From: Candidatus Micrarchaeota archaeon
GTDB lineage: Archaea > Micrarchaeota > Micrarchaeia > Anstonellales > Bilamarchaeaceae
Length of the DNA stretch: 64,000 nucleotides
Direction of reading: 5' to 3'
NCBI GenBank assembly: GCA_964490215.1
Contig: CAZBAM010000002.1
Span: 12,403 to 76,402, forward strand
Shown: one piece after another, positions 1-64,000 of the stretch
How positions within the stretch are numbered: the stretch's first letter is position 1
How the letters are laid out: every line of letters starts with the position of its first letter
The notes under the pieces: generated by a model
Seen by the model: the letters and a program-made list of their open reading frames with translations, nothing else
Databases searched by the model: none
Told to the model about the DNA's origin: nothing
Made by a program: the position numbers and the translations under genes

Positions 1-1641
1 TTCCTTCTCCCAGGCATAGGCGAATTTATCAAAACCGTTCGCCGCGTCCTCGCTCATGCAGAAACTGAAGACCTTTGTCTGGGGCGTCAGGTTGAGCAGG
101 TTGGAATACCCGGCCATCTGCTCGTACGACAGCCACATGGCGCCCGGGGGCCATTGGGAGGTCTCAACAGCTACCTTCGGGGAGACTGAAGAGGCGAAAA
201 CCGCAAGGAACAGCACCACCGCGGCAATCCACGCGTACCTCTGGAACCTGCCTTTCACGAGTTCAAGCAGCCATACCGCCCCGCTTCCGGCAAGAAGCGC
301 CACAGGTATCGCCAGGAAAACCCAGAATCGGTGGGGCACGAGCTTCAACGGGAGCACGTTCCCCTCGACGCCTATGAAGCAGTAAGCGAGCCAGAGGAGC
401 AGGACCAGTGAAACGAGGTCCGCCCTGTCCTTTTTCAACGCGGCTACGGCCGCTATTATCCCGCCCAGCACGAGGAGGCATGCCGCGATGCCGATGCCGA
501 CCGGCTGGTCCATCTTGGACGATTCCGGCGCGTTCAGGAAATCCTCGGCGCCGTAGATGAGGCCCCCTCCTGTATCCCCGTACCTGTCAGCGATTATCTT
601 CACGCTCAGGCTGAGCTTGTCCAGTACCTGGTCGGCAGTGTACATGGTGAACATCGGAATCCAGAACTCCAGGAGTGCGAGCACGAACGCGGCTGCGATT
701 ATTATAAGCGGCCACCTGAACGAGTCAATATCCACCTTCCCGGCGGCCATGAAGCCGCTTATCGCCATCGCGGCCAGATAGACGCCAAGCAGCCCAAGGA
801 ACATCGCTGCGGCCGAAGGCTGGCTTATCATAACCGCGGCGCATGCAAGCACCGTGAATATGCCGAACGATTTCCTCGTCTCATGCGAGGTTCTGAACCT
901 CTCAAGGAAATAGAGCGCCGGGAAAACGAGCGTCACTGCGAGGCTCTGGGACCATATGAAATGGCTCATGAAGCAGGGCAGCGCGGCCAGGATGAAGGTG
1001 GCCCAGAGGGCCTTGCGCTCTCCGATGAGCGTCCTCGCCCAGCAGAAGAAGAACGGTATGGCGAGGCTTATTACGAGGGCGTTGAAGAATTTCAGCACCA
1101 TCTGGAGCGAACCGCCGGAAACCTGGAACAGCACGCCGAGCAGGACGTCAAAGAACGGGGGGTAGGGGGCCAGGTAGTGTATCGGCAGGTGGGCGGGCTG
1201 GATGTACGTGCTGAATGCCGAAGCGTACTGAACTGCTGTGGCGTGCCCCCAGGGGTCGTCGTCCTCAAGCCAGGGATAACCGGTTGCCCCGATGAAATAG
1301 ACGCACAGGTGCACGACGAATAGCAGGGATATCATCACCCACGTCCTGGACACGCCTGATGCGCCGGATACGCCTGACAGCGCAGGCATCCTCAGCGAAA
1401 AATCCCATTTCCTGAAGGCCAATGCGAGAAGCACTACGGTGAGGACCAGGTAGGTGAGCCAGTTTGAGAGGTGGAGGAAGCCCAATAGCGTCGTGGCCTG
1501 CACGAAAACCACCATGCCGCCCGCTATGTAAAGGAACAGGCGCGCAACCCCGTCCTCTTCGCTGATTCCGAGCAGTTTCCATGCGGCAAGGCCCAAACCC
1601 ATGCTTATGAAAAGGAAATACAGGACGGCGATGACTAACAT
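1..1641 (-). CDS. Partial (5'-complete, continues past window start) large polytopic membrane protein; GT-C glycosyltransferase-like (possible AglB/STT3- or PMT-like; has an EDDDPWGH motif in the first extracytoplasmic loop)
   Basis: Minus-strand frame from ATG at 1641 translates without stops to position 1 (MLVIAVLYFLFISMGLGLAAWKLLGISEEDGVARLFLY...YPWLEDDDPWGHATAVQY...). Multiple hydrophobic segments. Not in the ORF track because it is edge-truncated. Confidence 0.35.
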   Translation of the reverse strand, partial: MLVIAVLYFLFISMGLGLAAWKLLGISEEDGVARLFLYIAGGMVVFVQATTLLGFLHLSNWLTYLVLTVVLLALAFRKWDFSLRMPALSGVSGASGVSRTWVMISLLFVVHLCVYFIGATGYPWLEDDDPWGHATAVQYASAFSTYIQPAHLPIHYLAPYPPFFDVLLGVLFQVSGGSLQMVLKFFNALVISLAIPFFFCWARTLIGERKALWATFILAALPCFMSHFIWSQSLAVTLVFPALYFLERFRTSHETRKSFGIFTVLACAAVMISQPSAAAMFLGLLGVYLAAMAISGFMAAGKVDIDSFRWPLIIIAAAFVLALLEFWIPMFTMYTADQVLDKLSLSVKIIADRYGDTGGGLIYGAEDFLNAPESSKMDQPVGIGIAACLLVLGGIIAAVAALKKDRADLVSLVLLLWLAYCFIGVEGNVLPLKLVPHRFWVFLAIPVALLAGSGAVWLLELVKGRFQRYAWIAAVVLFLAVFASSVSPKVAVETSQWPPGAMWLSYEQMAGYSNLLNLTPQTKVFSFCMSEDAANGFDKFAYAWEKE

Positions 1642-1722
1642 GAAATCGTTTCCGCTCCATTATTTTTAAATCGTTCCGTCGATGTCATAGGTGGTGCTTT
1701 CTTGGACAAAAGAATCCAGCTC

Positions 1723-2703
1723 ATGGTGAATCTCCTTGTATCAGTGATGTCCCTGGCGCTCATCGCCTACCTCGTGGGCGTGGACAAAATCCTGGCCGTG
1801 CTCCTGAAAGCCAGGCCTGAGCTGCTGGCCGCTGCGCTCCTTGCCTATGCTTTTCTGAACGTCGTCATGTCCTACCGTATCAAGGTCGTGCTTGAAGGCA
1901 TCGGAGAACGGATTAGTGTGTGGCAGGCCGTCCCATCCAACCTGGCAGGCATGCTCGCATCGGATTTCACTCCGGCAAGGGCAGGATATTTCTTCACCGC
2001 CTTCTCCATATCCTCGCGCAATGGCATCGCCCTTGAAAAAACCATCCTGTCCATCTTCGGCCCGCAGATGTTTGATTTTCTCATCAAGGTCACCTGCGCA
2101 GGCGTCCTGCTGCTCATGCTGCTCTCCATGGTGGAAGTGGGCGACATGACACTCAACGCCGCGTTCCTCCTGGCCTTCCTGGCCACGATTCTTTTCGTGA
2201 GCGTCCTGGTGTTCCATCCCCCTCTTCTCGCACGGCTCGCCTCCCTGGAATCCATCCCGTTCGTGCCGTTCGCGTTCGCTTTCCTGCGCAGGATGCACAT
2301 CCATTCGGACAAGGTGCTGGCGCTGAAGGAGAAAATAATACTCATCACGTTCTCATCCTGGTTCATCAAGGGCGTGGAATGGTTCTTCCTCTCCCGTGCC
2401 ATAGGCATATCGCTGTCCGGGAATCCCGTCCAGGACCTGCTGTTCATCATGGTATTCCAGGGGGCGATAACGATAATCCAGTTCCTTCCCATCCCGACCC
2501 TCGCCGGTGCCGGTGCGAGCGAAGCCGGGTTCGCAGCCATACTCATCTTTTTCGGAATCCCCTTTGAAGTCGGAGTGACCTTTGGCTTCCTGACGCGTCT
2601 CACCATGATCACGGTGGACATATTCTCGCTGCCCGTGATCCTCGCCTATCTGCGCAGCCACAGCCTGGAGGGGATGCTGAAGGGGATAACAGGCGCGCAT
2701 TGA
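1723..2703 (+). CDS. Flippase-like membrane protein of the lysyl-phosphatidylglycerol-synthase TM-region/UPF0104 family (often partnered with glycosyltransferases)
   Basis: ORF 1702..2703 begins at TTG; first ATG at 1723 (MVNLLVSVMSLALIAYLVG...). Polytopic hydrophobic protein with the family's typical conserved R/K and GxxG features. Confidence 0.5.
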   Translation: MVNLLVSVMSLALIAYLVGVDKILAVLLKARPELLAAALLAYAFLNVVMSYRIKVVLEGIGERISVWQAVPSNLAGMLASDFTPARAGYFFTAFSISSRNGIALEKTILSIFGPQMFDFLIKVTCAGVLLLMLLSMVEVGDMTLNAAFLLAFLATILFVSVLVFHPPLLARLASLESIPFVPFAFAFLRRMHIHSDKVLALKEKIILITFSSWFIKGVEWFFLSRAIGISLSGNPVQDLLFIMVFQGAITIIQFLPIPTLAGAGASEAGFAAILIFFGIPFEVGVTFGFLTRLTMITVDIFSLPVILAYLRSHSLEGMLKGITGAH

Positions 2704-2722
2704 CGCCCCCTGAGGCGAGGCA

Positions 2723-2731
2723 TTTAAAATT
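2723..2731 (+). promoter_or_regulatory. TATA-box-like element upstream of the GT-C-like membrane protein gene
   Basis: tttaaaat about 25 nt upstream of ATG 2755 (leaderless-type spacing). Confidence 0.35.
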
Positions 2732-2754
2732 TGTCCCCAAAAATCAGGAATACA

Positions 2755-4596
2755 ATGACGCTGCCAAGGGAAAGCCTGCTCATTCTGTGCGAAATCGTCC
2801 TGATCTCGCTTACAGCCTCCTATTTCTACCAGAACGAGACCCTGTCGATGGGCGTGCTGTTCGCAGCTTACTTTTTCACGCTCTCGGCTTTGTATGTCGC
2901 GTCAAAGGCCGCATTCAGTCCAGGTGCAGGGAAGAAACCCCTGAACGACTGGGTGCTTTTTCTCATCGCCCCGGTCCTGCTCGTCACCATGCCGTCCCTG
3001 GGCCTGTTCTACGGCCTTGCCCGGTACATCCCCCTCGTATCGTTATTCCTGTTCGTTCAAATCTACGTGGGGATAAAGCTGGTGGAAGCCGCGGCCAGCC
3101 CCACAGGCAGCACCACGGTCAGGAAAACCGGCGTCGTGATTTCGGACCGTGCGCTCTGCATGTTCCTCTTCCTCGTCCTGCTTGCTGCAACCCTGTCGCG
3201 CTTCGTCTTCATTGACGCGGATTTCCTCAATTACGCCAGCATCAGGCAATACCAGACGATCCTCATCGCGAAAAACTTTTACCTGGACAAGATAGACCTC
3301 ATAAGCCCGCTGACCGATTACGCGAAGGAGTCAAACCGGGTTTTCACCCTCAATGGCCTGGAATTCCAGTTCCTCCCCCTAGCCAGCCAGCCCCTGCTGC
3401 ACCTTTTCGGCATGACGAACGCGTCGTTGAGGCTCGCCCCAGTCGTATTCTCGCTGCTTTCCCTCTCGCTCTTCTACGTCCTCCAACGGAAGCGTTTTGA
3501 AGGCCGGAATATGGCGGTCATCGCGACAATCCTGTTCTCCCTGTTCCCCCTGAATCTTTTCATCGGGCGGGCTTACCTGCCGGAAGGGCTGTCGGTCCTG
3601 TCCGTGCTCCTCTTCCTCTACTTTTACGGCAGGTTCAGGGAGTCATGCACGCTCTCGTCGGGCGCCCTCCTTTTCCTTTCCGAAACGCTGCTCTTCCTTT
3701 CCAAGCCGCCCCTGGTCACGCTCGTCGTTCCATTCGTACTCTATGAGCTTTTCATCGTCAGGAAAGCCGGGCTCCGTTTCCTGGCCATCTTCGTGGCTGC
3801 GGCTTTGGTGGACGGGGTGTATTACCTCCTGCAGATAGCCGCCTACAGCTACAACAACGGCAGTTCTGTCATCGGGGATTACATGCACCTCTCCAACCTG
3901 CTCGGCGCCGACTACTACCTTTATCTTTTCTACGCCGTGGCCATCCTCGTATCCTCGGCGTTCGTCCTCATCTTCTTTTTGAAAGGGCTCCGCCTGTCTT
4001 TTGACGAATGGCGGCGTTCGGGCCCGAAAGACGCAGACCCGTACGTGCTGCTCTTCCTCGGTGTCTGCCTGTACGCGCTCGTGTTCAGCGCAGGGACCTG
4101 GGGCAACACATATTACCTGGTCCTGTGGTCCGTGCCGCTTGCGGCCATTTCCGCCCGGGGTATGGAAGGCATCCGCCGTAACGACGTCCTCCTGGCGGTA
4201 GTCGTGCTTTTTATCGCGTTCGTCCTCCCGGCCAACGTCCGCCTGCTCAGCCCTGCAGGCACAGCGCCCGCAATCCTTTCCATTTCAGGGGCAGTGTCCT
4301 CGCTTGCGGCCAACGACAGTTATTTCCTCTACGGGGACTGCTACCCGGACAAGAATAACATGTGGCCCGAAACGGTGTACCTCTCGGGCAGGAAAGCGCT
4401 GTACGTGGGGCTGGAGAACACCTCCCTCGCTTCGGTGGAATGCCTGCTCAGGGAGAACGGCCTGCACGTTTACGAAGGCCCGCTGAGCGACGGTTATGAC
4501 GGGAACCGGAGCCGCATGGTGCTTGTGGCGACCTACCCCTCGGTCAACTGCAACACCACCTACGTCCTTTTCCTCAACCGCTCCACGGGCGGCTGA
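2755..4596 (+). CDS. Large polytopic membrane protein, GT-C-type glycosyltransferase-like (ArnT/PMT-like architecture), with a C-terminal extracytoplasmic domain containing NxS/T sequons
   Basis: ORF 2731..4596 begins at TTG; ATG at 2755 (MTLPRESLLILCEIVLISL...). TATA-like tttaaaat about 25 nt upstream. At least 12 predicted TM segments followed by a soluble C-terminus. Confidence 0.4.
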   Translation: MTLPRESLLILCEIVLISLTASYFYQNETLSMGVLFAAYFFTLSALYVASKAAFSPGAGKKPLNDWVLFLIAPVLLVTMPSLGLFYGLARYIPLVSLFLFVQIYVGIKLVEAAASPTGSTTVRKTGVVISDRALCMFLFLVLLAATLSRFVFIDADFLNYASIRQYQTILIAKNFYLDKIDLISPLTDYAKESNRVFTLNGLEFQFLPLASQPLLHLFGMTNASLRLAPVVFSLLSLSLFYVLQRKRFEGRNMAVIATILFSLFPLNLFIGRAYLPEGLSVLSVLLFLYFYGRFRESCTLSSGALLFLSETLLFLSKPPLVTLVVPFVLYELFIVRKAGLRFLAIFVAAALVDGVYYLLQIAAYSYNNGSSVIGDYMHLSNLLGADYYLYLFYAVAILVSSAFVLIFFLKGLRLSFDEWRRSGPKDADPYVLLFLGVCLYALVFSAGTWGNTYYLVLWSVPLAAISARGMEGIRRNDVLLAVVVLFIAFVLPANVRLLSPAGTAPAILSISGAVSSLAANDSYFLYGDCYPDKNNMWPETVYLSGRKALYVGLENTSLASVECLLRENGLHVYEGPLSDGYDGNRSRMVLVATYPSVNCNTTYVLFLNRSTGG

Positions 4597-4645
4597 CCCC
4601 GCCGTCCAGCACGATTTAAATATCCCCAGCAGCAAACCCCATATC

Positions 4646-5362
4646 ATGCCCCAGGTCAGCATTATACTGCCCACCCGGAACGAGGCGGAATGCATCACGA
4701 CCACCCTGACTTCCATAACGAGCCAGCTCGGGGCTGATGGCCTGGATTATGAAGTCATCGTAATGGACGACGAAAGCAAGGACGGCACCCAGGCGCTTGT
4801 AGAATCATTCTCAAAGAAAAACCCGGTCATCCGGCTCGTCCGGAGGAAGCCGCCATACGGCTTCGGGTATTCCATCCGGGAGGGCGTCGCACTGTCCCGC
4901 GGGAAATTGATAGTCGTGATGATGGCAGACCTTTCGGACGACCCTGCATTCGTCAAGGACATGTGGGCTAGGTTCAACGACGGCTACGACGTCGTGGTCG
5001 GCTCGCGGTTCATCAACGGCGCGAAAATATCCAATTACCCCCGCCTGAAATACCTCTCCAACCGGCTGTTCAACCTCTTCATCATGGCGTTCTTCCTCAC
5101 CAGCGTGAGGGACACCTCCAACAACTTCAAGGCGTTCGCAGCCTCCAAAATCCGGAAGATGTCATTCGAGTCCACGGGTTTTGAAATAGGCGCCGAGATG
5201 ATGCTCAGGATGCTCCTGGGCGGCGCCCGTGTCGTTGAGATTCCGGTGAGCTGCTCAGGCCGCACGAAGGGCACAGCGAAATTCAGGCTTTCCAATACCG
5301 CTTTAAAATATTTCCTCCTTTTCCTTAGGATGCTGAAGAGGCGCTTTTTGGTGGAAAAATGA
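4646..5362 (+). CDS. GT2 family glycosyltransferase, dolichyl-phosphate sugar synthase (Dpm1/AglJ-like)
   Basis: MPQVSIILPTRNEAECI...VIVMDDESKDGT...; classic GT-A DxD. Internal ATG at 4646 within ORF 4496..5362. Stop overlaps the next start. Confidence 0.65.
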   Translation: MPQVSIILPTRNEAECITTTLTSITSQLGADGLDYEVIVMDDESKDGTQALVESFSKKNPVIRLVRRKPPYGFGYSIREGVALSRGKLIVVMMADLSDDPAFVKDMWARFNDGYDVVVGSRFINGAKISNYPRLKYLSNRLFNLFIMAFFLTSVRDTSNNFKAFAASKIRKMSFESTGFEIGAEMMLRMLLGGARVVEIPVSCSGRTKGTAKFRLSNTALKYFLLFLRMLKRRFLVEK

Positions 5363-6573
5363 AGGTGTGTGTAGTAGGTATCGGACGCGTAGGCCTTCCG
5401 CTGGCCCTTTACCTCGCTTCAAAAGGCCTGGAATCCCGCGGCTTGGACATAGACGCGAAAAAGGTGGAGCTGCTGAAGAGCGGCAGGATGCCGTTCCCTG
5501 AGGACGGGGCAGCGCCCCTGCTGGCGAAGACGCTTGGCAAGTCCTTCTTCCCGACGACCGAATTCTCTGCGGTTTCCGGTGTTGACACCATCATCATGAC
5601 GCTCGGGACGCCGGTGGACGAGTTCCTCAACCCGGATTTCTCACAGATACATTCTTCCCTTGAAGCCCTCCTGCCCCACCTGCGCGAGGGCCAGCTGCTC
5701 ATCCTGCGGAGCACGGTCTCGCCGGGCTCCACCGAGCACATAAAAAATTACATTGAATCCAAAAGCTCCTACCGTATCGGCAGGAACTTTTACCTGGCCT
5801 TCTGCCCGGAGCGCATCGCGCAGGGCAAGGCCCTCAAGGAACTCGGCGAGCTCCCTGAAATAGTCGGGGGCATAGACGAGGCGAGCACGCGCAAGGCCAC
5901 GGCTTTCTTCAAGACCTTCAAGGACGAGGTGTATCCCACCACGGCAATCAATGCCGAGCTCACCAAGCTGTTCACGAACATGTACCGCTACATAAATTTC
6001 TCAATTGCGAACGAGTTCATGATAATCTCCGAGGAATGGGGGGCCAACATTTACGAGATAACCGACCTTGCCAACCGGAAATACCCGCGCGGCGGGCCGA
6101 GGCCGCCCGGGTTCGCCGCAGGCCCCTGCCTTTTCAAGGACGGCTTCTTCCTGCTGGAGAGCATGCCATTCCCTGACCTGATAACCGCCGCATGGAAGAT
6201 AAACGAGACCATCCCTGGCTACCTGGTCCAGAAGGCGAAGAAGCTGAAGGCCATAAAGGGCGCCAAATGCGCCATACTCGGGATGGCTTTCAAGGCGAAC
6301 AACGACGACGAGCGGGCGTCGCTCTCCCACAAGGTCAGGAAGCTGTTCCAGAAGGAGATGGCTGACGTGCACACGCACGACGTGTTCAGGGACGGCAAGG
6401 ACTTTGATGCCCAGGTCCGGGGCGCCGACTTCCTCGTCATCGCGACCGTGCACGACGAATACAGGAAGCCCTTTGAATATTACCGGAAGCTCATAAAGAA
6501 GGACGCGGTCGTGATAGATATATGGAACGTCTTCGGGAAAAACCGCGTGATTTTCAGGTGTTCTGATGGCTAA
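5359..6573 (+). CDS. Nucleotide-sugar dehydrogenase (UDP-glucose/UDP-ManNAc 6-dehydrogenase family)
   Basis: N-terminal Rossmann MKVCVVGIGRVGLPLALYLA; central and C-terminal UDPG_MGDP_dh-type domains; catalytic Cys region GPCLFKDG. Confidence 0.7.
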   Translation: MKVCVVGIGRVGLPLALYLASKGLESRGLDIDAKKVELLKSGRMPFPEDGAAPLLAKTLGKSFFPTTEFSAVSGVDTIIMTLGTPVDEFLNPDFSQIHSSLEALLPHLREGQLLILRSTVSPGSTEHIKNYIESKSSYRIGRNFYLAFCPERIAQGKALKELGELPEIVGGIDEASTRKATAFFKTFKDEVYPTTAINAELTKLFTNMYRYINFSIANEFMIISEEWGANIYEITDLANRKYPRGGPRPPGFAAGPCLFKDGFFLLESMPFPDLITAAWKINETIPGYLVQKAKKLKAIKGAKCAILGMAFKANNDDERASLSHKVRKLFQKEMADVHTHDVFRDGKDFDAQVRGADFLVIATVHDEYRKPFEYYRKLIKKDAVVIDIWNVFGKNRVIFRCSDG

Positions 6574-7534
6574 TGTCCTTGTTACCGGCGGAGCGGGTTT
6601 CATAGGGAGCGCAGTGGTCAACGAGCTGCTCAAGGCAGGCCATGACGTGACGGTCGTGGACAACCTGAGCAAGGGTGCCCAGACGAACCTGGACATGAAG
6701 AAGGTGACGTTCAAGCGCGCAGACCTGTGCGACGCCTCGCAGGTGTCCTCCCTCCTGGCCGACCAGGAATACTGCTTCCATTTCGCCGCACGCATCGGGG
6801 GCATAGGGTATTTCCACAAATACCCCGCTGAAATCCTCAGGGACAACACCCTGATGTACTCCAACCTGCTTGACGAGGCACTGCGGTCCAAGTCCTTCAG
6901 GAAGATGATATACATCTCGTCGTCCATGGTTTTTGAGAGGACGGACCATTTCCCCTCAAACGAAGAGGACGTGTGGAGCTCGCCGCCGCCGATAAGCCAT
7001 TACGGGTTCTCAAAGCTCGTCGGCGAGTACTATTCGGCAGCCTACCACGACCAATACGGCCTTTCATACTCAGTGTTCCGCCCGTTCAACGCCTACGGGC
7101 CAGGCGAATCACCTGACAACGAGCCGGGCATAGCCCACGTGATACCAGACCTGATAAAGAAGATTTATTTTGACAAGCAGTATCCCGTGGAGATATTCGG
7201 GGACGGGAACCAGGTGCGCTCCTACACCTACGTCACGGACCTGGCAGAAGCGGTCGCATCGCTCTCATTTGACAAGCGGACCGACAACGCGGCCTACAAC
7301 GTCGCCAACCCCCAGCCCGTTACCGTCCTGGAACTGCTCGACAAGATATGGAAGCTCTGCGGCCCGGCAGGCAAGCCGCTCAAGATCGCGCACCTCAAGC
7401 CGTTCAAGGACGACGTGAGGAGGCGGATACCGAGCGCGGACAAGGTCTTCTCGCTCGGCTGGAGGCCGAAGGTAAACCTGGACGAGGGCCTGAAAAGAAC
7501 CTTTGAATGGATAAAAGCCAAACAGTCTTCCTGA
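6566..7534 (+). CDS. NAD-dependent nucleotide-sugar epimerase/dehydratase (extended SDR)
   Basis: VTGGAGFIGS Rossmann motif, YxxxK (YGFSKLVGE). Start overlaps the upstream dehydrogenase stop. Confidence 0.65.
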   Translation: MANVLVTGGAGFIGSAVVNELLKAGHDVTVVDNLSKGAQTNLDMKKVTFKRADLCDASQVSSLLADQEYCFHFAARIGGIGYFHKYPAEILRDNTLMYSNLLDEALRSKSFRKMIYISSSMVFERTDHFPSNEEDVWSSPPPISHYGFSKLVGEYYSAAYHDQYGLSYSVFRPFNAYGPGESPDNEPGIAHVIPDLIKKIYFDKQYPVEIFGDGNQVRSYTYVTDLAEAVASLSFDKRTDNAAYNVANPQPVTVLELLDKIWKLCGPAGKPLKIAHLKPFKDDVRRRIPSADKVFSLGWRPKVNLDEGLKRTFEWIKAKQSS

Positions 7535-7542
7535 GCCGCATC

Positions 7543-9051
7543 TCACTGCGGGCCGCCCTGGCCAGCCTCCCTGCCTGGCGACGGCGGCATCGGTGCCTGT
7601 TGCGAAGCTCCCGTGGGCTCCTTCTGCCTCATTGCCCGCAGGATTTTGCATATGCCCCTGGTGACCGCGGCATTAACCATCTTGGTCGGACCGAGCGTCT
7701 TGCCTATGGTGATGAGCTTGCCCAGCTGGGACTCGCGCGTGCGCCTGTTGCCGTCCTCCTTCAGCCGCCTGAGTTCCTCGTCGCTCATATCCGTGAAGTT
7801 GATGAGAAGGTTCTGGCTCATCTCGCCCAGGCTCTCAAAATACGCGTCCTCGTCCGGTATCTTCCCTGCGGCCCTGGCCTGCTCGTAGAGCGGCGTGCCT
7901 GGATAGGCCGTGGTGAAGAAGAACTCTGTTGCGATGCCCAGTTCCTCGCAGAAGCGGACCGTCTCCTCAATGCTCTGGGGGGTCTCACCCGGGTATCCTA
8001 TCATGAACGATGGGTTTGCGAATATGCCCGCCCTCCTGGCGGCTATCATAGCCTTGTGGGCCATTTCCTTGGTCGCCATCTTATTCATGCTCTTGAGCAC
8101 GTCGTTGTTGGCTGACTCTATGCCATATGTCAGCTGGGCCACGCCGGCCTTCGCCAGCAGCTTCAGCAACGGCTCGTCCACGGTATTGACCCTGGCGGAT
8201 ATGTGAAAGTTCACGCCCAGATTTTCCTTTATCAGCCGGTTGCAGAACTCCTCCACCCTCGTCCTGTTCACCGTGAACAAGTCGTCCGAGAATGAGATAT
8301 GCTGCACCCGGTAGCGCTTCTTGAGCTCTTTTATCTCCTTCACTATGTTGTCCACCGAGCGCCAGCGGACGTTCCTGCCGAAGACCTTGAAGCAGTAGCG
8401 GCACTGGAACGGGCAGCCGCGGACCGTGGACACGTTTATGCCCCGCAGAGGCTTGAGAAAGTCAAGGAACATGGCGTGCTGGAGCGGGTAGTTCTCCACG
8501 TACTTCTCGGTAGGGAAAAGATCCCAGGCCGGGAACGGGATACTATCCAGATTCTGGATGAACGCCCGCGGCTTGTTTATGGCGACGCCGCCGTCCTTGG
8601 TCCTGAACGCGATGCCGTCTATTTTCGCGAGCGCCTCCTCGTCCCAGCCCTTCGCCAGCGCGTTGAAAAGCTCCACTGCAGTGGCTTCGCCTTCGTCTAT
8701 GACCGCTACGTCCGCGCCAACGTGGGTGACGGTCATTTTCGGTATCGCGGTCGCCAGGGAGTTTCCCACGACTATGGGCACGCCCGGCTTCTTCGCCCTG
8801 ATGAGCGGGATCAGCGTCCTCTTGAGGTACTTGTATCTCGTGATGAGGGCGCTTATGCCGACCGCGTCGTATTCCATGGTGCCAAGGAGGCGCGCCACTT
8901 CCTCAGGCGGATGACGGTTGCCCTCTATGTCGATTACCTTTATCTCGTGGCCGTCGTTCCTGAGCACTGCCGCGATGTAAGCCAGCCCGAGGGGAAAATA
9001 CGTCGGCAATTCCGATGTACGGTACTGCGGCTGTATGAGAAGAATTTTCAT
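7543..9051 (-). CDS. B12-binding-domain radical SAM enzyme (class B radical SAM; candidate sugar C-methyltransferase or epimerase)
   Basis: N-terminal cobalamin-binding-like domain (KILLIQPQY...GLAYIAAVL...); CxxxCxxC radical SAM motif (VRGCPFQCRYC). ORF starts at TTG 9057; first ATG at 9051. Confidence 0.65.
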   Translation of the reverse strand: MKILLIQPQYRTSELPTYFPLGLAYIAAVLRNDGHEIKVIDIEGNRHPPEEVARLLGTMEYDAVGISALITRYKYLKRTLIPLIRAKKPGVPIVVGNSLATAIPKMTVTHVGADVAVIDEGEATAVELFNALAKGWDEEALAKIDGIAFRTKDGGVAINKPRAFIQNLDSIPFPAWDLFPTEKYVENYPLQHAMFLDFLKPLRGINVSTVRGCPFQCRYCFKVFGRNVRWRSVDNIVKEIKELKKRYRVQHISFSDDLFTVNRTRVEEFCNRLIKENLGVNFHISARVNTVDEPLLKLLAKAGVAQLTYGIESANNDVLKSMNKMATKEMAHKAMIAARRAGIFANPSFMIGYPGETPQSIEETVRFCEELGIATEFFFTTAYPGTPLYEQARAAGKIPDEDAYFESLGEMSQNLLINFTDMSDEELRRLKEDGNRRTRESQLGKLITIGKTLGPTKMVNAAVTRGICKILRAMRQKEPTGASQQAPMPPSPGREAGQGGPQ

Positions 9052-9153
9052 CCGCAATCACTCAATGTTGCAACGTGCTTTATTACGCCTGAGCTTCCCC
9101 GATTTATATATCGTCTTAACGCTATTTAATTCTTGCGCACCATCTCTTCTCTG

Positions 9154-10065
9154 ATGAGAGCAGTGGTCACAGGCGGAGCCGGTTTCATAGGCTCGCACCT
9201 GGTGGATAAGCTCGTTTCCGAAGGCGCCGGCGTGACGGTAATCGATGACCTGTCCTGCGGGAAGATGGAGAACGTCAGCCCGAAGGCGAAGTTCGCGCGC
9301 AAGGACGTCAGGCACGACATTTCAGATGAATTGCGCGGCATTGACACCGTGTTCCATTTCGCCGCAGACCCGGACGTCCGCTCCAGCGCCGCACTGCCGG
9401 CCAGGACGTTCAGCCAGAACGTCGCAGGCACCTTCGCCGTGCTGGAGTCGTGCAGGAAGGCTGACGTCAGGCGCGTCGTTTTCGCTTCCACCTCCACTGT
9501 GTATGGCGAGGCCGGCGTCATCCCCACCCCTGAGACGTGCCCCTGCCTGCCCATAAGCAACTACGGCGCGTCCAAGCTCGCATGCGAGGCGTATCTTTCA
9601 GCGTATTGCGGCTCCTACGGCATGAAGGGGACGTCGCTGCGCTTCGCGAACATATTCGGCGAAAGGAGCACCCACGGAGTCATGCTTGACTTCTACCGCA
9701 AGCTGAAGAAGGACCCGAACAGGCTGGAAATCCTCGGCGACGGGAAGCAGGACAAGTCCTACCTCCACGTTTCCGACTGCGTGTCAGCGACGCTCACCGC
9801 GTGGAAAAGGCAGAAAGCGGATTATGACGTGTTCAACGTGGGCAGCAGGGCCAAGGTGGACGTGGACGAACTCGCAGGGCTGATGTGCCGCCTCATGAAG
9901 GCGAAGCCCAAATTCTCACACACCGGCACGCTGCGCGGCTGGACCGGCGACGTGCGCCTGATGCTCCTCAGCACGGAAAAGATAGGGCGGCTTGGCTGGA
10001 CTGAGCAGGTTTCGTTTGAAAAAGGCGTGAAAAAATACCTGGTGTGGTTGGAGAAGAATGGCTAA
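9154..10065 (+). CDS. NAD-dependent nucleotide-sugar epimerase/dehydratase (GalE-like SDR)
   Basis: MRAVVTGGAGFIGSHLVDKL; YGASKLACE (YxxxK). ATG at 9154 inside ORF 9133..10065 (TTG). Confidence 0.65.
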   Translation: MRAVVTGGAGFIGSHLVDKLVSEGAGVTVIDDLSCGKMENVSPKAKFARKDVRHDISDELRGIDTVFHFAADPDVRSSAALPARTFSQNVAGTFAVLESCRKADVRRVVFASTSTVYGEAGVIPTPETCPCLPISNYGASKLACEAYLSAYCGSYGMKGTSLRFANIFGERSTHGVMLDFYRKLKKDPNRLEILGDGKQDKSYLHVSDCVSATLTAWKRQKADYDVFNVGSRAKVDVDELAGLMCRLMKAKPKFSHTGTLRGWTGDVRLMLLSTEKIGRLGWTEQVSFEKGVKKYLVWLEKNG

Positions 10066-11071
10066 GGATCTCATGCTGCTCGCCGGCGCGCATCCGGTGC
10101 ACCGCAAATTCGGCGAATCATGCGATGCGACCACGAAGCTCAGGGACCTCGCGGCCAAGGGCCAGCCCGCGCCGCTCAAGGCGCTCAACCTGCTGCGCTC
10201 CTCGCTTTCGGTGCCGTCCGGCTACGGCTACGTCGTATGCGAATCGTGCTACTACTACCCGGCGCTGAAACGGCGCATGGGCCTGCTCGGAAAGACGAAG
10301 ATAATCAACATGGGCTGCGGGCCGGTGTTCTACCACCTCCTGAGCAGCCGCATATCCGGCCTTGAGAGGAAAATGCTGCTGGAGCTGCTGAAGGACGTGG
10401 ACGGGCATCTCGTGTATGGCACCTACGGCATGGAGCTTCTCGCGCGCCTCAAGCAGGTCAAGCCCGCAGGCATAATCTACCCGTTCGTGGGCGACGCTTC
10501 CATGGCAGCGCTGTCCAGAGTGAAGCCTGCCCTCAGCTCGCATTCCATCGCAATCATCGCCACCAGCGACCCGTACAACAAGGGCCTGGATGCGCTTTTC
10601 CAGGCCATGGAAACAGTCCATGAGCGTTACAAGGACGCAAAACTTGAAATCGTCACCCGCATGGAGCCGGAAGAGGTTGAGGCAGTGGCCGGCTTCAACC
10701 CGGAATTCATGTCCGTCTCAAGGAACGTGCCGTCCATCGCCGACGTTTTCGCACGCTCAGCGCTTTACGTCCAGCCCACGCGGGGCGACATGTTCCCGGT
10801 GGCGTGCGTGGAAGCAATGGCTGCCGGCGTGCCCTGCATCGTTTCAGAAGAGAACGGCATGAAGGAATTCACTGCCAGGCTGGACGGCGGCATGGTGGTG
10901 CCAGTTGATTCCGGCCGCATCGCCAGCGCGATAACGGGATATTTCAACAAGCCGCAAAAAGAGAAGGAGTCGCTTTCCGCACGCTCGCGCTCGCTCGCCT
11001 CGTTCTTCAACGAAAAGGACATGGTCGCACTGTTCAGGAAAGAACTCGCAGCGCTTGAAAGGCGCATCTGA
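10058..11071 (+). CDS. Glycosyltransferase family 4 (GT-B, group 1)
   Basis: C-terminal EX7E-type region (VACVEAMAAGVPCIVSEENG), typical of retaining GT4 enzymes. Confidence 0.6.
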   Translation: MAKDLMLLAGAHPVHRKFGESCDATTKLRDLAAKGQPAPLKALNLLRSSLSVPSGYGYVVCESCYYYPALKRRMGLLGKTKIINMGCGPVFYHLLSSRISGLERKMLLELLKDVDGHLVYGTYGMELLARLKQVKPAGIIYPFVGDASMAALSRVKPALSSHSIAIIATSDPYNKGLDALFQAMETVHERYKDAKLEIVTRMEPEEVEAVAGFNPEFMSVSRNVPSIADVFARSALYVQPTRGDMFPVACVEAMAAGVPCIVSEENGMKEFTARLDGGMVVPVDSGRIASAITGYFNKPQKEKESLSARSRSLASFFNEKDMVALFRKELAALERRI

Positions 11072-11261
11072 GCGGGCGCTGGAAAAGAGGATATGAGCCG
11101 CCTTCATTACGGTTGAACTGTCCGGTGAACCCACGCGCACGACTGAAAGGAGTGCGCGTGCCAGTCCTGGGAGAAGCCGTCTAAGTGAGGGCGAAGAAAA
11201 TAGAGCGAGCGAGGCACGGCCGACGCGAGCGAACGATGTAATACCTATTGCTGGGATGACA

Positions 11262-12179
11262 TTAGAGCATCTGGCCTACGCTTTCCGCGAAGCTTATCCT
11301 GGGCTTCCACCCGGTGTCCTTCGTTATCTTCGTGGTGCTTCCGTAGGCGTCCGGCACCTCGTTTTTCCTGATGCGCGCCGGGTCGGCCTTTATCTCCGCG
11401 CGGACGCCCGCCTGTTTCATCATCAGTTCGAGCAGCTCGCCCATGCGGTGCGACTTGCCGGTGCAGACGTTGTAGATTTCGCCGGATTTCCCGCGCTCGG
11501 CTATTGCGAGGAACGCGCGCGAAGCGTCCTCCATGTCTATGAAGTCGCGTTTCGCCTCAAGGTTGCCGACGAGTACCGGGCCCTGCCCCTTGCCGTTCGC
11601 TATTTCAGCCACCTGTTTCGCGAAGGAGCCTGGCGCCATGCGTTCAGGCACCCCTCGCCCGAGCGGGTTGAACAGCCGTCCCGCAGTCACCTCGCAGCCC
11701 AGCGCTGTATAGCCTGCTGCAATCGCCGTGCGCGCGGCCATGGACATGCCGTAGCGCGTGATCGGCTTCGGCATCCTCGTTTCCCTGAGCGGCAGGTCCT
11801 TTTTCTCCACCGCGCCGTATTCGGCCGCGGAGCCGATTACGAAGACGCGGGGCCGTTTCCCGCCTTCCTGCAGCTTCACCACGGCCTCAAGCACTGCCAC
11901 GGCGGTCTGCACGTTCGCCCTCAACAGTTCGTTCCAGTCTGACGCGCCCGGGGCGCCTGCGAAATGGAATATGAAATCCGGCCTGGCCTCGGCGACGAGC
12001 GACGCAGCGGCAGCGAAGTCCGCGACATCCGCCTTCCTGTATTCAAAGCCCGGGGCGCTGAGCGTGCACTCGCCCTGCCCTGCCCCCACGATGCGCGAGC
12101 CAGGCCGTTCCTTCACCAGCAGGTCCACGAAATTCCTGCCCACGAACCCGCACGCACCAGTCACCAGATAATCAGCCAT
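11262..12179 (-). CDS. SDR-family NDP-6-deoxyhexose 4-reductase, Rmd-like (GDP-4-keto-6-deoxy-D-mannose reductase-like)
   Basis: MADYLVTGACGFVGRNF...; C-terminal IYNVCTGKSHRMGELLE...DTGWKPRI mirrors Rmd architecture. Confidence 0.45.
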   Translation of the reverse strand: MADYLVTGACGFVGRNFVDLLVKERPGSRIVGAGQGECTLSAPGFEYRKADVADFAAAASLVAEARPDFIFHFAGAPGASDWNELLRANVQTAVAVLEAVVKLQEGGKRPRVFVIGSAAEYGAVEKKDLPLRETRMPKPITRYGMSMAARTAIAAGYTALGCEVTAGRLFNPLGRGVPERMAPGSFAKQVAEIANGKGQGPVLVGNLEAKRDFIDMEDASRAFLAIAERGKSGEIYNVCTGKSHRMGELLELMMKQAGVRAEIKADPARIRKNEVPDAYGSTTKITKDTGWKPRISFAESVGQML

Positions 12180-12207
12180 TCAAACGCCCTTCCTCGTACA
12201 ATTCGTC

Positions 12208-12927
12208 TTACTCCTTGAGATATTTCTCCGGGTGCTCTTCCATCTCCTTCTGCGCCAGCTCGTAGTCGTCCGGCCTGCCTATGTCCAGCCACTCGCATCT
12301 GTCCCTGAAGCAGCAGACTGTCTCGCCCTTTTTCCTGAGCCTGAGCATCAGGTCAGGCATGCCCAGCGCCTCGCCTTTCTTTATGCTGGCCAGCGCCTTC
12401 CTGTTGAGCGCGTTCACGCCCATGCTGACCAGGAACGGCATCGTGGGCTTCTCAACATAATCCTTCAGCTTCATATCCCCGTCCGCGGTTATGACGCCGT
12501 AGTCTATCTTCTGCACGCGCTCAAACACGCCTATGGTGGCCGTCGCTTTCCTGTCCTTGTGGAATTTCATCAGCTTCCCGTAATCAAGCGTGGTGAGGAT
12601 GTCGCCGTTTATAACCAGGAAGTCCTCGTCAAGGCGTATGCCCGCGCCTTCCATGATGCCGAGCGCGCCGGCGGTGTTGAGCGGTGTCTCCTCCCGCACG
12701 TATCTTATCTTCACGCCGAGATTTTCACCGTCGCCGAAATATGCCTCTATCAGCCCTGCGAGGTGGCCGGTGGATATGACGATGTCCACGAACCCGGCCT
12801 TCTTCAGCTGGTGGATGACGATTTCAAGTATGGGCTTATCGCCCAATGGAACGAGCGGCTTCGGGAACGTGGCGGTGTACGGCCTCAGCCTCGTCCCCTT
12901 CCCACCCGCGAGTATTATCGCCTGCAT
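12208..12927 (-). CDS. Sugar-1-phosphate nucleotidyltransferase (mannose-1-P guanylyltransferase / glucose-1-P cytidylyltransferase-like)
   Basis: MQAIILAGGKGTRLRPYT...KPLVPLGDKPIL, the classic NTP-transferase signature. Confidence 0.65.
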   Translation of the reverse strand: MQAIILAGGKGTRLRPYTATFPKPLVPLGDKPILEIVIHQLKKAGFVDIVISTGHLAGLIEAYFGDGENLGVKIRYVREETPLNTAGALGIMEGAGIRLDEDFLVINGDILTTLDYGKLMKFHKDRKATATIGVFERVQKIDYGVITADGDMKLKDYVEKPTMPFLVSMGVNALNRKALASIKKGEALGMPDLMLRLRKKGETVCCFRDRCEWLDIGRPDDYELAQKEMEEHPEKYLKE

Positions 12928-12992
12928 GACAAATCAACTCCATTCGCCCGTTCGCGCTTCCCTGCGCCTTCCACGGGCACTATGCACGGACA

Positions 12993-13985
12993 CTAGATGT
13001 TGTATATGTCCGGCTTGTAGCGCGCCAAATTCGCCTTTATGTGCGCCACGGTTTCAGCGACGCCTTTCTCAAACGTGTATTCCGGCTTCCAGCCTGCGAG
13101 TTCCGCTATCTTTTTGTTGCCGCACACGAGCCGCATGACCTCGCTCCTGTCAGGCCGCACGCGCTGCCCTTCCTTCACGATAGCGGCCGCGCTGCCGGTG
13201 AGCTTCTTCGCCAGCTCCACGACCTCGCCTATGGTCCTGCCCTGGCCTGTTCCGGAATTGACCACGGTTCCGACCGTCTTCTGCGATTCAGCCACCCTGA
13301 TGAACGCCTTCACCGTGTCCTTGACGTAGGTGAAGTCCCTCACCGGCTCCAGCGAGCCGAGCGATATCTCTTTTTTCCCGGCCACCATCTGCGTTATTAT
13401 CGCAGGAATCACCGCACGCGCGGACTGGCGCGGGCCGAAGGTGTTGAACGGCCTGAGCGTGGCGACCGGCAGGTTGAACGAGGTGTAGAAGCTCTCAGCC
13501 ACCATGTCCGCGCCTATCTTGCTCGCGGAATAGGGCGACTGCCCCTGCAGCGGGTGGTTCTCGTCTATGGGGACGTATCTCGCAGTGCCGTAAACCTCGC
13601 TCGTGGAGGTGTGCACGACCTTTGCCACCTTCTCCTCAAGGCATGCCTGCATGACGTTGAGCGTGCCTTTCACGTTCGTGTCAACGAAGTCCCCGGGTGC
13701 GATGTATGAATAGGGTATGGCTATAAGCGCGGCGAGGTGGAACACTGTGTCGCAGCCCTTCACGGCCCTGCGCACGAAGAACGGGTCGCGCACGTCGCCT
13801 GCCACCACGTCCAGCGCGTCCCGCGTTTCCTTCGGCAGCAGTTCCAGGTTGCCCCAGTTGTTGCCTGAGTTGTAGTGCACCATCGCCCTGACGTCGGCCC
13901 CGAGCCTCACGAGTTCCTCTGTGAGATGGGAGCCGATGAAGCCGCCTGAGCCGGTGACAAGGACCTTCCTGGATTTCCAGTTCAT
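12993..13985 (-). CDS. NDP-sugar 4,6-dehydratase/epimerase (extended SDR)
   Basis: KVLVTGSGGFIGSHL, TSTSEVYG, YSASKIGAD (YxxxK). Confidence 0.6.
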   Translation of the reverse strand: MNWKSRKVLVTGSGGFIGSHLTEELVRLGADVRAMVHYNSGNNWGNLELLPKETRDALDVVAGDVRDPFFVRRAVKGCDTVFHLAALIAIPYSYIAPGDFVDTNVKGTLNVMQACLEEKVAKVVHTSTSEVYGTARYVPIDENHPLQGQSPYSASKIGADMVAESFYTSFNLPVATLRPFNTFGPRQSARAVIPAIITQMVAGKKEISLGSLEPVRDFTYVKDTVKAFIRVAESQKTVGTVVNSGTGQGRTIGEVVELAKKLTGSAAAIVKEGQRVRPDRSEVMRLVCGNKKIAELAGWKPEYTFEKGVAETVAHIKANLARYKPDIYNI

Positions 13986-14038
13986 GGTTCTTACTATCCT
14001 CGTTAGTATTTAAAACAGCGAGCGGGCAAGTGTTTTCC

Positions 14039-14626
14039 ATGGAAAAACCCGCCAGGAAAACGCTTCGTATCGAAGGCGGGCGCATCTACCTGCGGCCAAT
14101 CACGGTTTCGGATGTGGACGGCCCCTACTACCGCTGGATGAACGACCCTGAGGTGACGCGCTTCCTTGAGGCCCGCTTCTCAAAGAACACGAAGCCGGCT
14201 ATGAGGGAATTCGTCGCGTCAGCCCTGGAAAACCCGGGCGTGCTTTTCCTCGCCATAGTCCTGAAAGACGGCGACAGGCACATAGGCAACGTGAAGCTCG
14301 GGCCCATAAACAGGACGCACAACTGCGGCGACGTCGGCATAGTCATAGGCGAAAAGGACTGCTGGGGCAAGGGATACGCCACAGAGGCCCTGAAGCTCCT
14401 GTCCGACTACGCGTTCCGGAAGCTCAGGCTCCACAAGCTCAATGCAGGCTGCTACGCGGCCAATCTCGGCTCTACGAAGGCGTTCATCGCAGCAGGGTTC
14501 GAGCAGGAAGGCGTCCGGAAATCGCAATACCTCTCGGATGGAAAATACGTGGACGCGCTTCTTTTCGGGAAGGTCAATCCCGGCCCTTCCCCTTCTGCCG
14601 CACCTTCCCGCGGCCCCGGGCGCTGA
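14039..14626 (+). CDS. GNAT-family N-acetyltransferase (RimL-like)
   Basis: MEKPARKTLRIEGGRIYLRP...; acetyl-CoA binding region GIVIGEKDCWGKGYATEAL. ORF 14030 starts at GTG; ATG at 14039; TATA-like tatttaaaa about 25 nt upstream. Confidence 0.55.
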   Translation: MEKPARKTLRIEGGRIYLRPITVSDVDGPYYRWMNDPEVTRFLEARFSKNTKPAMREFVASALENPGVLFLAIVLKDGDRHIGNVKLGPINRTHNCGDVGIVIGEKDCWGKGYATEALKLLSDYAFRKLRLHKLNAGCYAANLGSTKAFIAAGFEQEGVRKSQYLSDGKYVDALLFGKVNPGPSPSAAPSRGPGR

Positions 14627-15713
14627 CCAGGGCGACCGCCTCGCCGATCGTCTTCGGGCAGAGCACGCCCCATCTCATGAAGACCTTCCTTATGTCCGCC
14701 TTGCCGGCGTATCCAGTTTCCTCCACGATGCTTATGGCAGTGGCGCCTGGGGCTATGAGCTTGCAGGTGCACAGCGCGGTCGTCGTATCTCCTATGGCGA
14801 ACTTTTCCCCGCCCCGCCCTGTCCAGTGCAGGAACAGCATCTCGGAAGTCGCAGACTGGTTCACCGTGGTCATCCCAATCCTCCCCTTCACTCCGAGGAA
14901 ATCCCCTTTCTCCTCGCGGGGATGGTATTTGACCACGGTCTTTATGCGCCTGCGTGCGAGCGCGTCAAGTATCCTCCCGTAGGCGTCCACTGTCCGCGCG
15001 TATCCCATCTGCACTGCCTGTTTGGAATTCGGAGCGAGCACCAGTGCCTCGCATTCCAGGTTCTTCACCCCGTAGCCTGCAAGGATGGAGCCGATGAGCC
15101 CGTCGCGGTCCAGGTGCAGGAAGACGTCGTTCGGTATTTTCACGAGGGATGCCCCTGCAGGCGGCGCGTCTATCAGTTCAGGCCTGAGCACCATTATCCT
15201 GTCAAAGTATGGATATTCTATCTGGGTTTCCACCCGGCGGTACCAGTGGCCGTAGAGCAGCGTTTTCGCCACCCTCGCGGCAAGGTGCTCGCGGAACTTC
15301 CTTTTCATGTATGCGTCTATGCCGTCCTCCACGTAGACGTTCCTCCCGCCGCGCCGGCGGTTGGAATAGGCAAGCAGCTGGCCTTCAGGCTGCTCTATGT
15401 TGAACACGTAGGCGTCCAGGGCGCCCTGGTGCGCGTCAAGGAACTTTCCTATCCTGCCAAGCCCGGTACGGATCGCCCCGATCCTGGCCACCGGCCCCTT
15501 CCCGCCCCACAGCTCGTTCACTATCTCCACGCTGGAGAAGGGGTTCTTCCCCCATCCCTTCAGGACCTTCACAAGCCTCTCAGTGTCACGGAAATGCGAC
15601 GATATGAGCAGGTGCTTCCTGCCGTTCCTGTCAATGTACGCTGCAATGGCTGCCGCAAGCAAAAAATGATACTGCGTGGAAACCAGGTACACGCTTTCCT
15701 TTGCTTCTGCCAT
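14574..15713 (-). CDS. Uncharacterised putative glycosyltransferase (GT52 sialyltransferase-like or capsule KpsS/TagF-like; conserved KYHPRE motif)
   Basis: MAEAKESVYLVSTQYHFLLAAAIAAY...VVKYHPREEKGDF...; the HP motif is characteristic of GT52 and TagF/KpsS families. No close recognisable signature beyond that. Confidence 0.3.
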   Translation of the reverse strand: MAEAKESVYLVSTQYHFLLAAAIAAYIDRNGRKHLLISSHFRDTERLVKVLKGWGKNPFSSVEIVNELWGGKGPVARIGAIRTGLGRIGKFLDAHQGALDAYVFNIEQPEGQLLAYSNRRRGGRNVYVEDGIDAYMKRKFREHLAARVAKTLLYGHWYRRVETQIEYPYFDRIMVLRPELIDAPPAGASLVKIPNDVFLHLDRDGLIGSILAGYGVKNLECEALVLAPNSKQAVQMGYARTVDAYGRILDALARRRIKTVVKYHPREEKGDFLGVKGRIGMTTVNQSATSEMLFLHWTGRGGEKFAIGDTTTALCTCKLIAPGATAISIVEETGYAGKADIRKVFMRWGVLCPKTIGEAVALVSARGRGKVRQKGKGRD

Positions 15714-15766
15714 GGCCTGAAAGCCCCAGCCAATCTTTTAAATCATCCCCCTGCCTTATCCTGTCC

Positions 15767-16723
15767 ATGCTCATAAGCCGCGGCCTGTTCCTGCTCACGG
15801 ACCCCCGCCTTCCCCTGTACTATCCCATCAACCACGGCCGCTGGAATTCGCTCAGCAGGCGCATGGAGGCAGTGGAGCTCGGCAGCAGACCGGAGCTGGA
15901 CGTCCTTTTCACGCTGGACGTGGAATACGACTACGGCTCAGCCGGTTCGGGCGGCGCGAGGCACGTCCTTCCGTTCCTGGAACGGGCAAGGGGCTTTTTC
16001 AGCGGGCAGGGCATATCAGCGACGCTGTTCGTGCAGGGCAACCTTGTTGAAAAGGCAGCGGAAGGGCTGCACGGCCTCGGCCCTAGCCACGAAATCGGTC
16101 TTCACGGATACGCGCACGAGCCCTGGGGCGCATCGTGGTTCGTAGGCGAGAAGCTTCCGCAGGTCCCGGAGCGCAGGGAACTCCTGAAAAAATCCCTGAC
16201 GGCCTTCGGAAGGGCCGGATTCCCACGGCCCCTTTCTTTCCGCGCCCCGAACATGGTGATGGACGCAGCGTCGTTCAGGCTCCTGAAGGATGCCGGGTTC
16301 GCAGCGGATTCGTCGTTCCCGTCCTATGCCGGCGGGCTCCCGCTTCGCTCCTACCCTGAGGGCATCGCCGAGATACCAGTGTCCTTTGACCCGAAGCCGC
16401 TGTTCGGGAGGTTCCTCATGGCCCGCTACCTGGTGTTCAATACGCACAACCTCGCCAACAGGGAGTTCCGGGACGGCATCGCCAGCGCAGCCATGCGCGT
16501 GGCAAAGGCGCAGGCAGCTGCAGGGCAGAAGCCGTTCGTCGTCTTCCTCAGCCACCCCTGGGAATTCTTCCGGCCGGACGCCGCGCACGACAACGAGTTC
16601 TTCGGCTATTCATCAGAAGGCAACTTCGGGGTGCTCGCGGATGCCGTGGCGAAGTTGAAGAAGTCGTTCAGGGTGCGGTTCGCCACGGTTTCCGGGCTCG
16701 CTACGGCTTCCGCGCGTAAATGA
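15767..16723 (+). CDS. Polysaccharide deacetylase (NodB-homology, CE4-like)
   Basis: FTLDVEYDYG...HGYAHEPW...; ATG at 15767 (alternative 15863) within ORF 15701..16723; TATA-like ttttaaat about 25 nt upstream of 15767. Confidence 0.55.
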   Translation: MLISRGLFLLTDPRLPLYYPINHGRWNSLSRRMEAVELGSRPELDVLFTLDVEYDYGSAGSGGARHVLPFLERARGFFSGQGISATLFVQGNLVEKAAEGLHGLGPSHEIGLHGYAHEPWGASWFVGEKLPQVPERRELLKKSLTAFGRAGFPRPLSFRAPNMVMDAASFRLLKDAGFAADSSFPSYAGGLPLRSYPEGIAEIPVSFDPKPLFGRFLMARYLVFNTHNLANREFRDGIASAAMRVAKAQAAAGQKPFVVFLSHPWEFFRPDAAHDNEFFGYSSEGNFGVLADAVAKLKKSFRVRFATVSGLATASARK

Positions 16724-17381
16724 CTATGGGGTCGCCGTGGGTGCCTGCCCTGATGAACACGTTGCGGCCGACAAGCAGTTCTGATTTCGGCAGCCGCAGC
16801 ACAGTGGAGACCCTGGCCCCAATGTTCCTGCCGTCCGACACAGCCAAGCCTGCCTTTTCCAGCAACCCTTTCCACTCGCCCACTGTCCTCGCGTTGTCGT
16901 AGGATGCGGACCGCTTTTTTCCTGAGATGGCGTCCAGCAGGCCGGAGCGCGCAGCGTTCGGGGCCGTGGCAAACAGGAGCCCTCCTGCCTCCAGCGAGTC
17001 CATCGCATTGGCCAGGAAAGCCGCGTGCCTTTCCCTGGCGACGAGCCCGAGGACCCCGAACGACATGACGAGCGAGAACTTTTTTCCGAAAGGGTTCTTG
17101 GTGCAGTCGGCCTGCTCTACGCTTATGCCAGGGAACCTTTCCCTGCACCTGGATACAGACAGCGCGGATACGTCACTGCCGAAGCACAATGCGCCAGCAT
17201 CCTGGAATCTCTTCAACAGGAGCCCCCATCCGCAGCCCAGGTCAAGGACGTTCCTGCCTGCCATCATAATCGGCGTTATGCCATACGAAGCGAGCAGGTC
17301 AAGGTTGTATTTCGCGTTGCGAGGCTCGCCTGCCTCGTACGCGTCAATCCGCTCCTGTGTGTTGAAATAAGCGTCTTCCAT
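16701..17381 (-). CDS. Class I SAM-dependent methyltransferase
   Basis: Motif I VLDLGCGWGLL; acidic motif II. Confidence 0.55.
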   Translation of the reverse strand: MEDAYFNTQERIDAYEAGEPRNAKYNLDLLASYGITPIMMAGRNVLDLGCGWGLLLKRFQDAGALCFGSDVSALSVSRCRERFPGISVEQADCTKNPFGKKFSLVMSFGVLGLVARERHAAFLANAMDSLEAGGLLFATAPNAARSGLLDAISGKKRSASYDNARTVGEWKGLLEKAGLAVSDGRNIGARVSTVLRLPKSELLVGRNVFIRAGTHGDPIVIYARKP

Positions 17382-17390
17382 GCGACCCGC

Positions 17391-18713
17391 TCAGTGCGTC
17401 AGCCGCTTGAAGCCGGTGTGGGCAACCGGCCCCTTCAGTAGCTTTTCAACGTTTCCGGAGTCAGCAGCTTTCTTCATGATGCCGAACACCTCCCCGGCAT
17501 GCTCAAGATAGTCCCGCACGTCATCGTCGTGATGGCTGTAGGAGACGTACACGCCCTTCTTGGCAGCTAGATACCCGCGCTCAAGCATCTCCTGCGTGAA
17601 CAACGTCGCCAGCGCCTGGGAAGCGTCCCCGTATTTCAGGTCAAACGCCACCAGCGGCTCAAAATCAAGCATGACCGTGAGGTCAAGGCCCTTCTCAGCG
17701 GCGAGCTTCTTCCATCCCTCGCCTATCATCCTGCCTATTTTCACCAGGTGCGCAGGCACGTTCTCCCTTTCCAGCTTCGCTATGGTCGCAAGCGCAGCCA
17801 CCGGCCCGACGCGCTCGGTCCAGTAGGTGCTGCTGATGAAGGATTCCTGAGCCACGTCCATGACCTCGCCCCTTCCTATTATCGCAGCCATGGGATACCC
17901 GTTGCTCATGGCCTTGCCATAGACGGCCAGGTCAGGCTTCATGCCCAGCAGCGCGTGCGCGCCACCGACGTTCTTCCTCCACCCGACCGTGACCTCGTCG
18001 GCTATGAGCACGATGCCGTTGTCCTTCGCAATCTTCTGAACCTTAGGCAGGAAACCCGCCTGCGGGAGATGGTGCAGCATGGGCTCCATGACTATGGTGC
18101 CGACCTCGCCCCTGTTCTTCTCTATTATCGCTTCCAGCTGTTCGGCTTTGTTGTACTCAAAAGGTATGGACGTCCCCTTCAGCCCGCGCGGCACGCCCAG
18201 CGGCTTCAGCCCGGGCAGCAGGTGCCCGTCAAGCCCCTTTTCGTCAGCGAGGTTCGCGGAAAGGTACCAATCCGACCAGCCGTGATATCCACAAAAAGCC
18301 ACTTTGTCCTTCCGTGTGAACGCCCTGGCAATCCTCACCGCAATTGCCAGCGCCTCGCCGGCTGTGCGCGCGTACCTCACCCCCCCTGCCCAGCGGTTGA
18401 GCGAAATGAGCTTCTCGGCAAGTTCAACCTCCTCAGGGCAGTTCAGGGTGCATATGCTGCCGTCCCGGACCGCCTTCACGACCGCCTCGTTCACGTCGTC
18501 GTCCGCGTAGCCGAGTATGGCAGCGCCCACGCTCATTATGCTCATGTCCTTGTACCTTTTCCCGTCAAGGTCCCATACGTCTATGCCCTTTGCCCTGGAA
18601 TAATAAGACGGCCACTGGTCAGGGAGGAACATCTCCGAGCGCTTTGAAAGGAGCTGGCTGCCCCCGGGTATGATTTTCTTCGCCTTGTTCCACAATTCGG
18701 TTCCCTTGCCCAT
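17391..18713 (-). CDS. Class III (GSA-aminomutase-like) PLP-dependent aminotransferase
   Basis: MGKGTELWNKAKKIIPGGSQLLSK... matches the N-terminus of the glutamate-1-semialdehyde aminotransferase family; internal ATG at 18713 (ORF extends to 18785). Confidence 0.65.
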   Translation of the reverse strand: MGKGTELWNKAKKIIPGGSQLLSKRSEMFLPDQWPSYYSRAKGIDVWDLDGKRYKDMSIMSVGAAILGYADDDVNEAVVKAVRDGSICTLNCPEEVELAEKLISLNRWAGGVRYARTAGEALAIAVRIARAFTRKDKVAFCGYHGWSDWYLSANLADEKGLDGHLLPGLKPLGVPRGLKGTSIPFEYNKAEQLEAIIEKNRGEVGTIVMEPMLHHLPQAGFLPKVQKIAKDNGIVLIADEVTVGWRKNVGGAHALLGMKPDLAVYGKAMSNGYPMAAIIGRGEVMDVAQESFISSTYWTERVGPVAALATIAKLERENVPAHLVKIGRMIGEGWKKLAAEKGLDLTVMLDFEPLVAFDLKYGDASQALATLFTQEMLERGYLAAKKGVYVSYSHHDDDVRDYLEHAGEVFGIMKKAADSGNVEKLLKGPVAHTGFKRLTH

Positions 18714-18823
18714 CGCTACACCTTTCCCTTCGTGTCTGTCGTTATCTGTCGTTGGGCAGAAGTAATTTAAGCCCTTTCTGGACATTACCCCTATCAGCGA
18801 TTTCTGAATGAGGTCAATGTCTT

Positions 18824-19942
18824 ATGGCAATCGTGAAGGTCGGCAGCAGGAAGATGGGCCCGGGCGAGGACATCTTTTTCATAGCCGAAATCGGCATCAA
18901 CCACAACGGCGACCTCAACCTCGCCAAAAAGATGGTGGCCGCTGCGGCTGACGCGGGTTGCGACGCTGCGAAGTTCCAGACATTCACTGCCAGGGACCTT
19001 TACATAGCGAAGGAGCATTCAGGCACCTACAGGCTGATGGGAAAGGACATCCCCATATACGACCTCCATGTGCAGCTGGAGATGCCCGAGGCCTGGATTG
19101 GCGAGCTGAACGACTACTGCAGGCAGCGCGGGATACTGTTCTTCTCCACGCCGGTTTCCCCACGCGCCGTTGACCTGCTTGACCGCCATGGCGTGCCGCT
19201 GTTCAAGGTCTCGTCCTACGACATGACCAACATCCCGCTCATAAAATACCTGAACACGAAGAAGAAGCCGGTGATTTTCTCCTGCGGCGGGGCGAAGATG
19301 AGCGAGGTTGCCGAGACAGCAGAAACGCTGGCCGCGGCAGGAACGCCATTCGCCATCATGCACTGCATAGCCAAGTATCCGGCACCCTATCATTACGCGA
19401 ACCTGGCAGTGATGGAAACCCTCAGGCGCTCGTTCGGCGTGCCGGTCGGTTTCTCCGACAACGGCTTCGCTGACGAAAAAGGCCGGATAGACTCTGGCCG
19501 CGTGCCAATCGCCGCTGCGAGCATGGGAGCTGACCTTTTTGAGATACACGTTACGCTTGACCGAAAGCTTCCGGGGCCTGACCACGGCTTCGCGACCGAG
19601 CCGGACGAGCTGAAGCGGATGGTCGCAGCCATGAGGAAAATACGCGCCGGTTACAATTCCGGCAAGCGACCCGGAGTGGAGCCGCTCCTGGCCGGAAGCC
19701 CGGTGCGCAGGACGTACGACATAGAGGAATACGTGCGCAATTTCGCGTACAAGAGCATTTTCTCCACCCGCAAAATCGCAAAGGGCGAAAGGCTGACAGC
19801 TGAAAACGCAGCAGTCCTCAGGCCTGGCGCCTCCCTGAAAAAGGGCCTGGAACCGAAATACTACGAGCTTGTGACGTCCAAGGCGTGCGCAAGGAAAGCG
19901 CTGGACGCGTGGGAACCCATAACCTGGGACAGCATACTATGA
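18824..19942 (+). CDS. pseI: Nonulosonic acid synthase (NeuB/PseI/LegI family)
   Basis: FFIAEIGINHNGDLNLAKKMVAAAADAGCDAAKFQTF, the NeuB signature; C-terminal SAF/antifreeze-like domain. Confidence 0.75.
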   Translation: MAIVKVGSRKMGPGEDIFFIAEIGINHNGDLNLAKKMVAAAADAGCDAAKFQTFTARDLYIAKEHSGTYRLMGKDIPIYDLHVQLEMPEAWIGELNDYCRQRGILFFSTPVSPRAVDLLDRHGVPLFKVSSYDMTNIPLIKYLNTKKKPVIFSCGGAKMSEVAETAETLAAAGTPFAIMHCIAKYPAPYHYANLAVMETLRRSFGVPVGFSDNGFADEKGRIDSGRVPIAAASMGADLFEIHVTLDRKLPGPDHGFATEPDELKRMVAAMRKIRAGYNSGKRPGVEPLLAGSPVRRTYDIEEYVRNFAYKSIFSTRKIAKGERLTAENAAVLRPGASLKKGLEPKYYELVTSKACARKALDAWEPITWDSIL

Positions 19943-19971
19943 GGGATGCGCGGCATTGAGGCCTGATTTGC

Positions 19972-20997
19972 ATGAAACTCCTGGTAACCGGCGGGGCCGG
20001 CTTCATCGGCTCCAACTTCGTCATCCGCGCGCTTACCGCAGGGGCCGGCGGGGCGCACGAGCCGCCGGCATCAGGCGTCAGGGTGCTGGACGCACTCACC
20101 TACGCTGCGGATTTGCGCAACCTGGAAGGCGTTTCAAAAAACAAGAACTACTCGTTCGTGAAAGGCGACGTGCGCGACCGGGCAGCTGTGGAAAAGGCGC
20201 TGGACGGCTGCGATGCAATAGTCCATTTCGCTGCCGAGAGCCACGTTGACTATTCCATCTCCAACCCGGCGCTGTTCTACGAGACCAACGTCCTCGGCAC
20301 GCTCAACCTGCTTGAGGCCGCAAGGAAGCGCGACGTCAGGTTCCTGCACATATCCACTGACGAGGTCTATGGCGACGTGCGGGAAGGCGAGAGCAGGGAA
20401 TCAGACCCGCTCGTCCCTTCCAGCCCGTATTCAGCTTCCAAGGCAGCAGCCGATCTGCTGGTAGGTGCGTATTCCCGCACCTACGGCATGGACGTGAAGA
20501 TAACGCGCACAACCAACAACTACGGGCCGTTCCAGCACATGGAGAAGCTCATACCTAAATTCGTGCTCCTCGCGCTCATGGGAAAGAAGCTCCCGGTATA
20601 CGGCACGGGCGAGTCGGTAAGGGAATGGATTCACGTGAACGACAACTGCGACGCGATACTCGCGGTCCTGGAAAAAGGCCGCTCCGGCTCGGTGTACAAC
20701 ATAGGCACGGGCGAGAGGAAGACCGTCATGGACGTCGCGAGGCTTATCCTCTCGGCCCTGGGCAGGGGCGGCTCAGGCGAGTCGCTCATCGTCCACGAGG
20801 CCCAGCGGCCCGGCGAGGACATGCGCTACGCGCTTGACAGCTCGCGGGTGCGCGCGCTCGGGTGGGCCCCGAAACTCACGTTTGAAAAAGGCATATCTGA
20901 AACCGTCCGCTGGTACGCGGAAAACCGCGCGTGGTGGGAGGGAAAGGCGAAAACACATGACCTTAGCCATAGGCATACGGAGCTTCATAAGCGCTGA
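19972..20997 (+). CDS. rmlB: dTDP-glucose 4,6-dehydratase
   Basis: MKLLVTGGAGFIGSNF; HISTDEVYGD; SPYSASKAAADLLV; TNNYGPFQHMEKLIP. Confidence 0.7.
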   Translation: MKLLVTGGAGFIGSNFVIRALTAGAGGAHEPPASGVRVLDALTYAADLRNLEGVSKNKNYSFVKGDVRDRAAVEKALDGCDAIVHFAAESHVDYSISNPALFYETNVLGTLNLLEAARKRDVRFLHISTDEVYGDVREGESRESDPLVPSSPYSASKAAADLLVGAYSRTYGMDVKITRTTNNYGPFQHMEKLIPKFVLLALMGKKLPVYGTGESVREWIHVNDNCDAILAVLEKGRSGSVYNIGTGERKTVMDVARLILSALGRGGSGESLIVHEAQRPGEDMRYALDSSRVRALGWAPKLTFEKGISETVRWYAENRAWWEGKAKTHDLSHRHTELHKR

Positions 20998-22843
20998 AGG
21001 GCTGCCGGAAGTGCTGCGGCAGGCCGCGGACGCGCGGAAGGCTTTCCCGGACGCCAGGCTCATCCTCGCCGCGTGCGGCGCGCCGGTCCCGCCTGACCTC
21101 GCCGCGCGTTTTGATTCAGTCGTGCACTACTCTGACAAGGCAGAGGGCCACGGCCGCTCCTGGTCTGTGATACTGGGCTACGCTGAGAAAAACCGCTGCG
21201 AAGACGTCATAGTAACAAACGGCAACGACCAGCACATATTCGTAGCCGTCCGCAAGGCGTATGACAGCGCCCAGCCGGGCGTCACGGTCCCTGAGCGCAT
21301 GAAGCGCGTGATATTCACGCGGGACTCCATAGACGGCCTGACGCTGGAGGACCTTGAGAACGGGTTCCTGCGCCACAAGTGGGCCATGCCGGTGCGCGAC
21401 CTGCAGAGCGGGCTCTTCATAATCAGGGGGCTGAAATACCAGGCTGGCATCGCAGCCGGCATCGGCGCCATGGACAGCTGGCTGGGCGACCTTGCGTTCT
21501 ACGACCTGCTTTTCACCAGGCACCCGGACCTGCGGATAAGCACGCCGAAAATAGAGGTCCGCAGCCAGCACTACAGCCTTTCCTCGCGGCTTTTCGTGTT
21601 CAGGACGATAGCGGCATGCGAGCTGCATTTCGGCATCACGTTCCAGGAAATCATACGGCTGGCCGAGATGGCGCCCTTCGCTTATTTCTTTGACGGCAGC
21701 ATCAGCCGCGTGGGCGAGATAGAGACCGCTTGGCTCAACTACACGAACGCTGAGAAAATCCACGGCATGAAGGCCCTCATACTCGCGGCAGGCAGGGGCA
21801 GCGGCCTGAAGCCCATAACAGACACGCGGCCCAAGCCGCTGGTGCCAGTGGCCAACAAGCCGATGATACTGTACATCGTCGAGGACATCATCAACGCCGG
21901 CATAAGCGACATAGGCATAGTCGTCAGCCCTGCCGGCGGCCCCATAAGGGAAGCGGTCGGCGACGGCTCGCGCTGGAAGGTGAGGATAACCTACATAACC
22001 CAGCCAGAGCCGCTCGGCCTTGCGCACGCGGTGCAGTGCGCCAGGGGCTTCACCGGCGCCTCGCCGTTCATACTATACCTGGGTGACAACCTGCTCAGCG
22101 GCGGTATAAGCGGTTTCGTTTCCTCGTTCGCATCCTCTTCGGACGACGCGCGGCTGATGCTCACAGTTGTGGACGACCCGGCGCGCTTCGGCGTGGTGGA
22201 GCTGGACGACAAGCTGCGGCCTGTCCGCCTCGTGGAAAAGCCCAAAAACCCGCCGAGCAACTTCGCGGTCGTTGGCATCTACGGGTTCAGGCCTGCGATA
22301 TTCGGTGCCATAGCGAAGATAAAACCGTCAGCACGTGGCGAGCTTGAGATAACCGACGCGATACAGGAACTCCTCTCGTCCTCAAAGCCTGTTTCTGCCG
22401 AGTTCGTCAGGGACTGGTGGCACGACACAGGCAAGCCGCAGTCGCTGCTGGTGGCCAACGGCCTGGTGCTTGACCACATGAAGGAAACGTTCAACGAAGG
22501 TACGTGCGCCCAGTCCGCAAGGGTGTTCGGCAGGGTGAGAATCGGCCGAGGCAGCCGGATACTTGACAACACCGAGATACGTGGGCCGGCGTGCATAGGC
22601 AGCAACTGCGTCATAGGGCCGGACTGCCTTGTCGGCCCCTACACGTCCATAGGAGATGGCGCGAAGATAAGCGGCAGCGCCCTGGAATTCTCCATGGTGT
22701 TTGACAACGCCGTGATAAAGAATGCCGGCCGCATCAGCGACAGCATAATCGGAAGCGGCTGCACTGTCACTGGAAAGGGAAAAGGCAGGCCGGATGGCGG
22801 CAGGTCCCTGGTGCTCGGCGACGGGACGAAGACAGAAGTGTGA
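20957..22843 (+). CDS. rmlA: Fusion (or translationally overlapping pair with no intervening stop): about 270-aa N-terminal domain of unknown function plus long-form glucose-1-phosphate thymidylyltransferase (RmlA with a left-handed beta-helix C-terminus)
   Basis: C-terminal half from internal ATG 21767: MKALILAAGRGSGLKP...KPLVPVANKPMI...; LbH hexapeptide repeats at the end. N-terminal half (MTLAIGIRSFISAEGLPEVL...) has no recognisable family. ATG 20957 overlaps the rmlB 3' end. Confidence 0.6.
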   Translation: MTLAIGIRSFISAEGLPEVLRQAADARKAFPDARLILAACGAPVPPDLAARFDSVVHYSDKAEGHGRSWSVILGYAEKNRCEDVIVTNGNDQHIFVAVRKAYDSAQPGVTVPERMKRVIFTRDSIDGLTLEDLENGFLRHKWAMPVRDLQSGLFIIRGLKYQAGIAAGIGAMDSWLGDLAFYDLLFTRHPDLRISTPKIEVRSQHYSLSSRLFVFRTIAACELHFGITFQEIIRLAEMAPFAYFFDGSISRVGEIETAWLNYTNAEKIHGMKALILAAGRGSGLKPITDTRPKPLVPVANKPMILYIVEDIINAGISDIGIVVSPAGGPIREAVGDGSRWKVRITYITQPEPLGLAHAVQCARGFTGASPFILYLGDNLLSGGISGFVSSFASSSDDARLMLTVVDDPARFGVVELDDKLRPVRLVEKPKNPPSNFAVVGIYGFRPAIFGAIAKIKPSARGELEITDAIQELLSSSKPVSAEFVRDWWHDTGKPQSLLVANGLVLDHMKETFNEGTCAQSARVFGRVRIGRGSRILDNTEIRGPACIGSNCVIGPDCLVGPYTSIGDGAKISGSALEFSMVFDNAVIKNAGRISDSIIGSGCTVTGKGKGRPDGGRSLVLGDGTKTEV

Positions 22844-22889
22844 TACGATACTTCAGCATTACCATCCACCAGCCCACTTTATGCCCCAT

Positions 22890-23879
22890 TTATTTTCTGA
22901 AGCGTATTGTTTCACGCATATCAGATACCACGCCATGTATATTCAGCACCCGGTCAAAAACTGTGCTCCAATTGGAATCATACGGCATTTGCTCATAGAA
23001 TTGCATGCGACCGTTTTCTAGCCGGCTGGTGCTGTTGAAGTTGTAAAAATATATATTGCCGCGCGCTTGTATTATGCGGAAATATTTCTCTATCTCATTC
23101 CATGGCATTTCAATAAGAGAAACCGAGTTTATGAAAAGCCGTATGTCCCTGGCTTGCAGCACTTCCTCAGCGAGACTGGAGGGGATGAACACAATGCAGT
23201 CCTTTGCCCGGAAGTTCTTCAGGTCGTCTTTCTTTTCAACGAAAAAGAGCCTTCTGCCAGTGCTCTGCCTGGCCAGGTAAGTCATGCTCAATGCAAGCGT
23301 TTCAAACAGGTCTATTATGTAGTAGTTGTCCAGTTTATCCTGGTTGAGGCAGAATAGTTCCGCGAAGCCTCCGTACCCCCCCCCAATCTCACAAGCCGAG
23401 AACCTGCTTTCCTGGAGGACTGGCACGTTGGCCTTTATGACCGCCAGCTGTGCCGCATAACGTCTTATGTTCGCATTGAATATTTTCCCATTGAAGGAGT
23501 AAAACAAGTCCTGAAAGTTCTTCCGGTCAGGCGGCAGGGTTATGCCTGCCTCGGTAAGGACGTTAAACTCTATTCTTGGTCTGACGGACTGAAAAGGCCA
23601 GATAAGCGCATTTCTCATCATATGGAGATATAGCCGTCTGGTTATGCCCTGTTTGCTCCCGAAGCATCTCGACAGACCGCCAATCATGTATTGCCAGGTA
23701 CATCTCACCGGCGGGTCCAGCACGCCATCTGAGAATCGCGTAAGGTAGAATTTATCCAGCTTAGCCAGTTCGGCTTTTGTTCCGGCCATATCCTTCCATG
23801 TGCCAGACAATTCAGAGGCGTATCCATCCCATTTTTCCAATACGAACTTTGCAACGTTGTCGCGCGTTATTTCGAACAT
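22890..23879 (-). CDS. Putative sugar O-methyltransferase-like protein (class I MTase-like, EIGGGYGGFAE)
   Basis: Gly-rich SAM-binding-like motif; gene is visibly AT-richer than its neighbours. Confidence 0.4.
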   Translation of the reverse strand: MFEITRDNVAKFVLEKWDGYASELSGTWKDMAGTKAELAKLDKFYLTRFSDGVLDPPVRCTWQYMIGGLSRCFGSKQGITRRLYLHMMRNALIWPFQSVRPRIEFNVLTEAGITLPPDRKNFQDLFYSFNGKIFNANIRRYAAQLAVIKANVPVLQESRFSACEIGGGYGGFAELFCLNQDKLDNYYIIDLFETLALSMTYLARQSTGRRLFFVEKKDDLKNFRAKDCIVFIPSSLAEEVLQARDIRLFINSVSLIEMPWNEIEKYFRIIQARGNIYFYNFNSTSRLENGRMQFYEQMPYDSNWSTVFDRVLNIHGVVSDMRETIRFRK

Positions 23880-23888
23880 ACCAATCCC

Positions 23889-24677
23889 CTACAGCAGCGT
23901 GAACCCGCCATCAACGACGAGGTTCTGGCCTGTAACGTATTTCGCAGCAGGCGACGCGAGGAACACCGCAGCGCCCTTCAGGTCCGTGTCATTGGCCATC
24001 CTTCCCATGGGCGTCTTGTATTCGTAGTTCTTCACGAACTCCGGCGCCTGGCTGTTGAAGAGCCCGCCGGGCGAGATGCAGTTCACGCGGATGTTGTGCC
24101 TGGCGAGATAGGCCGCAAGGTAGCGCGTCATGTGTATCACGCCTGCCTTGGTGGCCGCATAGACTTCCGAACTGTTCCTGCCTGAATCGCCGTATATGCG
24201 GTAGTCAGCGGTCGTCACGCCATAGACCGAGCCGATGTTTATTATGCAGCCGCCCTTCTGCCTCATCATCTGCGCCGCGAACGCCTGCGAGCAAAGGAAC
24301 GTGCCGGTGAGATTGACCTTCAGCGCCTTTTCAAACTCCTCCACTGTCCTGTTCTCAAAAAGCGTGAATACGCCCATGCCTGCGTTGTTCACCAGCACGT
24401 CGGCCTTCCCGAATTCGGCAAGCACTGCCTTCAGTGCCTTCTCCACTGACTTGCGGTCTGTTATGTCCATCGCCAGCCCGACGCATTTCTTCCGGCCTTT
24501 TGAGAGCGCGTTCGCGCGCTTTACGCACTCCTTCAGCGCGTCGCCGTCAAGGTCAGCGAGCACCACGTGCGCGCCTGCCTCGGAATACGCCTTCGTGAGC
24601 TGGTCGCCGACCTGCCCTGCCGCGCCAGTCACCACCACGACCATGCCCTCAAGCCTGAAGGAATCAATCACGTTCAT
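23889..24677 (-). CDS. Short-chain dehydrogenase/reductase (classical SDR)
   Basis: VVVTGAAGQVG; NNAG; YAATKAGV (YxxxK). Internal ATG at 24677 (ORF to 24710). Confidence 0.6.
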   Translation of the reverse strand: MNVIDSFRLEGMVVVVTGAAGQVGDQLTKAYSEAGAHVVLADLDGDALKECVKRANALSKGRKKCVGLAMDITDRKSVEKALKAVLAEFGKADVLVNNAGMGVFTLFENRTVEEFEKALKVNLTGTFLCSQAFAAQMMRQKGGCIINIGSVYGVTTADYRIYGDSGRNSSEVYAATKAGVIHMTRYLAAYLARHNIRVNCISPGGLFNSQAPEFVKNYEYKTPMGRMANDTDLKGAAVFLASPAAKYVTGQNLVVDGGFTLL

Positions 24678-24744
24678 GCCAATGACACCTGGATGGTTTT
24701 CACACCGCACATAATAAAACCAATACGCTGGAAATTATTGCCAT

Positions 24745-26547
24745 ATGCCCGGAGACGCAATCAGTACAATCCGCATCCTGTTCAGGTGCGACGGCGGCAG
24801 GACGCCGGAAATCGGCACCGGCCACGTTGCGCGCTGCAGCCGCCTCGCCGAAGCCCTTGCCAGCGACGGCGACGTGGAAGCGTCCTTCCTGATGGGGGAC
24901 AACGATTTCTCAAGGGCGTTTGCGTCAGGGGCGAAATGGAAGGTCCATCTTTTCCCGGAAAACGACCTGAAGGCGTGCGCTGCCATACTCTCCAAGCACA
25001 AGCCTGACATACTCGTCGTGGACCGGCTGGACTCGGACCCCGCGTTCATGGACGCGGCCCGCAAGCTTTGCAGGGTGCTGGTGACGGTTGACGACCTCGG
25101 GCCTGGCGCGAAACTCGCTGACCTGGTGATAAACGGCATAGTGGGCGACGGCAAGGGGTCCTACACAGGCCCGGCCTACGTCATAACCCCGCCCCAGCCC
25201 GGCCTCGGCTCGCAGCCCGGCGCCTCGTTGAAGGAAATCCGGCCGGTGTGCGAAAAGATATTCGTCAGCTTCGGCGGCTACGACCACCTCAACCTCACCC
25301 TCAAGGCGGCCCGGGCGCTGGAGTCCCTGGACAAGTCAAAGGACGTGCGCATAGCGGTCGGCAGTGAATACCCGTTCCAGGCAGAGTTGGACGCATTCAT
25401 GAAAAGCTCCGGGCGCCGCTTCTCTGTTTACCGTGCGCCGGAAAACTTCGCCGAACTCCTGTCAGGCTCTGACCTCGCGATAACGAACGGTGGCCTCACC
25501 CTTTTTGAGGCCATGGCTGCAGGCGTGCCAGCGCTCGTGCTCGCGCAATACGACCACCAGGCAAAGACAGGGAGCGAATACGCGAAGCGCGGCGCGTGCG
25601 GTTTCCTGGGACTGGGGGACGCGGTCCCAGGGGCTGAGATATCCAGGCGCGCAGCCGCGCTCATGTCCGACCACGAGGCTAGGCAGCGCATGTCCCGCAA
25701 GGCCAGGAAGCTGGTGGACGGGAAGGGCCTCCGGCGGGTGGCAGACCTCGTGCGTGTCGTCAGGCCCCTGAACTGGGACAGCGGCTTTTTCAGGATGAAG
25801 ATAGCCAAGGTCACAGCCTCCCGCCTCAACGAAAGGATGGCATCGTTCATAGACGACTGGTGCGCAGCCAATTCGGTCCGCTGCCTCTACTACCTGTGCG
25901 ACTGCGACCACGCGGAAAGCGTCAGCATTGCAGAGGCGCACGGCTTCCACTTCACAGACATCCGGCTCACTTTGGAGGCAGACCTGGAAGGGCATCCGCA
26001 AGTCCATCAGGGAGGCCACCCGGAAAGCCACCTGGAAGGCCATCAAGGAGGTCATCAGGAAGGCCATTCGCAGCAGCGCGGCACCGGCCCTGACATCCGC
26101 GAGTGCGCAACCCAGGATCTGCCCGGCATAAGGGCCATCGCCGGCCGGAGCTACGTCATGAGCAGGTATTACTACGACGGCCACTTCAGCAAGGAAATGC
26201 TCGAGCGGTTCTACAGCGACTGGCTTGAAGGCACCTTCCGCTCCCCGCAGGGCAAGGTCTTCGTTGCGCACAGGGACGGGAAGCCCGTGGGCTACGTTTC
26301 AGGCGAGGTTGATTCCGCTGCCGGGCACGGCAGGATAATCCTGGTCGGCGTGGACGAGGCCAGCTCAGGCGACGGCACCGGCAGGCGGCTGGTGGACGCA
26401 ATGCTGGGCTGGATGCAGGGCCGCGGCTCGTACACCGTGGAGGTTGTGACGCAGGGCCGGAACATCCCTGCCCAGCGGCTCTACCAGAAATGCGGGTTTA
26501 AGATAGTTTCAGCGCACATATGGTATCACAAATGGTTTCAGCATTAG
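24745..26547 (+). CDS. pseGH: PseG–PseH fusion: UDP-2,4-diacetamido-2,4,6-trideoxy-hexose hydrolase-like domain plus GNAT N-acetyltransferase domain, joined by a His-rich linker
   Basis: N-terminus IRILFRCDGGRTPEIGTGHVARCSRLAEAL matches the PseG start (R.DG....G.GH..RC..LA); C-terminal VFVAHRDGKPVGYVSG...VDAMLGWMQGRG...QRLYQKCGFK is GNAT; linker EGHPQVHQGGHPESHLEGHQGGHQEGH. Confidence 0.6.
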   Translation: MPGDAISTIRILFRCDGGRTPEIGTGHVARCSRLAEALASDGDVEASFLMGDNDFSRAFASGAKWKVHLFPENDLKACAAILSKHKPDILVVDRLDSDPAFMDAARKLCRVLVTVDDLGPGAKLADLVINGIVGDGKGSYTGPAYVITPPQPGLGSQPGASLKEIRPVCEKIFVSFGGYDHLNLTLKAARALESLDKSKDVRIAVGSEYPFQAELDAFMKSSGRRFSVYRAPENFAELLSGSDLAITNGGLTLFEAMAAGVPALVLAQYDHQAKTGSEYAKRGACGFLGLGDAVPGAEISRRAAALMSDHEARQRMSRKARKLVDGKGLRRVADLVRVVRPLNWDSGFFRMKIAKVTASRLNERMASFIDDWCAANSVRCLYYLCDCDHAESVSIAEAHGFHFTDIRLTLEADLEGHPQVHQGGHPESHLEGHQGGHQEGHSQQRGTGPDIRECATQDLPGIRAIAGRSYVMSRYYYDGHFSKEMLERFYSDWLEGTFRSPQGKVFVAHRDGKPVGYVSGEVDSAAGHGRIILVGVDEASSGDGTGRRLVDAMLGWMQGRGSYTVEVVTQGRNIPAQRLYQKCGFKIVSAHIWYHKWFQH

Positions 26548-26600
26548 GTTTCAGCATCAACCCTGTTAGCCCTGTTTGACGATGACTGTTTGGCGATGAG

Positions 26601-27809
26601 ATGAACAAGCCTGCGATTGACGGTGGAAAACCAGTGGCACAGGAGAAGGATTACATCCGCTTCTGCCCCCCCATGATCGAGGTCGACGACCTGCGGGCTG
26701 TCGAAGAGATCCTCAAGAGCGGATGGCTGAGCACAGGCCCGAAGGCGCAGGAGTTCGAGGCCGCGTTCATGGAATACACGGGCGCGAAGAACGCGCTCGC
26801 GCTCAACTCCTGCACAGCAGGCCTGCACCTGTCGCTCCTGGCCCACGGCATAGGCCCCGGCGACGAGGTCATAGTGCCTGCGATGACCTTCGCTGCCACT
26901 GCCAACGTGGTCGAGCTGGTGGGCGCGAAGCCTGTGCTCGCCGATTCCGTGCAGTCAGGCTTCAACATGGATCCGGCTGACGCAGCCAGGCGGATAACGC
27001 CCAGGACGAAGGCCATGATTCCGGTCCATTTCGGCGGCCTGCCCTGCGAGATGGACGCGATAGGTGCGCTGGCTGTGGAAAAGGGCCTGCACATAATAGA
27101 GGATTGCGCACATGCCATCGGTTCTGCCTACCGCGGCAAGCGCATAGGCAGCTCAGCCAACCTCTCGTGCTTCAGCTTCTACCCCACGAAAAACATGACA
27201 ACGATAGAAGGCGGCATGGTGACCGGCCCGGCAGCGGACCGGGCGCTTTTCTCCCGCATGCGCATGCTCTCACTACACGGCATGTCAAAGGACGCGTTCA
27301 AGCGGTTCTCGAAGGAGGGCGCGGCGCACTACGAAATAGAGATGCCCGGCTTCAAGTACAACATGCCTGACGTTTCAGCCGCGCTCGGTCTGAGCCAGCT
27401 GAGGAAGGTGGAGCGGTTCAACGCCCTGCGCGCCAGGTACGCGAAATACCTCGCCGACCGGCTCGAGGACGTGCCCGGCATCATACTGCCGCCGGACGTG
27501 CCGCCGCACGTGAAAAGTTCCTGGCACATGTTCCCGTTCATGGTCAACCCGGCTGAAACACGGATAACGCGGGACCGCATGCTCGAGGCCCTGAAAAAGG
27601 AAAACATAGGCGTCGGGGTGCACTACCGCTCCCTACACGTCCACAAGTACTACCGCGAGAAATACGGGTTCCGCAGGGAGGACTACCCCCGCGCGGCTTT
27701 CATCTCAGACAACACCTTCTCGGTTCCGTTCTCGCATTCCATGAGCGAAAAGGAGCTCGAGCTGGTGGCTGACGCACTGGTGAGGATAGCGAGGCACTAC
27801 AAGAAATAG
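26601..27809 (+). CDS. pseC: DegT/DnrJ/EryC1/StrS-family sugar aminotransferase (PseC-like)
   Basis: ...VDDLRAVEEILKSGWLSTGPKAQEFEAAF...; PLP-lysine region FSFYPTKNMT. Confidence 0.7.
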   Translation: MNKPAIDGGKPVAQEKDYIRFCPPMIEVDDLRAVEEILKSGWLSTGPKAQEFEAAFMEYTGAKNALALNSCTAGLHLSLLAHGIGPGDEVIVPAMTFAATANVVELVGAKPVLADSVQSGFNMDPADAARRITPRTKAMIPVHFGGLPCEMDAIGALAVEKGLHIIEDCAHAIGSAYRGKRIGSSANLSCFSFYPTKNMTTIEGGMVTGPAADRALFSRMRMLSLHGMSKDAFKRFSKEGAAHYEIEMPGFKYNMPDVSAALGLSQLRKVERFNALRARYAKYLADRLEDVPGIILPPDVPPHVKSSWHMFPFMVNPAETRITRDRMLEALKKENIGVGVHYRSLHVHKYYREKYGFRREDYPRAAFISDNTFSVPFSHSMSEKELELVADALVRIARHYKK

Positions 27810-27876
27810 CAAAAAAAACAGGCGGCAGGACGCCGTAAGGAAACAGGCGAAGAGTTGCTGGTAAGGTGCTGATTCC

Positions 27877-28683
27877 ATGGCTGTTGGCGCGATAATACAG
27901 GCAAGGATGGGCTCCACGAGGCTTCCGGGCAAGATCATGAAGACCGTCCTCGGCAAGCCGCTGCTGGCGCTCATGCTGGAGCGCGTGAAGCTGGCCCGCT
28001 CGCTGGACGTAGTGGTGGTCGCGATACCTGACACGCCTGAGAACGACGGCCTCGCAGCGCTCTGCGGGCAGTGCGGGGTGCAGGTGTTCAGGGGAAGCGA
28101 GAACGACGTGCTGTCGAGATACTACCTGGCCGCGAAGAAGTTCTCCCTTGACCCGGTGGTCAGGCTGACGTCCGACTGCCCGCTCATCGACCCGGCGCTC
28201 GTGGACCACGCTGTTTTCCTGTACCGGAAGGGCGGCTACGACTACTTCACGAACGCCATAGAGCGGACCTATCCGGACGGCCAGGACATAGAGATAATCT
28301 CCTTCCGGGCGCTTGAAACCGCGTACCAGCGGGCGACTGACACCCACGACCGGGAGCACGTGACGACATACATAGGCGTCAGGGACAAAGAGTTCAGGCA
28401 CGGCAACTTCCGCTACAAGAAAGACCTTTCAAAACTCAGGTGGACCGTTGATTATCCCGCGGATTTTGATTTCGTGGCCGCGGTCTTCAGGGAGCTTTAT
28501 CCGTCAAAAGGCGCGGCTTTCTCCATGGAGGACGTCCTGGAGCTGCTGGCCCGCAAGCCCGGGATAGGCAGGATAAACGAGAACGTCACAGGCAAGGACA
28601 ACCTCAAGATAGCGAAGGAAAGGCGGAAGAAGGGGATGCGCGGAACCGCGGCCGGCGGGAAACGGGAAACCGGAAACCAATAA
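27877..28683 (+). CDS. pseF: CMP-nonulosonic acid synthetase (acylneuraminate cytidylyltransferase family, PseF/NeuA-like)
   Basis: [23 protein letters not shown], the CTP-transferase signature. Confidence 0.65.
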
Positions 28684-28697
28684 AAACCGTCCACGAT

Positions 28698-29291
28698 ATG
28701 GTTACAACGATGAAACCATCCGATTTGTTGCAGGAGCACTTCAAAGCCTGCCAGCGCATCAGCGCCGCCGAGATTGAGGCAGTCGCATCCCCAATCATCG
28801 CCGCCCTCAAGGCCGGCAACAAGGTCCTCATCTGCGGCAACGGCGGCAGTGCCGCCGACGCCCAGCATTTCGCGGCAGAGCTCAGCGGCAGGTACGTCCG
28901 GGAAAGGAAGGCGCTGCCAGGCATCGCGCTCACTGCCGACACGTCAGTGCTGACGGCGATTTCAAACGACTACGGATTCGGGCGCGTGTTCGCACGCCAG
29001 GTGGAGGCGCTTGGCAGGAAGGGCGACGTGCTCGTGCTCATAAGCACCAGCGGCGAGTCCGAGAACCTGCTGGAGGCCGCGAACGCGGCGAAGGCGCTCG
29101 GCATGGCCACGGTCGGCCTCCTCGGGAAAGGGGGCGGGCGGCTGAAGATGCCGTGCGACAGGTCGCTCGTGGTCGCCTCGGACAGCACGCCGGCGGTGCA
29201 GGAGATGCACATACTCATAATCCACTGCATCTGCGGGATGGTGGACGACGCGTTCGCAGGGCCGTTGCGCGTAGCCCACAAAAGCGGGTAG
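28698..29291 (+). CDS. gmhA: D-sedoheptulose-7-phosphate isomerase (SIS domain)
   Basis: [22 protein letters not shown], the GmhA signature. Confidence 0.7.
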
Positions 29292-29296
29292 CTGCC

Positions 29297-30313
29297 ATGT
29301 CCAGGAAGGCGAAAATACTTGTCATCGGCGACGTTATGCTTGACCATTACGTTTACGGCTCCGTGAACCGGATGTCGCCTGAGGCGCCGGTGCCGGTGCT
29401 TGACGTGGAAAAGGAGGAGGGCTTCCCTGGCGGGGCCGGCATAGTCGCCTCAGCGCTCGCGGCGCTCGGGGCCGACGTGTCCTTCCTCTCGGCGGTGGGC
29501 GACGACGCGGCCGCAGGGGACGTTGAGAAGCTGCTGGCCAAGCAGGGCGTTTCCGCGAGCCTGGAAAAGGAAAGCGGCAGGAAAACCACGGTGAAGACGC
29601 GCTTCGTCCGCACCAATCCGCGGTTTGAGATGCTCCTCCGCGCTGACAGCGAGACCCGCGAGGGCATAAGGCCCGGGACAGAAACCGCGCTGTTCGCAGC
29701 GCTGGAGATTGAGGCTGCAGAATTGCGCGGCGTGAAGGGGCGGAAGGTTTTTGACATAATAATCGTTTCAGACTACGCGAAGGGCCTGCTCACGGGAAGC
29801 ATGATAGCGAAAGTGCTCGGGTTCGCCCGTGCGAAAGGGAAGAGGGTCGTCGTGGACACCAAGGGCGACATCCGCGCCTACAAGGGCGACAACGTCATAC
29901 TAGTGCCTAACCTGCACGAGCTCGGCCTCGCGTCCGGTAGGGAAATACCGAACGAGGACGCCGGCGTCCGGGAGGCCGCACTCGCCCTGTCCAAATCAAG
30001 CGGCAGCGTGGTTGTCGTGAAGCGGAGCGGGAAGGGCGCGAGCATAGCAGAGGCGGCATCCAAGGCGGCCGGAACCGGTTCGTTCCGCACTTATCCGTCC
30101 ATGGTGAAGCCTGAGGACGTCGTGAACGTCTCCGGCGCAGGCGACATCTTCGTCGCGATATTCACGCTCGCCCTCGCCTCGGGGAAAAGCATGGACGATG
30201 CGGTGAAGCTGGCGAACCTCGGGTGCGCGAAGGCAATCGCTAAGCAGCACCCGTCCATAACCAGTGCGGAATTGTCCGGACTCACTGCGGGTGCCGGGAA
30301 CGCGCAGGACTGA
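29297..30313 (+). CDS. hldA: D-glycero-beta-D-manno-heptose-7-phosphate kinase (HldE domain I, PfkB family)
   Basis: KILVIGDVMLDHYVYGSVNRMSPEAPVPVL...GGAGIVASALAALGA; C-terminal GAGD motif (NVSGAGDIFVA). ATG 29297 inside ORF 29153..30313. Confidence 0.7.
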   Translation: MSRKAKILVIGDVMLDHYVYGSVNRMSPEAPVPVLDVEKEEGFPGGAGIVASALAALGADVSFLSAVGDDAAAGDVEKLLAKQGVSASLEKESGRKTTVKTRFVRTNPRFEMLLRADSETREGIRPGTETALFAALEIEAAELRGVKGRKVFDIIIVSDYAKGLLTGSMIAKVLGFARAKGKRVVVDTKGDIRAYKGDNVILVPNLHELGLASGREIPNEDAGVREAALALSKSSGSVVVVKRSGKGASIAEAASKAAGTGSFRTYPSMVKPEDVVNVSGAGDIFVAIFTLALASGKSMDDAVKLANLGCAKAIAKQHPSITSAELSGLTAGAGNAQD

Positions 30314-30320
30314 TGATTCC

Positions 30321-30815
30321 ATGGGTGAACTACTTACGCTTGAAAAGCTCGCGGCCGTGCGGCAGAAGCTCAGGGACCAGGACAAGAAGGCGAAGGTCGT
30401 TTTCACCAACGGGGTGTTTGACCTGATGCACGTGGGCCACGTGCGCTTCCTGAAAAAGGCGAAATCGCACGGTGCAGTGCTCATCGTCGGCATCAACTCG
30501 GACGAGTCGGTGAAAAAGATAAAAGGCCCGTCCAGGCCCATAGTGGCAGAGAAATACCGTGCCGAAGTCCTGTGCGCGCTCTCCTGCGTTGATTACGTGG
30601 TCATTTTCGGGGAAACCACCCCGGAAAAAACGATTGAAGCGCTCCAGCCGGACATCCACGTGAAGGGCGGCGACTGGAAGGCTGACAAAATGCCCGAGAC
30701 CGGGCTCGTGCGCTCCTACGGCGGCAGGGTGGTCATAGAGGATTCCGAATCCGAGATAACCACCACTTACCTGATAAAGAAAATAATGGAAGCCTACTCA
30801 GGCGGGGTGCGGTGA
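30321..30815 (+). CDS. hldC: D-glycero-beta-D-manno-heptose-1-phosphate adenylyltransferase (HldE domain II, cytidylyltransferase-like)
   Basis: KVVFTNGVFDLMHVGHVRFLKKAK...INSDESVKKIKGPSRP (HxGH motif). Confidence 0.7.
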   Translation: MGELLTLEKLAAVRQKLRDQDKKAKVVFTNGVFDLMHVGHVRFLKKAKSHGAVLIVGINSDESVKKIKGPSRPIVAEKYRAEVLCALSCVDYVVIFGETTPEKTIEALQPDIHVKGGDWKADKMPETGLVRSYGGRVVIEDSESEITTTYLIKKIMEAYSGGVR

Positions 30816-30819
30816 GCCC

Positions 30820-31950
30820 TTGCCCCTGTTTTACGGGATTGAGCGCGTCGTGGAGAAGAACGTCCTCCCGGCGTTCTGCACGCTGCTCTCCTTCTTCAAG
30901 AGGAAGCGCCAGCCCGGCCCGGAGCCGAAGGGCATCCTCGTCCTGCGCTTCTGGGGCGTTGGCGAGACGATACTCACGCTGCCCATGCTCAAGGCGCTCA
31001 AGGCCGCGAGGCCGGACGCGAAAATCACGGTCCTTTGCACCCCGCGCAACCGCGAAGTGTTCTTCGCCCAGCCGTTCATAGACGCGTGCAGGACCGTGTG
31101 GACGTGGCAGCTCCCGGCGCTCGTGCTCGCGAACCTGTGGAAATACGACCTCGTGCTGGACACCGAGCCGCATTTCGCGATATCCGCCATCCTCGCCTTC
31201 TTCATGGGGAAGCGCTCCATCGGTTTCGGCTACGGTGAGCGGGCGAAGCTCTACGACGTAAAAGTCCCTTACAACGACCGCCAGCACGTGGTCTATACGT
31301 TCTGCGACCTGCTCCAGCCCCTTGGCATCGCTGCAAGGCCGGCCGAACTCGTCCGGTTGAAATACGGCGAGGACGCGCGCAAGGCCGCCGAGCTGCGCTT
31401 TGAGGCCAACAACATCCAGCCGAAAACCGGCAAGCCGATTGTCGGCGTGCACGCGTTCTGCGGCCCGACAGCCCCGTGGCGCGCATGGCCCAGGGAGCGC
31501 TTCGCAGAGCTGATAGATAGGATAACCGCGAAATACGGGTGCACGGTGATACTTACCGGCTCAGGGGCCGAGGCCGCAGGCAACGAGCAGATAATCTCGC
31601 TGCTGAAACGGAAGGGCTGCGTGTACAATTTCCCTGACCTCGCCTCGTCAACGCTCTTCTACCTCATAAGCCAGTACGACCTCATGATATCCAACGACAC
31701 CGGCCCGATGCACATCGCCGCGGCCCAGGGCGTGCCGGCCATAGGCCTTTTCGGCCCGAACACGCCGGAGCGCTTCGGCCCGTTCCCGCCGGGCCGCAAC
31801 GTCGCCATCTATCACCAGACGCCCGGCCACCCGGTCATAAACGTCCATCTCAACGAATTCGGCAAGTGCGACGGCGCGTGCATGCGCCTGATAACCGTGG
31901 ATGAGGTCTTCGCCGCTGCGGACGGCATCCTCGCCAGGAGAAGGGCGTGA
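30820..31950 (+). CDS. GT9-family glycosyltransferase (ADP-heptose-dependent heptosyltransferase-like)
   Basis: GILVLRFWGVGETILTLPMLKAL...; C-terminal NDTGPMHIAAAQGVPAIGLFGP, typical of the RfaF/RfaC/WaaQ family. Confidence 0.6.
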   Translation: MPLFYGIERVVEKNVLPAFCTLLSFFKRKRQPGPEPKGILVLRFWGVGETILTLPMLKALKAARPDAKITVLCTPRNREVFFAQPFIDACRTVWTWQLPALVLANLWKYDLVLDTEPHFAISAILAFFMGKRSIGFGYGERAKLYDVKVPYNDRQHVVYTFCDLLQPLGIAARPAELVRLKYGEDARKAAELRFEANNIQPKTGKPIVGVHAFCGPTAPWRAWPRERFAELIDRITAKYGCTVILTGSGAEAAGNEQIISLLKRKGCVYNFPDLASSTLFYLISQYDLMISNDTGPMHIAAAQGVPAIGLFGPNTPERFGPFPPGRNVAIYHQTPGHPVINVHLNEFGKCDGACMRLITVDEVFAAADGILARRRA

Positions 31951-31960
31951 GGCGATTCAC

Positions 31961-32995
31961 ATGCCCAGGATAGCCTTCCGCGCAGAGTCAGACCCCAAAT
32001 CAGGTTCCTGGCGGCTGCTGCGCTGCCTTGCGCTCGCGTCAGGCCTGAAGGAAACGGACCCCTCGTGCGAAATCACGTTCCTTTCGCACGCGCGCGACGC
32101 GCAGGCAATCGCGCGCAGCGGCTTCGGCCACGCCCAGTTTGGCGAGCTTAACCTGGTTTCCTGGGACCTTGAGGCGACCGCTGAGAAGTCAGAGGAGCTC
32201 GGCATCGGCATGCTCGTGGTGGACCGGCCCGGGATTGACGAGGAGTTCCTCAGTTCGCTCGCAGGGAAGGTGAGGACGCTCGCGGTCTTCTGCGACCAGG
32301 CCAGCCTCAAATCATACGCAGCCCACGCAGTCATAGACCCAGGCGTCCATGCGCACCTGGCCGAATACCCGTGCGGCGGGGCCACGTTCCTGGGCACCGA
32401 GTTCGCCCTGCTACAGCCGGAATTTGACGAATTCCAGGAGTTCAGTTGCCAGAACCCGGAGAAGGCCAGGCGCATTCTCGTGTATTTCAACGGCCCGGAC
32501 CACGCCCCGGAAGCCGTGCGCCTGCTCAAGCAGGTCCGCGCCCAGTTCTCCGCGTCCATAATCACCGGGCCTGAAGCCGCGGGGGGCGAGGAGCTGGCGC
32601 GGGAGATAGGCATCGACCCGCGTTTTGACGTCCTGCGCAATGACGGCAGCATCGCCAAACGGCTCGCGTCGTGCGATTTCGCCATCACCGGTCCTGAATC
32701 GCTCTGCGAGCCTGCGCTTTTCGCGCTGCCCACGGCGCTCATGGGTGAGTCGCCGGTTTCCGATTACGCAGCGAAGAACGGCCTCGCGCTTTCGCTCGGC
32801 GACGCAGGCTCCCTGGACGCCCAGGGCGCGAAGCCGCTTGAAGCGCTCCTCACTGACAAGCCTGCCCGGGACCGCATGTCAGCCCGCCTGAACGGGCTGG
32901 TGGACGGCATGGGCCGCTTCAGGCTCGCTGAAGAGCTGCTGGAGCTTCATCGGGGCGAAGGGCAGGCCGGCCGAAGCGAAAACGAACCGGTTTAA
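31961..32995 (+). CDS. Second PseG-like / glycosyltransferase-28 C-terminal-like (MurG-like) protein
   Basis: MPRIAFRAESDPKSGSWRLLRCLALA... resembles the PseG N-terminus; internal ATG 31961 within ORF 31901..32995. Confidence 0.45.
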   Translation: MPRIAFRAESDPKSGSWRLLRCLALASGLKETDPSCEITFLSHARDAQAIARSGFGHAQFGELNLVSWDLEATAEKSEELGIGMLVVDRPGIDEEFLSSLAGKVRTLAVFCDQASLKSYAAHAVIDPGVHAHLAEYPCGGATFLGTEFALLQPEFDEFQEFSCQNPEKARRILVYFNGPDHAPEAVRLLKQVRAQFSASIITGPEAAGGEELAREIGIDPRFDVLRNDGSIAKRLASCDFAITGPESLCEPALFALPTALMGESPVSDYAAKNGLALSLGDAGSLDAQGAKPLEALLTDKPARDRMSARLNGLVDGMGRFRLAEELLELHRGEGQAGRSENEPV

Positions 32996-33059
32996 ATTAT
33001 GCCGGGCCGTGCGCCAGCAAGTATTTAATTATACCAGCGCAAAAGTCACCTGAGTTCTC

Positions 33060-33968
33060 ATGAAAATTCTCGTTACCGGGGCGCTCGGTTTCATAGGTTC
33101 CAACATCACCGAGCGGCTCGTGAAGGAAGGGCACGAAGTGACCGCGTTGGACAGCATGCACACAGGCAGCGACGCCAACATCGCGTCAGTGAAGGGGCGC
33201 GTCCGCGTCATAAAGTCCGATTCTGGCTCTGTCGGAAAGATGGAAGAGAAGTTTGACGCCATCATCCACGAGGGCACGTATTCCTCCTCCCCGATGTACC
33301 GGAAGGAGCCGCACCTTGCAGCGAAGGTGCTGGACGAATGGATATCCATCCTGGAGCATGTCAGGAAGCACGACGGCTGCAAGCTCATCTTCGCCTCGTC
33401 CAGTTCCATATACAACGGCAACCCCGCGCCTTACCGCGAGGACATGCCTGTGAAGGTCACGGACTTCTACACCGAAGGACGCCATGCCATGGAGCGCATG
33501 GCAGACCTATACCACCAGTTCTACGGCATAAAGACGACTGCGCTGCGCTATTTCAGCGTCTATGGTCCGCACGAGGACGCCAAGAAAACCTACGCGAACA
33601 TAATAACGCAGTTCCTCTGGGCCATGAAAAAGGGCGAGCGGCCGATCATACTTGGCGACGGCAGGCAGTCCAGGGACTTCATATACGTGGACGACGTCGT
33701 GGAGGCCAACATGCTCGCTCTCCGGGCCAGCAAGCACGGCGTTTTCAACGTGGGCACAGGAAAAGCGGCAAGCTTCAACGAAGTGGTGGCCATGCTCAAC
33801 CGCCAGCTGGGCACGTCCATAGAACCGGCCTACGAGCGGAACAACATAAAGAACTACGTCGGGACCACGCTTGCCGACACCACGAAGGCAGCTGAAGGGC
33901 TCGGTTTCAGGGCCAAAACCGGGCTGGAGGACGGCGTCCGGCGTCTTCTGGCGTATTATCAAAGGTAG
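33060..33968 (+). CDS. hldD: ADP-L-glycero-D-manno-heptose 6-epimerase-like SDR
   Basis: MKILVTGALGFIGSNI; IHEGTYSS (HldD FHEGACSS); RYFSVYGPHE (HldD RYFNVYGPRE); NVGTGKAASFNEVVAM (HldD NLGTGRAESFQAVADA). TATA-like tatttaatta about 30 nt upstream. Confidence 0.55.
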   Translation: MKILVTGALGFIGSNITERLVKEGHEVTALDSMHTGSDANIASVKGRVRVIKSDSGSVGKMEEKFDAIIHEGTYSSSPMYRKEPHLAAKVLDEWISILEHVRKHDGCKLIFASSSSIYNGNPAPYREDMPVKVTDFYTEGRHAMERMADLYHQFYGIKTTALRYFSVYGPHEDAKKTYANIITQFLWAMKKGERPIILGDGRQSRDFIYVDDVVEANMLALRASKHGVFNVGTGKAASFNEVVAMLNRQLGTSIEPAYERNNIKNYVGTTLADTTKAAEGLGFRAKTGLEDGVRRLLAYYQR

Positions 33969-34038
33969 GCCAAGAGTAGGTCAAGAGCGGTAGAATCAGG
34001 CCAGGACAGGCAAAGGCAGGGGCGAAGGGCAGGCTGAC

Positions 34039-35718
34039 ATGGACGGCGACGAGGACATGGTGGATGAGGTCTCGGTCCATTCCACCGAGGTCGCAAGGGG
34101 CAGCTTCTGGAGCCTTTTCGGCGGCATGTTCTACAAGTTCATCTCATTCATTTACGTGGTACTCATAGCCAGGATGGCGTCCCAGAACGACGTGGGACTC
34201 TTTTACCTCTCGCTGGCCGTGGTGACCACGTTCATAGTGGTCAGCGACCTGGGCCTGCCCGCCTCGCTCATCAGGTACGCGCCATATTTTGAAGGGAAGG
34301 GTGAGCACGGGAAAGTGCGCGCGCTGCTGAAGTACGCGTACCTGGTCGTCAGCCTCCTGAGCGTCCTGTTCTTGGCTGCCATATGGCTGTGCGCGGACAC
34401 CATAGGCTCAATGTACCAGAACCCGCTGCTGCCCGCAGCCCTGCGCGTGGTTTCCCTGTTCCTGCTGCTGAACAACATCTTCAGGATAAACTATTCCTTC
34501 CTCAACGGCCTCAGCGACATAAAGCAGATGCAGTTCCTCCTGAACATGGACAACCTGCTGAAGTTCCTGCTCACGCTGGTCTTCTTCCTGTTCCTGGGCG
34601 CCTCTTTCATCACAATCGCCGTGCCGTTCCTGCTGGCCCACCTGCTGGTCGTGCTGATGGGCTTCGTGCTCGTCTCCAGGAAGGAGCGCACCCTGCCTTC
34701 AGGCCAGGACAGCCTGCCCTCGTTCTCATTCGTGCTGAAGGAGGTCGTTCCCTTCGGCCTGATGCTCACGGCCATATACTCGTTCAACATGGTCCTGGCC
34801 TCGTCCGACCGCATCCTGCTCGGCTACCTGGCACCGCCCTCGCAGGCAACCCAGCTCGTCGCAGTCTATTCAATATCCACGACGCTGGCCACTGTGCTCA
34901 TCATGCTGCCAGGTGCGATAGGCGCCATATTCCTCCCGGTGATGTCCCGGCTCGCTGGCAGGGAAGAGCTCGGGCAGATGCGCTCCACCATGGGCACAGC
35001 CCAGCGCTGGCTCCTGTTCATCATCCTTCCGGCAACGGCCGTCATGGTCTCCCTGCCGTCCGAACTGCTGGGCATTTTCTACGGCGAGGCATACCAGGTG
35101 GGATGGCTTGCAATGGCGATATTCACCCTCGGGATAATGATGAACGGCTTCGCCTACCTGATTTCCATGGCCCTGGCGGCCCTGAGGCAGGTCGGGCTGG
35201 AACTCAGGATATCCGCAGTCTCAGCACTGGCCAACATCGCCTTCTGCATCCTGCTCATCCCAGGGTTCGGCATGGCCGGCGCGGCCGCTGCGTCATTCCT
35301 CAGCTTCACCCTGCTCGCGCTCCTCTACCGCCACTACGGCCGGCGCCTTTACGGTTTTGCGTTCCCGCCGGAGACGCCCAGGCTGATGGTGGCCGCGGTG
35401 GCCGCATTCGCCGCCATGGTCCTGCTCAAGGGGGCCGCGTTCTCCCTGCTGGGCGCGTTCTGGCAGCCTTCCAGCGCCCAGTTCTCCATCGCCGACAAGG
35501 CAGTCTACCTTTCGTTCCTGGCCCTTCTGGCAGCGTTCGTGGCAGGCGTTTTCCTCCTCCTGGCGCTCCTGCTGAAATGCCTCAGGCGCGAGGACGTGTC
35601 GCTGCTGGAGAAAATCCTGCGCCGCGCCATGGTCCCCCAGCCCCTGGCGGCGCTGGCGCTCCGCTTCGCTTCCTATGGCACCGCCGTGCCGGAGCATGCC
35701 CCGCCCGCCCGCAAATAG
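34039..35718 (+). CDS. Wzx-like oligosaccharide flippase (MOP superfamily, polysaccharide biosynthesis protein)
   Basis: About 14 predicted TM segments; N-terminal region typical of Polysacc_synt family proteins. Confidence 0.55.
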   Translation: MDGDEDMVDEVSVHSTEVARGSFWSLFGGMFYKFISFIYVVLIARMASQNDVGLFYLSLAVVTTFIVVSDLGLPASLIRYAPYFEGKGEHGKVRALLKYAYLVVSLLSVLFLAAIWLCADTIGSMYQNPLLPAALRVVSLFLLLNNIFRINYSFLNGLSDIKQMQFLLNMDNLLKFLLTLVFFLFLGASFITIAVPFLLAHLLVVLMGFVLVSRKERTLPSGQDSLPSFSFVLKEVVPFGLMLTAIYSFNMVLASSDRILLGYLAPPSQATQLVAVYSISTTLATVLIMLPGAIGAIFLPVMSRLAGREELGQMRSTMGTAQRWLLFIILPATAVMVSLPSELLGIFYGEAYQVGWLAMAIFTLGIMMNGFAYLISMALAALRQVGLELRISAVSALANIAFCILLIPGFGMAGAAAASFLSFTLLALLYRHYGRRLYGFAFPPETPRLMVAAVAAFAAMVLLKGAAFSLLGAFWQPSSAQFSIADKAVYLSFLALLAAFVAGVFLLLALLLKCLRREDVSLLEKILRRAMVPQPLAALALRFASYGTAVPEHAPPARK

Positions 35719-35769
35719 CGCTTTTATAAACCGTTCCGCTTATTATGCTGTTTCATTTGAGGTATCGGC

Positions 35770-36621
35770 ATGTTAGAGGAAGTCATATTCGGCAAGCTTG
35801 TCATGCCCGGGGAGATGGTGCGCCTCCTTGTCGCTTTCATCGGCACCTGCGCGGCAGCGTACTACGACGTTTTCAACACCAAGAACGTGCCCAACGGCCT
35901 CCTTTACGCGTTCCTGGCCGCCGCCCTCCTGGTGGACGCCATATTCTACCAGCCTGACCTGTTCTGGTTCTCCATAGGCATGGCGGTGTTCTTCTCCGCC
36001 GTGGGCTACATCTTCTACCGCGTGGGCCAGCTCGGCGGCGCGGACATCTTCGTGCTCGTCTCCATAATGCTGCTGCTGCCCATCCACCCGTCGTTCATCG
36101 GCATGCCGTTCAACATGCCCTTCGCGTTCTCGGTGTTCATATTCTCCGGCGTGCTGTTCGCGCTCTACGTCATGGCATATTTCGGCTGGAAGCTGTCCCA
36201 GAACCCGGACGTCCGGCCGAACCTCCTCTACGGCCTCATGCTGGTCCCCTACTTCCTTTTCGCCTACGTCTATGTCAACTCGTTCATATTCTCGCCGGTC
36301 TATTTCGTCTTCATCTCGCTGCTCCTGTTCGCCACCATATTCTTCCTGATGTTCAGGGACTCGCTCAACCTGCTGCTGGCAGAGGAGCTTCCGCTGGCAC
36401 AGGTCCAGCCCGAGGACGTGCTCGCGCTGGAGATAATGAACAAGGACCTGATGGAGCGGTACAAGATACAGCGCGTGGTGACCACAGCAGAGCTTGAGCG
36501 CCTGAAGAGGACGAAGGTAACGGACGTGTGGGTATACACGAAGCTGCCGCCCTTCCTGCCCTTCATAGTGGCCGGCATGGTGCTTGCGCTGTTCTTCGCG
36601 AGGAGCCTCATCCTGATATGA
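35770..36621 (+). CDS. Polytopic membrane protein, A24-family (prepilin/preflagellin peptidase-like) aspartic peptidase candidate
   Basis: GQLGGADIFVLVSIMLL resembles the GGGD(V/I)K-type motif of A24 peptidases; multiple TM segments. Confidence 0.4.
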   Translation: MLEEVIFGKLVMPGEMVRLLVAFIGTCAAAYYDVFNTKNVPNGLLYAFLAAALLVDAIFYQPDLFWFSIGMAVFFSAVGYIFYRVGQLGGADIFVLVSIMLLLPIHPSFIGMPFNMPFAFSVFIFSGVLFALYVMAYFGWKLSQNPDVRPNLLYGLMLVPYFLFAYVYVNSFIFSPVYFVFISLLLFATIFFLMFRDSLNLLLAEELPLAQVQPEDVLALEIMNKDLMERYKIQRVVTTAELERLKRTKVTDVWVYTKLPPFLPFIVAGMVLALFFARSLILI

Positions 36622-36896
36622 TTGCCGACGTCACCGCGGTCCCCAAGTCCGGGCGTTTTTCAGTTTCCCTCAAGGACGGCAAGGTGAAGATATTCCTTAA
36701 GAGCGCAGCCGAGGGCAACAAGGCCAATATGGAGCTGGTGAAGGAGCTTTCAAAACTGCTCGGTGCGCCCGTGCGCATCGTCTCAGGCCACACGTCGCGG
36801 CGCAAGCGCATTGAAGCCGGCGTCAGCGAGGCCGAATGGGCAGCATTCATACAAAAAGCGCATGCGGCCGGGAATAGGCTTAAAAATTCCGGCTGA
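36618..36896 (+). CDS. DUF167/YggU-family small protein
   Basis: MIADVTAVPKSGRFSVSLKDGKVKIFLKSAAEGNKANMELVKELSKLLGAPVRIVSGHTSRRKRIE matches the DUF167 consensus (PvdGkAN...L..G.TSR.K). ATG 36618 overlaps the upstream stop. Confidence 0.5.
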   Translation: MIADVTAVPKSGRFSVSLKDGKVKIFLKSAAEGNKANMELVKELSKLLGAPVRIVSGHTSRRKRIEAGVSEAEWAAFIQKAHAAGNRLKNSG

Positions 36897-37027
36897 GCAG
36901 ATGGAACTGAGCAAAGGGAATAAGCTTCACAAATTAGAAAAGTCAAAATTAAAAATAAATTAAAAAGCCGAAATTAAAAAAACACGTCAAAATTTAAAAA
37001 AATTAAAAAAACAAGCGGGGTGCTTAC
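36897..37027. promoter_or_regulatory. AT-rich intergenic region with tandem AAATTAAAAA-like repeats; probable promoter region for lemA–htpX
   Basis: aaaattaaaaataaattaaaaagccgaaattaaaaaaacacgtcaaaatttaaaaaaattaaaaaaa in otherwise about 60%+ GC DNA; sits at the right boundary of the glycan island. Confidence 0.4.
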
Positions 37028-37594
37028 ATGGCAGGGGAAATCTTACTCGTCGGGCTGTGCGCAGGCGGAGTGGTGCTGGCGCTGGGCGCCTACGTGGTGC
37101 TCACGTACAACCGGCTCATCACGCTCAGGAACCGCGTGGAGAACATGTGGTCCCAGATAGACGTGCAGCTCAAGCGGAGATACGACCTCATACCCAACCT
37201 CATAGAGACCGTCAAGGGCTACATGAAGCACGAGAGGACCACCCTTGAGAGCGTCACGAAATACCGGGCCCAGCTCGTCACTGGCAGCGACGAGGAGAGG
37301 GTGAAGGCGAACAACATGCTCAGCCAGGCCCTCAAGTCCCTGTTCGCGGTGGCTGAGAACTACCCGAACCTCAAGGCCAACGAGAACTTCAAGATGCTCC
37401 AGGAGGAGCTTGCCGGCACCGAGAACAAGATTTCCTACGTCCGCACGGCTTACAACGACGCGGTGCTTGACCTGAGCAACTCCATCCAGATGTTCCCGGG
37501 CAGCATCATAGCAGGCGTGTTCGGCTTCAAGCCCAAGCCGTATTTCGAGGTGCCAGGGGCCGAGAAGGCAGCCGTGAAAGTCAAGTTTGAATGA
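37028..37594 (+). CDS. lemA: LemA family protein
   Basis: N-terminal TM helix followed by ...YNRLITLRNRVENMWSQIDVQLKRRYDLIPNLIETVKGY..., the LemA signature region. Confidence 0.7.
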   Translation: MAGEILLVGLCAGGVVLALGAYVVLTYNRLITLRNRVENMWSQIDVQLKRRYDLIPNLIETVKGYMKHERTTLESVTKYRAQLVTGSDEERVKANNMLSQALKSLFAVAENYPNLKANENFKMLQEELAGTENKISYVRTAYNDAVLDLSNSIQMFPGSIIAGVFGFKPKPYFEVPGAEKAAVKVKFE

Positions 37595-37634
37595 TGCCTG
37601 GCCGGGCCGCGTTCGGATGGCGTGAGGTTCTACG

Positions 37635-38543
37635 ATGCCGGATAAGATGCCTGAGCGTGTGAGCTTCTTTGACGCCATGGAGGCCAACAAGCGCAACACG
37701 TTCATCCTCATCGCCGCAATGTTCGTCATTTTCCTGGCGCTCATGGCCGCGCTCTCCTACGTGTTCGGGCTCGGGGTGTACGGCCCTGCGCTGGGTTTCG
37801 CATTCCTCGTTTTCTACATGCTCGTCACCTACTACCAGGGCGACGCCGTCATACTCGCCCTCAGCGGCGCAAAGCAGGCCACCCGCGGCGATTACCACTT
37901 CCTCTACAACGTCGTGGAGGGCCTGGCGCTCGCCTCCTCGGTCCCGGTGCCGAAGCTCTACGTCATAGAAGACCCGGCGCCCAACGCGTTCGCAACGGGC
38001 AGGGATCCGCAGCACGCTTCTGTGGCCGTCACCACCGGCCTGCTGTCCATGATGAAGCGCGAGGAGCTTGAGGGCGTGCTGGCGCACGAGATGTCGCACG
38101 TGGCCAACTACGACATCCGCTTCGCGATGGTCGCCATAGTGTTCGCAGGCGCCATCGCGCTGCTGGGCGAGTTCGCGCTGCGCTCCATGCTGTTCGGCGG
38201 TGCCAGGGGAGGGGACAGGCGCAGGGGCGGAGGCGAGGGCATCCTTCTCGTCGTGTCGCTTGCGTTCATCGTCCTCGCGCCCATATTCGCGCAGCTCGTC
38301 CGCTTTGCCATATCGCGTGAGCGCGAATACCTCGCAGACGCGAATGGCGCGAAACTGACGAGATACCCTCCCGGCCTCGCTGGCGCGCTGGAGAAGATAA
38401 GGGCCGCGAACATCCCGACGAAAGCAGCCACGGACACCACCGCGTCGCTCTATTTCGCCAATCCGTTCCCTAACAAGATGAACCTGCTGTTCGCGTCGCA
38501 CCCAGGCATAGACGACAGGATAAAGCGGCTCAGGGCCATGTAG
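37635..38543 (+). CDS. htpX: HtpX-like M48 zinc metalloprotease
   Basis: HEMSHVANYD (HExxH) plus downstream E; four TM segments; the LemA–HtpX gene pair is conserved. Confidence 0.7.
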   Translation: MPDKMPERVSFFDAMEANKRNTFILIAAMFVIFLALMAALSYVFGLGVYGPALGFAFLVFYMLVTYYQGDAVILALSGAKQATRGDYHFLYNVVEGLALASSVPVPKLYVIEDPAPNAFATGRDPQHASVAVTTGLLSMMKREELEGVLAHEMSHVANYDIRFAMVAIVFAGAIALLGEFALRSMLFGGARGGDRRRGGGEGILLVVSLAFIVLAPIFAQLVRFAISREREYLADANGAKLTRYPPGLAGALEKIRAANIPTKAATDTTASLYFANPFPNKMNLLFASHPGIDDRIKRLRAM

Positions 38544-38658
38544 CGCCATGCAGCCGGCGGTTTCCAGTTCGCGGCACCTGCTGCGCCGTCTGTCCCCAGC
38601 AAGTTTATAAATATCGTCAGCCAATGCACTACGCAGACCTTATTCAGAGGTGCAAAAC

Positions 38659-39375
38659 ATGTACGGTGTTTCTCCCCAGGCATATGACAGAGCGATTACG
38701 GTATTCAGCCCTGACGGCAGGCTTTTCCAGGTGGAATACGCCAAGGAGGCGGTCAAGCGCGGTGCGACAGCCGTCGGCATAACCGCCAAGGACGGCGTGG
38801 CCCTGGTTGCGTTCAAGTCCATCCACACGAAGCTCGTCGTCCCGGAATCGCTCAAGAAGGTGTTCCAGGTTGATTCTCACATCTGCGTCACGGCCAGCGG
38901 CCTCATCGCGGACGCGCGCAGGCTGGTGGACGTGGCGAGGGTGGACGCCCAGCGCCACCGCATCACCTACAACGAGATGCCGACCGTGGAGTCCATAGCC
39001 CGCAGCGTGTGCGACCTGATGCAGGTCTATACGCAATACGGCGGAATCCGGCCGTTCGGCGTGTCGCTGCTCATCGCCGGCGTGGACGCGCAGGGCCCGA
39101 AGCTGTTTGAGGCAGAGCCCAGCGGCGCCATGACAGCCTACAAGGCCGATTCAATCGGCGCGAACAAGAAGGAAGTGGACGACATCCTGGAGAAGAGCTA
39201 CAAGGACACGCTCACCGTGGAAGAGGCGATAAAAATCGCGCTTGAGGCGATCCGCACCACGCAGGAGGAGAAGCTCCAGGCTGAGAACGTGGAGATATCC
39301 TACATCCCGATAAAGCCCAAGAAGGCGCTGACGCTTTCGGACAAGGAAGTCGCGAAATACCTGAAGGGCGCGTGA
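38659..39375 (+). CDS. psmA: Proteasome subunit alpha
   Basis: MYGVSPQAYDRAITVFSPDGRLFQVEYAKEAVKRG, canonical alpha-subunit N-terminus. ORF 38650 starts at GTG; ATG at 38659 with gaggtg SD-like motif and tttataaata TATA upstream. Confidence 0.8.
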   Translation: MYGVSPQAYDRAITVFSPDGRLFQVEYAKEAVKRGATAVGITAKDGVALVAFKSIHTKLVVPESLKKVFQVDSHICVTASGLIADARRLVDVARVDAQRHRITYNEMPTVESIARSVCDLMQVYTQYGGIRPFGVSLLIAGVDAQGPKLFEAEPSGAMTAYKADSIGANKKEVDDILEKSYKDTLTVEEAIKIALEAIRTTQEEKLQAENVEISYIPIKPKKALTLSDKEVAKYLKGA

Positions 39376-39377
39376 AT
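39345..39377 (+). repeat. 33-bp direct repeat copy 1 (3' end of psmA including stop codon)
   Basis: ggaagtcgcgaaatacctgaagggcgcgtgaat; second copy at 40733..40765 with 1 mismatch. Confidence 0.7.
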
Positions 39378-39443
39378 CCTTTCGTTTCCTGTTTTGGCGT
39401 TGCCAGGCTTGGTTTTGTGTCTATATGCCCCTACAAGGGCATA

Positions 39444-39455
39444 TTTTTAATAATT
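39444..39455 (+). promoter_or_regulatory. TATA-box-like element for the inserted ATPase gene, preceded by a perfect 8-bp-stem hairpin
   Basis: atatgcccctacaagggcatat hairpin then tttttaataatt; ATG at 39474. Confidence 0.4.
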
Positions 39456-39473
39456 ATGCTCCTATAAGTACAC

Positions 39474-40703
39474 ATGGCAATCCCGACCAAGAACGAAATA
39501 ATGGATTTCTCGCCGATAAACAAAGGTGGAATCGAGAACGTCCCGGAATACCGGCGAACTGCATTCAGGGAAATAGGCACGGCGCTGGATACCGGATTCA
39601 TAGTTGCGATAACCGGCCTGCGCAGGGTCGGAAAGACCACCCTGATAAAGCAGACGCTGGGAAAGAATTCATTCTATTTCTCCTTTGACGAAAAAAGATA
39701 CGCCAATCCTGACGCGCTCAGGCAGGTGATTGAAACATTCGTGAAAGAGGGCGAAAGGCCCCTCATCGCCCTGGACGAGGTGTTCAGGGTCGGGGACTGG
39801 TCCGGTTTGATAAAGCGGTACCACGACCAGAAACTGGCGCGTTTCATAGTGAGCGGATCCTCGGCGCTGGGAGTAAAGAAGGGGGTTGAAAGCCTGGCCG
39901 GAAGGATGGTGGAGAGGTACATCCAGCCTCTCAGGTTTGAAGAATACCTGGAACTTGGGGGCGAAAAGCCCGAAAGGCCTGGGCTTGCGGACCTGTTCAG
40001 GAAAGCAAAGCGGCATGAAGCCGGGTTGGAGTCGTTCCTCAGGCGCGGCTCGTTCCCTGAACTGGCCGGAAGGAAGGAAATTGATGCAACGGAGTACATA
40101 CGGACCAGTACGGTGGAAAAAATCGTATTTGACGACATACCCTCTATTTTTAAGATAGAGAATCCTTCCAAGCTGTACGACCTGTTCCGGCTGTGTGCTA
40201 CGAATTCCTCACGGCTTTTCACAGAGGTTAATCTCGCCGAGGCGCTCCAGATGGGCAGGCACGCGGTTTCGGATTACCTCCTTTATCTCCGAAAGGCGTA
40301 CCTCCTGGACGTCGTCTATCCCCAGGGGTCTCTCCAGAAGGCGCTCAAGAAGCAGAAGAAGGTCTTCGCAAAGACGGCGAGCATCTATAACGCGATTGCC
40401 GAGAACCCGAATGCCGGCCAGGCTGCCGAAACTGCGGTTTTTGACAAGCTTTCCGGTTCCGGGCCGTCATTCTACAGGGACGCGCAGAAAAGGGAGGTTG
40501 ATTTCATCTCCTCCGTCCCCATAGAAGTGAAATTCCAGTCCATCGTCCTGCGCAGTGATATAGAGAACCTCATTTATTATGCGAAAAGGCGGAAGGCAGG
40601 GAAAGCCATAGTCGTGACCGAAAACCTTTTTGATGAGAAAGATTACGACGGAGTGACCGTTACCTTCATCCCCCTGGACGTTTTCCTGCTGTTGAAGTTG
40701 TAA
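39474..40703 (+). CDS. AAA-domain ATPase with C-terminal DUF4143 (archaeal ATPase family)
   Basis: Walker A ITGLRRVGKTTL; Walker B LIALDEV; C-terminal DUF4143-like region. Confidence 0.6.
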   Translation: MAIPTKNEIMDFSPINKGGIENVPEYRRTAFREIGTALDTGFIVAITGLRRVGKTTLIKQTLGKNSFYFSFDEKRYANPDALRQVIETFVKEGERPLIALDEVFRVGDWSGLIKRYHDQKLARFIVSGSSALGVKKGVESLAGRMVERYIQPLRFEEYLELGGEKPERPGLADLFRKAKRHEAGLESFLRRGSFPELAGRKEIDATEYIRTSTVEKIVFDDIPSIFKIENPSKLYDLFRLCATNSSRLFTEVNLAEALQMGRHAVSDYLLYLRKAYLLDVVYPQGSLQKALKKQKKVFAKTASIYNAIAENPNAGQAAETAVFDKLSGSGPSFYRDAQKREVDFISSVPIEVKFQSIVLRSDIENLIYYAKRRKAGKAIVVTENLFDEKDYDGVTVTFIPLDVFLLLKL

Positions 40704-40732
40704 TCCTGCGGGCAGCCAGACGCTCCCGGGCG

Positions 40733-40765
40733 GGAAGTCGCGAAATACCTGAAGGGCTCGTGAAT
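40733..40765 (+). repeat. 33-bp direct repeat copy 2 (displaced psmA 3'-end remnant, encodes ...EVAKYLKGS*) followed by a T-rich terminator-like tract
   Basis: ggaagtcgcgaaatacctgaagggctcgtgaat then tttcgctttcactcttttctgacttttttt. Confidence 0.7.
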
Positions 40766-40811
40766 TTTCGCTTTCACTCTTTTCTGACTTTTTTTGTAGA
40801 TTGACGAAAGC

Positions 40812-41492
40812 CTACCTTACGACAGTGCCGTTGTGCTTCTTCCCGGCTATGGCGTTCTTTATGGAGTCCATCCTGTTCCCGGCCACGAAATGCGTCTCTA
40901 TCCCTGAACGGGCGATGAGCTTGCACGCCAGCATGTCAAAAACGAAGTGCGTGCCTGCCGAGCGGCTGTCGTTCTCCGCTGCGAGCTTTATCAGCTCGTT
41001 GTAGCTCATCTTCGCGAACTTTTTCGCCTTCGGGTTCTTGTTCGGGTTGCTGTCGTAGATGCCTTCCACGTTGCTGATGTTGACGAGCCGTTTCGCCCCG
41101 GTGGCCTCGGCGAGCAGGACCGCGTCGGTGTCGGTCGTGATGCCCGGGATGGTCCCGCCCATGACGACGGCCTTGTTCCTCCTGCCCTTGGCTTCCTCAA
41201 AATCCGTTATCACGTGCCTGTAAACGTCCACGCCGGCCCCGGCGAGCGCTGTTATGAGCAGCTGCGCGTTCTGCCTCGTGGAGGTTATGCCTATGGCGTC
41301 CGCCTCGTATTCGCTGGCCCCCAGCTCCCGGGCCGCGTTGGCATACACCCTGGCGATGGAGCCGCCGCCGGTCAGTATGCCGAACTCGTTCGGGCTCTCC
41401 TTTATCATCACAGCCACTGCCTTCAGGAATTTCAGCGATGGCTTGCCCTCAGGGTTTATGGTGCTTCCGCCTATTGAAAGTACGACGCGCAT
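40812..41492 (-). CDS. pyrH: Uridylate (UMP) kinase, archaeal type
   Basis: MRVVLSIGGS...; amino-acid kinase fold motifs (GGGS, VMGGT). Confidence 0.7.
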   Translation of the reverse strand: MRVVLSIGGSTINPEGKPSLKFLKAVAVMIKESPNEFGILTGGGSIARVYANAARELGASEYEADAIGITSTRQNAQLLITALAGAGVDVYRHVITDFEEAKGRRNKAVVMGGTIPGITTDTDAVLLAEATGAKRLVNISNVEGIYDSNPNKNPKAKKFAKMSYNELIKLAAENDSRSAGTHFVFDMLACKLIARSGIETHFVAGNRMDSIKNAIAGKKHNGTVVR

Positions 41493-41538
41493 GGTATGAT
41501 TGCCCTGCTGATTTTAAAAAGCATGGGCACACGCGGCG

Positions 41539-41675
41539 CTGTAGAAAAGCTCATGCGCCTTGCCGGGCTAGTCTTATCCTAGCCTCTGGACGCCCTTTGG
41601 GCACGGGACCCACCATCCCTTCGGGATGGTTCCCCCGTGCCTGTTCATGGAGGCATTTCTTATGGGATTTCTACA
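41539..41675 (+). repeat. Structured MITE-like repeat, copy A (about 137 nt; terminal inverted repeats CTGTAGAAA...TTTCTACAA; internal UUCG-capped hairpin)
   Basis: About 93% identical to the reverse complement of 49632..49828 apart from a 55-nt indel and a 10-nt patch. Confidence 0.55.
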
Positions 41676-41711
41676 AAGCCGGCACGTGCCACCGCTTTTC
41701 GGCCGCCAGGC

Positions 41712-42413
41712 CTAGTCTATGCTCTCCAAAAACCTGACCGCGAGCTCCTCAATCCTGTCGTCTGTCGCGATGCCCTCAAATGGGTCGTCGGGCGTCACTA
41801 TGTTCACGGTCACTATGTTCGCGCCGTTGAAGGAGGCGCTCTGCGCCTGCTTGAGGTCTATGCCCCCTGCCACTGAAATCAGCACGTCGTACTTGCTCCT
41901 CACCCGCTTGACGTGGACGTATCTTATGACCGTGGAATAGGTGCTCTCCTCGTCCCTTCCCCTGTGCAGGACGACCACACGTGGCGGCTTCTTCAGCCTC
42001 AGCAGCACGCGCAGCGGGTCCGCCACGCCGAGCATGTCTATGAAGGAGTCCATGCCCGCATCCTCACATGTCCTGATGAACAGGTCAAGCGTTTCCTTCG
42101 GCGCAGCGCCGCACACGGTCGCGCCGTTCGCCCCTGCCCCGGCGGCCTCCGCAGCCTCCTCTACCGCGCCGTCCATGGTCTTGATGTCAGCGACGACGTA
42201 GCCCGGCCACATGGCACGTATGAAGCGTATGGCCCTGTCCCCCTCGCGCTTTATGTACGGGGTCCCGGCCTCCACGAGAATCCGCTGGTCGCGCGGTATG
42301 CGGGGCAGCAGCCTTGAGGCCACTGAGGAGTCCTGGTTGAACGCCAGCTGGAGATACCTGTTCCTGGCATTTAGCTCCATCTCAATCCTTCTTCCTGCCG
42401 AGGAGCGTGTCAA
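41712..42413 (-). CDS. 3-hexulose-6-phosphate synthase-like (OMP-decarboxylase fold, ribulose monophosphate pathway)
   Basis: VADIKTMDGA...GGIDLKQA, comparable to HPS ADMKTMDAG...GGVKV. Confidence 0.5.
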   Translation of the reverse strand: MTRSSAGRRIEMELNARNRYLQLAFNQDSSVASRLLPRIPRDQRILVEAGTPYIKREGDRAIRFIRAMWPGYVVADIKTMDGAVEEAAEAAGAGANGATVCGAAPKETLDLFIRTCEDAGMDSFIDMLGVADPLRVLLRLKKPPRVVVLHRGRDEESTYSTVIRYVHVKRVRSKYDVLISVAGGIDLKQAQSASFNGANIVTVNIVTPDDPFEGIATDDRIEELAVRFLESID

Positions 42414-43158
42414 CTACCTTGCCGTAGTCGCTGGGCAGGAAGAGCACGATTTTCTCGGACGGGTCAGCGGCAATGTCCCTTATGGTCTGGAGCGTCCTCA
42501 GGTGGATGGCAGCCGGGGATTTGGACAGGTTCTCAGACGCCTTCCTCAGGTTCTCGGACGCCTGCAGCTCGCCCTCGGACACTATGACGGTCGCCCTCCG
42601 TTCCCTCTCTGCCTCGGCCTGCTTGGCCATGGCCCTTTTCATCTCAGACGGAAGCTCAATCTCCTGGATTTTTATCGCGGATATGTCCACGCCCCACTCG
42701 GACGTCTCGGCATCCACGATTTTCTTTATTCCCTGCGCGATCTTCTCCCTTTCCGTGAGCACGAAGTCCAGTTCGCTGTTGCCCACGACGTCGCGGAGCG
42801 CGGTCTGGGTATATTGCCTGACGGCGAAGTCAAAGTTCTGTATTTTCAGGATCGCATCCTCTAGTTTCTCCACCTTGTAATAGACGACGGTGTTGACGAG
42901 GACCGGTATGTTGTCCTTGGTTATGACCTCCTGCTTGGGCACGTCCGCTGTCATGATGCGCATGTCAACCACGCGCAACTCCTGGATCCAGGGTATGACA
43001 ATCGTTACGCCCGGCCCGACGGTGTGCACGTACTTGCCGAGCTGGAACAGTATGCCGGCCTGGTACTGCATGAGCACCCGTATGGAGCCGAAAAGGCCAA
43101 ACCCGACCAATATGACTATTGGCAATCCACAGAACGTGATGATGTCTTCTACCGCCAT
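42382..43158 (-). CDS. SPFH/band-7 (stomatin/prohibitin-like) membrane protein
   Basis: N-terminal TM then SPFH domain (...ITKDNIPVLVNTVVYYKV...); internal ATG 43158 (ORF to 43221). Confidence 0.65.
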   Translation of the reverse strand: MAVEDIITFCGLPIVILVGFGLFGSIRVLMQYQAGILFQLGKYVHTVGPGVTIVIPWIQELRVVDMRIMTADVPKQEVITKDNIPVLVNTVVYYKVEKLEDAILKIQNFDFAVRQYTQTALRDVVGNSELDFVLTEREKIAQGIKKIVDAETSEWGVDISAIKIQEIELPSEMKRAMAKQAEAERERRATVIVSEGELQASENLRKASENLSKSPAAIHLRTLQTIRDIAADPSEKIVLFLPSDYGKVVDTLLGRKKD

Positions 43159-43209
43159 GGCACACACATTCCCTCTCAATTTTATAAGTCTATCGTCCAT
43201 TCTATTGCC

Positions 43210-43764
43210 ATGGCACTTCACATCGGCATAGACAAGATAGAGAAAAAGCTTTCAGGGATGGAAAAGGAGATGGACGCGGTGCTGACCGGTAACCGGCTCA
43301 CTGTCCGCTCGTGTTCCAACGCCATAAAGGCGCTGCACGCCCACGACATCGCCGAGGCGAAGAAATCCCTTGCCGAGGCTGAGGATGGCCTGGGGAAGAT
43401 AGCGAAATACCACGACCACTTCCCGGGACAGCTTGACCACGTCTACCAGGAATACGCAGAGGCGCGCATAGTCATGTCAGCCATAGAGCTGAAGAAAATC
43501 CCGTCCATCGGCGAGCTGAAGGTGCCTGAAGTCCCGTATCTCAACGGGCTGCTGGACGCCATAGGGGAGCTGAAGAGAGAGATGTACGAGTCGCTCAGGC
43601 GGGGCAACAGGCACGAGGCAGGCGAATACTTCAAGATGATGGAGGAGATTTACGACGAGCTGCTCCCATTGCGCTTCTCCAATGCCATCCTGCCGGAGTT
43701 CAGGAGGAAGCAGGACGTGGGCCGCATGCAGATAGAGCAGGCGAGAGGGGAACTGCTTCCCTGA
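43210..43764 (+). CDS. Translin-family protein
   Basis: Helical protein with ...VPYLNGLLDAIGELKREMYESLRRG..., typical of archaeal translin. ATG 43210 inside ORF 43024; TATA-like caattttataag about 28 nt upstream. Confidence 0.45.
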   Translation: MALHIGIDKIEKKLSGMEKEMDAVLTGNRLTVRSCSNAIKALHAHDIAEAKKSLAEAEDGLGKIAKYHDHFPGQLDHVYQEYAEARIVMSAIELKKIPSIGELKVPEVPYLNGLLDAIGELKREMYESLRRGNRHEAGEYFKMMEEIYDELLPLRFSNAILPEFRRKQDVGRMQIEQARGELLP

Positions 43765-43785
43765 CGCTATGAAGAGAGTGCCGGG

Positions 43786-44172
43786 ATGGGAATGAAAATT
43801 GAACCACGCCTTGCCGAGGGAAAATACTATTTCGCCACCGTGGAAGAATCGCAACTGATGGCCATCACCGGCTATCTGGGCAGCGTGGCCGCGATTTTCC
43901 GCGAAACTGAAGGTCTTACAGTGGTCGTTTCCGAAGACGCCAAAGACGGCATTGCCGGCCTAAGCAGGAAGAAGCTCCAGGGCCCATTCGCACTCATAAC
44001 GCTCGGTGCGCAGACCGACCTTTACCTGGTCGGCTTCCTGGCTAAAATCACCGAAGCGCTCGCAAAAGAGAAAATAGCCGTGAATGCCTTCTCTGCATAT
44101 TTCCACGACCACCTTTTTGTGCCCTATGAGAGAAAAGAAGACGCGTTGCGCGTGCTCGGCAAGCTCGTCTGA
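43786..44172 (+). CDS. Small ACT-domain-like protein
   Basis: About 128 aa, beta-alpha-beta-beta-alpha-beta pattern; no strong signature. Confidence 0.3.
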   Translation: MGMKIEPRLAEGKYYFATVEESQLMAITGYLGSVAAIFRETEGLTVVVSEDAKDGIAGLSRKKLQGPFALITLGAQTDLYLVGFLAKITEALAKEKIAVNAFSAYFHDHLFVPYERKEDALRVLGKLV

Positions 44173-45048
44173 CTACCATTTGCTCTGGAAAATGCCCGCT
44201 ATCCTGAGTTTCTGGTTGCTGGCGTCCACGATTACTATCTGCTCCCCCTTTTCAAACGCCAGCGGCTGCGACAGCGTGATGTCGCTGTCGTTAAGCGTGC
44301 CTTCCACATACTGCATGTTGGTGTAGGCGTGTATCTTCCCCTTCAGCTCGTCCCTGAAGAACGGGCTCTTGGAGAACCTGCCGTTGACCACGTTGCTTAC
44401 CTCGTAGTCGTTGCGCATTGGTGCGAGTATGCCCCTCTCAAACGGTTCGCCGCTGAATACAAGCGAGACGTGCGCGCCCGCAGCCGCCTCGTCAGCCTCC
44501 TGCCCGCAGACCTGCAGGCTCCTGACCTCTATCTCCTTCTTCTCAGGCAGCGCGAACAGCCTGTCCTGCTTGCTGATTTTCCCAGACTTGACGACGCCGT
44601 GTGCGACGTGGCCGAGCGATTTCACCTGCTCTGCCTTGTGGATTAGCGCGATTACCTGCTCGCCTGCTGCTTCTGGCTGGAGCGCCTTCACCTTCGCCGC
44701 GGCAGCTGCCAGGTCAGGCATCTTCTCGTACCTGTCCAGCACAGTGCCGCCTATGGGCAGCGGGACGTTGGACACTATCACGCCCTTGTCAAGCCTGATG
44801 CTGTTGAGCGCTATTATCAGTTCGCCCACCTTCGGGCTTAGCCCGTCCACGAGCAGGACCGCGTAGTCAGCCATGGACAGCGCATAGAGGAGCGGCTGTA
44901 TCTTCTCGGGATAATTAGTCGGCTCCACCAGCGTTATGCCGGCCTCGCACGGATAAAATGTCAGCTCGTCCTTCGCAGCTTCCTTCCCTGCCAGCTTGCA
45001 GAACTGCTCCCTTAATTCCGGCTTGTCCGATAATACGGCAACCAGCAT
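44173..45048 (-). CDS. EF-Tu/EF-1alpha-like beta-barrel-domain protein lacking a canonical P-loop (GTPase-dead paralog?)
   Basis: Internal ATG 45048 with adjacent ggtgggagg SD-like motif; C-terminal domains resemble EF-Tu domains 2 and 3; no GxxxxGK(S/T). Confidence 0.3.
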   Translation of the reverse strand: MLVAVLSDKPELREQFCKLAGKEAAKDELTFYPCEAGITLVEPTNYPEKIQPLLYALSMADYAVLLVDGLSPKVGELIIALNSIRLDKGVIVSNVPLPIGGTVLDRYEKMPDLAAAAAKVKALQPEAAGEQVIALIHKAEQVKSLGHVAHGVVKSGKISKQDRLFALPEKKEIEVRSLQVCGQEADEAAAGAHVSLVFSGEPFERGILAPMRNDYEVSNVVNGRFSKSPFFRDELKGKIHAYTNMQYVEGTLNDSDITLSQPLAFEKGEQIVIVDASNQKLRIAGIFQSKW

Positions 45049-45174
45049 CCTCCCACCTCGGAATATACTGGACGGAAAGGGATTTAACCCGTGGCACGCA
45101 GCTGGCCCCACCAGTGCCCTTTTTATTGGTTTTGTGTCAAAGTCCGTGTATTCTATGTAAGAGGAGGGATAGTC

Positions 45175-46035
45175 ATGATACCTACAGTCAAGCCGCTTAG
45201 GGAACGTTATGGAGAAGTGGACAGGCTCACCGCCGGCTACAGGAAGTCCATAAAATCTCATGACCTGCTCGTGGAGCCTGTTTTCAAGGCATGCAGGTTC
45301 AATTTCTCCAGGAGTAGGACGACTATGCTGGATGCCATGTCAGGGCCGGGCGGCCTGGGCCTGGAACTGCTGGCTATGTTTGACCGGCAGCGCCCGCGAG
45401 GCAATACCAGCGAGCTTGCGATTATATTCAATGACGTGCGCAAGGAATCAATCCAGCAGATTCTCGGTGCTTTCTCGGCTTCCTTCGGCACTTTCAATTT
45501 TGATGTTTGCGAGGTTAACGCCCCCACATGTACGTTGCCTTTCAATGTGGCAGCAATGCGCTACGGGCTCACAGAGTTGACAAAAAATGACCAGGAAGCC
45601 GCACTCAAGGCCATCTACAACTGCCTTCTTCCAGGCGGAAGGCTTGTAGTCGCTGACATGACCGCTTATAATTTCTGGCAGCAGGATGGCATCACAAGGG
45701 TGCATTCCGCAAGGCAGGGGCTTGCGGGCAGGGACGTGGAGAAAGAGGGCATATGTCATATTCCGACTATTAACGAATGGACATCGCTCGCCTTCGGTGC
45801 AGGCTTTGTGAACGTTGCCATCGCATTCACCGGTACCAATGACGTGTCTGTTTCCCAGTGGGCAGGCGAGTTCGATGACGGTCCAGAGCAGAAAATCCGC
45901 ACTATGAACCGCATAATCAAAGAAACGGCTGAGGGGAACGAGTCCTTCAAGAACGGGTGCGCGGTGGAGTTCGGCCACGCGGGTGCGAGTCTGAAACTTC
46001 CAGTTATTGTCCTCACAGGGGACAAACCTGCATGA
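45175..46035 (+). CDS. Class I SAM-dependent methyltransferase (paralog 1 of a tandem pair)
   Basis: LDAMSGPGGLGLELL; LPGGRLVVADM; gaggaggg SD-like motif upstream of ATG 45175. Confidence 0.45.
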   Translation: MIPTVKPLRERYGEVDRLTAGYRKSIKSHDLLVEPVFKACRFNFSRSRTTMLDAMSGPGGLGLELLAMFDRQRPRGNTSELAIIFNDVRKESIQQILGAFSASFGTFNFDVCEVNAPTCTLPFNVAAMRYGLTELTKNDQEAALKAIYNCLLPGGRLVVADMTAYNFWQQDGITRVHSARQGLAGRDVEKEGICHIPTINEWTSLAFGAGFVNVAIAFTGTNDVSVSQWAGEFDDGPEQKIRTMNRIIKETAEGNESFKNGCAVEFGHAGASLKLPVIVLTGDKPA

Positions 46036-46057
46036 TGTGCAGGAGAGGCACAATACC

Positions 46058-46801
46058 ATGATGAAAACAAGGTTACGTCGTGAATCCTCCTGCCCTAGCC
46101 CCTTCAAGTCCCCCCGGGTCTTAGACTTCAACAAATCCACCTATGGCTTTGCCCCGCTTCTGGAGCATGTTTTCAAGGCGTGCGATTTCCAGAAGCTCGC
46201 AATCCGGCCGGCCGTGGATTTCCTGGATGCCATGTCAGGCTCAGGAACGCTCGGGCTTGCCATCAGGGAAAAGGTCAAGGCGGCCATGGCGGATAAGTTC
46301 CATCATTTCGCATTCTATTTCAACGACGTCGCTGAGGCGCCGCTGGCAAAGCTGAGAGAGACCGCGCTAATCGCGCACCGTGACATCTGCGACATAGGCA
46401 CGCGCTTCCCTGACACTTTCCACGTAGTCGCCATGCAGAATGGCATCGTTGACCTGCCAAAAGAGCGCCAGCTCCAGGCATTTCGCTCTATTTACGACTC
46501 CATGAAGCCTGGCGGAAGGCTCGTGGTGGCTGACCTGGCTTCATTGGACGAGCAGCAACAGAGTTATTTATCCTCCTTACATTTCGTTTCCGGCACGTCT
46601 GCGGCAGCCGCCCCCAGGACCCATGAGGCATACATCCCTCTCATGAAAGAATGGCACGACCTTCTCAAGTCTGCAGGCTTTAGGGAGGCTGAGTTGCCGA
46701 TTAGTGAGTTCACAATCTACTTCAGTGGTGGCACGAACAACACAGCCGTGAGATATCCGGCGATAGTCCTAGCAGCTGACAAGCCATATCCAACGGAATG
46801 A
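46058..46801 (+). CDS. Class I SAM-dependent methyltransferase (paralog 2 of the tandem pair)
   Basis: LDAMSGSGTLGLAI; MKPGGRLVVADL; aggagagg SD-like motif upstream. Confidence 0.45.
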   Translation: MMKTRLRRESSCPSPFKSPRVLDFNKSTYGFAPLLEHVFKACDFQKLAIRPAVDFLDAMSGSGTLGLAIREKVKAAMADKFHHFAFYFNDVAEAPLAKLRETALIAHRDICDIGTRFPDTFHVVAMQNGIVDLPKERQLQAFRSIYDSMKPGGRLVVADLASLDEQQQSYLSSLHFVSGTSAAAAPRTHEAYIPLMKEWHDLLKSAGFREAELPISEFTIYFSGGTNNTAVRYPAIVLAADKPYPTE

Positions 46802-46848
46802 ACAGCACAATCGTGAGATATCTACTCGCAGGGAACAAGCCCGCGTAA

Positions 46849-48147
46849 TCAGAGGCTTTTCCCTATCAGCGCAGCCAGTTCCTTTTTCCTCGCTTCAAGC
46901 TTTTCCTTCGCCTTGTACTCCATCGTCAGCCGGACAATCGGCTCAGTCCCTGACGCCCGGATGAGGAACCAGCCGTCTTCCTCGTCAACGCGCACCCCGT
47001 CGTCGCTCCTGACTTCCCCCGTTATCCCGCTGGCCCTGACCGCCTTCACTATCCTCTCCATGGCAGCCTGCCTGTCGTGCGCAGGGAACTTCTCCCTTGC
47101 CATGAAATGCTGAGGGTAGCGTGCCTTGAGCTTTGAGAACCTGCCGTCCACGCAGAATATCTCCGCGAACTTCGCTGCCGCAAGCACCGCGTCAGGCACG
47201 TGCACCCCGCCCGCATAAATATACTCGCCGCACGGCTCGCCGCCGAAAAGCGCCTCTTGCCGTTCAAGCTCGTCGGCGACGAACGTGCTCCCGACCGGCG
47301 TTATCGCGATTTTCCCGCCCGCGCGCTTCACCGCGTCACTGACAGCCAGCGAGGCCTCCAGCGTGGAGACGATTTTTTTGTTCTTTGAGGACGCGAGCTC
47401 GTGCTCCATCATCATCGCGAGCTGGGCGTCCAGCGGCAGCATCGTCCCGGTCTCGTCAAAAACGACGCACCGGTCGCCGTCGCCGTCGTGGGCTATCGCG
47501 AAGTCCGCGCCGGCTGACCTGACTATGCCGCCGAGGTAGGAAAGGTTCTTCTCGTTCGGCTCCGAGGGCCTCGCGAACCCCTCCAGCGAGGCATTGACGC
47601 TCACCACCACGCAGCCAAGGTCTGAGAGCAGGGACGGGGTTATCACGGCCGCAGCGCCGTTGCAGTCCACAACGATTTTCGGCTTCTTACGCGCTATGGC
47701 TTCGCAGTCCACCAGGCCCATGACCATCGCCTTGTGCCTGTCCACCGCTTCCGGGTCAGTGCCCTTGCGGCCCGGCGTCCTACCCATCCTGAAATGGCTT
47801 TCCCTGTACGCCTGGGTTATCTCCTTCTCAAGGGCCTTGCCTATCTCCTTGCCCTTCTCCATGAGCTTGAGGCCGTTGTATTCAGGCGGGTTGTGGGACG
47901 CGGTCACCATTATGCCCCGGTTCGGGTAAATGGCGACCGTCGGGGTGGGCACTATGCCGAGGTCCACCACGTCCGCCCCGGATGCGAGCGCGCCGGCTGC
48001 TACGGCCTCCATCAGCGGCACGCCGCTTTCCCTTATGTCCCTTCCGGCCACCAGCGTGCCTGAGGCGAATATGTTCGCTATCTTGAGTGCAAGGCCTTCG
48101 GTGATATCCTGGCCGTAGATGCCTCTGATGCCTGAAGTGCCGAACAT
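46849..48147 (-). CDS. glmM: Phosphohexomutase (phosphoglucosamine/phosphomannomutase family)
   Basis: MFGTSGIRG...; active-site TASHNPPEYNGLK; ATG 48147 internal to ORF 46849..48516. Confidence 0.7.
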   Translation of the reverse strand: MFGTSGIRGIYGQDITEGLALKIANIFASGTLVAGRDIRESGVPLMEAVAAGALASGADVVDLGIVPTPTVAIYPNRGIMVTASHNPPEYNGLKLMEKGKEIGKALEKEITQAYRESHFRMGRTPGRKGTDPEAVDRHKAMVMGLVDCEAIARKKPKIVVDCNGAAAVITPSLLSDLGCVVVSVNASLEGFARPSEPNEKNLSYLGGIVRSAGADFAIAHDGDGDRCVVFDETGTMLPLDAQLAMMMEHELASSKNKKIVSTLEASLAVSDAVKRAGGKIAITPVGSTFVADELERQEALFGGEPCGEYIYAGGVHVPDAVLAAAKFAEIFCVDGRFSKLKARYPQHFMAREKFPAHDRQAAMERIVKAVRASGITGEVRSDDGVRVDEEDGWFLIRASGTEPIVRLTMEYKAKEKLEARKKELAALIGKSL

Positions 48148-49582
48148 GGAGATAATCACTAACGGAAACCTATTTATTCCTTCTATGCGAGGGACAGCCA
48201 GAGGTGGTTTCTTGTCTGCCATAGATGATGTCCTGAAATATATCGCCACCAACGAGATACGGTGGATAGACTTGCAGTTCTTTGACGTAAAGGGCCTGAT
48301 GCACCGCGTCAGCCTGTCCAACAGGAAAATTGAGGAGTCCAGCTTCGGCGCAGGCGTGTCCGCCGCTGACCTCACCGAGGTTTTCGGCCCGAGCGAGCAG
48401 GGTGACCTGGTGCTGCTTCCGGACCCGGACACGCTCGCCAGGCTTCCATGGGAGCCGGCCACGGTCCGCCTCGTATGCGACATACTCGCGGCCGCGAAGA
48501 AGGAGCGGTTCCTCAAGGATCCGCGCTACGTCGCCGAGAGGCTGGAGACCAGCCTCGGGGCCGCAGGCATAAAGAACGCGCTTATCGGCGCTGAGGCCGA
48601 CTGCTACATATTTGACACCGCGAGCGCGGACAAGACCACCCGCGGCAGGGGAACCGGCGTCATCATGGACTCGCGCGAGGCCAGGTGGGGGCCGTCCCCG
48701 CTTTCCAACGAGACGCGCGGCGCCTACGTGGCCACGCCCTACGACTCCATGTATTCCGCGAGGACCCAGATATGCGAGACCATGGAGGACAGCTTCGGCA
48801 TGCTGGTGGATTCGCACCGGCACGGCAGGTCACCCACGTCCCAGCAGACGTTTGAGCTTGCCGAGCGGGGCCTGAAATCCGCAGCCGACGCGCTCAACAC
48901 GCTGAAGTTCATCACCAGGAACCTCGCCACGGCCGTGAACGCCTCGGCCACCTTCATGCCATACCCGGTGGAAGGCGAAAAGGGCAACGCGCTGAACGTC
49001 GCGGTGAGCCTCTGGAAGACCGGCGACCAGAACCTCTTCTACGACGGCAAGGAGGAATACGGCCAGCTCAGCCAGGCAGGCAGGTACTACGTCGGCGGCC
49101 TGCTGGAGCACGCGGCCGCGCTCTCGCTGTTCACCGCGCCAACGCCGAACTCCTACCGCAGGCTGGCAGCCGATAACAGGAAGGCCGGCTGGAGCGCTGC
49201 GAGGAAGGACTGCCTCGTTTACGTCCCCTGTGCCAAGCGGAACGTCAAGGAGACCAAGAGGGTTGTCTATGCAGGCGCAGACCCGTCAGCCAACCCCTAC
49301 CTGGCGTATGCGGCCGTGGTGGCCGCGGGCCTTGACGGCATAAAAAGCAAGATAGACCCAGGGGAACCTGTGGAGACAGAGGGCAGGAAAGCCAGGGTGC
49401 AGAAGGCCCTGCCCGGCAGCCTCGGCGAGGCTTCGGCAGCGCTGCAGAGCGACGTGAAGTTCCTCAAGGGCGTGGTTCCGGTTGAGCTCATGGGAGACTT
49501 CATAGAGCTGAAGGAAAGGCAGCACAAGGAATCGCTGAAGGGCGTGACCGCGCTGGAGCTCCAGAAATACTACAACGTCTGA
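48146..49582 (+). CDS. glnA: Glutamine synthetase family protein
   Basis: N-terminal beta-grasp (IRWIDLQFFDVKG); catalytic-domain NSYRRL motif. ATG 48146 is divergent and base-adjacent to the glmM-like start. Confidence 0.65.
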   Translation: MEIITNGNLFIPSMRGTARGGFLSAIDDVLKYIATNEIRWIDLQFFDVKGLMHRVSLSNRKIEESSFGAGVSAADLTEVFGPSEQGDLVLLPDPDTLARLPWEPATVRLVCDILAAAKKERFLKDPRYVAERLETSLGAAGIKNALIGAEADCYIFDTASADKTTRGRGTGVIMDSREARWGPSPLSNETRGAYVATPYDSMYSARTQICETMEDSFGMLVDSHRHGRSPTSQQTFELAERGLKSAADALNTLKFITRNLATAVNASATFMPYPVEGEKGNALNVAVSLWKTGDQNLFYDGKEEYGQLSQAGRYYVGGLLEHAAALSLFTAPTPNSYRRLAADNRKAGWSAARKDCLVYVPCAKRNVKETKRVVYAGADPSANPYLAYAAVVAAGLDGIKSKIDPGEPVETEGRKARVQKALPGSLGEASAALQSDVKFLKGVVPVELMGDFIELKERQHKESLKGVTALELQKYYNV

Positions 49583-49612
49583 TTTTCTTTTTTCCCTTTT
49601 ATGTTCTTGTTC
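49583..49612 (+). terminator. Oligo-T archaeal terminator after glnA
   Basis: tgattttcttttttcccttttatgttcttg immediately after the stop. Confidence 0.45.
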
Positions 49613-49631
49613 CCCTCGTCCAGTGCCCGGT

Positions 49632-49828
49632 CTTTGCAGAAATCCCACAAGAAATGCCTCCATGAACCGGCACGGGGGAACCATCCCGAAGGGATGGTGG
49701 GTCCGGCAGAACGGCGCACCGTTCTGTGGACCAGTGAATGACGCCTCATTCACCCGGTCCCGTGCCCAAAGGGCGTCCTTACATCCTGAATAAGACTAGC
49801 CCGGCACGGCGCATGAGTTTTTCTACAG
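49632..49828 (-). repeat. Structured MITE-like repeat, copy B (about 197 nt; same family as 41539..41675 in inverted orientation, with an extra two-hairpin 55-nt module)
   Basis: Reverse complement aligns end-to-end with copy A; terminal inverted repeats TTGCAGAAAT...TTTCTACAG. Confidence 0.55.
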
Positions 49829-49876
49829 AGCCGCGCCCACAAAGCCATAAAAACCGGCGTCAGTTAAATATCCTCA

Positions 49877-50050
49877 GGGCCCATAGTCGAGTTCCGCCTT
49901 TTGGAAAAAGCGTTGCCGCAATCTCGCGGCAACATTTGACGCTCAAAGCGTCAAAGGCGGCCCAAAACTTATTGTTTAGGGCATGACGACAATGGTTAAG
50001 ACGTCGCTCTTACACAGCGAAGATCCCCAGTTCGATCCTGGGTGGGCCCA
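49877..50050 (+). tRNA. tRNA-Val (anticodon UAC) interrupted by an approximately 100-nt intron/insertion in the D-loop (between positions 17 and 18; 5' exon 49877..49893, 3' exon 49994..50050)
   Basis: 5' exon GGGCCCAUAGUCGAGUU (acceptor, U8, A14, G15). 3' exon GGUUAAGACGUCGCUCUUACACAGCGAAGAUCCCCAGUUCGAUCCUGGGUGGGCCCA: anticodon stem-loop with UAC, 5-nt variable loop, T-arm CCCAG-UUCGAUC-CUGGG, perfectly complementary 7-bp acceptor, discriminator A. The intervening 100 nt contains two perfect hairpins closed by CCGCC/GGCGG. Confidence 0.5.
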
Positions 50051-50335
50051 TTATTTTCTCCTGAGCACAGTCAGCGCCGCAATCCCTGCAAGGAGGGCAG
50101 TCGGGCCGCAGCACGACGACCCGCTTGACACGCCGAACGCGTTTTCAATGCAGCCTACGGAGCACTGGTCGTATTCGTCCGAGCTGCCACCCAGGCAGTC
50201 GCCGCCGCTGGTCCACTGGCCCCCGCTGCCGGTGCAGCAGCTCTCCAGGCAGCTTTGCAGCTGCGCTTCCTGGGCGCTCATGGCGAACCCGCTTCCGGCA
50301 AGCATCAGTCCGAACAACAATAATGCGTATTTCAT
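50051..50335 (-). CDS. Small secreted Cys-rich protein (8 Cys) with signal peptide and C-terminal CCGP–TM–RRK anchor (CGP-CTERM-like sorting signal)
   Basis: MKYALLLFGLMLAGSGFAMS... then ...SSCCGPTALLAGIAALTVLRRK at the C-terminus. Confidence 0.45.
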   Translation of the reverse strand: MKYALLLFGLMLAGSGFAMSAQEAQLQSCLESCCTGSGGQWTSGGDCLGGSSDEYDQCSVGCIENAFGVSSGSSCCGPTALLAGIAALTVLRRK

Positions 50336-50407
50336 GCAGGACTAACCAGAAAAAGCATTATCAACCTATCTGGCCGGTCAGCAGGCCGTCTGAGCCCCCT
50401 GCATCAG

Positions 50408-50689
50408 TCATTTCCTGAATGCAGCGAACGCGGCGATGCCCGCGAGCAGCAAGCCCGGCCCGCAGCATCCCATGTTGGATGTGATGCAGCTCATGGCGCA
50501 GGTGCCGTAACTCTCGGAGTTGGGGTTTTCGCTGTCTATGCTGCATTCGTTATCCCCGCTGTCCCAGGTGCCTCCGTTGCCTGTGCAGCAGGACTTGGCG
50601 CACTGTATCATCGCCTCGCCGTTCCCGCTTGAAGCCGCGAAAGCAGCGCCCAAAACCAGCAATCCGAATAAAATGGCTGCGTATCTCAT
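50408..50689 (-). CDS. Paralogous small secreted Cys-rich protein (8 Cys) with C-terminal CCGP–TM–RK anchor
   Basis: MRYAAILFGLLVLGAAFAAS... then ...GCCGPGLLLAGIAAFAAFRK; shares a C-x3-SCCTG-x-GG-W-SG-D-C core with its neighbour. Confidence 0.45.
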   Translation of the reverse strand: MRYAAILFGLLVLGAAFAASSGNGEAMIQCAKSCCTGNGGTWDSGDNECSIDSENPNSESYGTCAMSCITSNMGCCGPGLLLAGIAAFAAFRK

Positions 50690-50732
50690 GAAAAATTAAG
50701 TCCCGCAACCCTTTTAAGCGTGGTTGGTCCGC

Positions 50733-51293
50733 TCAGCGCGGCCAGGCAGACAGGGGCGGCTTGGTGAAAAGGTAATATTTCTCGTGGCCCTGCAGCTCGC
50801 TGAGTATGCGGTGGGCGAACACGCCTACCGGGTCGGTGAGTGTCGGCACGCGCTTGTGCAGATCTGCAAAGGTGTCAAAAGGCTTCGTTTCCCTTTCATG
50901 GATGATGGCCTCCATGGTCTTCTTCCCTATCCCCGGGAGCAGGTCCAGGGTGTGCACCCTGATGGAGATGGGCCTCGCGTTGTTTATGAACGCCACGAAT
51001 TCTCCTTCCCTCTCCTCCACCGCCTTCTTGAGCATGCTTGGCAGGAACTCCCTGGCCCCGTTCGTGAGGTCGTCGTAGCCTATCCTGCCCTTTATGTGGA
51101 CTATCTCCGTCCGGCCTTCCTTGCCGACGTTGACCTTCTGGCTGAGCATTATGCTGGACGCTGGGGTGACCGTGGCTTCAAGCAGGGTGAAGAACCTGGT
51201 GCCCAGAAGCTGGACTGCCGGCTCCTTCCTGAGCGCCGCGGCATGCCCTGACGGCATGTATTCAATTACCCATGCGAAGTCTTCCATAGCCAT
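50733..51293 (-). CDS. DUF655-family protein (archaeal RNA-binding-like protein commonly encoded next to rpoF)
   Basis: MAMEDFAWVIEYMPSGH..., typical DUF655 start; HhH-like C-terminus. Confidence 0.55.
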   Translation of the reverse strand: MAMEDFAWVIEYMPSGHAAALRKEPAVQLLGTRFFTLLEATVTPASSIMLSQKVNVGKEGRTEIVHIKGRIGYDDLTNGAREFLPSMLKKAVEEREGEFVAFINNARPISIRVHTLDLLPGIGKKTMEAIIHERETKPFDTFADLHKRVPTLTDPVGVFAHRILSELQGHEKYYLFTKPPLSAWPR

Positions 51294-51300
51294 CGCCCTC

Positions 51301-51615
51301 TCACGCGAGTTCCTTTATTATCTCGTTTATGTCCTCTTCGCTGAGCTCCACCTTGTCCTTGGACAGGATGGCCCTTACGGTGGCTGGATTGTCCGGCCGT
51401 ATGTCAATTAGCTTGACTGTGAGTTCCTCGCTGATTTTGCCCTTGGGCATCTTTTCCTTCAGCGCCCTGGCATCTTTCGGGTCCGCCTTGGCGGTTATCT
51501 CAAGGTTCTCCAGGGCCTGCGCCTGCTCGTACCCCAGCTCGCCGCCTTCCTTCCTGGCGGCCAGTATGGTCCGGGCTTCGGATGCGTTCACTGCCTTGGA
51601 TGATCTGGTTTCCAT
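51301..51615 (-). CDS. rpoF: DNA-directed RNA polymerase subunit F (Rpb4-like)
   Basis: Small acidic helical protein ...ISEELTVKLIDIRPDNPATVRAIL...EEDINEIIKELA; conserved context with DUF655 and L21e. Confidence 0.55.
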   Translation of the reverse strand: METRSSKAVNASEARTILAARKEGGELGYEQAQALENLEITAKADPKDARALKEKMPKGKISEELTVKLIDIRPDNPATVRAILSKDKVELSEEDINEIIKELA

Positions 51616-51619
51616 TAAA

Positions 51620-51907
51620 TCACGCTCCGAGTGCGAGGTGGATTGGGCTGACGATTAGCTTCTTGGTCTTTTTATAGTCCCTGACCGCGACCACGTAGCT
51701 CTTGCCCCTCTTTTCCACCACAATGCCGTGCCGGTTGGAATACCTTAAGTGCGGCAGGCCTATCCATTTGGCCTTCGGCCTGACCACTACCTTGTCACCG
51801 ACGTTGAACGTCCTGACGTATTCTGCCACGGTTACCGTGCTCTTGCCCTTGAGCCTGCGCGTAAGCCTGTTGAAAGACCCTTTTGAAGCTCTGACCATAT
51901 GGACCAC
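51620..51907 (-). CDS. rpl21e: 50S ribosomal protein L21e
   Basis: ...FNVGDKVVVRPKAKWIGLPHLRYSNRHGIVVEKRGKSYVV..., the L21e core. Confidence 0.7.
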   Translation of the reverse strand: MVHMVRASKGSFNRLTRRLKGKSTVTVAEYVRTFNVGDKVVVRPKAKWIGLPHLRYSNRHGIVVEKRGKSYVVAVRDYKKTKKLIVSPIHLALGA

Positions 51908-51971
51908 TAAGCATTAGTTCTCTAACGACGGTTTGTTATGAGATAGTCTTTTTAAATAGTAGTCCCCGTTG

Positions 51972-51995
51972 TATATATAAAGCCTTTAAATAAAA
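51972..51995 (+). promoter_or_regulatory. TATA/BRE-like elements of the divergent rpl21e / tbp promoter region
   Basis: tatatataaagcctttaaataaaa upstream of tbp; reverse-strand ctatttaaaaag upstream of rpl21e; aggtgg SD-like motif 5 nt before the tbp TTG start. Confidence 0.4.
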
Positions 51996-52004
51996 GGTGG
52001 TCTT

Positions 52005-52571
52005 TTGTCTAAAAAACCGGATTTTGTAATCACCAACATGGTGGCATCAGCCTCTCTCGGCCTTGAGTTGGACCTCTACGCGCTGGCCAGCAAGATAAAG
52101 GAGATAGAATACGAGCCGGAGCAGTTCCCCGGCGCCATACTCAAGTTCAAGGAGCCCAAGGCATCGCTCCTGCTCTTCAAGAACGGCAAGGTGGTCTGCG
52201 TCGGCTGCAAGCAGCGCATTCTCATAGAGAGGACGATAGACAAGACCATAAAGATGCTCACGCCATACGCCAAGAGGATAAACAGCACCAAGAAGCCCAA
52301 GATAGACATAACCAACATCGTGGCATCGGCCAATCTGGGGCTTGAGCTTGACCTCTACAAGATAGCCTCCAAGCTCAAGGACGTGGAATACGAGCCGGAG
52401 CAGTTCCCCGGCGCCATACTCAAGTTCAAGGAGCCAAAGGCCTCCCTGCTGCTTTTCAAGAACGGCAAGGTCATCTGCGCCGGTGCCAAGAACGAGAAGG
52501 AGATAAGGATAGTGCTGGACAAGGCCAAGAGGCTGCTCAGGCCGTATGCCGAGAAGGCAAGGCAGGGGTAG
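52005..52571 (+). CDS. tbp: TATA-box-binding protein
   Basis: Two tandem TBP repeats (ITNMVASASLGLELDLY... and ITNIVASANLGLELDLY...); apparent TTG start at 52005 preceded by an SD-like motif (first ATG at 52038). Confidence 0.8.
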   Translation: MSKKPDFVITNMVASASLGLELDLYALASKIKEIEYEPEQFPGAILKFKEPKASLLLFKNGKVVCVGCKQRILIERTIDKTIKMLTPYAKRINSTKKPKIDITNIVASANLGLELDLYKIASKLKDVEYEPEQFPGAILKFKEPKASLLLFKNGKVICAGAKNEKEIRIVLDKAKRLLRPYAEKARQG

Positions 52572-52573
52572 GC

Positions 52574-53089
52574 GTGAAGCGGCTCGTCGTTTTCTCCATC
52601 CTCCTTGTCCTGGCAGGCGCCCTGTCCTGCAGCCTGGGTCTCACGAGCCCGGCTGACTGCGTCGGCATAACCCGGGCATCGGAAAGCATGGAGTGCTACC
52701 ACCTCGCAGCCGTGACTGTCGCCCACATGCAGGACAAGTACCTGGCCCAGCAGACCTGCGAGAAGATATGGACGGAATGGGCCGCTGCAGCCCCGGACAT
52801 CGCGCAGCGCGCCGAGCTTGAGTCCAACAACTGCTTCTACGACATCGCGAAAATCCTCAAGGACCCGGACACCTGCGAGTTCATATCAAACCAGCCTGAT
52901 GCGGTGGCCACGAAGCTGGCTGGCCATACGACCACAAAATACCTGTGCATCCAGGAGGCCAAGAGCCTGGCTGCCCTCCATCCCGAGAACTATTTCCAGA
53001 CGCACCCGGACAGCCTGTGCAACGCCCTCTTCGTGCTGCCGCTGGTGCTCGTTGGCGCGGTATTCGCTGGCCGCAGGCTAGAAAGCTAG
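52574..53089 (+). CDS. Hypothetical secreted/membrane-anchored Cys-containing protein (signal peptide, C-terminal TM–RR tail)
   Basis: MKRLVVFSILLVLAGALSCS...; C-terminal LFVLPLVLVGAVFAGRRLES. Confidence 0.3.
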   Translation: MKRLVVFSILLVLAGALSCSLGLTSPADCVGITRASESMECYHLAAVTVAHMQDKYLAQQTCEKIWTEWAAAAPDIAQRAELESNNCFYDIAKILKDPDTCEFISNQPDAVATKLAGHTTTKYLCIQEAKSLAALHPENYFQTHPDSLCNALFVLPLVLVGAVFAGRRLES

Positions 53090-53093
53090 AAAA

Positions 53094-53384
53094 TCAGATT
53101 TCGGTATCCATTATCTCAAGGGCCTTCTTGACGCTCATGCCTTCCCTTATGCCGAGGTCCTCGGCCCAGGTGGTGGTGTACCTTATCTTGGCCTTCTTCA
53201 GGTCGTCAAGGCACTTCACGCCGGACACGAACGCGGCGATGTCGCCCACCTTCTCGGCGGTTTCCTTGTCTATGTAGCTGCAGGCGATGTATCCTTTTTT
53301 TGCCTTCACGACAATAAGGGGAAGATTTCCAATGTCCTGCTTCAGCGCCACGTACCTCTTGCCTTCAAAGGAAACCTCATCCAT
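53094..53384 (-). CDS. DUF1805/YunC-family protein
   Basis: KGYIACSYIDKETAEKVGDIAAFVSGVKCLDDL aligns with B. subtilis YunC KGYIMCGYLNVETAEKLHDAAAMVTGVKTVDQL. Confidence 0.5.
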   Translation of the reverse strand: MDEVSFEGKRYVALKQDIGNLPLIVVKAKKGYIACSYIDKETAEKVGDIAAFVSGVKCLDDLKKAKIRYTTTWAEDLGIREGMSVKKALEIMDTEI

Positions 53385-53622
53385 GGGCTTCCCTCTCCCT
53401 CCTGCGCTGCTCCTGCTGCTTCAGCCTCTCAAAAATTCCCCTGTGCTTTGCGCAGCTTATACAGTAGTAGGAGTCCCTGAAACCTGTGTAGGTCACGTTG
53501 TCCTCTTTCAGGTCCGTTGTAAAATGAGTCCTCGTGGAATATTCCACTGCCTTGTTGCGGGGGACAGCCCTGCCGCACGAAACGCACCGTTCAAGCCTGT
53601 CCCTTCCCCGCCGCGCGCCCAT
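53377..53622 (-). CDS. rps26e: 30S ribosomal protein S26e
   Basis: RCVSCGRAVPRNKAVEY...YYCISCAKHRGIFERL matches the S26e C4 pattern (CxNCGRCVPKDKAI...YCVSCAIH). Confidence 0.55.
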   Translation of the reverse strand: MGARRGRDRLERCVSCGRAVPRNKAVEYSTRTHFTTDLKEDNVTYTGFRDSYYCISCAKHRGIFERLKQQEQRRREREAHG

Positions 53623-53628
53623 GCAAAA

Positions 53629-54345
53629 TCACTTTATGGTTTTGAGTTTTCCCAGACGAGTCCCGTCCAGACGGAATACTAATGCATCGTTGAGTTTAAA
53701 TAGATTGTTGTTAAGAACGGGTCCGAGACGCTCTTCCGACGTGGAATTTATGGGCGAGCCGACCAGCGGGTTGAAGGCCGGCATGAGCACCAGCGTGATG
53801 TCATCCCGGAATTTTTTGTAATGCACGGCGACATTCCCAGCGTCCGCCTGTGCCATGAGCCACACCGGCTCGCTGTGCCGCCTGCCCAGCGTGTCTGTCA
53901 TGGTGACGAGCGGGTGCTGGTGGCCGCTGACCAGGTAATCGCACTCCATCAGCTCCTTCGCGGGCCAGGAATGGCCGTGCATCAGGCCCAGGCCCCGGTA
54001 GACGAAGCCGGCCGATGGCATTATTTTCGCGCTGCCGCACTTCTCTATGCCGCCGTCATGGTTGCCGCGTGCCACGATGACCTCACAGAGCAGCGACAGC
54101 CGCGCGAGAACGTCCGCGGTCACCGGGTCCAGCACGGTTATGTCCTCCTTCACGTCCCCCAGGAGGATGAGCCTCTTCGCCTCGTGGGCGGTTATCAGTT
54201 CCTTCAGCTTCTCAAAGAGCCGCATGCTGAACTGCCCGTCAAATATGCCGCGGCGGCGGAGCCTGTCCTCCATGCCGAAGTGCGTGTCGCCCACTATGAG
54301 CGCGTCCTTGTACAGGATGGCTGGGGCGTTGTAAAGGAACTTCAT
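53629..54345 (-). CDS. Calcineurin-like metallophosphoesterase
   Basis: GDTHFG, LLGDVKEDIT, GNHD, HGH motifs. Confidence 0.6.
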   Translation of the reverse strand: MKFLYNAPAILYKDALIVGDTHFGMEDRLRRRGIFDGQFSMRLFEKLKELITAHEAKRLILLGDVKEDITVLDPVTADVLARLSLLCEVIVARGNHDGGIEKCGSAKIMPSAGFVYRGLGLMHGHSWPAKELMECDYLVSGHQHPLVTMTDTLGRRHSEPVWLMAQADAGNVAVHYKKFRDDITLVLMPAFNPLVGSPINSTSEERLGPVLNNNLFKLNDALVFRLDGTRLGKLKTIK

Positions 54346-54418
54346 GAGGTCATCACATCCCGCTCCTGGGCGGGTAGTTTACCTGGCCCGTATCTGCCTG
54401 GCACATTTCCGCGCGCCC

Positions 54419-55789
54419 CTAAGGGCCGTAGCAGCGGACGACTACTGATATGTCCGCGGTCACCGGGATGTTCCTGTTGGGGTTGTTTATTATGAGATAG
54501 ACGGAATCCTTCGTGTCCCTGTACACGTCACCCGCCCCGCCCAGCACACCCTTGCCGCCGTAGCTGTAGCTGAACGCCGCCCCGTCCTTGTAGTCCTGAT
54601 AGCCCTCGCGGTCGGTCACGAACCAGTCCATGGACCCTGACTCGGAACGCAGCGTCACGTTGTACATGCAGAACTTGTGGACGCTGTCCCACAGGCCTGA
54701 CATCTCGCGGTAGTGCGTCCAGCCCGGGTTGATTATCTTGGTCTCCTGCACCAGCGTCCACGGGCCGTATTCCACGCGGGCTGTCTCTGGCGGGGTTGGC
54801 TCCTCGGCAGGGCCGCTGCAGGGGTCTATCTCAAACGTCTGCGTGCCGTTCAGGCACCCCTCTATGGTGTCGCCCGGGTAGTACGCGCCCGCTGTGTCTG
54901 CCAGCACCCAATACACGGTCTCGTTGTTCTCGGTGTGGTGGTAGAAGTGCAGGGTGGCGTTGGAAGCGTCCTCGTAGTGGGACCGCACGGCCTTGAAGAA
55001 CACGTCCTTGTTGCTCTCGTTCCCCAGATAGACCAGCGGGAACGCGTGGCTGCAGTCCGGCACGATGAGCACCTTGGCGCTGCCCCCTATCGCCTCTATC
55101 ATGGAGGCGACGAGGACCGCCTGGTTCTTGCAGTCCCCGGACTTCGTCTGCAGCGTCTCGTTCGGCGGGTAGGGCATGCTCATGTCCAGCGGGACGTTCT
55201 GGTAGAATACGTTCCTGTTCACCCAGTCATAGACGTCCATTATCTGGTTGACCGAGAAGGCCCCAGGATGCCCGGATATGGCCTGGGCCGCCGCGCTCCT
55301 GACCGCCAGGTCCACTGGCGTGAACCGTTCGCAGTATTGCACGTAGGTGTCGCACGGCTCGCTCGCGTTGTTGGTGTTGCACACGTAATATCCGGGTTCG
55401 TCCAGCCGCTGCGGTGCCGGGCAGTCCGCGGCCGCATACACCATCGTGCCGTCAGGGCATTCCACCATCGGCGGGCAGTCGCCCGCGCTCGCGGCCACGG
55501 TGCCGTCCGCGCACACGTACTCGTCGCTGTCGCACATGTCGTTGGCGTTCGCGTCCAGGCAGCAGACGCTGCCGCTCTTTATGTAAGGCGCGTCGCAGGT
55601 CGTGGGGTTGATGATGTCGCAGCAGCCTGCCAGCACCATGAACGCGCACGCGAGCGCGAAAACGATCGTTCGCACGGAACCATCATCAACGTAATGGAAT
55701 AAAATCCCCCCGCTCCTCACTCCGCCCCGTTCCCCTGCCAGTTCCCCCTGCGTTTCCTCTGCGGCCCACTTGTTCGGCGCTCCGAACAA
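54419..55789 (-). CDS. Secreted/membrane-anchored transglutaminase-like cysteine protease domain protein with an N-terminal Cys-rich region
   Basis: Transglutaminase core SGDCKNQAVLVASMIEAIG with downstream H (CSHAFP) and D; N-terminal TM/signal plus many Cys. Confidence 0.55.
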   Translation of the reverse strand: MFGAPNKWAAEETQGELAGERGGVRSGGILFHYVDDGSVRTIVFALACAFMVLAGCCDIINPTTCDAPYIKSGSVCCLDANANDMCDSDEYVCADGTVAASAGDCPPMVECPDGTMVYAAADCPAPQRLDEPGYYVCNTNNASEPCDTYVQYCERFTPVDLAVRSAAAQAISGHPGAFSVNQIMDVYDWVNRNVFYQNVPLDMSMPYPPNETLQTKSGDCKNQAVLVASMIEAIGGSAKVLIVPDCSHAFPLVYLGNESNKDVFFKAVRSHYEDASNATLHFYHHTENNETVYWVLADTAGAYYPGDTIEGCLNGTQTFEIDPCSGPAEEPTPPETARVEYGPWTLVQETKIINPGWTHYREMSGLWDSVHKFCMYNVTLRSESGSMDWFVTDREGYQDYKDGAAFSYSYGGKGVLGGAGDVYRDTKDSVYLIINNPNRNIPVTADISVVVRCYGP

Positions 55790-55871
55790 GGGGCCCAGGG
55801 AACGAAGCGTCGTTCCCTGCGGAAATGAGCCGGAAAAACCCGCTTAAATACCACCCCCGCAAATCTTCCCC

Positions 55872-57911
55872 ATGCCTTATTTCCGCCACGACCACGTGCG
55901 CCCCCACCAGAAGGAGCTGATGGAGGACATCTATTCGGCAATATGCGACGGCAGGAACTTCATGGCTCAGGCGCCCACGGGCAGCGGGAAGACCGACGCG
56001 GCGCTTTCGGCAGCCATAACCTGCGCCCTGGAGCGGAACCAGACGGTCTTTTTCCTCACGCCCAAGATATCACAGCACCGCATCGCGCTTGACGTCGTGC
56101 GCGGCATCGCGAAAAAGCATTCGCTCCAGCTGCGGGCCGTGGACATCGTGGGCAGGTTCCACTGCTGCATAGACCGGTCGCTCTCCCAGCTTGACAACGA
56201 GAGCTTCCAGAACGCGTGCGCCAGGAGGCGGAAGAAGCAGGAGTGCATTTTCTACGGGAACGCGCGGGGCTACGGCCGCCTTGGCGAGCTTAAGGCCGAG
56301 CTGGCGTTCAGGAAGGCCATTGGCGGCTACGGTGCAGCCAGGGGCCACGAAGAGCTCATCGCCCTCGGCATGGAGCACGGCTGCTGCCCCTACGAATGGC
56401 TGCTGAAGCTGGGCGAATCGTCCAACGTGATAATCGCGGACTACTACCACCTCATGGTGCCGAAGATACGTGACATGTTCCTGGCCAAGGTCAGGAAGCG
56501 GCTTGAGGACTCCATCGTCATAATAGACGAGGCGCACAACCTCGCCTCGCGCGTGCGCGAGAGCATGTCCAGCTCGGTGAACGGCTTCACGTTCATGCGC
56601 GTGAGGAAGGAGATGCGCTCGCTCGGCATGGACGCAGGCCCGGTGGACGAGGAGTTCGCGCTCTGGGCAGAGCGGATACTCGCCATGGACGAGGAGCGCA
56701 TCGTCTCCCCGTATTCGCTGCACGATTTCATCGCAGGCTTCGGCCTGACGCTTGACGAGATACTGCCGAAGCTGGCAGAGGCGGGTTTTGACGTCGTGGA
56801 GAAGACCGGCAGGAAGAGCGCCTGCCTGAAGCTCGCAGGCTTCCTGACAGCCTGGGGCGAGGGCGAGGACGAGTGCGTGCGCGTGCTGAAGCGGAAGAAC
56901 GGCAATTTCCACCTTTCAAAGCGACTGCTGGACCCATCGCCGGCCACTAAGGCGCTGAACGCATGCGCCTCGTCCGTGCTCATGAGCGGTACGCTGCTGC
57001 CGCTGCAGATGCACAGGGACGTGCTCGGCCTTGACCCGCAGCGGACCACGATGAAGAGCTACCAGTCGCCCTTCAGCACGGACAGCATAGTGAATATCGT
57101 GACGCCGGACGTGACGACCAGGTATTCGCGGCGCGACGAGGCTGGCTATGCAGCCATAGCAGGCAAGCTTGACCCGGTCATAGAAGCGACGCCGGGCGGC
57201 ACTGCGATATTCTTCCCGTCCTACGTCGTCATGGACGCGGTCCTCCCGCTCATGCGCCAGCGCAGCATGCTGGTTCAGAAAAGCGGCATGAGGCCGCACG
57301 AGGTCAGGCAGATGCTCAAGGACTTCAGGAACTGCCAGCCGGTAGGAGAGGGCAGGGGCATAGGCACGAAGGCCGCGGGCGGCGGGCCGGGTGCTGATGG
57401 AGTGCCGTGTGGGGACAGTGTGCCGGGCAGGGCCGGCGTGCCTGGTGCGGATGGCGTAGGTATGACGGTCGCGGACGGCGTGCCGCGTGGTGGCCGTGTG
57501 CCGTGCGGGCAGGTGCTCTGCGGGGTGCAGGGCGGATCCCTGGCAGAGGGCGTTGATTATTGCGTGGGCGAGATAAAGACCATCGTCATCGTGGGCGTGG
57601 CCCTGGACGAGATGGACGTGGAAAAACGCGCGCTCATAGACTATTACGACGGGAAGTTCGGCAGGGGCTGGGACTACGGCTACCTCTACCCCGGCACCAT
57701 AAAGGCGCTGCAGGCAGCCGGAAGGGCAAGGCGGAAGGAGGGCGACCGCGTCGCCGTGGTCTACATGGACGAGCGCTTCGGGTGGAGCAGGTACTCATGG
57801 ATTTTAAACACGAAAGAGAAAATCGTTGTGTCAGAAAGCCCGGAACACGAGGTCCGGCGCTTCTGGAAAGAAGCCGTGAAAGGAAAAGAAGCAGTGAAAG
57901 CGATGGTGTAG
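55872..57911 (+). CDS. xpd: XPD/Rad3-like (DinG-family) SF2 helicase with 4Fe-4S domain; carries a Gly/Pro/Val-rich repeat insertion
   Basis: Walker A AQAPTGSGKTDAAL; FeS Cys (FHCCID...C...C); DEAH (IIDEAHNL); insertion GIGTKAAGGGPGADGVPCGDSVPGRAGVPGADGVGMTVADGVPRGGRVPCGQ at about 57345..57512. Confidence 0.7.
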   Translation: MPYFRHDHVRPHQKELMEDIYSAICDGRNFMAQAPTGSGKTDAALSAAITCALERNQTVFFLTPKISQHRIALDVVRGIAKKHSLQLRAVDIVGRFHCCIDRSLSQLDNESFQNACARRRKKQECIFYGNARGYGRLGELKAELAFRKAIGGYGAARGHEELIALGMEHGCCPYEWLLKLGESSNVIIADYYHLMVPKIRDMFLAKVRKRLEDSIVIIDEAHNLASRVRESMSSSVNGFTFMRVRKEMRSLGMDAGPVDEEFALWAERILAMDEERIVSPYSLHDFIAGFGLTLDEILPKLAEAGFDVVEKTGRKSACLKLAGFLTAWGEGEDECVRVLKRKNGNFHLSKRLLDPSPATKALNACASSVLMSGTLLPLQMHRDVLGLDPQRTTMKSYQSPFSTDSIVNIVTPDVTTRYSRRDEAGYAAIAGKLDPVIEATPGGTAIFFPSYVVMDAVLPLMRQRSMLVQKSGMRPHEVRQMLKDFRNCQPVGEGRGIGTKAAGGGPGADGVPCGDSVPGRAGVPGADGVGMTVADGVPRGGRVPCGQVLCGVQGGSLAEGVDYCVGEIKTIVIVGVALDEMDVEKRALIDYYDGKFGRGWDYGYLYPGTIKALQAAGRARRKEGDRVAVVYMDERFGWSRYSWILNTKEKIVVSESPEHEVRRFWKEAVKGKEAVKAMV

Positions 57912-59090
57912 ATGCTTTACACAGTCAAATACGCTCCTAAGAACCTTGGCGGGCTGCTTGGCAACGAGGAGAAGGTCGCCCAGGTGAAGAACTGGGTCCT
58001 CCAGTGGCTCAGCGGCAGGAAGAGGAAGCCGCTCCTCGTCTGGGGACCGCCTGGCACAGGCAAGACGTCCCTGGCCTATGCCATAAAACAGGAGTTTGAC
58101 CTTGACCTGCTGGAACTGAACGCCAGCGAGCTGCGCAACCGCGAGCGCGTGGAGCGCATAACTCACGGTGCGTCGCTGGCAGGCGGGCTTTTCGGCCGCG
58201 GCAGGCTCGTCCTAATAGACGACGCGGACGTGCTTGCAGGCCGGGCGGACAGCGGCGGCTCAGGCGCCATTACCGACTTCCTGCGCGAATCGCCCTGCCC
58301 GACCATAGTCACTGCCACTGACGTCTGGGACAAGAAGCTGGCGCCCATACGCAATGAATGTGAAGTCGTTGAATTGAAGCGCGTGAGCAAGGTCTCCATA
58401 CGGAAGCTGCTGGCGCACATCTCTTCCACTGAGAAGCTCGGGCTCTCGGCCGATGCCATAGGCGCCATGGCTGACAACTCGCACGGGGACGTGCGCGCCG
58501 CGCTGAACGACCTCCAGGCACTCACCCCGACCTTGCGCGACACTGAAAAGGACATCTTCACAGTCGTCAGGGACATACTCAAGGCAGAGACCTACGCGGC
58601 TGCCAGGGAAGCGGTCCGCGGGGACCTGGACTACGACTACATAAAACTGTGGATAGACGAAAATATCCCGCTTGAATACGAGACCGCGGCAGACATAGCG
58701 GCCGCCTACGACTCGCTTTCCAAGGCCGACATATTTGACGGCCGGATAAAGAAGCAGAAGTGGCAGCTGCTGAAGTATTCCATAGACCTCGCGACAGCCG
58801 GCGTGGCGCTGGCGAAGTCGCGGCCCTACCGCAAGTTCACGAAATACAATTTCCCGTCCTACCTGAGGAACATGTCAAGGAGCATGGAGCGCAGGGCGAT
58901 GCTGAAGGCGATAGGGACGAAGCTGGGCGCGAGGCTGCACACCGGACGGAAGGCCGCGCTCTATTACCTGCCCCTGATAAAGGAATACGGGAAGGACGAG
59001 CCCCAGGCTGTCATGGATTTCTACGGCCTTGACGAAGAGCAGTTCGCGTTCATAATGGAGACGAGCGTCAGCCGCGTGAAGCGGAAGTAA
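57912..59090 (+). CDS. rfcL: Replication factor C large subunit
   Basis: W..KYAPK...; Walker A LLVWGPPGTGKTSLA; ELNASELR clamp-loader box. Confidence 0.65.
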   Translation: MLYTVKYAPKNLGGLLGNEEKVAQVKNWVLQWLSGRKRKPLLVWGPPGTGKTSLAYAIKQEFDLDLLELNASELRNRERVERITHGASLAGGLFGRGRLVLIDDADVLAGRADSGGSGAITDFLRESPCPTIVTATDVWDKKLAPIRNECEVVELKRVSKVSIRKLLAHISSTEKLGLSADAIGAMADNSHGDVRAALNDLQALTPTLRDTEKDIFTVVRDILKAETYAAAREAVRGDLDYDYIKLWIDENIPLEYETAADIAAAYDSLSKADIFDGRIKKQKWQLLKYSIDLATAGVALAKSRPYRKFTKYNFPSYLRNMSRSMERRAMLKAIGTKLGARLHTGRKAALYYLPLIKEYGKDEPQAVMDFYGLDEEQFAFIMETSVSRVKRK

Positions 59091-59105
59091 GCAGGTTCAT
59101 TGCGG

Positions 59106-59525
59106 CTAGCTCAGCACACGTGCGACATCGTCGTGGATGAAGCCGCTACCATCGCCGTCGCGCAGCAGCATTATCTGCCATTTTGGGTGCTTGCCAAATT
59201 GCTCGCCTGTCAATTCCATTGCAAGGACCTCGAGCGGCTTGCTGACAATACTGTCCATTGCAGCGCAGACGTTATGGCATGGATTACCCGAATCGGAACT
59301 TGTCATGGAGCAGATCATCCTCCTTTCAAGAAGAAGCGTTTTGCCATTGATTGTGGCGTATACGAGATAAGAGCCTCCATTACTGTTTCCTATACCCTCA
59401 AAAATCGGCGGGTATGGAGACCCCTCTTTGGCGAAAAATAGCCTTGCATCACGAGCATGAACCGCACCAGGAACTTCTTTCAGCCCAGTAAGCACTTTGT
59501 CAAATAATTCTTTTTTAAGTTTCAT
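59106..59525 (-). CDS. Hypothetical small protein in an AT-richer patch (possible C-x10-CH-x2-C zinc-ribbon-like motif)
   Basis: ORF with TATA-like tttttaaataaa about 25 nt upstream on the minus strand; composition differs from the neighbours. Confidence 0.25.
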   Translation of the reverse strand: MKLKKELFDKVLTGLKEVPGAVHARDARLFFAKEGSPYPPIFEGIGNSNGGSYLVYATINGKTLLLERRMICSMTSSDSGNPCHNVCAAMDSIVSKPLEVLAMELTGEQFGKHPKWQIMLLRDGDGSGFIHDDVARVLS

Positions 59526-59593
59526 GCAGATTACCCTGTGCCGTTTTATTTAAAAATCTACCACCTGTCAGACGCCGGCCACCTTGCCACCTG

Positions 59594-62500
59594 TCAGAAG
59601 TCGGTCATCTTCATTTGGCCTTCCTTCGGCTTGGGTTTTGCGGTCTTTTTCAGCTCGTCGGCGACGACGAACGAATCGTCATGCCTCCTCGCCCTGCCGG
59701 CCATCGTGTCTGCAGGAACGAAGGCCTGCGCCCTGCCCCCTGCAATCTCGCCTGCCCGCTTCATGCCGTGCAGTATGCTCTTCATCCTCTTCTCGCGGTT
59801 CTGGGACGCGTAATGGTAGTACTCGTCCCTCGTCCCCTTCGTCATCAGCACGATTACCTCGCCTTCCTTGAGGCGGGCGGCGCGCCCTCTCCGCTGGATG
59901 GTGCGTATCTCGCTGGGAACAGGCTCGTAGAATATGACCGCATCAACCGCAGGTATGTCCAGGCCTTCCTCGCCGATGCTTGACGCGACCATGGCGTCAA
60001 ACTTCCCTGCGCGGAACTCCGCGATGGTCTCCTCCTGCATCTTCCTGGTCACGCCCTCCTTCTTGCCCACGAAACGTTTCGCGCTTATGCCGTTCGCCCT
60101 CAGCACGTCCTCAATGCGCGCTATCTGCGAGCGGTACTGGACGAAGACTATCATCTTCTTCCCTGCGCCGGAGAGCCTCTTCACGGTCTCCACCAGCACC
60201 TTCATCTTGGGGTGGTCCTCGTCCTTCAGGCACAGCTCCTTCACCTTCGCCATCCCGGGCTCGTTCAGGAGCAGTTTCGCTGACTTGCCCTCCTTCGCCT
60301 CCAGCTTCGCTATGTATTCCCGCAGCGGGTAGATGCCCTGGGTCTCAAGCAGTTCGGTCATGTGGAGCAGGTGGAGCAGGGCGTAATACTGCACGAGCGC
60401 AGGGAATTTGATGTTGTGGGGGATGTTGCGTATGCGCTCGCCGAGCGCGAGGAAATTGCCCTTGTGCCTCAGCGGGGGCGGGAATCCCATGCCCGCGAGC
60501 CGCTGCGCGTGTTTTCCGGTGAGCGCGTCCAGTTCGGACTTGAGAGCCCGGAAATGGCCGGACAGGTCCACAGGCACCCAGGTTATCGTGCTTTTCTGCA
60601 CGTACGGCGAGACGTCCGCGTCGTCCTGGCCGCGTATCTCCACATTGGTTATTTTCAGGTTATTCAATACGTCATTTATTCTCTCTCTCCTGCCTCCAGG
60701 TGAGGCGGTGAGGCCCAAGATTAATGTGGTTTGCGGAAGTTTTTCTGCTATGTAAGTGTAAGCATAATCCTTAACCGCCCGATGAGCTTCATCAAATACG
60801 CATAACGAAAAATTCTCCAGGCTGATGCGATTGTTCTGAAGATCATTTTTTATGGTCTGCGGAGTGGAAAAAATCACATCGGCCTGATCATACAGTTCGT
60901 GTCTTTTCTCCGGAGCAACCTCCCCGGTGCATAGAACGAGATTAATGTCGTTTCTGATGAACTGCCTGAATGTTCCCAGGTGTTGTGAAGAAAGCGGTTT
61001 GGTAGGTGCGAGAATGAGGATTTTCTTATCGGGATGGCGGTCCAGACTATGAGCTACAATCAGAGCTGCGATTGAGGTATTATGCGAAATGAGAGCGCCA
61101 TAATCCCCAGCGATGAAATTTCCATTTTCCGTGCATATGTCATAAACCCACTGCGGTTTTTTTACATGAGAAATACTTTTTATTTTATCAAAAGCTATGT
61201 TTGCCTGAAGCAGCTGTTTAAGCATGTCTATTTTTCCGAATGAGCTGGCAGCGCATTTCCATTTTCTGTCCATATAGTCGATAAGCGATAAAAGTTTCTG
61301 CGGGTTTACTGTCGCGGGATTCACCCCCGCCCTTCTCAATTCAAAATTCGTGATCCTCATGGCTGTTATGATTCTCCCTATTCTACCCTGTAGTTCGGTT
61401 CGTTTATCAAGGCGCTTTATCCTACCAGCTGCATAAAGTAAGCGAATATAAGGTGACCCATCTTTGATTTTTGGGAAATATCTGCCCCCGCTCCATGCTT
61501 TGTACTGCTTACCGATAATTTCCGTATCTCTCAAAAAGCTTCTCGTGCCCCTCCCTGTCTTGAGTTGCCCCTTTATATCCAAAATCTCCCTGAAAACGTT
61601 TAGCGCATCCACATCCCGACTAATAGATTGTAATTCCGCCCTTCTTTCTTCCAAAACAGATACGATATACGCCAGCATGTTCCGCGAGGGATTCCGTATG
61701 CCCCTTTCATAGATTCCGAAATCAGACAATTGATTAAAGTCCTTTCCCTTCGAGGTCACAAGGCCCATGCTTTTTCTTATTTCCCCCAGTATTTTGCCGA
61801 CTGGAAGCACATCCACGTTCGTGTTGGCTATTTTTGCCGACTTTGTTATCCTAGCCAGCCGTTCCTTTCTTTCCGGTTGTTTAAAACCTATGTAATCTTC
61901 AAACAATTTGAGGTTTTCTTTGCCCTCAATGTTGATCCGGTAATACGTCCTTTCTTTTGGGTTTGGAGAATTTGTCGCTTTGGATTTTTTTGGTCTGACT
62001 CTGCATACGATGCCAAATCTTAACAAAAGATACGGCAATGCCTGCGCCATTCTTTTGCTTGCAGTCATAAATTCGATGAGCCCATCTTTCCGTACCGAAC
62101 CATCGCCGTCATATAAGCCACAAATAAAAGCGGAGACCACCCCGGCCGGTGCCCTCATTATCGCTTTTGGTACTATCTTGTCTCTTGAATGACAATTAGT
62201 TATGCCGAATGCGGATCTTAGAAAGTAAATAAGGGCAGTTGAACTGACATGTAAACCCCCATCTATTTTTGTGGTTTCCAGGCCAAAAAGGGTTCTTGAA
62301 AGAATTTCGAAATCTTTTAGGATGACCTCGTCTTCATTGTAAAAGTTTATGCCACCATCGAGACGGGCTTCCGCTGTTATCAGACCCAAAAATCGGGCCA
62401 ATTCAGGGGTCAACTCGTCAACTGGCTTCACTACGTCCTTCGAACTTCTGCCTCCTACGCAATAAACCCCCAGAACCTTTCCGTCATACCCGCTTACAAA

Positions 62501-63052
62501 TCTCTTTCCCGGTACGCTCTCAAATACTTTGCAAAAGTCTATTCTGGTTTCATGTGCCGCAGGGCTGATTTTGTTTGGGATGGCCACCCAGTCCTTCAAT
62601 TTCAATTCAGCAGCGCTGACCCATGAAAAATCTTTATCAAAACCAAGAATGAGGTGTTCCGGGGTTACCCGAACCGATATGCCCGCCTCTGTTTCTACTT
62701 CGATGATCTCATCGGCTTTGAATTTACAAAATGCTATGACCTCCGTTGCTTTAATACCATGCTCTGTGAATGAGACGACCCGCAAATCCCGTGATTGATT
62801 GAGCGTGATGGACCCATTATGCATCTGAAAGCCCGGTGAACTTGCCAGTGCTTTTTCAACAAGTTCGCCCATGTACTCCGTCTGGCCGTTTTCCAGAAGT
62901 ATTAAGTCTTCAAAACCATGACATTTTCCCAAACCCGTTGGGAGGACGACTAGTGTATTTTTATCCATTGCAGATCTTGCTATCGCTTCCTGATAATCTC
63001 GTCTCTCGATTACGTTCGGATTAATTAGTGAATGGCTGACGTATTCCTTCAT
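59594..63052 (-). CDS. hef: Hef/FANCM-type SF2 helicase (helicase-only, no ERCC4 nuclease domain) interrupted by a 615-aa intein in the P-loop
   Basis: RRDYQ; LPTGLGK|C...intein...HN|TSIAAL; DEAH (VFDEAHRA); motif VI QRRGRAAR. Extein about 537 aa. Confidence 0.7.
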   Translation of the reverse strand: MKEYVSHSLINPNVIERRDYQEAIARSAMDKNTLVVLPTGLGKCHGFEDLILLENGQTEYMGELVEKALASSPGFQMHNGSITLNQSRDLRVVSFTEHGIKATEVIAFCKFKADEIIEVETEAGISVRVTPEHLILGFDKDFSWVSAAELKLKDWVAIPNKISPAAHETRIDFCKVFESVPGKRFVSGYDGKVLGVYCVGGRSSKDVVKPVDELTPELARFLGLITAEARLDGGINFYNEDEVILKDFEILSRTLFGLETTKIDGGLHVSSTALIYFLRSAFGITNCHSRDKIVPKAIMRAPAGVVSAFICGLYDGDGSVRKDGLIEFMTASKRMAQALPYLLLRFGIVCRVRPKKSKATNSPNPKERTYYRINIEGKENLKLFEDYIGFKQPERKERLARITKSAKIANTNVDVLPVGKILGEIRKSMGLVTSKGKDFNQLSDFGIYERGIRNPSRNMLAYIVSVLEERRAELQSISRDVDALNVFREILDIKGQLKTGRGTRSFLRDTEIIGKQYKAWSGGRYFPKIKDGSPYIRLLYAAGRIKRLDKRTELQGRIGRIITAMRITNFELRRAGVNPATVNPQKLLSLIDYMDRKWKCAASSFGKIDMLKQLLQANIAFDKIKSISHVKKPQWVYDICTENGNFIAGDYGALISHNTSIAALIVAHSLDRHPDKKILILAPTKPLSSQHLGTFRQFIRNDINLVLCTGEVAPEKRHELYDQADVIFSTPQTIKNDLQNNRISLENFSLCVFDEAHRAVKDYAYTYIAEKLPQTTLILGLTASPGGRRERINDVLNNLKITNVEIRGQDDADVSPYVQKSTITWVPVDLSGHFRALKSELDALTGKHAQRLAGMGFPPPLRHKGNFLALGERIRNIPHNIKFPALVQYYALLHLLHMTELLETQGIYPLREYIAKLEAKEGKSAKLLLNEPGMAKVKELCLKDEDHPKMKVLVETVKRLSGAGKKMIVFVQYRSQIARIEDVLRANGISAKRFVGKKEGVTRKMQEETIAEFRAGKFDAMVASSIGEEGLDIPAVDAVIFYEPVPSEIRTIQRRGRAARLKEGEVIVLMTKGTRDEYYHYASQNREKRMKSILHGMKRAGEIAGGRAQAFVPADTMAGRARRHDDSFVVADELKKTAKPKPKEGQMKMTDF
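61079..62923 (-). mobile_element. Intein (615 aa) with LAGLIDADG homing-endonuclease domain, inserted between K43 and T659 of the Hef Walker A motif
   Basis: N-terminal splice residue Cys (GLGK/CHGFEDLILLENG); C-terminal block VYDICTENGNFIAGDYGALISHN/T; LAGLIDADG-like FLGLITAEARLDGG and ICGLYDGDGSV. Confidence 0.7.
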
Positions 63053-63230
63053 GCGTAAAATATTTATGAATCACATTATAAATGCTCCTAACCCAGTCGG
63101 CAATACCACTAGCGTATTGCCTTTCTGCATGATTGAGCTGTATATCGCCAGCTGGTAGGCGCGCGGGATTAGTTCCACATCAGTAATTCGCCGGGGTTCT
63201 TTTTAACCGTTGCAGGGTGCATTTCCGCGG

Positions 63231-63857
63231 CTACAGTGGCGTGCTTTTATAGGCATAGTCACGAGGTGCATCTTCAGGAGGTATCGGCGTGCCCGTCCTT
63301 TGCGCCCCCTCCTTTTTCGCCACTGCCAGCCCTCCCGCTTCTTCAGCTTCCTGTTCAAACCCGCCGTTTTTATAACAACGTGCCGCCGTGGAATACATAC
63401 TTCTGCTGCTGTAATAATCGCCAACTCTTTTCCACGTTGACGCCTTGTCAGCGCCAAGGGCTATTTCAAATATTGCAGCGGTCTCGAAGTCGCAGTCTTC
63501 TCTGGCCCGTTCCACCCTCGTCTTGAGATAATTTTTCTTTTTGAGCAGGTCCGTCCTTCCTGCCGTCACATAGCAGTCGCGTGCCTCCACTGCCCTCCCA
63601 TCCAACATATAACGGTCGCCCGCCTTCTTCCATGCCTTCTCTCCGTCCATGCCGAGGGCTATGTCGCATTCTGCCATGGTGCAATAATCACTGGTCATCC
63701 TGGCGTCATTCCGTTTTTGTTTGAGCTCCTTGCGCGCCGGTCCTGTGTCGGGCTCAGGCTTTTTCAGCCTTAAAATCAGCGCCAGCCGTCTGCCTGCCCC
63801 CCCGAACAATTCCCCCTGCAGTCCTGTGACATCTTTCTGCGTCAATGCACCAGCCAT
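63231..63857 (-). CDS. Hypothetical protein with an internal duplicated motif (CD-x4-ALG-x-D-x3-WK-x-GD-Y)
   Basis: ECDIALGMDGEKAWKKAGDRYM / DCDFETAAIFEIALGADKASTWKRVGDYYS. Confidence 0.25.
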   Translation of the reverse strand: MAGALTQKDVTGLQGELFGGAGRRLALILRLKKPEPDTGPARKELKQKRNDARMTSDYCTMAECDIALGMDGEKAWKKAGDRYMLDGRAVEARDCYVTAGRTDLLKKKNYLKTRVERAREDCDFETAAIFEIALGADKASTWKRVGDYYSSRSMYSTAARCYKNGGFEQEAEEAGGLAVAKKEGAQRTGTPIPPEDAPRDYAYKSTPL

Positions 63858-64000
63858 AAAGGAATATCCGTCATAACAGATTAAATACTGCTTGGGAACG
63901 CAGGCATGCGCCTTGCCGGAACAGTGAAAATGCGTAATGGAGTGGTTTTTAAAGGAGTTTTGTCTATATATAATACCGGTATAACGGGTGGGCGAGGCAT

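Follow-up and report, generated by a model that had tools for sequence, protein, structure and literature searches.

The window, a stretch of 64,000 nucleotides from a Micrarchaeota archaeon, carries a four-gene heptose cassette that is real and looks functional. Our best explanation, which we regard as moderately probable, is that the cassette is a variable insert in a hypervariable stretch of a surface-glycan locus conserved in Micrarchaeia (DPANN) and that it feeds a surface glycan via its GT9 glycosyltransferase, with export by a flippase. A core block anchors the locus; it comprises an SDR with a YxxxR motif, a MOP flippase, an A24-like protein, LemA, HtpX, and psmA (Table 1), and it occurs both with heptose genes and without them. 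The nonulosonic-acid genes upstream, together with NeuB, show that a complex surface glycan is built by this locus. The four heptose genes are separated by 4 to 7 nt, and from the CTP_transf_3 gene through the PseG-like gene the gaps of 4 to 14 nt give an operon-like packing; the intergenic gaps leading from the nonulosonic-acid genes to gmhA measure 53, 67, and 14 nt. All five ORFs named in the first-pass annotation are present, at exactly the coordinates it gave. A sixth ORF in the same interval, the PseG-like gene, had been passed over.

Table 1. Features of the surface-glycan locus, in coordinates of the window
Feature	Coordinates	Strand	Basis or remark
NeuB	18824..19942		
Nonulosonic-acid genes: PseG+GNAT fusion, PseC-like aminotransferase, CTP_transf_3 cytidylyltransferase	24745..28683	+	Upstream, co-oriented with gmhA
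gmhA, sedoheptulose-7-phosphate isomerase (SIS domain)	28698..29291	+	TIGR00441, Pfam SIS_2
hldA-like PfkB kinase (D-glycero-β-D-manno-heptose-7-P 1-kinase), stand-alone gene	29297..30313	+	rfaE_dom_I
hldC-like heptose-1-P nucleotidyl(adenylyl)transferase with HxGH	30321..30815	+	TIGR02199
GT9 glycosyltransferase, LWxxGE clade	30820..31950	+	PF01075
PseG-like GT-B protein, semi-core	31961..32995	+	TIGR03590, below cut-off
AT-rich TATA-like box (ATTTAATTATA)	33023..33033	+	Direct reading of the 64-nt gap
Core extended SDR, YxxxR instead of YxxxK	33060..33968	+	Distant HldD relative
MOP/Wzx-type flippase, conserved core block	34039..35718	+	Pfam Polysacc_synt, Polysacc_synt_3
A24-like polytopic membrane protein, core block	35770..36621	+	Weak Pfam Peptidase_A24

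The heptose-activating module and its GT9 are native to an archaeal surface-glycan locus, as had been proposed from the sequence. At least three further Micrarchaeia assemblies (L002, L004, and L096) have an identical gene order. The heptose genes have a GC3 of 0.75 to 0.86 and a codon distance of 0.08 to 0.11, like the housekeeping genes, and there is no GC or codon discontinuity. Across the cassette dN/dS is 0.13 to 0.28, and each of four independent assemblies has all four ORFs intact. The archaeal setting is borne out by the neighbors in the window: archaeal proteasome alpha, an archaeal-type UMP kinase, TBP, L21e, DUF655, an RFC-like protein, and XPD. The first-pass annotation had raised the possibility of a chimeric contig; the contig is not chimeric. 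That bacterial contamination, or an artificial joining to an archaeal contig, accounts for the heptose genes has next to no chance of being right: it draws only on the prior expectation that such families are bacterial, whereas the junctions from GT9 through the PseG-like, SDR, and flippase genes and on to LemA, HtpX, and psmA recur on contigs of 148 kb and 355 kb from other samples, a 5.4-kb Logan contig that is 100% identical covers the stretch from GT9 to the A24-like gene, and neither GC nor codon usage shows a break.

The identities proposed for the first four genes stand, whereas the fifth ORF, which had been taken as the pathway epimerase, does not keep its assignment (see below). GmhA scores 210.4 bits against TIGR00441 (cut-off 209.45), is 79% identical to the L002 protein at the matching position, and has a gene dN/dS of 0.28; both the GmhA motif and the HxGH motif of the nucleotidyltransferase (MHVGH) are present as first described. 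The proposed split of hldE also holds, kinase and nucleotidyltransferase being separate ORFs. The kinase reaches 228 bits on TIGR02198 rfaE_dom_I, below the cut-off of 345, with the runner-up family at 62 bits; its best PDB match is Burkholderia cenocepacia HldA (4E84, 5.6e-36), compared with 2.5e-7 for ribokinase. The nucleotidyltransferase passes the cut-off of TIGR02199 rfaE_dom_II (188.5 versus 181.5 bits), and its best PDB match is B. pseudomallei HldC (5X9Q, 7.9e-40). Burkholderia HldA and HldC thus provide the best matches of known structure and likewise divide the two activities between separate genes. They differ in that their product goes to the LPS core and that HldC has the STTR5 arginine linked to CTP/UTP promiscuity: where 5X9Q reads FEHDRSTT, the window protein reads SESEITTT, with Ile in place of Arg. 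Lacking this arginine, the HldC-like enzyme is probably ADP-selective, although the STTR5 rule has exceptions (PMC11461863).

The SDR had been read as an HldD-like 6-epimerase and as a step of the pathway. We rejected it in this role because of its genomic context: it is a lineage-core gene, found without heptose genes and beside a true HldD. The same SDR family (57 to 85% identity) lacks nearby heptose genes in L090, L094, and L091, at the core position in the first two and in an unrelated context in the third, and in L092 and L095 the genome has it together with a true HldD (324 to 327 bits). The SDR itself scores 155.7 bits on heptose_epim, far under the 274.6 cut-off, whereas the cassette HldDs of L092, L095, and Methanococcus maripaludis score 301 to 327 bits. 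Its catalytic YxxxK is replaced by YxxxR, a motif carried by 117 of its 120 closest homologs, and its best PDB matches are UDP-hexose 4-epimerases. A TATA-like box lies about 27 nt upstream of its start codon, and no such box is seen between the heptose genes; this suggests that the SDR starts its own transcription unit. Still, heptose_epim is its top NCBIfam match, it keeps the HldD-type second-base lysine (E. coli K178), and among the at least six SDRs of the window it is the nearest to true HldDs (224 bits with a custom HMM of HldD, the others reaching at most 122). That it serves as the 6-epimerase of the cassette after all is unlikely, but we leave this reading some weight.

Neither could we find a GmhB in the window, in agreement with the first reading: tblastn with the authentic E. 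coli GmhB gave a best E value of 1.4, and an HMM of nine GmhB sequences gave 0.06, over a stretch of 42 aa. In the three closest relatives, the search of the cassettes and of the visible parts of the contigs was also negative. GmhB lies within the cluster in more distant Micrarchaeia, Woesearchaeota, Methanosarcinales, M. maripaludis, and CPR bacteria. Without GmhB and without a true HldD, the pathway is not the complete-looking ADP-L-glycero route that had been described; the likely product is ADP-D-glycero-β-D-manno-heptose, and one step therefore rests on a phosphatase from elsewhere. One could see in this subclade, whose relatives with GT9s 60 to 66% identical have both enzymes, a decaying or incomplete remnant that makes no usable nucleotide-heptose. 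We find this very unlikely given the intact ORFs and the dN/dS values reported above. Furthermore, in E. coli the gmhB gene lies apart from the other heptose genes and its loss is only partially penetrant. Viral and eukaryotic gene sets without the phosphatase still gave ADP-heptose in the assays of Tang et al. (PMC11461863), which also speaks against a remnant.

The GT9 is predicted to be an ADP-heptose-dependent heptosyltransferase for a non-LPS acceptor. It matches Pfam PF01075 with 102 bits (gathering score 22), and its AF2 model (pLDDT 94.3) has the GT-B/GT9 fold with an N-terminal helix; the top Foldseek matches are WaaF (1PSW), 3TOV, and WaaC, with a TM of 0.80 to 0.83 for the first two. 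It retains the donor residues E49, R221, E251, D293, and H298, and the donor motif DTGxxH shows no variation. The protein shares this fold and motif with the enzymes of the E. coli LPS inner-core cluster rfaD(hldD)-waaF-waaC, as well as a phosphate-contacting Lys/Arg (Arg at the position of WaaC K192), but it differs from them by a Glu at the catalytic Asp13 position and by the additional helix. The non-LPS acceptor is proposed because the host is archaeal and has no lipid A/Kdo acceptor, because the basic loop of WaaC that binds Kdo2-lipid A (R60-K64) is missing, and because the HepI, HepII, and HepIII equivalogs give only 64 to 66 bits, all under their cut-offs. The LWxxGE clade occurs mostly in LPS-free organisms. 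At 10 of 15 loci its members adjoin genes for heptose biosynthesis, whereas GD-type GT9s do so at only 5 of 54 (Fisher p = 1.8e-5); the linkage is also seen in M. maripaludis and CPR bacteria, both without LPS.

Such an enzyme could instead be a protein O-heptosyltransferase resembling the bacterial autotransporter heptosyltransferases (BAHTs) TibC and AAH (PMC4358343), acting directly on an S-layer or pilin-like protein. The hosts lack LPS, a CPR ortholog adjoins a 1346-aa SLH-domain protein, and most members of the clade have a C-terminal Cys-rich insertion (CxxC...C...C) reminiscent of the TibC iron finger; ADP-D,D-heptose is also the donor used by TibC (PMC4358343). However, the model has a TM of only about 0.55 to TibC, a helix takes the place of the N-terminal BAHT β-barrel, the first CxxC pair of the motif is lost in the window GT9, and the gene is flanked by genes of sugar biosynthesis and a Wzx-type flippase. 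We consider direct protein heptosylation improbable; the GT9 probably heptosylates a lipid-linked surface glycan exported by the adjacent flippase.

Under this glycan explanation, GmhA would convert sedoheptulose-7-P into D-glycero-D-manno-heptose-7-P, as its family membership shows, and the PfkB kinase would form the β-1,7-bisphosphate. We see no source of sedoheptulose-7-P, only an HPS-like RuMP gene. A phosphatase encoded outside the window would remove the 7-phosphate (the cassette of this subclade has no dedicated GmhB), and the HldC-like enzyme, probably selective for ADP, would then yield ADP-D-glycero-β-D-manno-heptose. With no true HldD present, the donor is likely to be the D,D-isomer. 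At the cytoplasmic face of the membrane, the GT9 may add the heptose to a polyprenyl- or dolichyl-phosphate-linked oligosaccharide, with acceptor and anomeric outcome presumed, and the same oligosaccharide may receive sugars from the neighboring nonulosonic-acid genes. The MOP flippase could export the glycan, which would then be attached to proteins or lipids of the surface, as the context suggests; we identified no oligosaccharyltransferase (AglB) in the window. Some bacteria feed heptose nucleotides into natural products (PMC11573728), and the NDP-heptose could have a non-glycan use, for instance in a septacidin-like secondary metabolite or in a signaling molecule. This is highly improbable, with the GT9 directly downstream, a flippase, several glycosyltransferases, and nonulosonic-acid genes all around, and no natural-product scaffold genes seen.

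This type of cassette is already reported in archaea, and the premise that ADP-heptose and GT9 enzymes are hallmark Gram-negative functions is outdated. Archaeal NDP-heptose enzymes were documented experimentally by Tang et al. in 2024 (commentaries PMC11573728 and PMC11461863) and make ADP-heptose (PMC11573728); ADP-heptose clusters were described in 2025 in glycan regions of M. maripaludis strains JJ and KA1 (PMC12667266). GT9 homologs are a routine annotation in DPANN MAGs. The N-glycan of Thermoplasma acidophilum contains a heptose (PMC11407970), a precedent for this sugar in an archaeal surface glycan, but it is another isomer, without known biosynthetic genes or a shown GT9 link. The M. 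maripaludis locus is similar in its archaeal host, in having gmhA, PfkB kinase, and nucleotidyltransferase as separate genes, and in its orthologous LWxxGE GT9 (39% identity) and Wzx-type flippase. It differs in having GmhB, two additional GT9 paralogs, and a true HldD (300.7 bits), whereas the window has one GT9, neither enzyme, adjacent nonulosonic-acid genes, and a DPANN genome. Among other Micrarchaeia, the heptose cassettes of L092, L095, and the P0013 contig have the same chromosomal slot and anchor block, with orthologs of the GT9 (60 to 64%) and of GmhA (60%), but they include GmhB and a true HldD as well as a second GT9-like gene. In L092 and L095, HldE is fused, and its kinase domain is only 28 to 29% identical to the window kinase.

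The PseG-like ORF, which has a glycosyltransferase on one side and the core SDR on the other, has no Pfam match and scores 76 bits against TIGR03590 PseG, not reaching the cut-off of 153.6; its orthologs accompany the heptose cassette in L002, L003, and L096 and follow a GT4 without the cassette in L090 and L093. The flippase lies beside the SDR in every Micrarchaeia locus examined but L091. The A24-like protein gives 23.7 bits against Pfam Peptidase_A24, under the gathering score, and is 54 to 83% identical in L002, L090, and L092 to L095.

The open reading frames singled out by the first-pass annotation as a heptose module are all five in the positions that it gave, and all lie on the forward strand. 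The first four, encoding the isomerase GmhA, a kinase, a nucleotidyltransferase, and a GT9 glycosyltransferase, form what we call here the heptose cassette, and they are separated by intergenic gaps of just 4-14 nt. The kinase scores only 62 bits with its second-best family, and its top PDB match is Burkholderia HldA (4E84, 5.6e-36), with ribokinase at 2.5e-7. The nucleotidyltransferase carries the HxGH motif as MHVGH and has the HldC of B. pseudomallei as its top PDB match (5X9Q, 7.9e-40). A PseG-like gene that had been passed over follows the cassette and precedes the fifth reading frame, an extended SDR.

Features of the window, with family scores (bits) where available
Feature	Position	Strand	Family score or remark
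GT2	4646-5362	+	masked by a plain longest-ORF pass
B12-binding radical SAM enzyme	7543-9057	-	amid sugar-nucleotide genes
Sugar-1-P nucleotidyltransferase	12208-12930	-	masked by a plain longest-ORF pass
Near-complete pseudaminic/legionaminic-acid-like set, upstream of the cassette	18824-28683, 12993-13985, 19972-20997		NeuB, PseC-like aminotransferase, PseG+GNAT fusion, CTP_transf_3 cytidylyltransferase, PseB/LegB-like SDRs
SDR	19972-20997	+	masked by a plain longest-ORF pass
669-aa ORF	20834-22843		N-terminal ~300 aa without family match
GmhA, sedoheptulose-7-P isomerase	28698-29291	+	TIGR00441, 210.4; passes cut-off (209.45)
PfkB kinase	29297-30313	+	top family TIGR02198 (HldE heptose-7-P kinase domain), 228; below cut-off (345)
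Heptose-1-P adenylyltransferase domain	30321-30815	+	TIGR02199, 188.5; passes cut-off (181.5)
GT9	30820-31950	+	PF01075, 102; passes gathering score (22)
PseG-like ORF	31961-32995	+	76, sub-cut-off; no Pfam match
TATA-like box	33023-33033		upstream of the core SDR
Extended SDR (core SDR)	33060-33968	+	top NCBIfam heptose_epim, 155.7; fails cut-off (274.6)
DUF167 protein	36528-36896	+	masked by a plain longest-ORF pass
Hexulose-6-phosphate-synthase-like gene	41712-42413	-	RuMP pathway
tRNA	49979-50050		Rfam
DEAD/ResIII helicase	59594-63052	-	split by an intein that carries a homing endonuclease of the LAGLIDADG type

The surroundings of these genes are archaeal. The flanks encode a proteasome alpha subunit (326 bits), an archaeal-type UMP kinase, TBP, L21e, a DUF655 protein, an RFC-like AAA protein, XPD, and an intein-bearing helicase. 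The nearest genomes are DPANN MAGs of the Micrarchaeia type: the GT9 is 84% identical to that of “Ca. ainarchaeum sp.” STA_33, and the SDR has homologues in Ca. Bilamarchaeum and Micrarchaeota. The order gmhA, kinase, nucleotidyltransferase, GT9, PseG-like gene, SDR, flippase, and A24-like gene is repeated in the loci of the closest relatives, namely L002 (148-kb contig), L004/L003, and L096 (355-kb contig), and in L096 it extends into LemA, HtpX, psmA, and pyrH. The heptose genes have a GC3 of 0.75-0.86 and a codon-usage distance of 0.08-0.11, inside the range of housekeeping genes, and the dN/dS of the cassette genes relative to L002 is 0.13-0.28. Because of this shared synteny, housekeeping-like composition, and low dN/dS, the cassette is native and under purifying selection. 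A recent horizontal transfer or a chimeric contig was rejected on composition and synteny.

What could the glycosyltransferase transfer, and to what? An AlphaFold (AF2) model built from 51 homologues (pLDDT 94.3) gives the GT9 a GT-B fold, the top Foldseek ranks being WaaF (1PSW, 7e-20, TM 0.80), a Veillonella GT9 (3TOV), and WaaC. In WaaC, the donor site for ADP-heptose includes D13, K192, E222, D261, and H266. An alignment with the authentic E. coli WaaC and WaaF shows that donor-site residues are retained, with R221 at the position of K192, E251 at that of E222, and D293-T-G-P-M-H298 at that of D261...H266; the catalytic Asp13 corresponds to Glu49. D293 and H298 occur in all 51 clade members, and conservation reaches at least 90% for E49 and R221. 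The basic acceptor loop that WaaC uses for Kdo2-lipid A (R60/R63/K64, R120) aligns with gaps in this clade, which is only indicative at the alignment's identity of less than 20%. The modeled structure further predicts an extra N-terminal helix (residues 2-24) in the clade, followed by a Rossmann strand, and the protein stays below the cut-offs of all three LPS heptosyltransferase I/II/III (WaaC/WaaF/WaaQ) equivalogs (TIGR02193, 63.7 versus 185.3; TIGR02195, 66 versus 134.6; TIGR02201, 63.8 versus 170.2).

The protein belongs to a GT9 variant, the LWxxGE clade, common to Micrarchaeia, Woesearchaeota, Aenigmarchaeota, Methanosarcinales MAGs, Methanococcus maripaludis, and CPR bacteria. Heptose-biosynthesis genes lie within 10 kb of 10 of the 15 LWxxGE loci, versus 5 of 54 for GD-type GT9s (p = 1.8e-5). 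The retained donor residues, the low equivalog scores, and this linkage support an enzyme with an ADP-heptose donor and a non-LPS acceptor. The latter would be a lipid-linked oligosaccharide, because a Wzx-type flippase and sugar genes flank the cassette (NeuB, PseC-like, PseG+GNAT, cytidylyltransferase, GT2, GT4, and UDP-sugar dehydrogenase). A protein O-heptosyltransferase of the BAHT type (TibC/AAH), a group marked by an N-terminal β-barrel, a β-hairpin thumb, and a four-Cys iron finger (PMC4358343), is unlikely: the model begins with a helix and lacks the β-barrel, only 2 of the 4 clade cysteines are present, and TibC ranks far lower in Foldseek (TM ~0.55). Most LWxxGE GT9s, and many other non-enteric GT9s, have a C-terminal CxxC...C...C motif whose position resembles the iron finger of TibC; the proteins of the window (residues 335-356) and L002 lack its first CxxC pair.

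The fifth reading frame had been proposed as the HldD-like epimerase of the pathway, a reading that we abandon given its sub-cut-off score, its YxxxR motif, and its independence of heptose cassettes. Its top PDB matches are UDP-hexose 4-epimerases (4ZRM, 2.3e-40), ahead of HldD (3SXP, 6.8e-28; 1EQ2, 5.5e-21), and the true HldDs of related cassettes reach 301-327 bits on heptose_epim. It is a member of a large Micrarchaeia family whose 120 closest homologues (P0121-P0240) are 57-100% identical, and 117 of them have YxxxR in place of the canonical SDR YxxxK; the second-base Lys typical of HldD is kept in the family. These SDRs occupy a fixed position in a core block (SDR, MOP flippase, A24-like, sometimes GT2, DUF167, LemA, HtpX, psmA), and what lies upstream varies. 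In the window, L002, and L096 it is a heptose cassette without GmhB. In the other Micrarchaeia loci L090 (Bilamarchaeum) and L094, the place is taken by sugar genes that include GT4, and a stretch of 8 kb is free of heptose genes; in L091 the core SDR has an unrelated context. In L092 and L095 one finds a true HldD (323.6 and 326.6 bits, respectively), a GT9-like gene, a fused HldE, GmhA, GmhB, and GT9, and then the same core SDR. A third architecture, with split genes, GmhB, and an upstream SDR, is found on a further Micrarchaeia contig (P0013). Since the core SDR occurs both beside a real HldD and without heptose genes, it is not the 6-epimerase of the cassette. A slight chance that it might nevertheless epimerise ADP-heptose is retained because, among the SDRs of the window, it is the nearest HldD relative and it keeps the HldD-type second-base lysine. 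As HldD candidates, the remaining SDRs of the window all score below it, and those upstream of gmhA in L096 and L004 were rejected, as they reach only 65 and 55 bits on heptose_epim.

Two further observations concern possible exchanges within these loci. Between the window kinase and the corresponding domain of HldE in L092 and L095, identity is only 28-29%, far below the values for GmhA (60%), GT9 (60-62%), and the nucleotidyltransferase (47%), and the kinase may have undergone non-orthologous replacement between cassette types. Divergence from L002 is far greater for the core SDR (L002 12168-13052; 59% amino acid identity, dS 1.13) than for any of its neighbours (74-87%, dS 0.46-0.74), which suggests a putative allele replacement by recombination at this gene alone.

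The window was said to hold no gene for the 7-phosphatase GmhB, and this holds: a HAD motif-I regular expression, tblastn, and a custom HMM found no match there. The authentic E. coli GmhB (from NC_000913) gave a best E value of 1.4 by tblastn, and an HMM of nine GmhBs, including archaeal and CPR in-cluster ones, gave 0.06. Nor did this HMM match anything in what is visible of L002, L004, and L014, and no GmhB was found in the visible portion of L096. With the same probes, a GmhB inside the cluster is easily recovered in Woesearchaeota (L006), Methanosarcinales (L007 and L024), an unclassified archaeon (L013), M. maripaludis (L082), and CPR bacteria (L085), as well as in the Micrarchaeia L092 and L095 (TIGR00213, 162 bits, above cut-off). 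With a micrarchaeial GmhB as query, homologues were found on contigs of relatives whose GT9 is 60-66% identical; suggestively, none of the best 120 comes from the window subclade, whose contigs measure 78, 148, and 355 kb. A linked GmhB thus seems to have been lost secondarily in this subclade, since relatives have the gene in their cassettes and the best 120 homologues include none on its contigs. With neither GmhB nor a true HldD matched in the window, the pathway cannot be called complete-looking. The idea of a heptosylated archaeal glycan is still plausible; pathway completeness and the assigned epimerase are the parts of it that fell.

The subclade cassette has shed GmhB and HldD, yet purifying selection on it persists. 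At the STTR5 position of the HldC motif, the nucleotidyltransferase has an Ile (SESEITTT), versus FEHDRSTT in Burkholderia HldC. Tang et al. link this position to CTP/UTP promiscuity (PMC11573728), a rule that has exceptions (PMC11461863). Because of the Ile, we predict from the sequence that the product would be ADP-heptose. A much more speculative scenario, to which we give very little credence, is that of a non-canonical route bypassing heptose-1-phosphate, with the LWxxGE GT9s, a clade spanning DPANN archaea, methanogens, and CPR bacteria, as a distinct family of non-LPS heptosyltransferases that would build the host-contact surface glycans of episymbionts. For example, the HldC-like enzyme could adenylylate the 1,7-bisphosphate, and the GT9 could install a D,D-heptose still bearing its 7-phosphate. 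As for possible sources of the sedoheptulose-7-P used by GmhA, no transketolase or transaldolase is visible in the window; a hexulose-6-phosphate-synthase-like gene is present (table).

The view of heptose and GT9 enzymes as exclusively Gram-negative functions is outdated. Work of 2024 widened the range of NDP-heptose biosynthesis to archaeal enzymes, which were assayed, and termed their role elusive (PMC11573728, PMC11461863); ADP-heptose clusters were reported in 2025 in glycan regions of M. maripaludis KA1 and JJ (PMC12667266). We confirmed that the JJ cluster encodes GmhA, nucleotidyltransferase, kinase, and GmhB, along with three GT9s, a flippase, and a true HldD; it differs from the cassette of the window in holding both GmhB and HldD. 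Heptose is also present in the N-glycan of Thermoplasma (PMC11407970), and our literature search turned up no publication dealing with heptose in DPANN. The orthologous CPR cassette (L085, 9291-13331: GmhA, kinase, GmhB, nucleotidyltransferase, GT9) adjoins a 1346-aa SLH-domain protein, a hint of possible S-layer or cell-wall heptosylation in Patescibacteria.

What is new here is modest: a Micrarchaeia glycan locus built from a core plus cassettes, the cassette variant without GmhB and HldD, and the LWxxGE GT9 clade, which in hosts that lack LPS is tightly linked with heptose genes. None of these findings overturns current views. They show that archaeal and CPR heptose genes travel together with one GT9 clade and a Wzx-type flippase in hypervariable surface-glycan islands, and they offer a concrete use for the archaeal NDP-heptose whose purpose Tang et al. 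called “elusive”: it would heptosylate a lipid-linked envelope glycan. M. maripaludis JJ is a tractable model for this, because it has an orthologous GT9. In DPANN, a conserved glycan-export core adjoining psmA, with swappable sugar cassettes, is analogous to the O-antigen and capsule loci of bacteria and could play a part in attaching to hosts or evading viruses.

Some other features of the window deserve mention. Four genes are masked by a plain longest-ORF pass (table), and the 669-aa ORF probably starts later than listed, since that pass hid neighbouring genes. The radical SAM enzyme may catalyze a C-methylation or another radical modification of sugars. ARAGORN found no tRNA in the window; the one reported by Rfam has no bearing on the heptose finding. 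Finally, the helicase and its intein have a GC3 of 0.57, versus about 0.8 elsewhere, which explains the low-GC end of the window.

Follow-up and report, generated by a model that had tools for sequence, protein, structure and literature searches.

In archaeal and bacterial integrative elements, and in their integrase-less derivatives that can be mobilised in cis, the foreign DNA, bounded by direct repeats, sits at the 3' end of a conserved gene and leaves it intact. Casposons, the self-synthesising and Cas1-dependent transposons of archaea, are 8-20 kb in length. They encode Cas1 and a family B polymerase, have terminal inverted repeats, and count the 3' end of the protein-coding aEF-2 gene among their possible insertion sites, with a target duplication of approximately 14-15 bp.

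A class of insertion with long target duplication was defined by Furuta, Abe and Kobayashi (2010, Nucleic Acids Res 38:2428; PMC2853133). The criteria for it were direct repeats of more than 30 bp, the lack of a mobility gene, and an empty site in which the repeat is single; the insert had to be smaller than 20 kb and to contain both R and M genes. Some of the repeats overlap the 3' ends of genes, as in the Haemophilus cases, and no archaeal case was found (PMC2853133). Long target duplication by restriction-modification genes is credited to Nobusato et al. 2000, as cited in PMC2853133. A separate body of work concerns PDC-S01, a candidate defence family (PMC12988326; bioRxiv 10.1101/2024.01.29.577857) in which an ATPase is fused to a PD-(D/E)XK domain; it is among the commonest candidate defence genes of archaea and bacteria and is abundant in archaea, where the 9986 systems make up 25% of all detected occurrences (PMC12988326). 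The DUF4143/COG1373 proteins have been placed in the PD-(D/E)XK superfamily (PMC3424549). In the literature consulted we found nothing on movement of PDC-S01 genes, flanking target duplications or a conserved palindromic promoter.

The window, by which we mean the whole 64-kb stretch of Micrarchaeota DNA that was analysed, contains a PDC-S01 gene inserted between psmA and pyrH and flanked by two copies of the psmA 3' end (Table 1). This cassette adds a clean archaeal case to a known route of defence-gene movement and is not a new type of element. It shares with the class of PMC2853133 a nuclease-encoding defence unit no larger than a few kb, atypical GC content and the lack of a transposase or integrase. 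The repeat is likewise longer than 30 bp (33 nt), single-copy in the genomes with an empty site and overlaps the 3' end of a flanking gene, and in both cases repeat lengths and sequences vary among events. It differs in that the host is a DPANN archaeon, that the cargo is a single PDC-S01 gene without a methyltransferase (the original class also included Type IV restriction genes), that a conserved boxed promoter is present, and that the repeats, 33 nt here and 16-22 nt in a second cassette described below, which falls under the 30-bp threshold, are short compared with 45-420 bp. The mechanism is a proposal in both.

Repeat-bounded foreign DNA at the 3' end of an intact psmA is also what integrative elements would show; however, the insert has no recombinase gene, its cargo is one gene, it did not enter a tRNA gene and no att core is common to the two flanked cassettes. 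As with casposons, archaeal DNA has been inserted at the 3' end of a protein gene with an unusually long target duplication, but the window insert is 1355 nt rather than 8-20 kb and has no Cas1, family B polymerase or terminal inverted repeats.

Table 1. Features of the psmA-pyrH locus, with positions counted from the first letter of the window.
Feature	Position	Strand	Remarks
psmA, proteasome alpha subunit, intact	38659..39375	+	Pfam Proteasome (E 6e-55) and Proteasome_A_N
Last 10 codons and stop of psmA, inside left repeat		+	C-terminus KEVAKYLKGA agrees with relatives L003-L005
Left repeat copy	39345..39377	+	Covers the psmA stop codon, the 28 nt of coding sequence before it and the 2 nt after it
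T-rich spacer	39378..39422	+	Small GC hairpin at 39393-39407
Palindromic box 1, ATATGCCCCTACAAGGGCATAT	39423..39444	+	Operator-like, conserved in cassette promoter
A/T-rich TATA-like stretch, TTTTAATAATT	39445..39455	+	About 25 nt upstream of ATG
Palindromic box 2, TTATGCTCCTATAAGTACACAT	39454..39475	+	Abuts/overlaps start codon
AAA_14 + DUF4143 gene	39474..40703	+	409 aa, sole gene of insert
Tail of inserted DNA	40704..40732	+	29 nt; last ~14 nt (40719-40732) resemble psmA just upstream of repeat, with a 1-nt deletion
Right repeat copy	40733..40765	+	32/33; non-coding relic of psmA 3' end; T replaces conserved G at position 26
Native psmA-pyrH spacer	40766..40811	+	Oligo-T runs
pyrH-like UMP kinase	40812..41492	-	Amino acid kinase family; conserved convergent partner of psmA

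The initial annotation had described a 33-bp repeat of the psmA end with one substitution, and this description is accurate. The two copies of GGAAGTCGCGAAATACCTGAAGGGCGCGTGAAT differ by a single G/T mismatch and are the sole matches in the 64-kb window at up to 3 mismatches; no match was obtained in 100 dinucleotide-preserving shuffles, chance expectation being none. The repeat has no unusual structure and does not lie within a larger tandem duplication, the arrangement that the annotation had named as counting against it, and no Rfam family was matched in 39000-41200. Since the repeat copies the 3' end of psmA, as had also been proposed, the gene retains its native C-terminus; an exact-protein look-up of PsmA, tried with two start codons, gave no match. 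The arrangement is present in three independent assemblies that are identical across the repeat. Two contigs from separate sequencing runs (ERR3804376 and ERR4334730) are 100% identical to the window across both junctions, so the repeat is not an assembly artefact.

Weaker similarity had been noted past each copy. A gapped local alignment widens the similarity to 39330-39395 against 40719-40783 (66-nt alignment) with a score of 74, compared with 34 for the best of 3000 dinucleotide shuffles. Taken alone the extensions are weak: the T-rich downstream part gives P=0.07 and the upstream part (GACGCT..CGG, 9/11 with a 1-nt shift) gives P=0.3 when unanchored. A near-perfect 33-nt core with much weaker inner arms is equally expected from att-type or Campbell-type recombination with a diverged copy borne by an element. 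The spacer after the left copy is probably the terminator of psmA together with the left end of the inserted DNA, and it does not significantly resemble the spacers native to the relatives L003 and L004; a homology between them that had been suspected by eye was unsupported on shuffling (P=0.6-0.7). Beyond the right copy, positions 40784-40803 (CTGACTTTTTTTGTAGATTG) match sequence beside the psmA stop in relative L005 (P=0.008).

Convergent psmA and pyrH genes 2-183 nt apart occur in 43/67 Micrarchaeota loci, which allowed the comparison with empty sites that the annotation had called for. The nearest relatives, L003 and L004, have a PsmA that is 96% identical and lack the insert. They have one copy of the repeat and 27-31 nt in place of the 1.42-1.44 kb of the window, in the order psmA end, spacer of ~30-45 nt and pyrH; their flanking DNA is only 83-88% identical to the window, so these are empty sites in other species, and none was seen at strain level. 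The psmA end is single in all 65 other genomes that have the psmA-pyrH pair. Judged from these relatives, the insert at the psmA-pyrH junction is the derived state. There are 22 other enlarged psmA-pyrH gaps, and none is surrounded by psmA-end repeats, so the hotspot is not a shared att site.

The DNA between the repeat copies consists of 1355 nt (1.36 kb) with one promoter and one real ORF. The AT-richness claimed for it is evident: the insert ORF has a GC content of 0.528 and a GC3 of 0.673, whereas the 51 long ORFs that form the background of the window have 0.591+-0.035 and 0.77+-0.08, and the two neighbouring genes a GC3 of 0.82-0.83. These values and the empty sites support the view that the insert is foreign, lower-GC DNA, horizontally acquired and specific to the lineage of the window. 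The hairpin and TATA promoter that had been assigned to the insert are present, as box 1 and the A/T-rich stretch, and its only coding content is indeed the ATPase gene.

That gene is a member of PADLOC candidate defence family PDC-S01 / COG1373. As in other members of the family, the match to the profile is full-length (E 3e-49 with model PDLC04787, over positions 12-399 of the 412 in the profile, with six more PDC-S01 models matching), there are two Pfam domains, AAA_14 (PF13173, E 3e-27, residues 43-159) and DUF4143 (PF13635, E 8e-17), and the residues of the Walker A, Walker B and PD-(D/E)XK motifs are in place. The Walker A (G48, G53, K54), Walker B (D101 E102) and PD-(D/E)XK (E319, D343, E351, K353) residues are invariant in 43 homologues. 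In the AF2 model (pLDDT 93) the latter four are borne on a C-terminal alpha-beta-beta-beta-alpha-beta unit, and the fold matches the archaeal AAA+ proteins 2fna and 2qen. The protein is thus an AAA_14 ATPase fused to a predicted PD-(D/E)XK nuclease, with a candidate function in defence against viruses. Sequence searches of the PDB gave nothing significant, and NCBIfam and PHROGs gave no match.

Upstream of the gene, two palindromic boxes flank the TATA-like stretch. Two or more such boxes are found upstream of every Micrarchaeota homologue of the ATPase gene, and an equivalent TTTTTAA(G/A)TTT lies between the boxes in all of them. In 0.98 Mb of DNA the motif TGCYCYTWTAAGRGCA, allowing up to 2 mismatches, had 36 matches at <=260 nt upstream of ATPase starts and 5 elsewhere. 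Because all homologues share this boxed promoter, promoter and gene act as one unit. The TATA-like stretch would be the promoter of a leaderless transcript, and the boxes may serve in regulation of the cassette gene, for which they provide a testable handle. By eye, there is no likeness between these boxes and the target repeats.

Homologues of the ATPase with 60-76% identity occur at approximately 14 distinct housekeeping contexts in other Micrarchaeota. A search for repeats around 14 further cassette contexts gave one positive, L088, so that flanking repeats are found in 2 of the ~16 contexts including the window. In L088 the flanking repeat is exact over 16 nt (20/22 nt), and its score was reached in 1/3000 dinucleotide shuffles, which is modestly significant after multiple testing for what is one of two events behind the pattern. 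Its left copy abuts the stop of an upstream radical-SAM gene and encodes the C-terminus ...IYFPQV* of a convergent AsnC-family gene, native-like as judged from the C-termini of homologues, the nearest of which is 56% identical; the right copy is continuous with the body of the AsnC-family gene. Neither in sequence nor in length do the repeats of L088 and the window correspond, and the two cassettes have no conserved ends. At L085/L102 the repeated sequence is a duplicated promoter fragment and not a target duplication. A wider search of approximately 1 Mb of Micrarchaeota DNA gave no other repeat-flanked insertion; the remaining repeats were explained by paralogues, by repetition inside proteins or by an intergenic repeat. 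No repeat flanks a second indel of the window, at 45.1-46.8 kb, which holds two methyltransferase-like genes.

With no integrase or terminal inverted repeat, and no end or core shared by the two flanked cassettes, the evidence favours insertion with a long and variable target duplication over a decayed integrase element, and we consider this explanation somewhat more probable than all the others together. A single-gene cassette of boxed promoter and PDC-S01 gene would have been acquired horizontally and inserted where the convergent housekeeping genes psmA and pyrH leave only a very short spacer. Of the target, 33 bp or more would have been duplicated, and possibly ~50-66 bp whose inner ends are now damaged, in such a way that the left copy leaves psmA complete with its stop while the right copy is still joined to the native spacer and pyrH. 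By analogy with what has been proposed for bacterial restriction-modification genes, a staggered double-strand break could have captured a DNA fragment and had its long overhangs filled in, or an equivalent end-joining could have taken place; such a route would need no integrase or transposase encoded by the element.

The initial annotation had seen in the locus the classic signature of site-specific integration, with a decayed or non-autonomous element left behind. According to this explanation recombination took place between the psmA end of the chromosome and an attP site that included a copy of the psmA 3' end, the 33-nt repeats are the attL/attR cores, and the integrase and the remainder of an integrative element were deleted later, or had never belonged to what was a non-autonomous cassette mobilised in trans. 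The position of the repeat at the 3' end of a conserved gene with the reading frame preserved, the near-perfect core with partly similar element-proximal arms (39330-39344 against 40719-40732; 39378-39395 against 40766-40783) and the foreign composition of the insert would all be accounted for. However, no tyrosine or serine recombinase, transposase or Cas1 is present in the insert, where the ATPase is the only gene, as the annotation itself had recognised, and no integrase was found among the scanned atypical-GC genes of the window. Inverted similarity at the insert ends was at the level of chance (P=0.96), giving no terminal inverted repeats. The window insert and L088 are both trimmed to exactly promoter and gene, which would need two independent and equally precise decays, and a common attP is lacking, since neither their repeats nor their ends have anything in common. 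The insertion is not in a tRNA gene, and the window contains no such gene; the repeat occurs at no other psmA locus among 80 genomes; and the IMG/VR viral contigs contain neither a relative of the ATPase nor a copy of the 25-nt core. Integrase-mediated insertion is the strongest of the rivals, though rather unlikely. Plasmid and phage databases gave only distant homologues of the ATPase, with <=28% identity over substantial coverage (34% for one short fragment); these are bacterial where the organism is named, and so nothing is learned from them on an archaeal vehicle.

The same identity profile of a core between diverged arms would be produced by a Campbell-type integration, in which a circle bearing the cassette together with a psmA 3' end of ~50-70 nt from a related lineage, such as might be excised from a donor with the cassette beside psmA, entered by a single RadA-dependent crossover in the 33-nt identity. 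No dedicated recombinase would be required, and the direct repeats would permit re-excision as a circle. However, homologous recombination would have had a very short substrate in 33 nt, the upstream arm, of statistically weak similarity, is frameshifted against psmA, and the required donor is absent from 80 Micrarchaeota psmA loci outside the lineage of the window, the closest relatives of the ATPase (76% identical) adjoining unrelated genes. We regard this explanation as doubtful. Chance insertion between pre-existing repeats is one class of repeat-flanked defence genes (PMC2853133), but that the psmA end was duplicated first and the cassette landed between the copies by chance, or that the arrangement arose in assembly, is very improbable given the single psmA end in the other psmA-pyrH genomes, the coincidence of repeat and insert boundaries, the reproduction of both junctions in other sequencing runs and the same geometry in L088.

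Insertion with long target duplication, as we prefer to read the locus, has consequences beyond this genome. The PDC-S01 gene is seen travelling as a minimal unit of promoter and gene, and it occupies a 30-50-nt gap between two essential genes, neither of which was damaged because the target was duplicated. Until now the class was on record only for restriction-modification genes of bacteria; with the window and L088 it also takes in archaea and a nuclease that has no methyltransferase. Surveys can search for a concrete signature, made up of the boxed promoter, the cassette ends and the duplicated 3' ends of flanking genes.

[quoted passage not shown] If so, selfish PDC-S01 would parallel, in archaea and with no methyltransferase, the "virus-like life cycle" proposed for restriction-modification systems, and would explain the single copies scattered among the housekeeping genes of streamlined DPANN genomes. 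A helical/winged-helix region is present in the insert protein besides its ATPase and nuclease domains.

A foreign, defence-type gene has been inserted, between direct repeats, at the 3′ end of psmA, and this insertion can be regarded as established. The repeat is the 33-nt sequence GGAAGTCGCGAAATACCTGAAGGGCGCGTGAAT, whose two copies differ by one mismatch, as the initial annotation had reported; allowing up to three mismatches, the 64-kb window contains no further match, and the shuffles contain none at all. The left copy comprises the final ten codons of psmA, the stop codon and two bases beyond. A gapped local alignment of both copies scores 74, while the best of 3000 dinucleotide shuffles scored 34. 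The weaker similarity that had been claimed past the repeat falls within this alignment, but its T-rich downstream part taken alone gives only P=0.07, and the upstream extension, in which 9/11 positions agree after a shift of 1 nt, has an unanchored P of 0.3, so that the extensions are not convincing by themselves. The arrangement is real, because it recurs with 100% identity across both insert junctions in two contigs that derive from other sequencing runs.

Scanning one genome per species for PsmA gave 80 Micrarchaeota loci, 67 of which (including two contigs of the window's own lineage, L001 and L002) have psmA followed by a convergent pyrH, with a gap of 2–183 nt in 43/67. In the closest relatives (L003 and L004; PsmA 96% identical, flanking DNA 83–88% identical) a single psmA end leads through a 30–45-nt T-rich spacer to pyrH, and 1.42–1.44 kb of the window is represented by just 27–31 nt. 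Empty sites of the kind envisaged in the initial annotation therefore exist and the arrangement is not ancestral; the insertion is derived and confined to the window's lineage. Nor is the repeat part of a longer tandem duplication that includes the ATPase gene. Right of the right copy, a short stretch matches sequence beside the psmA stop in the relative L005 (P=0.008), and the window's right flank is therefore native.

The sole credible gene between the copies encodes a 409-aa protein with Pfam AAA_14 and DUF4143 domains, and the PADLOC models of candidate defence system PDC-S01 align with the whole of it (E 3e-49). It is compositionally atypical, with GC 0.528 and GC3 0.673 compared with GC3 of 0.82–0.83 in both neighbouring genes and a window mean of 0.77, bearing out the earlier description of an AT-richer insert with just one AAA+ DUF4143 gene. 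Walker A residues G48, G53 and K54 and Walker B residues D101 and E102 are invariant in an alignment of 43 homologues, as are E319, D343, E351 and K353. A confident AlphaFold model (pLDDT 93) places D343 and E351-x-K353 on strands 2 and 3 of a C-terminal alpha-beta-beta-beta-alpha-beta unit, which is predicted to have the canonical PD-(D/E)XK layout; DUF4143/COG1373 has been placed within this superfamily (PMC3424549). The whole-chain fold matches the archaeal AAA+ proteins 2fna and 2qen, STAND ATPases and clamp-loader-type ATPases. PDC-S01 is a very common candidate defence gene in which archaea are rich (PMC12988326; bioRxiv 10.1101/2024.01.29.577857), and by every sequence-level criterion the ATPase gene belongs to this family.

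The gene and its promoter form a unit, the cassette. Homologues 60–76% identical to the ATPase occupy about 14 different sites in other Micrarchaeota, with neighbours that include a KaiC-like gene, Trm56, ribosomal protein L15e, PcrB, carbamoyl-phosphate synthase, an AbiE pair and RNase H. A palindrome of ~22 nt, with a consensus of about ATGTGCTCTTATAAGAGCACAT, occurs two to four times ahead of every homologue (loci L083–L104); these boxes are separated by TTTTTAAGTTT, and the final one abuts the ATG. This conserved boxed promoter is previously undescribed. The core box motif has 36 matches within 260 nt upstream of ATPase genes against 5 elsewhere in 0.98 Mb, a concentration that suggests an operator, possibly for autoregulation. 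Similarity between cassettes begins at the boxes and ends at the stop codon; the cassette comparison found no common end sequences, and the insert ends carry no terminal inverted repeats.

A second flanked cassette lies in L088, on the 408-kb Micrarchaeia contig Ga0265297_10000057. Its repeat is exact over 16 nt and matches at 20/22 nt overall, a score reached by just 1/3000 dinucleotide shuffles. An upstream radical-SAM gene has its stop codon directly next to the left copy, whose other strand encodes ...IYFPQV-stop, the C-terminus that homologues of the convergent AsnC-family gene have. The right copy runs on into the body of the AsnC-family gene itself, which now extends six extra codons into the cassette end. 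The repeat duplicates the target where two 3′ ends converge, a geometry shared with the window; in sequence and length the two repeats are unrelated. The left cassette end cuts through half a box. The other 14 cassette contexts yielded no flanking repeat.

As to the manner of insertion, we infer an event of the class described as insertion with long target duplication, in which the repeats exceed 30 bp, the genome with the empty site holds just one copy, and the repeats sometimes reach into the 3′ end of a neighbouring gene (PMC2853133). The window insertion fits the published criteria, with comparators (L003 and L004) that are not conspecific and repeat uniqueness taken within the 64-kb window, and differs from the class in having no methyltransferase in the insert. 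The study defining the class found no archaeal example (PMC2853133); this is the first archaeal (DPANN) and the first PDC-S01 example found. Identity along the window repeat is uneven, and the degraded inner ends beside a perfect core may represent junction-proximal damage in break repair. The same pattern is readable as att-type arms derived from a diverged, element-borne copy of the psmA end. The initial annotation was right to place the insertion at the psmA 3′ end, but site-specific integration, which it proposed, is disfavoured as the work of a single recombinase with a fixed att core because no recombinase was found in the insert, no cassette end is conserved, the two repeats are unrelated, and at each of two independent sites (window and L088) the inserted DNA consists of precisely the promoter and the gene. 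Two independent decays of larger elements are disfavoured by the same four facts, and we consider att-type arms unlikely. Campbell-type recombination with a diverged, element-borne psmA end would also leave a perfect core and degraded inner ends, and seems quite improbable to us beside long target duplication. That the ATPase-nuclease mobilises its own cassette seems likewise quite improbable. By the tests applied, the insert does not qualify as an integrase element, a transposon or a casposon.

Positions of features in the window and in the compared Micrarchaeota loci
Feature	Locus	Position	Remark
psmA	window	38659-39375	proteasome alpha-subunit gene, Pfam-identified
33-nt repeat	window	39345-39377; 40733-40765	
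Gapped alignment of copies	window	39330-39395; 40719-40783	
Palindromic boxes	window	39423-39444; 39454-39475	
ATPase gene	window	39474-40703	
Right-flank match	window; L005	40784-40803; 6726-6745	
Cassette repeat	L088	4911-4932; 6233-6254	
Solo promoter copy	L085; L102	6104-6153; 4473-4522	
Divergently oriented paralogue	L096	2189-3655 (-)	488 aa
Different palindrome	L096	5220-5330	3 copies
36-nt repeat	L070	3281-3316; 6763-6798	
~58-nt imperfect direct repeat	L066	5913-5970; 8408-8465	
Second indel	window	45096-46848	
Methyltransferase-like genes	window	45175-46035; 46058-46801	lower GC
329-aa ORF	window	22890-23879 (-)	
183-nt direct repeat	window	52029-52490	
TATA-binding protein gene	window	52038-52571	
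Helicase gene	window	59594-63052 (-)	1152 aa
Widened psmA-pyrH junctions	L005, L009, L011-L013, L015, L018, L019, L021, L022, L031, L032, L036, L037, L041, L043, L044, L048, L052, L058, L071, L075		

The convergent psmA-pyrH junction is, across Micrarchaeota, a hotspot where gene content varies. Unrelated genes widen it in 22 other genomes, in inserts of 0.45–4.5 kb that encode a Mut7-C RNase, HD phosphohydrolases, a Fic protein, an AsnC regulator, a methyltransferase-like protein and several proteins without a Pfam match or left unscanned; no psmA-end repeat was found around these inserts. The L005 stretch has TTTTTTGTAGATTG in common with the window's native spacer (18/20 gapped match over CTGACTTTTTTTGTAGATTG). 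In L005 it codes for AIYKKVR-stop, the C-terminus of a 222-aa minus-strand ORF that is unrelated and peculiar to that genome, and the last 9 nt of this ORF are identical to the last 9 nt of the window's pyrH; either a relic or a recruited spacer could account for the shared stretch. At locus L070 the G/C-run-flanked repeat CCCCCTCCTCTCTTTAGGGTAATCATACCTCCCCCC, with similar flanks, has one copy in the psmA-pyrH spacer and another 3.5 kb upstream after another gene, and may be a small intergenic repeat element. The L066 repeat brackets three ORFs, spanning the pyrH 5′ end and upstream region, with its copy 2.5 kb off at a minus-strand ORF start.

Around the homologues, L085 and L102 each carry a solo ~50-nt promoter copy (46/50 identical) some 250 nt downstream from the ATPase gene; no ORF follows this copy, and a lost cassette may have left it as a scar. 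Next to the ATPase gene in these loci are an AbiEi/AbiEii pair, a PIN gene and a Fic gene, which make up a small defence island. In L096 a second AAA_14 and DUF4143 paralogue, in divergent orientation, lies beside the homologue, and a different palindrome (CATGCC..ATAAAGGCA) downstream of the homologue precedes the gene for a giant 4572-aa protein.

Elsewhere in the window, a second lineage-specific indel (44 nt in L004) holds two methyltransferase-like genes and has no flanking direct repeat. A 329-aa ORF with the window's lowest GC (0.476), no Pfam match and no flanking repeat may be another foreign gene. The 183-nt direct repeat, whose copies are 83% identical and lie 279 nt apart, is ordinary, being the two-fold repeat internal to the gene for TATA-binding protein. 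The DEAD/ResIII helicase gene, also of low GC (0.49), is interrupted by an intein with a LAGLIDADG homing-endonuclease domain.

Follow-up and report, generated by a model that had tools for sequence, protein, structure and literature searches.

Several families of short bacterial repeats, namely, the Correia elements of Neisseria, ERIC, and the pneumococcal BOX elements, are structured, modular, MITE-like units, of which a single genome contains tens to hundreds of copies. They are about 100 to 200 bp long, have inverted ends, form stable folds when transcribed, and come in size variants produced by optional internal modules. The class to which a MITE is assigned rests on the homology of its inverted repeats to those of a transposase-encoding element (PMC7002104).

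The two elements in this report, A and B, lie in inverted orientation at the ends of an 8-kb block within a 64-kb stretch of DNA from a Micrarchaeota (DPANN) archaeon, the whole of which we call the window. The initial annotation had offered two readings, namely, a family of MITEs or a gene for a small structured RNA that occurs twice. We regard A and B, with a probability of roughly 0.85, as copies of a MITE related to an insertion sequence (IS) of the IS5 family, because their ends are identical to those of such an IS, their sites are optional, and members of the family are present in other genomes. The MITE half of the earlier alternative is supported by the IS5-family ends, the other members, and the empty sites; no known RNA family in Rfam matched.

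The inverted pair in the window

A repeat search of the window returned three inverted blocks, with 93 to 100% complementarity, joining positions 41532-41678 to 49632-49835, and the inverted pair previously described at both ends of the 8-kb block is therefore real. A and B were the only copies found in a whole-window repeat scan, and a search of the window for a 37-nt core motif gave exactly two matches, with zero expected. Outside a 56-nt block found only in B, the two are ~92 to 95% identical, in keeping with the ~93% first given; when that block is left out of the alignment, the mean column identity is 95%, and the mismatches are concentrated in the loop of the second hairpin.

The positions of the features are listed in Table 1. 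The location assigned to the copies in the initial annotation was right, and their exact limits have been revised, the units now being delimited by the match to the IS ends discussed below. The inverted repeats pair as GGCGCTGTAGAAA / TTTCTACAAAGCC in A and as GGCTCTGTAGAAA / TTTCTGCAAAGACC in B. A terminal helix (CTGTAGAAA/TTTCTACA), a second helix (GGCACGGG/CCCGTGCC), and a UUCG-capped hairpin, all proposed earlier, are present in the predicted minimum-energy folds. Both copies (146 bp for A and 204 bp for B) are within the size limit of ~500 bp for MITEs. Neither has coding capacity, and the open reading frames that overlap them are due to chance only.

Table 1. Positions in the window of the two putative MITE copies and of their parts
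Feature	Position	Strand	Remarks
Copy A (putative MITE), short form without the two-hairpin module	41535..41680	+	146 bp; 171 bits with model R1
Left terminal inverted repeat of A, GGCGCTGTAGAAA	41535..41547	+	12/13 match to L045 IS end GGCTCTGTAGAAA
Right terminal inverted repeat of A, TTTCTACAAAGCC	41668..41680	+	14-nt identity (ATTTCTACAAAGCC) to the other L045 IS end
Conserved hairpin P2 of A, GGGC-UA-GUCU ... GGAC-GCCC	41565..41595	+	best-conserved part of the family
Helix P3 of A, GGCACGGG/CCCGTGCC, around UUCG-capped hairpin 41612-41630	41600..41641	+	
Copy B (putative MITE), long form	49629..49832	-	204 bp; 130 bits with model R1
Left terminal inverted repeat of B, GGCTCTGTAGAAA	49820..49832	-	13/13 match to L045 IS end
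Right terminal inverted repeat of B, ATTTCTGCAAAGACC	49629..49643	-	1 substitution and 1 inserted base
Two-hairpin module in P3 of B, 56 nt	49700..49755	-	direct repeat GGACC on both sides
Conserved hairpin P2 of B	49771..49802	-	

An IS5-family element with the same ends

A candidate partner for these copies is present on contig L045, which comes from a different, distantly related Micrarchaeota genome. The contig had been fetched for another purpose. Here the inverted repeat GGCTCTGTAGAAA / TTTCTACAAAGCC surrounds a gene for a protein of 305 aa, and the complete unit of 1029 bp is flanked by an 8-bp direct repeat, ACCCTAGG, which is its target duplication. The protein scores 142.7 bits with the NCBIfam model NF033579 (IS5 family transposase; cut-off, 140) and 28.7 bits with the Pfam model DDE_Tnp_1 (PF01609; cut-off, 23), and the genes most closely related to it on plasmids are archaeal and carry the annotation of IS5 family transposase. 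The element may belong to the ISH1-type subgroup of the IS5 family (ISfinder), in which the target duplication is 8 bp.

The left end of B agrees with one end of this IS at 13 of 13 positions, and the right end of A agrees with the other at 14 of 14. These matches are side-specific, the left-hand variant being CTCTG and the right-hand one CTTTG...AAAT in IS and MITE alike. The similarity of A and B to the L045 IS is limited to these 13 to 14 terminal bases and ends there exactly. No IS with ends of the A/B type was found within the 64-kb window.

The flanks differ among the copies of the family. L009, a copy from another genome, is bordered by an exact 8-nt direct repeat, TCCGCCGA, equal in length to the duplication around the L045 IS (p ~0.03, uncorrected). 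The flanks of A and B contain no clean 8-bp duplication, only imperfect and slightly offset GGCAC / GGGCRC repeats; no 8-bp target duplication was found in the flanks of L036, and a possible A-rich flanking repeat, matching at 7 of 8 positions, can be picked out by eye at L037.

Further members of the family

The third member, L009, was found with R1, a covariance model built from the core of A and B; it lies in another MAG, where glnA follows 85 nt downstream. The features that A, B, and L009 have in common were used to draw up the search pattern GCCGGNCTAGTCTT...GGACGNCCTT, with which two more members, L036 and L037, were found in a metagenome collection; in the whole of this collection, the pattern that all five copies satisfy had only two matches. 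A second model, R2, was built without L009, which was held out as a test, and it recovered L009 at 50 bits but nothing further in ~710 kb of Micrarchaeota DNA; L009 apart, ~650 kb of other Micrarchaeota loci gave no copy. Exact 21-mers of A and B had no match in the genome or metagenome collections, nor did a scan of viral contigs with a P2 pattern give any match. The check for further copies put forward in the initial annotation thus finds no third copy in the window and homologues (L009, L036, and L037) in other Micrarchaeota. The inverted repeats are weaker in L009 and are weak or absent in L036 and L037.

The two-hairpin module of B is also found in L037, with compensatory changes in both hairpins, and it must therefore be considered a feature of the family. 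The earlier description of this module as an extra block was correct as to its existence, now measured at 56 nt, and incorrect in treating it as a private addition to B. B and L037 represent a long form, with the module in P3. Most likely, A, the short form, lost the module by deletion between the flanking GGACC repeats.

Genomic setting and empty sites

The GlnA protein of the window has relatives only among Candidatus Micrarchaeota MAGs, the closest being 87% identical. Around it, the block AAK-(HPS-Band7)-Translin-EF-Tu-domain protein-PGM-(purF)-GlnA-tRNA-Val-DUF655 is strongly conserved over 35 Micrarchaeota loci. A occupies the intergenic spacer from AAK to HPS and B that from glnA to tRNA-Val, each copy running antisense to the adjoining genes. 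All copies of the family are intergenic, and their orientation relative to the adjoining genes differs from copy to copy. The tRNA-Val(UAC) gene starts at 49877, ~45 nt from B, as the earlier placement of B close upstream of an interrupted tRNA-Val would have it. The interruption is an insertion of ~100 nt in the D-loop, and ARAGORN accepts the gene only after this insertion is removed.

For each of the five copies, related genomes have an empty spacer at the corresponding position. The AAK|HPS spacer, the site of A, measures 220 nt in the window and ~45 nt in L011. The purF|glnA spacer holds the element in L009 and is short and element-free in L011 and L013. At the corresponding site of L036, ~120 to 135 extra bases lie between convergent stop codons that are only 2 nt apart in L040 and L041, which share 95% identity with L036 in the AsnC protein; likewise, L046, L047, and L048 lack the element at the L037 site. 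The closest relatives of the window, at 85 to 91% protein identity, contain no copies. This absence from the orthologous sites of close relatives is what would be seen with a mobile element; a cellular RNA gene should have been retained, at least among relatives as close as these. Two other ideas arose from the neighborhood of the copies. A link to nitrogen genes, suggested by the glnA, purF, and AsnC neighbors, was rejected because the orthologous sites are empty and because L009 was itself retrieved through glnA. A decayed copy in the glnA/tRNA-Val spacer of L005 was also considered and set aside; a single 29-nt hairpin is shared, and the global alignment, with a score of 63.5 against 51.4 +/- 6.9 for shuffles, does not rise above them.

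Inversion of the hps-glnA segment between the copies had been suggested in the initial annotation, and gene order was compared accordingly. The genes within the A-B interval have the same order and orientation relative to the genes outside it as in the element-free relatives L011, L013, and L032, so that no inversion has taken place in the window genome. The inverted pair is a possible substrate for recombination in principle only.

The folded core

On either strand, both A and B fold much more stably than shuffled sequence (z-scores, -4 to -5). For B, the orientation given in the initial annotation is favored by 10 kcal/mol, and the same strand gives the better fold, by 1.5 to 10 kcal/mol, in all five copies. 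On this strand, G-U pairs outnumber A-C pairs by 18 to 2. The P2 stem is constant in the five copies except for one exchange of G-C for C-G, and the inner core as a whole (P2, the junctions, and the P3 base) is better conserved than the ends. P2 and the junctions have hardly changed from one lineage to another, in contrast to the ends, which have diverged; L009 and L036 have unrelated perfect hairpins in place of the P3 base. The core folds into a three-way junction. Of its 43 pairs, 13 are changed on both sides, as counted over four independent lineages in an alignment that was fitted to the structure. With this model-fitted alignment, none of 500 shuffles gave covariation as high as that observed, and slid controls were far lower.

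Taken together, the conservation of the core, the covariation, and the strand bias hint at selection on an RNA or on a single-strand fold, although they fall short of proof. The same signals could equally be due to the small sample, to bias in the alignment, and to templated correction of the inverted repeats. We regard it as possible, though on the doubtful side, that the MITE carries a selected cargo, in the form of a three-way-junction RNA or single-strand fold whose P3 arm can expand. Such a fold may be kept for the element itself, for example, for transposition or control of the transposase, or it may be kept for use by the host.

Known RNA families and other structured elements were considered as sources of the fold. 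Searches of Rfam 15 with A and B, at gathering thresholds and permissively (E values up to 10), returned noise only, the match to int-alpA being 16 bits against a threshold of 35.8, so that the known families named in the initial annotation, such as SRP and RNase P RNA, give no match to A or B. On inspection, the motifs of 5S rRNA, SRP RNA, RNase P RNA, H/ACA RNAs, and C/D box RNAs are absent, as are those of a K-turn, a tRNA-like fold, and a glutamine riboswitch, and the ends do not form a bulge-helix-bulge intron motif. An integron attC-like site and an IS200/IS605 end were likewise rejected, because their motifs are lacking and because the ends match an IS of the DDE type.

Discussion

Of the readings that compete with a MITE, a small structured RNA gene, present as two paralogous copies with their own promoter and with only a secondary likeness to IS ends, has the most to draw on. 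It would account for the two-sided changes in 13 of the 43 pairs of the three-way junction (0 of 500 shuffles being equal), for the 18 to 2 excess of G-U over A-C on the given strand, for the advantage of 1.5 to 10 kcal/mol on one strand in five copies, and for the 50 bits with which a model lacking L009 finds L009; in addition, CTGTAG is preceded at ~23 nt by an A/T-rich box in both A and B. The pair counts, however, were taken from an alignment fitted to the structure, and the boxes are better assigned to the promoters of neighboring genes than to a promoter of the elements: that of A is the AAK promoter, which is also present in the element-free L011, and that of B, 26 nt upstream of the 5' end of tRNA-Val, is probably the tRNA-Val promoter, while L009 and L036 have no such box. 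Moreover, the ends of the supposed gene are IS5-family inverted repeats, Rfam offers no match, and it is conserved at no orthologous site, even where the neighboring AsnC is 95% identical. We consider an RNA gene of this kind unlikely.

The strand-biased folding and the conserved hairpins would also suit a single-strand element of the IS200/IS605 type (a PATE or a stand-alone TnpB guide RNA), recognized as folded ssDNA or RNA, as would the want of clean target duplications at A, B, and L036. Against this stand the terminal inverted repeats, which match a DDE-type IS5 element, the 8-bp duplication at L009, the left ends, which adjoin no common target motif, and the absence of a TnpA or TnpB gene nearby; this explanation we judge very improbable. 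Still harder to credit is the idea that a segment with a hairpin-rich spacer was duplicated locally on a single occasion, without mobility or function. This idea fits the presence of just two copies in the window, 8 kb apart, with similar short GGGCAC-like motifs in their flanks, but it is contradicted by the homologues L009, L036, and L037, which come from unrelated loci in no fewer than three other genomes or contigs of Micrarchaeota, and the ends match an IS.

The MITE reading would thus have a short non-coding element with IS5-family terminal inverted repeats inserted into two intergenic spacers of a conserved block, and its movement would have been of the cut-and-paste kind, catalyzed by a DDE transposase supplied in trans. 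Such mobilization is something that we infer, as are the order in which the copies arrived and any role of the folded core. We note that several observations run against a plain MITE. No clean 8-bp duplication is seen at A, B, or L036, and the copy number is seemingly low, with two in 64 kb. The autonomous IS is known from a distant genome only and has no partner in the window, and the usual pattern of conservation is reversed, the inner core being better conserved than the ends.

MITEs are themselves a known kind of element, and this family is a new one for Micrarchaeota. The mobile elements of DPANN archaea are poorly cataloged, and what is gained here is a defined family of MITEs, together with a candidate partner from the IS5 family and a working covariance model with which to look for more copies. 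Insertion of the element explains differences in spacer length within a highly syntenic Micrarchaeota block, and it carries a warning for annotation, that hairpin-rich inserts of this sort should not by default be called new RNA genes. Should the cargo reading be true, the family would represent a structured non-coding RNA module that is mobile in DPANN archaea, and not inert filler between transposase sites; with a selected core, this would be a rare archaeal case of a structured RNA module spread by a transposon.

Relation to known elements

Like the archaeal MITEs described for Halobacterium salinarum (MITEHsal and ISH2; PMC7002104), A and B are short and non-coding, their terminal inverted repeats are homologous to the ends of an IS that encodes a transposase, and, in both cases, insertion is intergenic and optional among related genomes. 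They differ in that the host of A and B is a DPANN archaeon, in the lack of sequence similarity, in the low apparent copy number, and in an interior that is not free filler but folds into a conserved three-way junction.

The comparison with IS5-family elements rests on the L045 IS, with its 13-nt inverted repeats beginning with GGC, its 8-bp duplication, and its single DDE transposase; A and B have the ends of this element but not its transposase. In size range, inverted ends, stable folds, and an optional module, the A/B family resembles the Correia, ERIC, and BOX elements, from which it differs in being archaeal, seemingly rare, and more strongly conserved in its core than at its ends.

Interruption of tRNA-Val

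The D-loop of the tRNA-Val(UAC) gene downstream of glnA is split by a hairpin-rich insert of ~100 to 104 nt, and ARAGORN detected the tRNA only when this insert was taken out. The orthologue in L008, a comparison locus, has an insert at the matching D-loop site together with an intron in the anticodon loop; the tRNA-Val of L011, a relative lacking the MITE, has the anticodon-loop intron only, and that of comparison locus L005 has neither. An ATAAAAA box lies upstream of the gene in the window, its center ~26 nt 5′ of the mature tRNA end, and this spacing would suit a transcription start at or adjoining that end. In two further Micrarchaeota genomes, represented by L011 and L005, small repeated units of the form GGRCCYGUUG-hairpin-CUUCSUKYCCA directly follow the tRNA-Val gene.

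GAACGG/CCGTTC hairpins

Hairpins of the type GAACGG-N3-4-CCGTTC are far more numerous in the Micrarchaeota loci than chance predicts, the expectation by our own estimate being well under 1 per ~560 kb. The hairpin in the glnA/tRNA-Val spacer of L005 is 90% identical to MITE copy B across 29 nt, and the L008 tRNA intron contains one such hairpin.

Coordinates of features in the window and comparison loci
Feature	Locus	Position	Strand	Remark
tRNA-Val(UAC), interrupted	window	49877-50050	+	ARAGORN after insert excised
D-loop insert	window	roughly 49890/49894-49993
ATAAAAA box	window	49847-49853	+
GAACGG-N3-4-CCGTTC hairpin	window	49709-49724		within module of copy B
Same	L004	12107-12149
Same	L005	11392-11407
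Same	L008	2216-2230
Same	L011	12256-12271
Same	L017	17172-17187
Same	L029	824-839
Downstream repeat units	L011	about 12150-12330
Same	L005	about 11740-11790
51-nt direct repeat	window	39345-39395, 40733-40783		82% identical
AAA_14/DUF4143 ATPase gene	window	39474-40703
183-nt direct repeat	window	52029-52211, 52308-52490		83% identical; within ORF
HPS and Band7	window	41712-43221
IS6-family (DDE_Tnp_IS240) gene	L045	421-1596
IS5-family element	L045	3038-4066

Other repeats, mobile elements, and gene content

The AAA_14/DUF4143 ATPase gene is flanked on both sides by the 51-nt direct repeat, and gene and repeats together look like an inserted cassette. The 183-nt repeat is probably an internal protein repeat of its ORF. 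The Micrarchaeota contig L045 carries both an IS6-family gene and the IS5-family element whose ends match those of the MITE, and a homologue of the gene neighboring the MITE of contig L037 lies within a few kilobases of both. HPS and Band7, between AAK and Translin, are absent from the closest relatives of the window (L001, L003, L038, and L039) and present in the window and in the more distant L011, L013, and L032.

Follow-up and report, generated by a model that had tools for sequence, protein, structure and literature searches.

The tRNA-Trp gene of Haloferax volcanii carries a 105-nt intron that holds a box C/D guide RNA and lies at the canonical position 37/38 within a strict bulge-helix-bulge (BHB) motif. 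Protein-spliced tRNA introns with relaxed BHB-type motifs are likewise an established class, and the gene described here is one more example of it. In ARMAN-2, a member of the Micrarchaeota, 56% of the tRNA genes are disrupted, and the epsilon2 endonuclease of this organism has been found to cleave relaxed motifs in vitro (PMC3239211). A structure of the ARMAN-2 epsilon2 splicing endonuclease has been published (PMC12397907). The EndA enzyme of Aeropyrum pernix removes a D-loop intron from pre-tRNA-Thr in vitro with no other factors (2011, PMC3241643). Incomplete tRNA sets in DPANN genomes point to disrupted genes that have gone undetected (PMC5829648).

Here, a 64-kb stretch of DNA (the window, at its full length) was analyzed. 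Positions 49877 to 50050 (plus strand) very probably constitute the tRNA-Val(UAC) gene of a DPANN archaeon, interrupted by an archaeal-type intron in the D loop, at tRNA position 15/16, with a junction of the HBh' type; we infer from sequence comparison that this intron is spliced. The intron reading draws support from the comparison of orthologues that carry an intron at this site with others that lack one, from a junction that is conserved across unrelated introns, from intact exons, and from a conserved promoter-like box.

Results

A candidate interrupted tRNA-Val(UAC) gene

No tRNA was called by ARAGORN in the whole 64 kb, and removal of the insert from the D loop at 49877 to 50050 resulted in a call of tRNA-Val(tac). 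The 5' exon (49877 to 49891, plus strand; GGGCCCAUAGUCGAG) corresponds to tRNA positions 1 to 15 and contains the 5' strand of the acceptor stem, U8, A9, the 5' strand of the D stem (G10 to G13), A14, and G15. The 3' exon (49993 to 50050, plus strand; UGGUUAAGAC...GGGCCCA) corresponds to positions 16 to 73, so that 15 and 58 nt add up to a mature sequence of 73 nt. The first seven nucleotides of GGGCCCAUAGUCGAG, from 49877 onward, all pair with UGGGCCC at 50043 to 50049, which is followed by A73 at 50050; CCA is not encoded. The anticodon arm (UCGCU/CUUACAC/AGCGA, with the anticodon UAC at 50011 to 50013) is followed by a 5-nt variable loop (AGAUC) and a T arm (CCCAG/UUCGAUC/CUGGG). The 174-nt stretch had a folding energy of -71.9 kcal/mol (z = -5.3 compared to shuffled sequences), and the acceptor stem closed the fold. 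The initial annotation of a tRNA-Val(UAC) split in the D loop, with its acceptor stem, anticodon arm, and T arm, was thus borne out.

Both flanks of the gene carry candidate signals. A TATA-box-like element (CCATAAAAAC; 49845 to 49854, plus strand) is centered ∼27 nt upstream of G1 and may act as a promoter. The same A-rich box (AAATAAAAAC or GTTAAAAA) occurs at an equal upstream distance in six related loci (L036, L039, L007, L008, L035, and L018), where the surrounding flanks cannot be aligned. Immediately 3' of A73 is a T-rich stretch (TTATTTTCT; 50051 to 50059, plus strand) that is likely an archaeal terminator, and T-rich trailers were also found in the orthologues.

The neighboring genes in the window are archaeal and encode glutamine synthetase (GS), phosphoglucomutase, DUF655, TBP, proteasome alpha, XPD, RFC, L21e, and Rpb4. 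The closest relatives were metagenome-assembled genomes (MAGs) labeled Micrarchaeota or Ca. Iainarchaeum, and judging from these sequences the host is a DPANN archaeon of the Micrarchaeota/Iainarchaeota-like kind. The initial annotation had likened the tRNA to that of methanogens, and this affiliation did not hold: the tRNA-Val(UAC) genes of Methanoregulaceae and Methanospirillum matched the 3' pattern, but they carry no interruption, and their D arm and acceptor stem are different. Among the open reading frames scanned across the 64 kb, none encoded a splicing endonuclease (tRNA_int_endo), RtcB, or a transposase. Exact-protein look-ups of GS, TBP, and XPD in independent assemblies gave no match. 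A DUF655 look-up led to Logan contig ERR3804376, which matches positions 50004 to 52136 with 100% identity and ends within the 3' exon, leaving the intron uncovered; the same strain is present in that sample. An Rfam E-value scan of the full 64 kb yielded no other hidden tRNA. The sole other notable Rfam hit was an sR28-like match inside a coding gene, at 25.5 bits and below the gathering score of 39.

Orthologous genes with and without introns

Orthologues were collected by running a degenerate pattern of the 3' exon against one genome per species, which returned 31 loci, and by an additional metagenome scan. Thirteen distinct orthologous tRNA-Val(UAC) genes were found to be interrupted at the identical site, by introns of 36 to 101 nt that fall into five sequence families with no mutual similarity. 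Four orthologues (L018, L001, L016, and L029) are intronless. The orthologues are connected to the window by the synteny GS-tRNA-Val-DUF655-TBP, and nucleotide identity between the window and the syntenic flanks of L036, L007, and L008 is 77 to 84%; the syntenic regions hold no further tRNA-Val. ARAGORN called all four of the uninterrupted orthologues and none of the 13 intron-bearing loci.

Genes with and without the intron differ by a precise insert. The uninterrupted 73-nt tRNA-Val of L018 (Ca. Iainarchaeum STA_81; positions 1908 to 1980) is identical at all bases to 49877 to 49891 joined to 49993 to 50050, so the intron comprises 101 nt (49892 to 49992, plus strand) and the product comprises 73 nt (...GUCGAG/UGGUUAAG...; here and below, a slash marks the predicted point of cleavage or joining). 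Since U flanks both junctions, G15/U16 is equivalent to a site one U later, and the boundaries were set by the rule that cleavage follows the second bulge nucleotide; a shift of both by +1 gives the same product. The uninterrupted orthologues read GTCGAG-TGGTTAAG. As three interrupted genes (L007, L008, and L014) have A after G15, the single U16 must derive from the 3' side.

Structure of the exon-intron junctions

The junctions form a 4-bp central helix between exon and intron with symmetric 3-nt cleavage sites. The 5' strand of this helix (H) is GUCG at 49886 to 49889, which is G10 to G13 of the tRNA, and it pairs with CGAC at 49987 to 49990. An inner helix (h') of UC (49893 to 49894) with GA (49985 to 49986) closes the 5' splice-site bulge AG/U (49890 to 49892), which has a predicted cut after G15 (49891); the 3' strands of h' and H are contiguous from 49985 to 49990. 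The 3' trinucleotide AA/U (49991 to 49993), with a predicted cut after 49992, has no outer helix to close it; all of these elements lie on the plus strand. An outer helix h was absent in all orthologues; in the window, A9/U8 cannot pair with G18/G19. The strict hBHBh' form, with both bulges closed by helices of at least 2 bp, was therefore not found, and the junction belongs to the relaxed HBh' subclass. Of the BHB anticipated by the initial annotation, the relaxed form is present and the strict form is not. Nor is the CCGCC/GGCGG stem, to which the initial annotation had given weight, the relevant helix; that role falls to the 5' strand of the D stem and the last bases of the intron.

Next, the junction was compared across orthologues. 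A 3-nt 5' bulge, AG/U or AG/A, is present in all 13 intron-bearing genes, and the 3' side reads AA/U, GA/U, or UA/U in all of them. The 3' strand of H occurs as CGAC, CGAU, CGGC, or UGAU, each with 4 of 4 pairs, and as GGAC, AGAC, or CAAU, each with 3 of 4, while h' varies between 0 and 11 bp (2 bp in the window). In a junction-anchored alignment (A1), which was not fitted to any structure and contained 11 distinct junction sequences, 90.9% of the cells in H were paired. The changes in H were confined to G-C/G-U and U-A/U-G opposite an invariant exon strand, which restricts H to one-sided changes, and 4 of the 11 sequences had a mismatch. The first pair of h' covaries on both sides (U-A in three sequences, C-G in two, G-C in two, A-U in one, G-U in one, and unpaired in two), as illustrated by the change from U-A in the window to C-G in L039. 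The whole structure was 95.1% paired, compared to 32 to 46% when the partners were slid.

Folding predictions were compatible with the junction structure. Forcing H in the window carried no energetic cost (0 kcal; -71.9 kcal/mol both ways), and H was part of the unconstrained minimum-free-energy folds of L007, L008, and L022. In the window, h' competes with the first pair of intron hairpin 1. The relaxed motif (H of 4 bp plus a 2-bp flanking helix) has 46 chance occurrences in the 174 nt; the case therefore rests on comparison and not on the motif, and a stand-alone BHB motif search was dropped as nondiscriminating. An origin of the intron by duplication of the 5' exon, considered because GGGCAUGACGACAAU resembles GGGCCCAUAGUCGAGU, was also set aside: GUCGAC is palindromic, the pairing requirement accounts for the likeness, and the other intron families lack it.

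Alternative readings of the locus

A tRNA-Val pseudogene, broken by an insertion in the D loop and never spliced, is an improbable explanation of these data. Its exons would have remained 100% identical to an uninterrupted, functional-looking orthologue while the four-fold degenerate sites of the neighboring GS gene diverged to 48 to 55% identity (window versus L036, L039, L007, and L008), and 13 distinct genomes would share an interruption at one and the same nucleotide. The conserved and covarying pairing across the junction, the conserved promoter-like box, and the lack of another tRNA-Val in the syntenic regions also argue against decay. What a pseudogene would account for is the absence of a strict BHB, the failure of ARAGORN and of default Rfam to see a split gene, and the further insertion that the intron has taken up.

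The initial annotation had drawn the splice differently, with ∼100 nt removed between U17 and G18 to leave a 74-nt tRNA. ARAGORN also identifies the 74-nt product as tRNA-Val, and the D-loop sequence AGUUGGUUAA that it would contain is common in archaea. Nevertheless, a single U (GAGUGG) is found in all four uninterrupted orthologues, and the A after G15 in L007, L008, and L014, together with a symmetric cut after the second bulge base, places the junction at 15/16. The 74-nt product is thus quite improbable. A noncanonical D-loop intron was correctly recognized, while its length (101 nt), position (15/16), and product (73 nt) are revised here.

The best contiguous reading in the window was an Rfam tRNA hit of 72 nt at 49979 to 50050, which scored 36.8 bits and so exceeded the gathering score of 29 for the tRNA model. 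If this hit were the gene, then GGGCCCAUAGUCGAG upstream would be a chance match or a leftover. However, three of its seven acceptor pairs are not Watson-Crick (one mismatch and two G-U wobbles), its D stem is broken, cmscan marks two nonstandard pairs in it, and ARAGORN does not call it, whereas the 73-nt spliced equivalent (the L018 gene) scored 68.5 bits on the same model. The bases that give the match are replaced by unrelated ones in other intron families (e.g., L007, L026, and L034), which provide no alternative 5' half. The contiguous likeness follows from the requirement that CGAC pair with GUCG, and the hit is highly improbable as the gene. A check for a better fold with other boundaries, which the initial annotation had named as a refuting outcome, thus gave only this lower-scoring reading, and the core of the initial annotation stands.

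The remaining idea, that of a self-splicing (group I or II) intron or a guide-RNA carrier (box C/D sRNA, as in Haloferax tRNA-Trp), would draw on a length that is unusual for a BHB intron and on conservation (55 of 55 positions in L036) far above what splicing needs, and it is highly improbable, since no meaningful Rfam family besides tRNA was found in 49700 to 50250 at E values of ≤10, 101 nt is too short for a catalytic core (a group I or II intron has a core recognizable by covariance model and a length above ∼200 nt), and no pair of a C box (RUGAUGA) and a D box (CUGA) is present, the nearest candidate being AUGACGA, one mismatch from a C box, with CUGA absent in the intron.

A 46-nt insertion in the intron and other double hairpins

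The D-loop intron contains two conserved hairpins, one of which has been interrupted in the window. Hairpin 1 (49894 to 49960, plus strand; CCGCC...GGCGG, with stem strands at 49894 to 49898 and 49956 to 49960) is a plain 9-bp hairpin in relatives (CCGCCUUUU-GGA-AAAAGGCGG). Hairpin 2 (49961 to 49981, plus strand; CCCAAAAC-UUAUU-GUUUAGGG) has one A.A mismatch and is conserved in intron families A and B. The interruption of hairpin 1 is a lineage-specific insertion of 46 nt (49911 to 49956, plus strand) that consists of tandem perfect hairpins at 49912 to 49933 and 49935 to 49955 and is flanked by the direct repeat AAAG; its placement is ambiguous within 49907 to 49911 (five equivalent placements). 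The two perfect hairpins within a CCGCC/GGCGG stem were therefore seen correctly in the initial annotation, which had counted them as part of the original intron; they are a secondary insertion that the closest relatives lack, and the introns of L036, L039, and L035, all without it, are otherwise identical or nearly so. Compared to the window, the L036 precursor is identical at 73 of 73 exon and 55 of 55 intron positions, and the window alone has the extra 46 bases. Its absence from L039 as well, and from L035, which is more distant, marks the insert as derived.

The insert was then characterized. A nested intron was rejected, as each of the five placements, when checked for a BHB of its own, gave no more than two of the four H pairs plus flanking helices. 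A copy of a repeat or mobile element was also rejected: no second copy was present in the window at ≤3 mismatches, blastn-short against the window and 41 loci (L042 left out) returned chance matches of 9 to 18 nt only, and neither hairpin had a match in IMG/VR. Terminal inverted repeats, as expected of a MITE or an insertion sequence (IS) derivative, are absent, and the direct repeats of the three inserts in the window vary in length (AAAG, 4 nt; GGTCC, 5 nt; CTGCGG, 6 nt).

Tandem pairs of perfect hairpins (stem of at least 7 bp) are overrepresented in the window, with four observed against 0.1 expected. Three of these are double-hairpin modules, and the fourth is formed by one module and the adjoining hairpin of a MITE-like repeat. 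Besides the intron insert, there is one at 49705 to 49755, which is flanked by GGTCC and lies in copy R2 (49627 to 49835) of the ∼150-nt MITE-like repeat, as seen by comparison with copy R1 (41532 to 41682, minus strand). Another, at ∼55762 to 55819, is flanked by CTGCGG and is extra relative to L036. In L041, a 60-nt double hairpin splits an element that is unbroken in two L038 copies. Filled and empty sites could thus be paired in four cases (the intron, R2 versus R1, ∼55762 to 55819 versus L036, and L041 versus L038). The hairpin CCCACTTGTTCG...CGAACAAGGGG occurs both in the third window insert and, as the first of the two hairpins, in the L041 insert, although the GS proteins of their hosts are only 64% identical, and L038 has the same hairpin with a compensatory T:A-to-C:G change. 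The three window inserts have no sequence in common, and no associated transposase was seen. The sequences that received double hairpins comprised a hairpin of a tRNA intron, a MITE-like repeat (in its stem), and another double hairpin.

These observations may define a kind of insertion made up of two tandem perfect hairpins of 8 to 10 bp, with direct repeats of 4 to 6 nt, that targets preexisting hairpin-forming sequence. Such inserts could be a structure-targeting mobile element or the outcome of a template-switching mutational process.

Conservation of the intron

The ancestral part of the intron is identical in the window and L036, while L007 and L008 have an unrelated intron at the same site. 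The GS protein of L036, however, is closer to those of L007 and L008 (90 to 91% identity) than to that of the window (86%). Family A introns thus evolved as slowly as exons in some lineages and were replaced wholesale in another. This pattern suggests either that the intron sequence is under selection or that tRNA alleles have been exchanged. The identity of all 55 positions between the window and L036, with synonymous sites saturated (four-fold degenerate sites at 48% identity), suggests that the excised intron may have a function of its own. It is a tentative idea, and a somewhat unlikely one when its two parts are taken jointly, that the paired perfect hairpins are an undescribed kind of tiny (46- to 60-nt) DPANN insertion and that the family A intron has its own function.

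Discussion

The junction structure suggests a pathway for maturation of this tRNA. We infer transcription, the cleavage positions, the enzymes, and ligation as follows. In the precursor, the 5' strand of the D stem, GUCG (G10 to G13), would pair with CGAC of the intron and not with its mature partner. The resulting 4-bp helix would present the AG/U bulge closed by UC/GA on one side, with AA/U opening to the unpaired D loop on the other. Cleavage by an archaeal splicing endonuclease would follow the second base in each of the trinucleotides, that is, G15 (49891) and A49992, and the ends GAG and UGG would be joined by a ligase of the RtcB type. After this, the D stem would refold (G10-C25, U11-A24, C12-G23, and G13.A22), and the 73-nt cloverleaf would form before CCA is added. 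The junction has the anatomy of the substrates of broad-specificity archaeal splicing endonucleases, as known from ARMAN-2, Aeropyrum, and Methanopyrus; enzymes able to cleave relaxed motifs are of the epsilon2, (alpha-beta)2, or loop-bearing alpha4 type. The 46-nt insert should have no effect on splicing, as neither splice site is near it and the basal stem can form again owing to the duplicated AAAG.

One fixed site with five unrelated introns, together with intronless genes, in which the junction pairing alone is kept, makes the orthologue series a clean natural data set on how introns are gained, lost, and replaced and on the minimal needs of a relaxed motif. Because ARAGORN misses the gene and the default Rfam reading is contiguous and wrong, genomes of this DPANN clade would appear to lack tRNA-Val(UAC) or would be assigned a defective copy, which affects inferences of genome completeness and codon usage. 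Within these findings, only two parts may lead to something new, namely, the small double-hairpin inserts and the intron family that is conserved like an exon.

Like the Haloferax volcanii tRNA-Trp intron, the present intron is long (∼100 nt) and conserved beyond the needs of splicing; unlike it, the present intron has no C/D boxes, is not at 37/38, and is not in a strict BHB. The 46-nt insert resembles bacterial REP/BIME elements and yeast mitochondrial GC clusters, as characterized in PMC3733652 and PMC4478555, in being short and hairpin forming, in occupying noncoding or structured DNA, and in its short target-like direct repeats. Those elements are portrayed there as having a conserved sequence and many copies per genome, whereas the inserts here are mutually dissimilar.

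Among D-loop introns, that of Methanopyrus kandleri pre-tRNA-Glu(UUC) (Kaneta et al. 2018, PMC5829648) also has a relaxed HBh' motif; unlike the present intron, it is at 20b/21, is the second in its gene, is short, and belongs to a euryarchaeon. The D-loop intron of Aeropyrum pernix pre-tRNA-Thr is removed by the protein endonuclease alone, more slowly than at 37/38, by an enzyme of broad specificity (PMC3241643). It differs from the present one in having a full BHB, in its crenarchaeal host, and in an (alpha-beta)2 enzyme with a Crenarchaea-specific loop (PMC3241643). The examples given for ARMAN-2 in the main text of PMC3239211 are at 59/60 and 53/54, both in the T loop, and at 37/38, compared to 15/16 here, and that text describes no D-loop intron at 15/16 in tRNA-Val(UAC). 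The introns of ARMAN-2 (Ca. Micrarchaeum acidiphilum; Fujishima et al. 2011, PMC3239211) are, by the same account, missed by standard tRNA finders, as here, and share with the present gene a DPANN host of the Micrarchaeota-like kind, noncanonical positions, and relaxed BHB motifs (hBH/HBh').

Repeats and inserts upstream of tRNA-Val

The interval between the glutamine synthetase gene and the tRNA-Val(UAC) gene was compared with that of relatives (window positions 49583 to 49876 against positions 2289 to 2868 of L007, a tRNA-Val locus from another genome). In relatives, an archaemetzincin-like protein with a HELGHTFGLGHC motif is encoded between these two genes; it was read in L007 and inferred from upstream sequence in L008, L018, and L029. 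No homologue of this protein was detected in the window by tblastn, and the interval there is only a 295-nt spacer that holds a copy of a MITE-like repeat.

This element is ∼150 nt long and occurs in the window as two copies, R1 (41532 to 41682, minus strand) and R2 (49627 to 49835, plus strand), with an identity of 88 to 95%. It has imperfect terminal inverted repeats of ∼23 nt (GGCACGTGCCGGCTTTGTAGAAA...) and folds as a single long hairpin (∼ −68 kcal/mol). R2 ends ∼10 nt before the TATA-like box of tRNA-Val. No homologue of the element was found among the fetched loci.

R2 carries a 51-nt insert (49705 to 49755) that R1 lacks. The insert consists of two tandem perfect hairpins with stems of 8 bp each, CAGAACGG-cgca-CCGTTCTG and GTGAATGA-cgcc-TCATTCAC; it lies in the 3' strand of the long hairpin of the repeat and is bordered on both sides by the direct repeat GGTCC (49700 to 49704 and 49756 to 49760).

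tRNA-Val introns in other genomes

Short introns elsewhere in the D arm, near positions 21 to 26, were present in tRNA-Val(UAC) of other DPANN and Asgard MAGs, namely, L010 and L027 (Woesearchaeota labelled), L019 (Pacearchaeota), and L021 (Promethearchaeota); examples are ...GGTTA|CGAAGGGAAAACGCCGCAAA|TGACG... in L010 and ...GGTTAAG|TTCTAAAG...|..GACG in L019. In intron family C, one of those found at the tRNA-Val 15/16 site, the hairpin CAUGGC-AAAA(A)CCCUG(G)AAAAA(A)-GCCAUG is kept in L007/L008 and in L014. Its 15- to 16-nt loop is nearly identical in these distantly related genomes, which suggests that the family C intron, like that of family A (the family in the window), is under sequence-level selection.

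Other features of the window

A 1,152-aa DEAD/ResIII helicase ORF (59594 to 63052, minus strand) contains an intein that includes a LAGLIDADG homing-endonuclease domain (Pfam Intein_splicing and LAGLIDADG_3). A 51-nt direct repeat, 82% identical between copies (39345 to 39395 and 40733 to 40783), encloses an AAA_14/DUF4143 ATPase gene (39474 to 40703), the first of the two copies forming the 3' end of proteasome alpha; the arrangement looks like a 1.39-kb gene insertion with the target duplicated. A surface-glycan/nucleotide-sugar cluster of about 34 kb (1700 to 36000) encodes epimerases, NeuB, a DegT aminotransferase, glycosyltransferases, a heptosyltransferase-like GT9, and a flippase. A match to the Rfam archaeal box C/D sRNA sR28 (34999 to 35049, minus strand) was below threshold (25.5 bits versus a gathering score of 39), falls within a polysaccharide-biosynthesis gene, and is probably due to chance.

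Further double-hairpin modules

Tandem perfect hairpins were observed four times in the window, versus 0.1 expected. A third double-hairpin module (∼55762 to 55819), counted after those in the intron and in R2, lies upstream of an XPD-like helicase gene and comprises CTTGTTCGG-cgct-CCGAACAAG and CAGGGAACGA-agcg-TCGTTCCCTG. Relative to L036, another fetched locus, it is an insertion, with CTGCGG on its flanks.

In two fetched loci, an element of ∼180 nt adjoins tRNA-Val, with two copies in L038; the stretches concerned are 2856 to 2916 of L041 and 629 to 676 and 2367 to 2414 of L038. An insert of 60 nt in the L041 copy is again a double hairpin, and the first of its two hairpins, CCCACTTGTTCG...CGAACAAGGGG, has a match in the third module of the window; L038 shares this hairpin, altered by a compensatory change (CTTGCTCG/CGAGCAAG). 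In L038, the repeat starts with the final tRNA bases, GCCCA, and resembles an att-like duplication.
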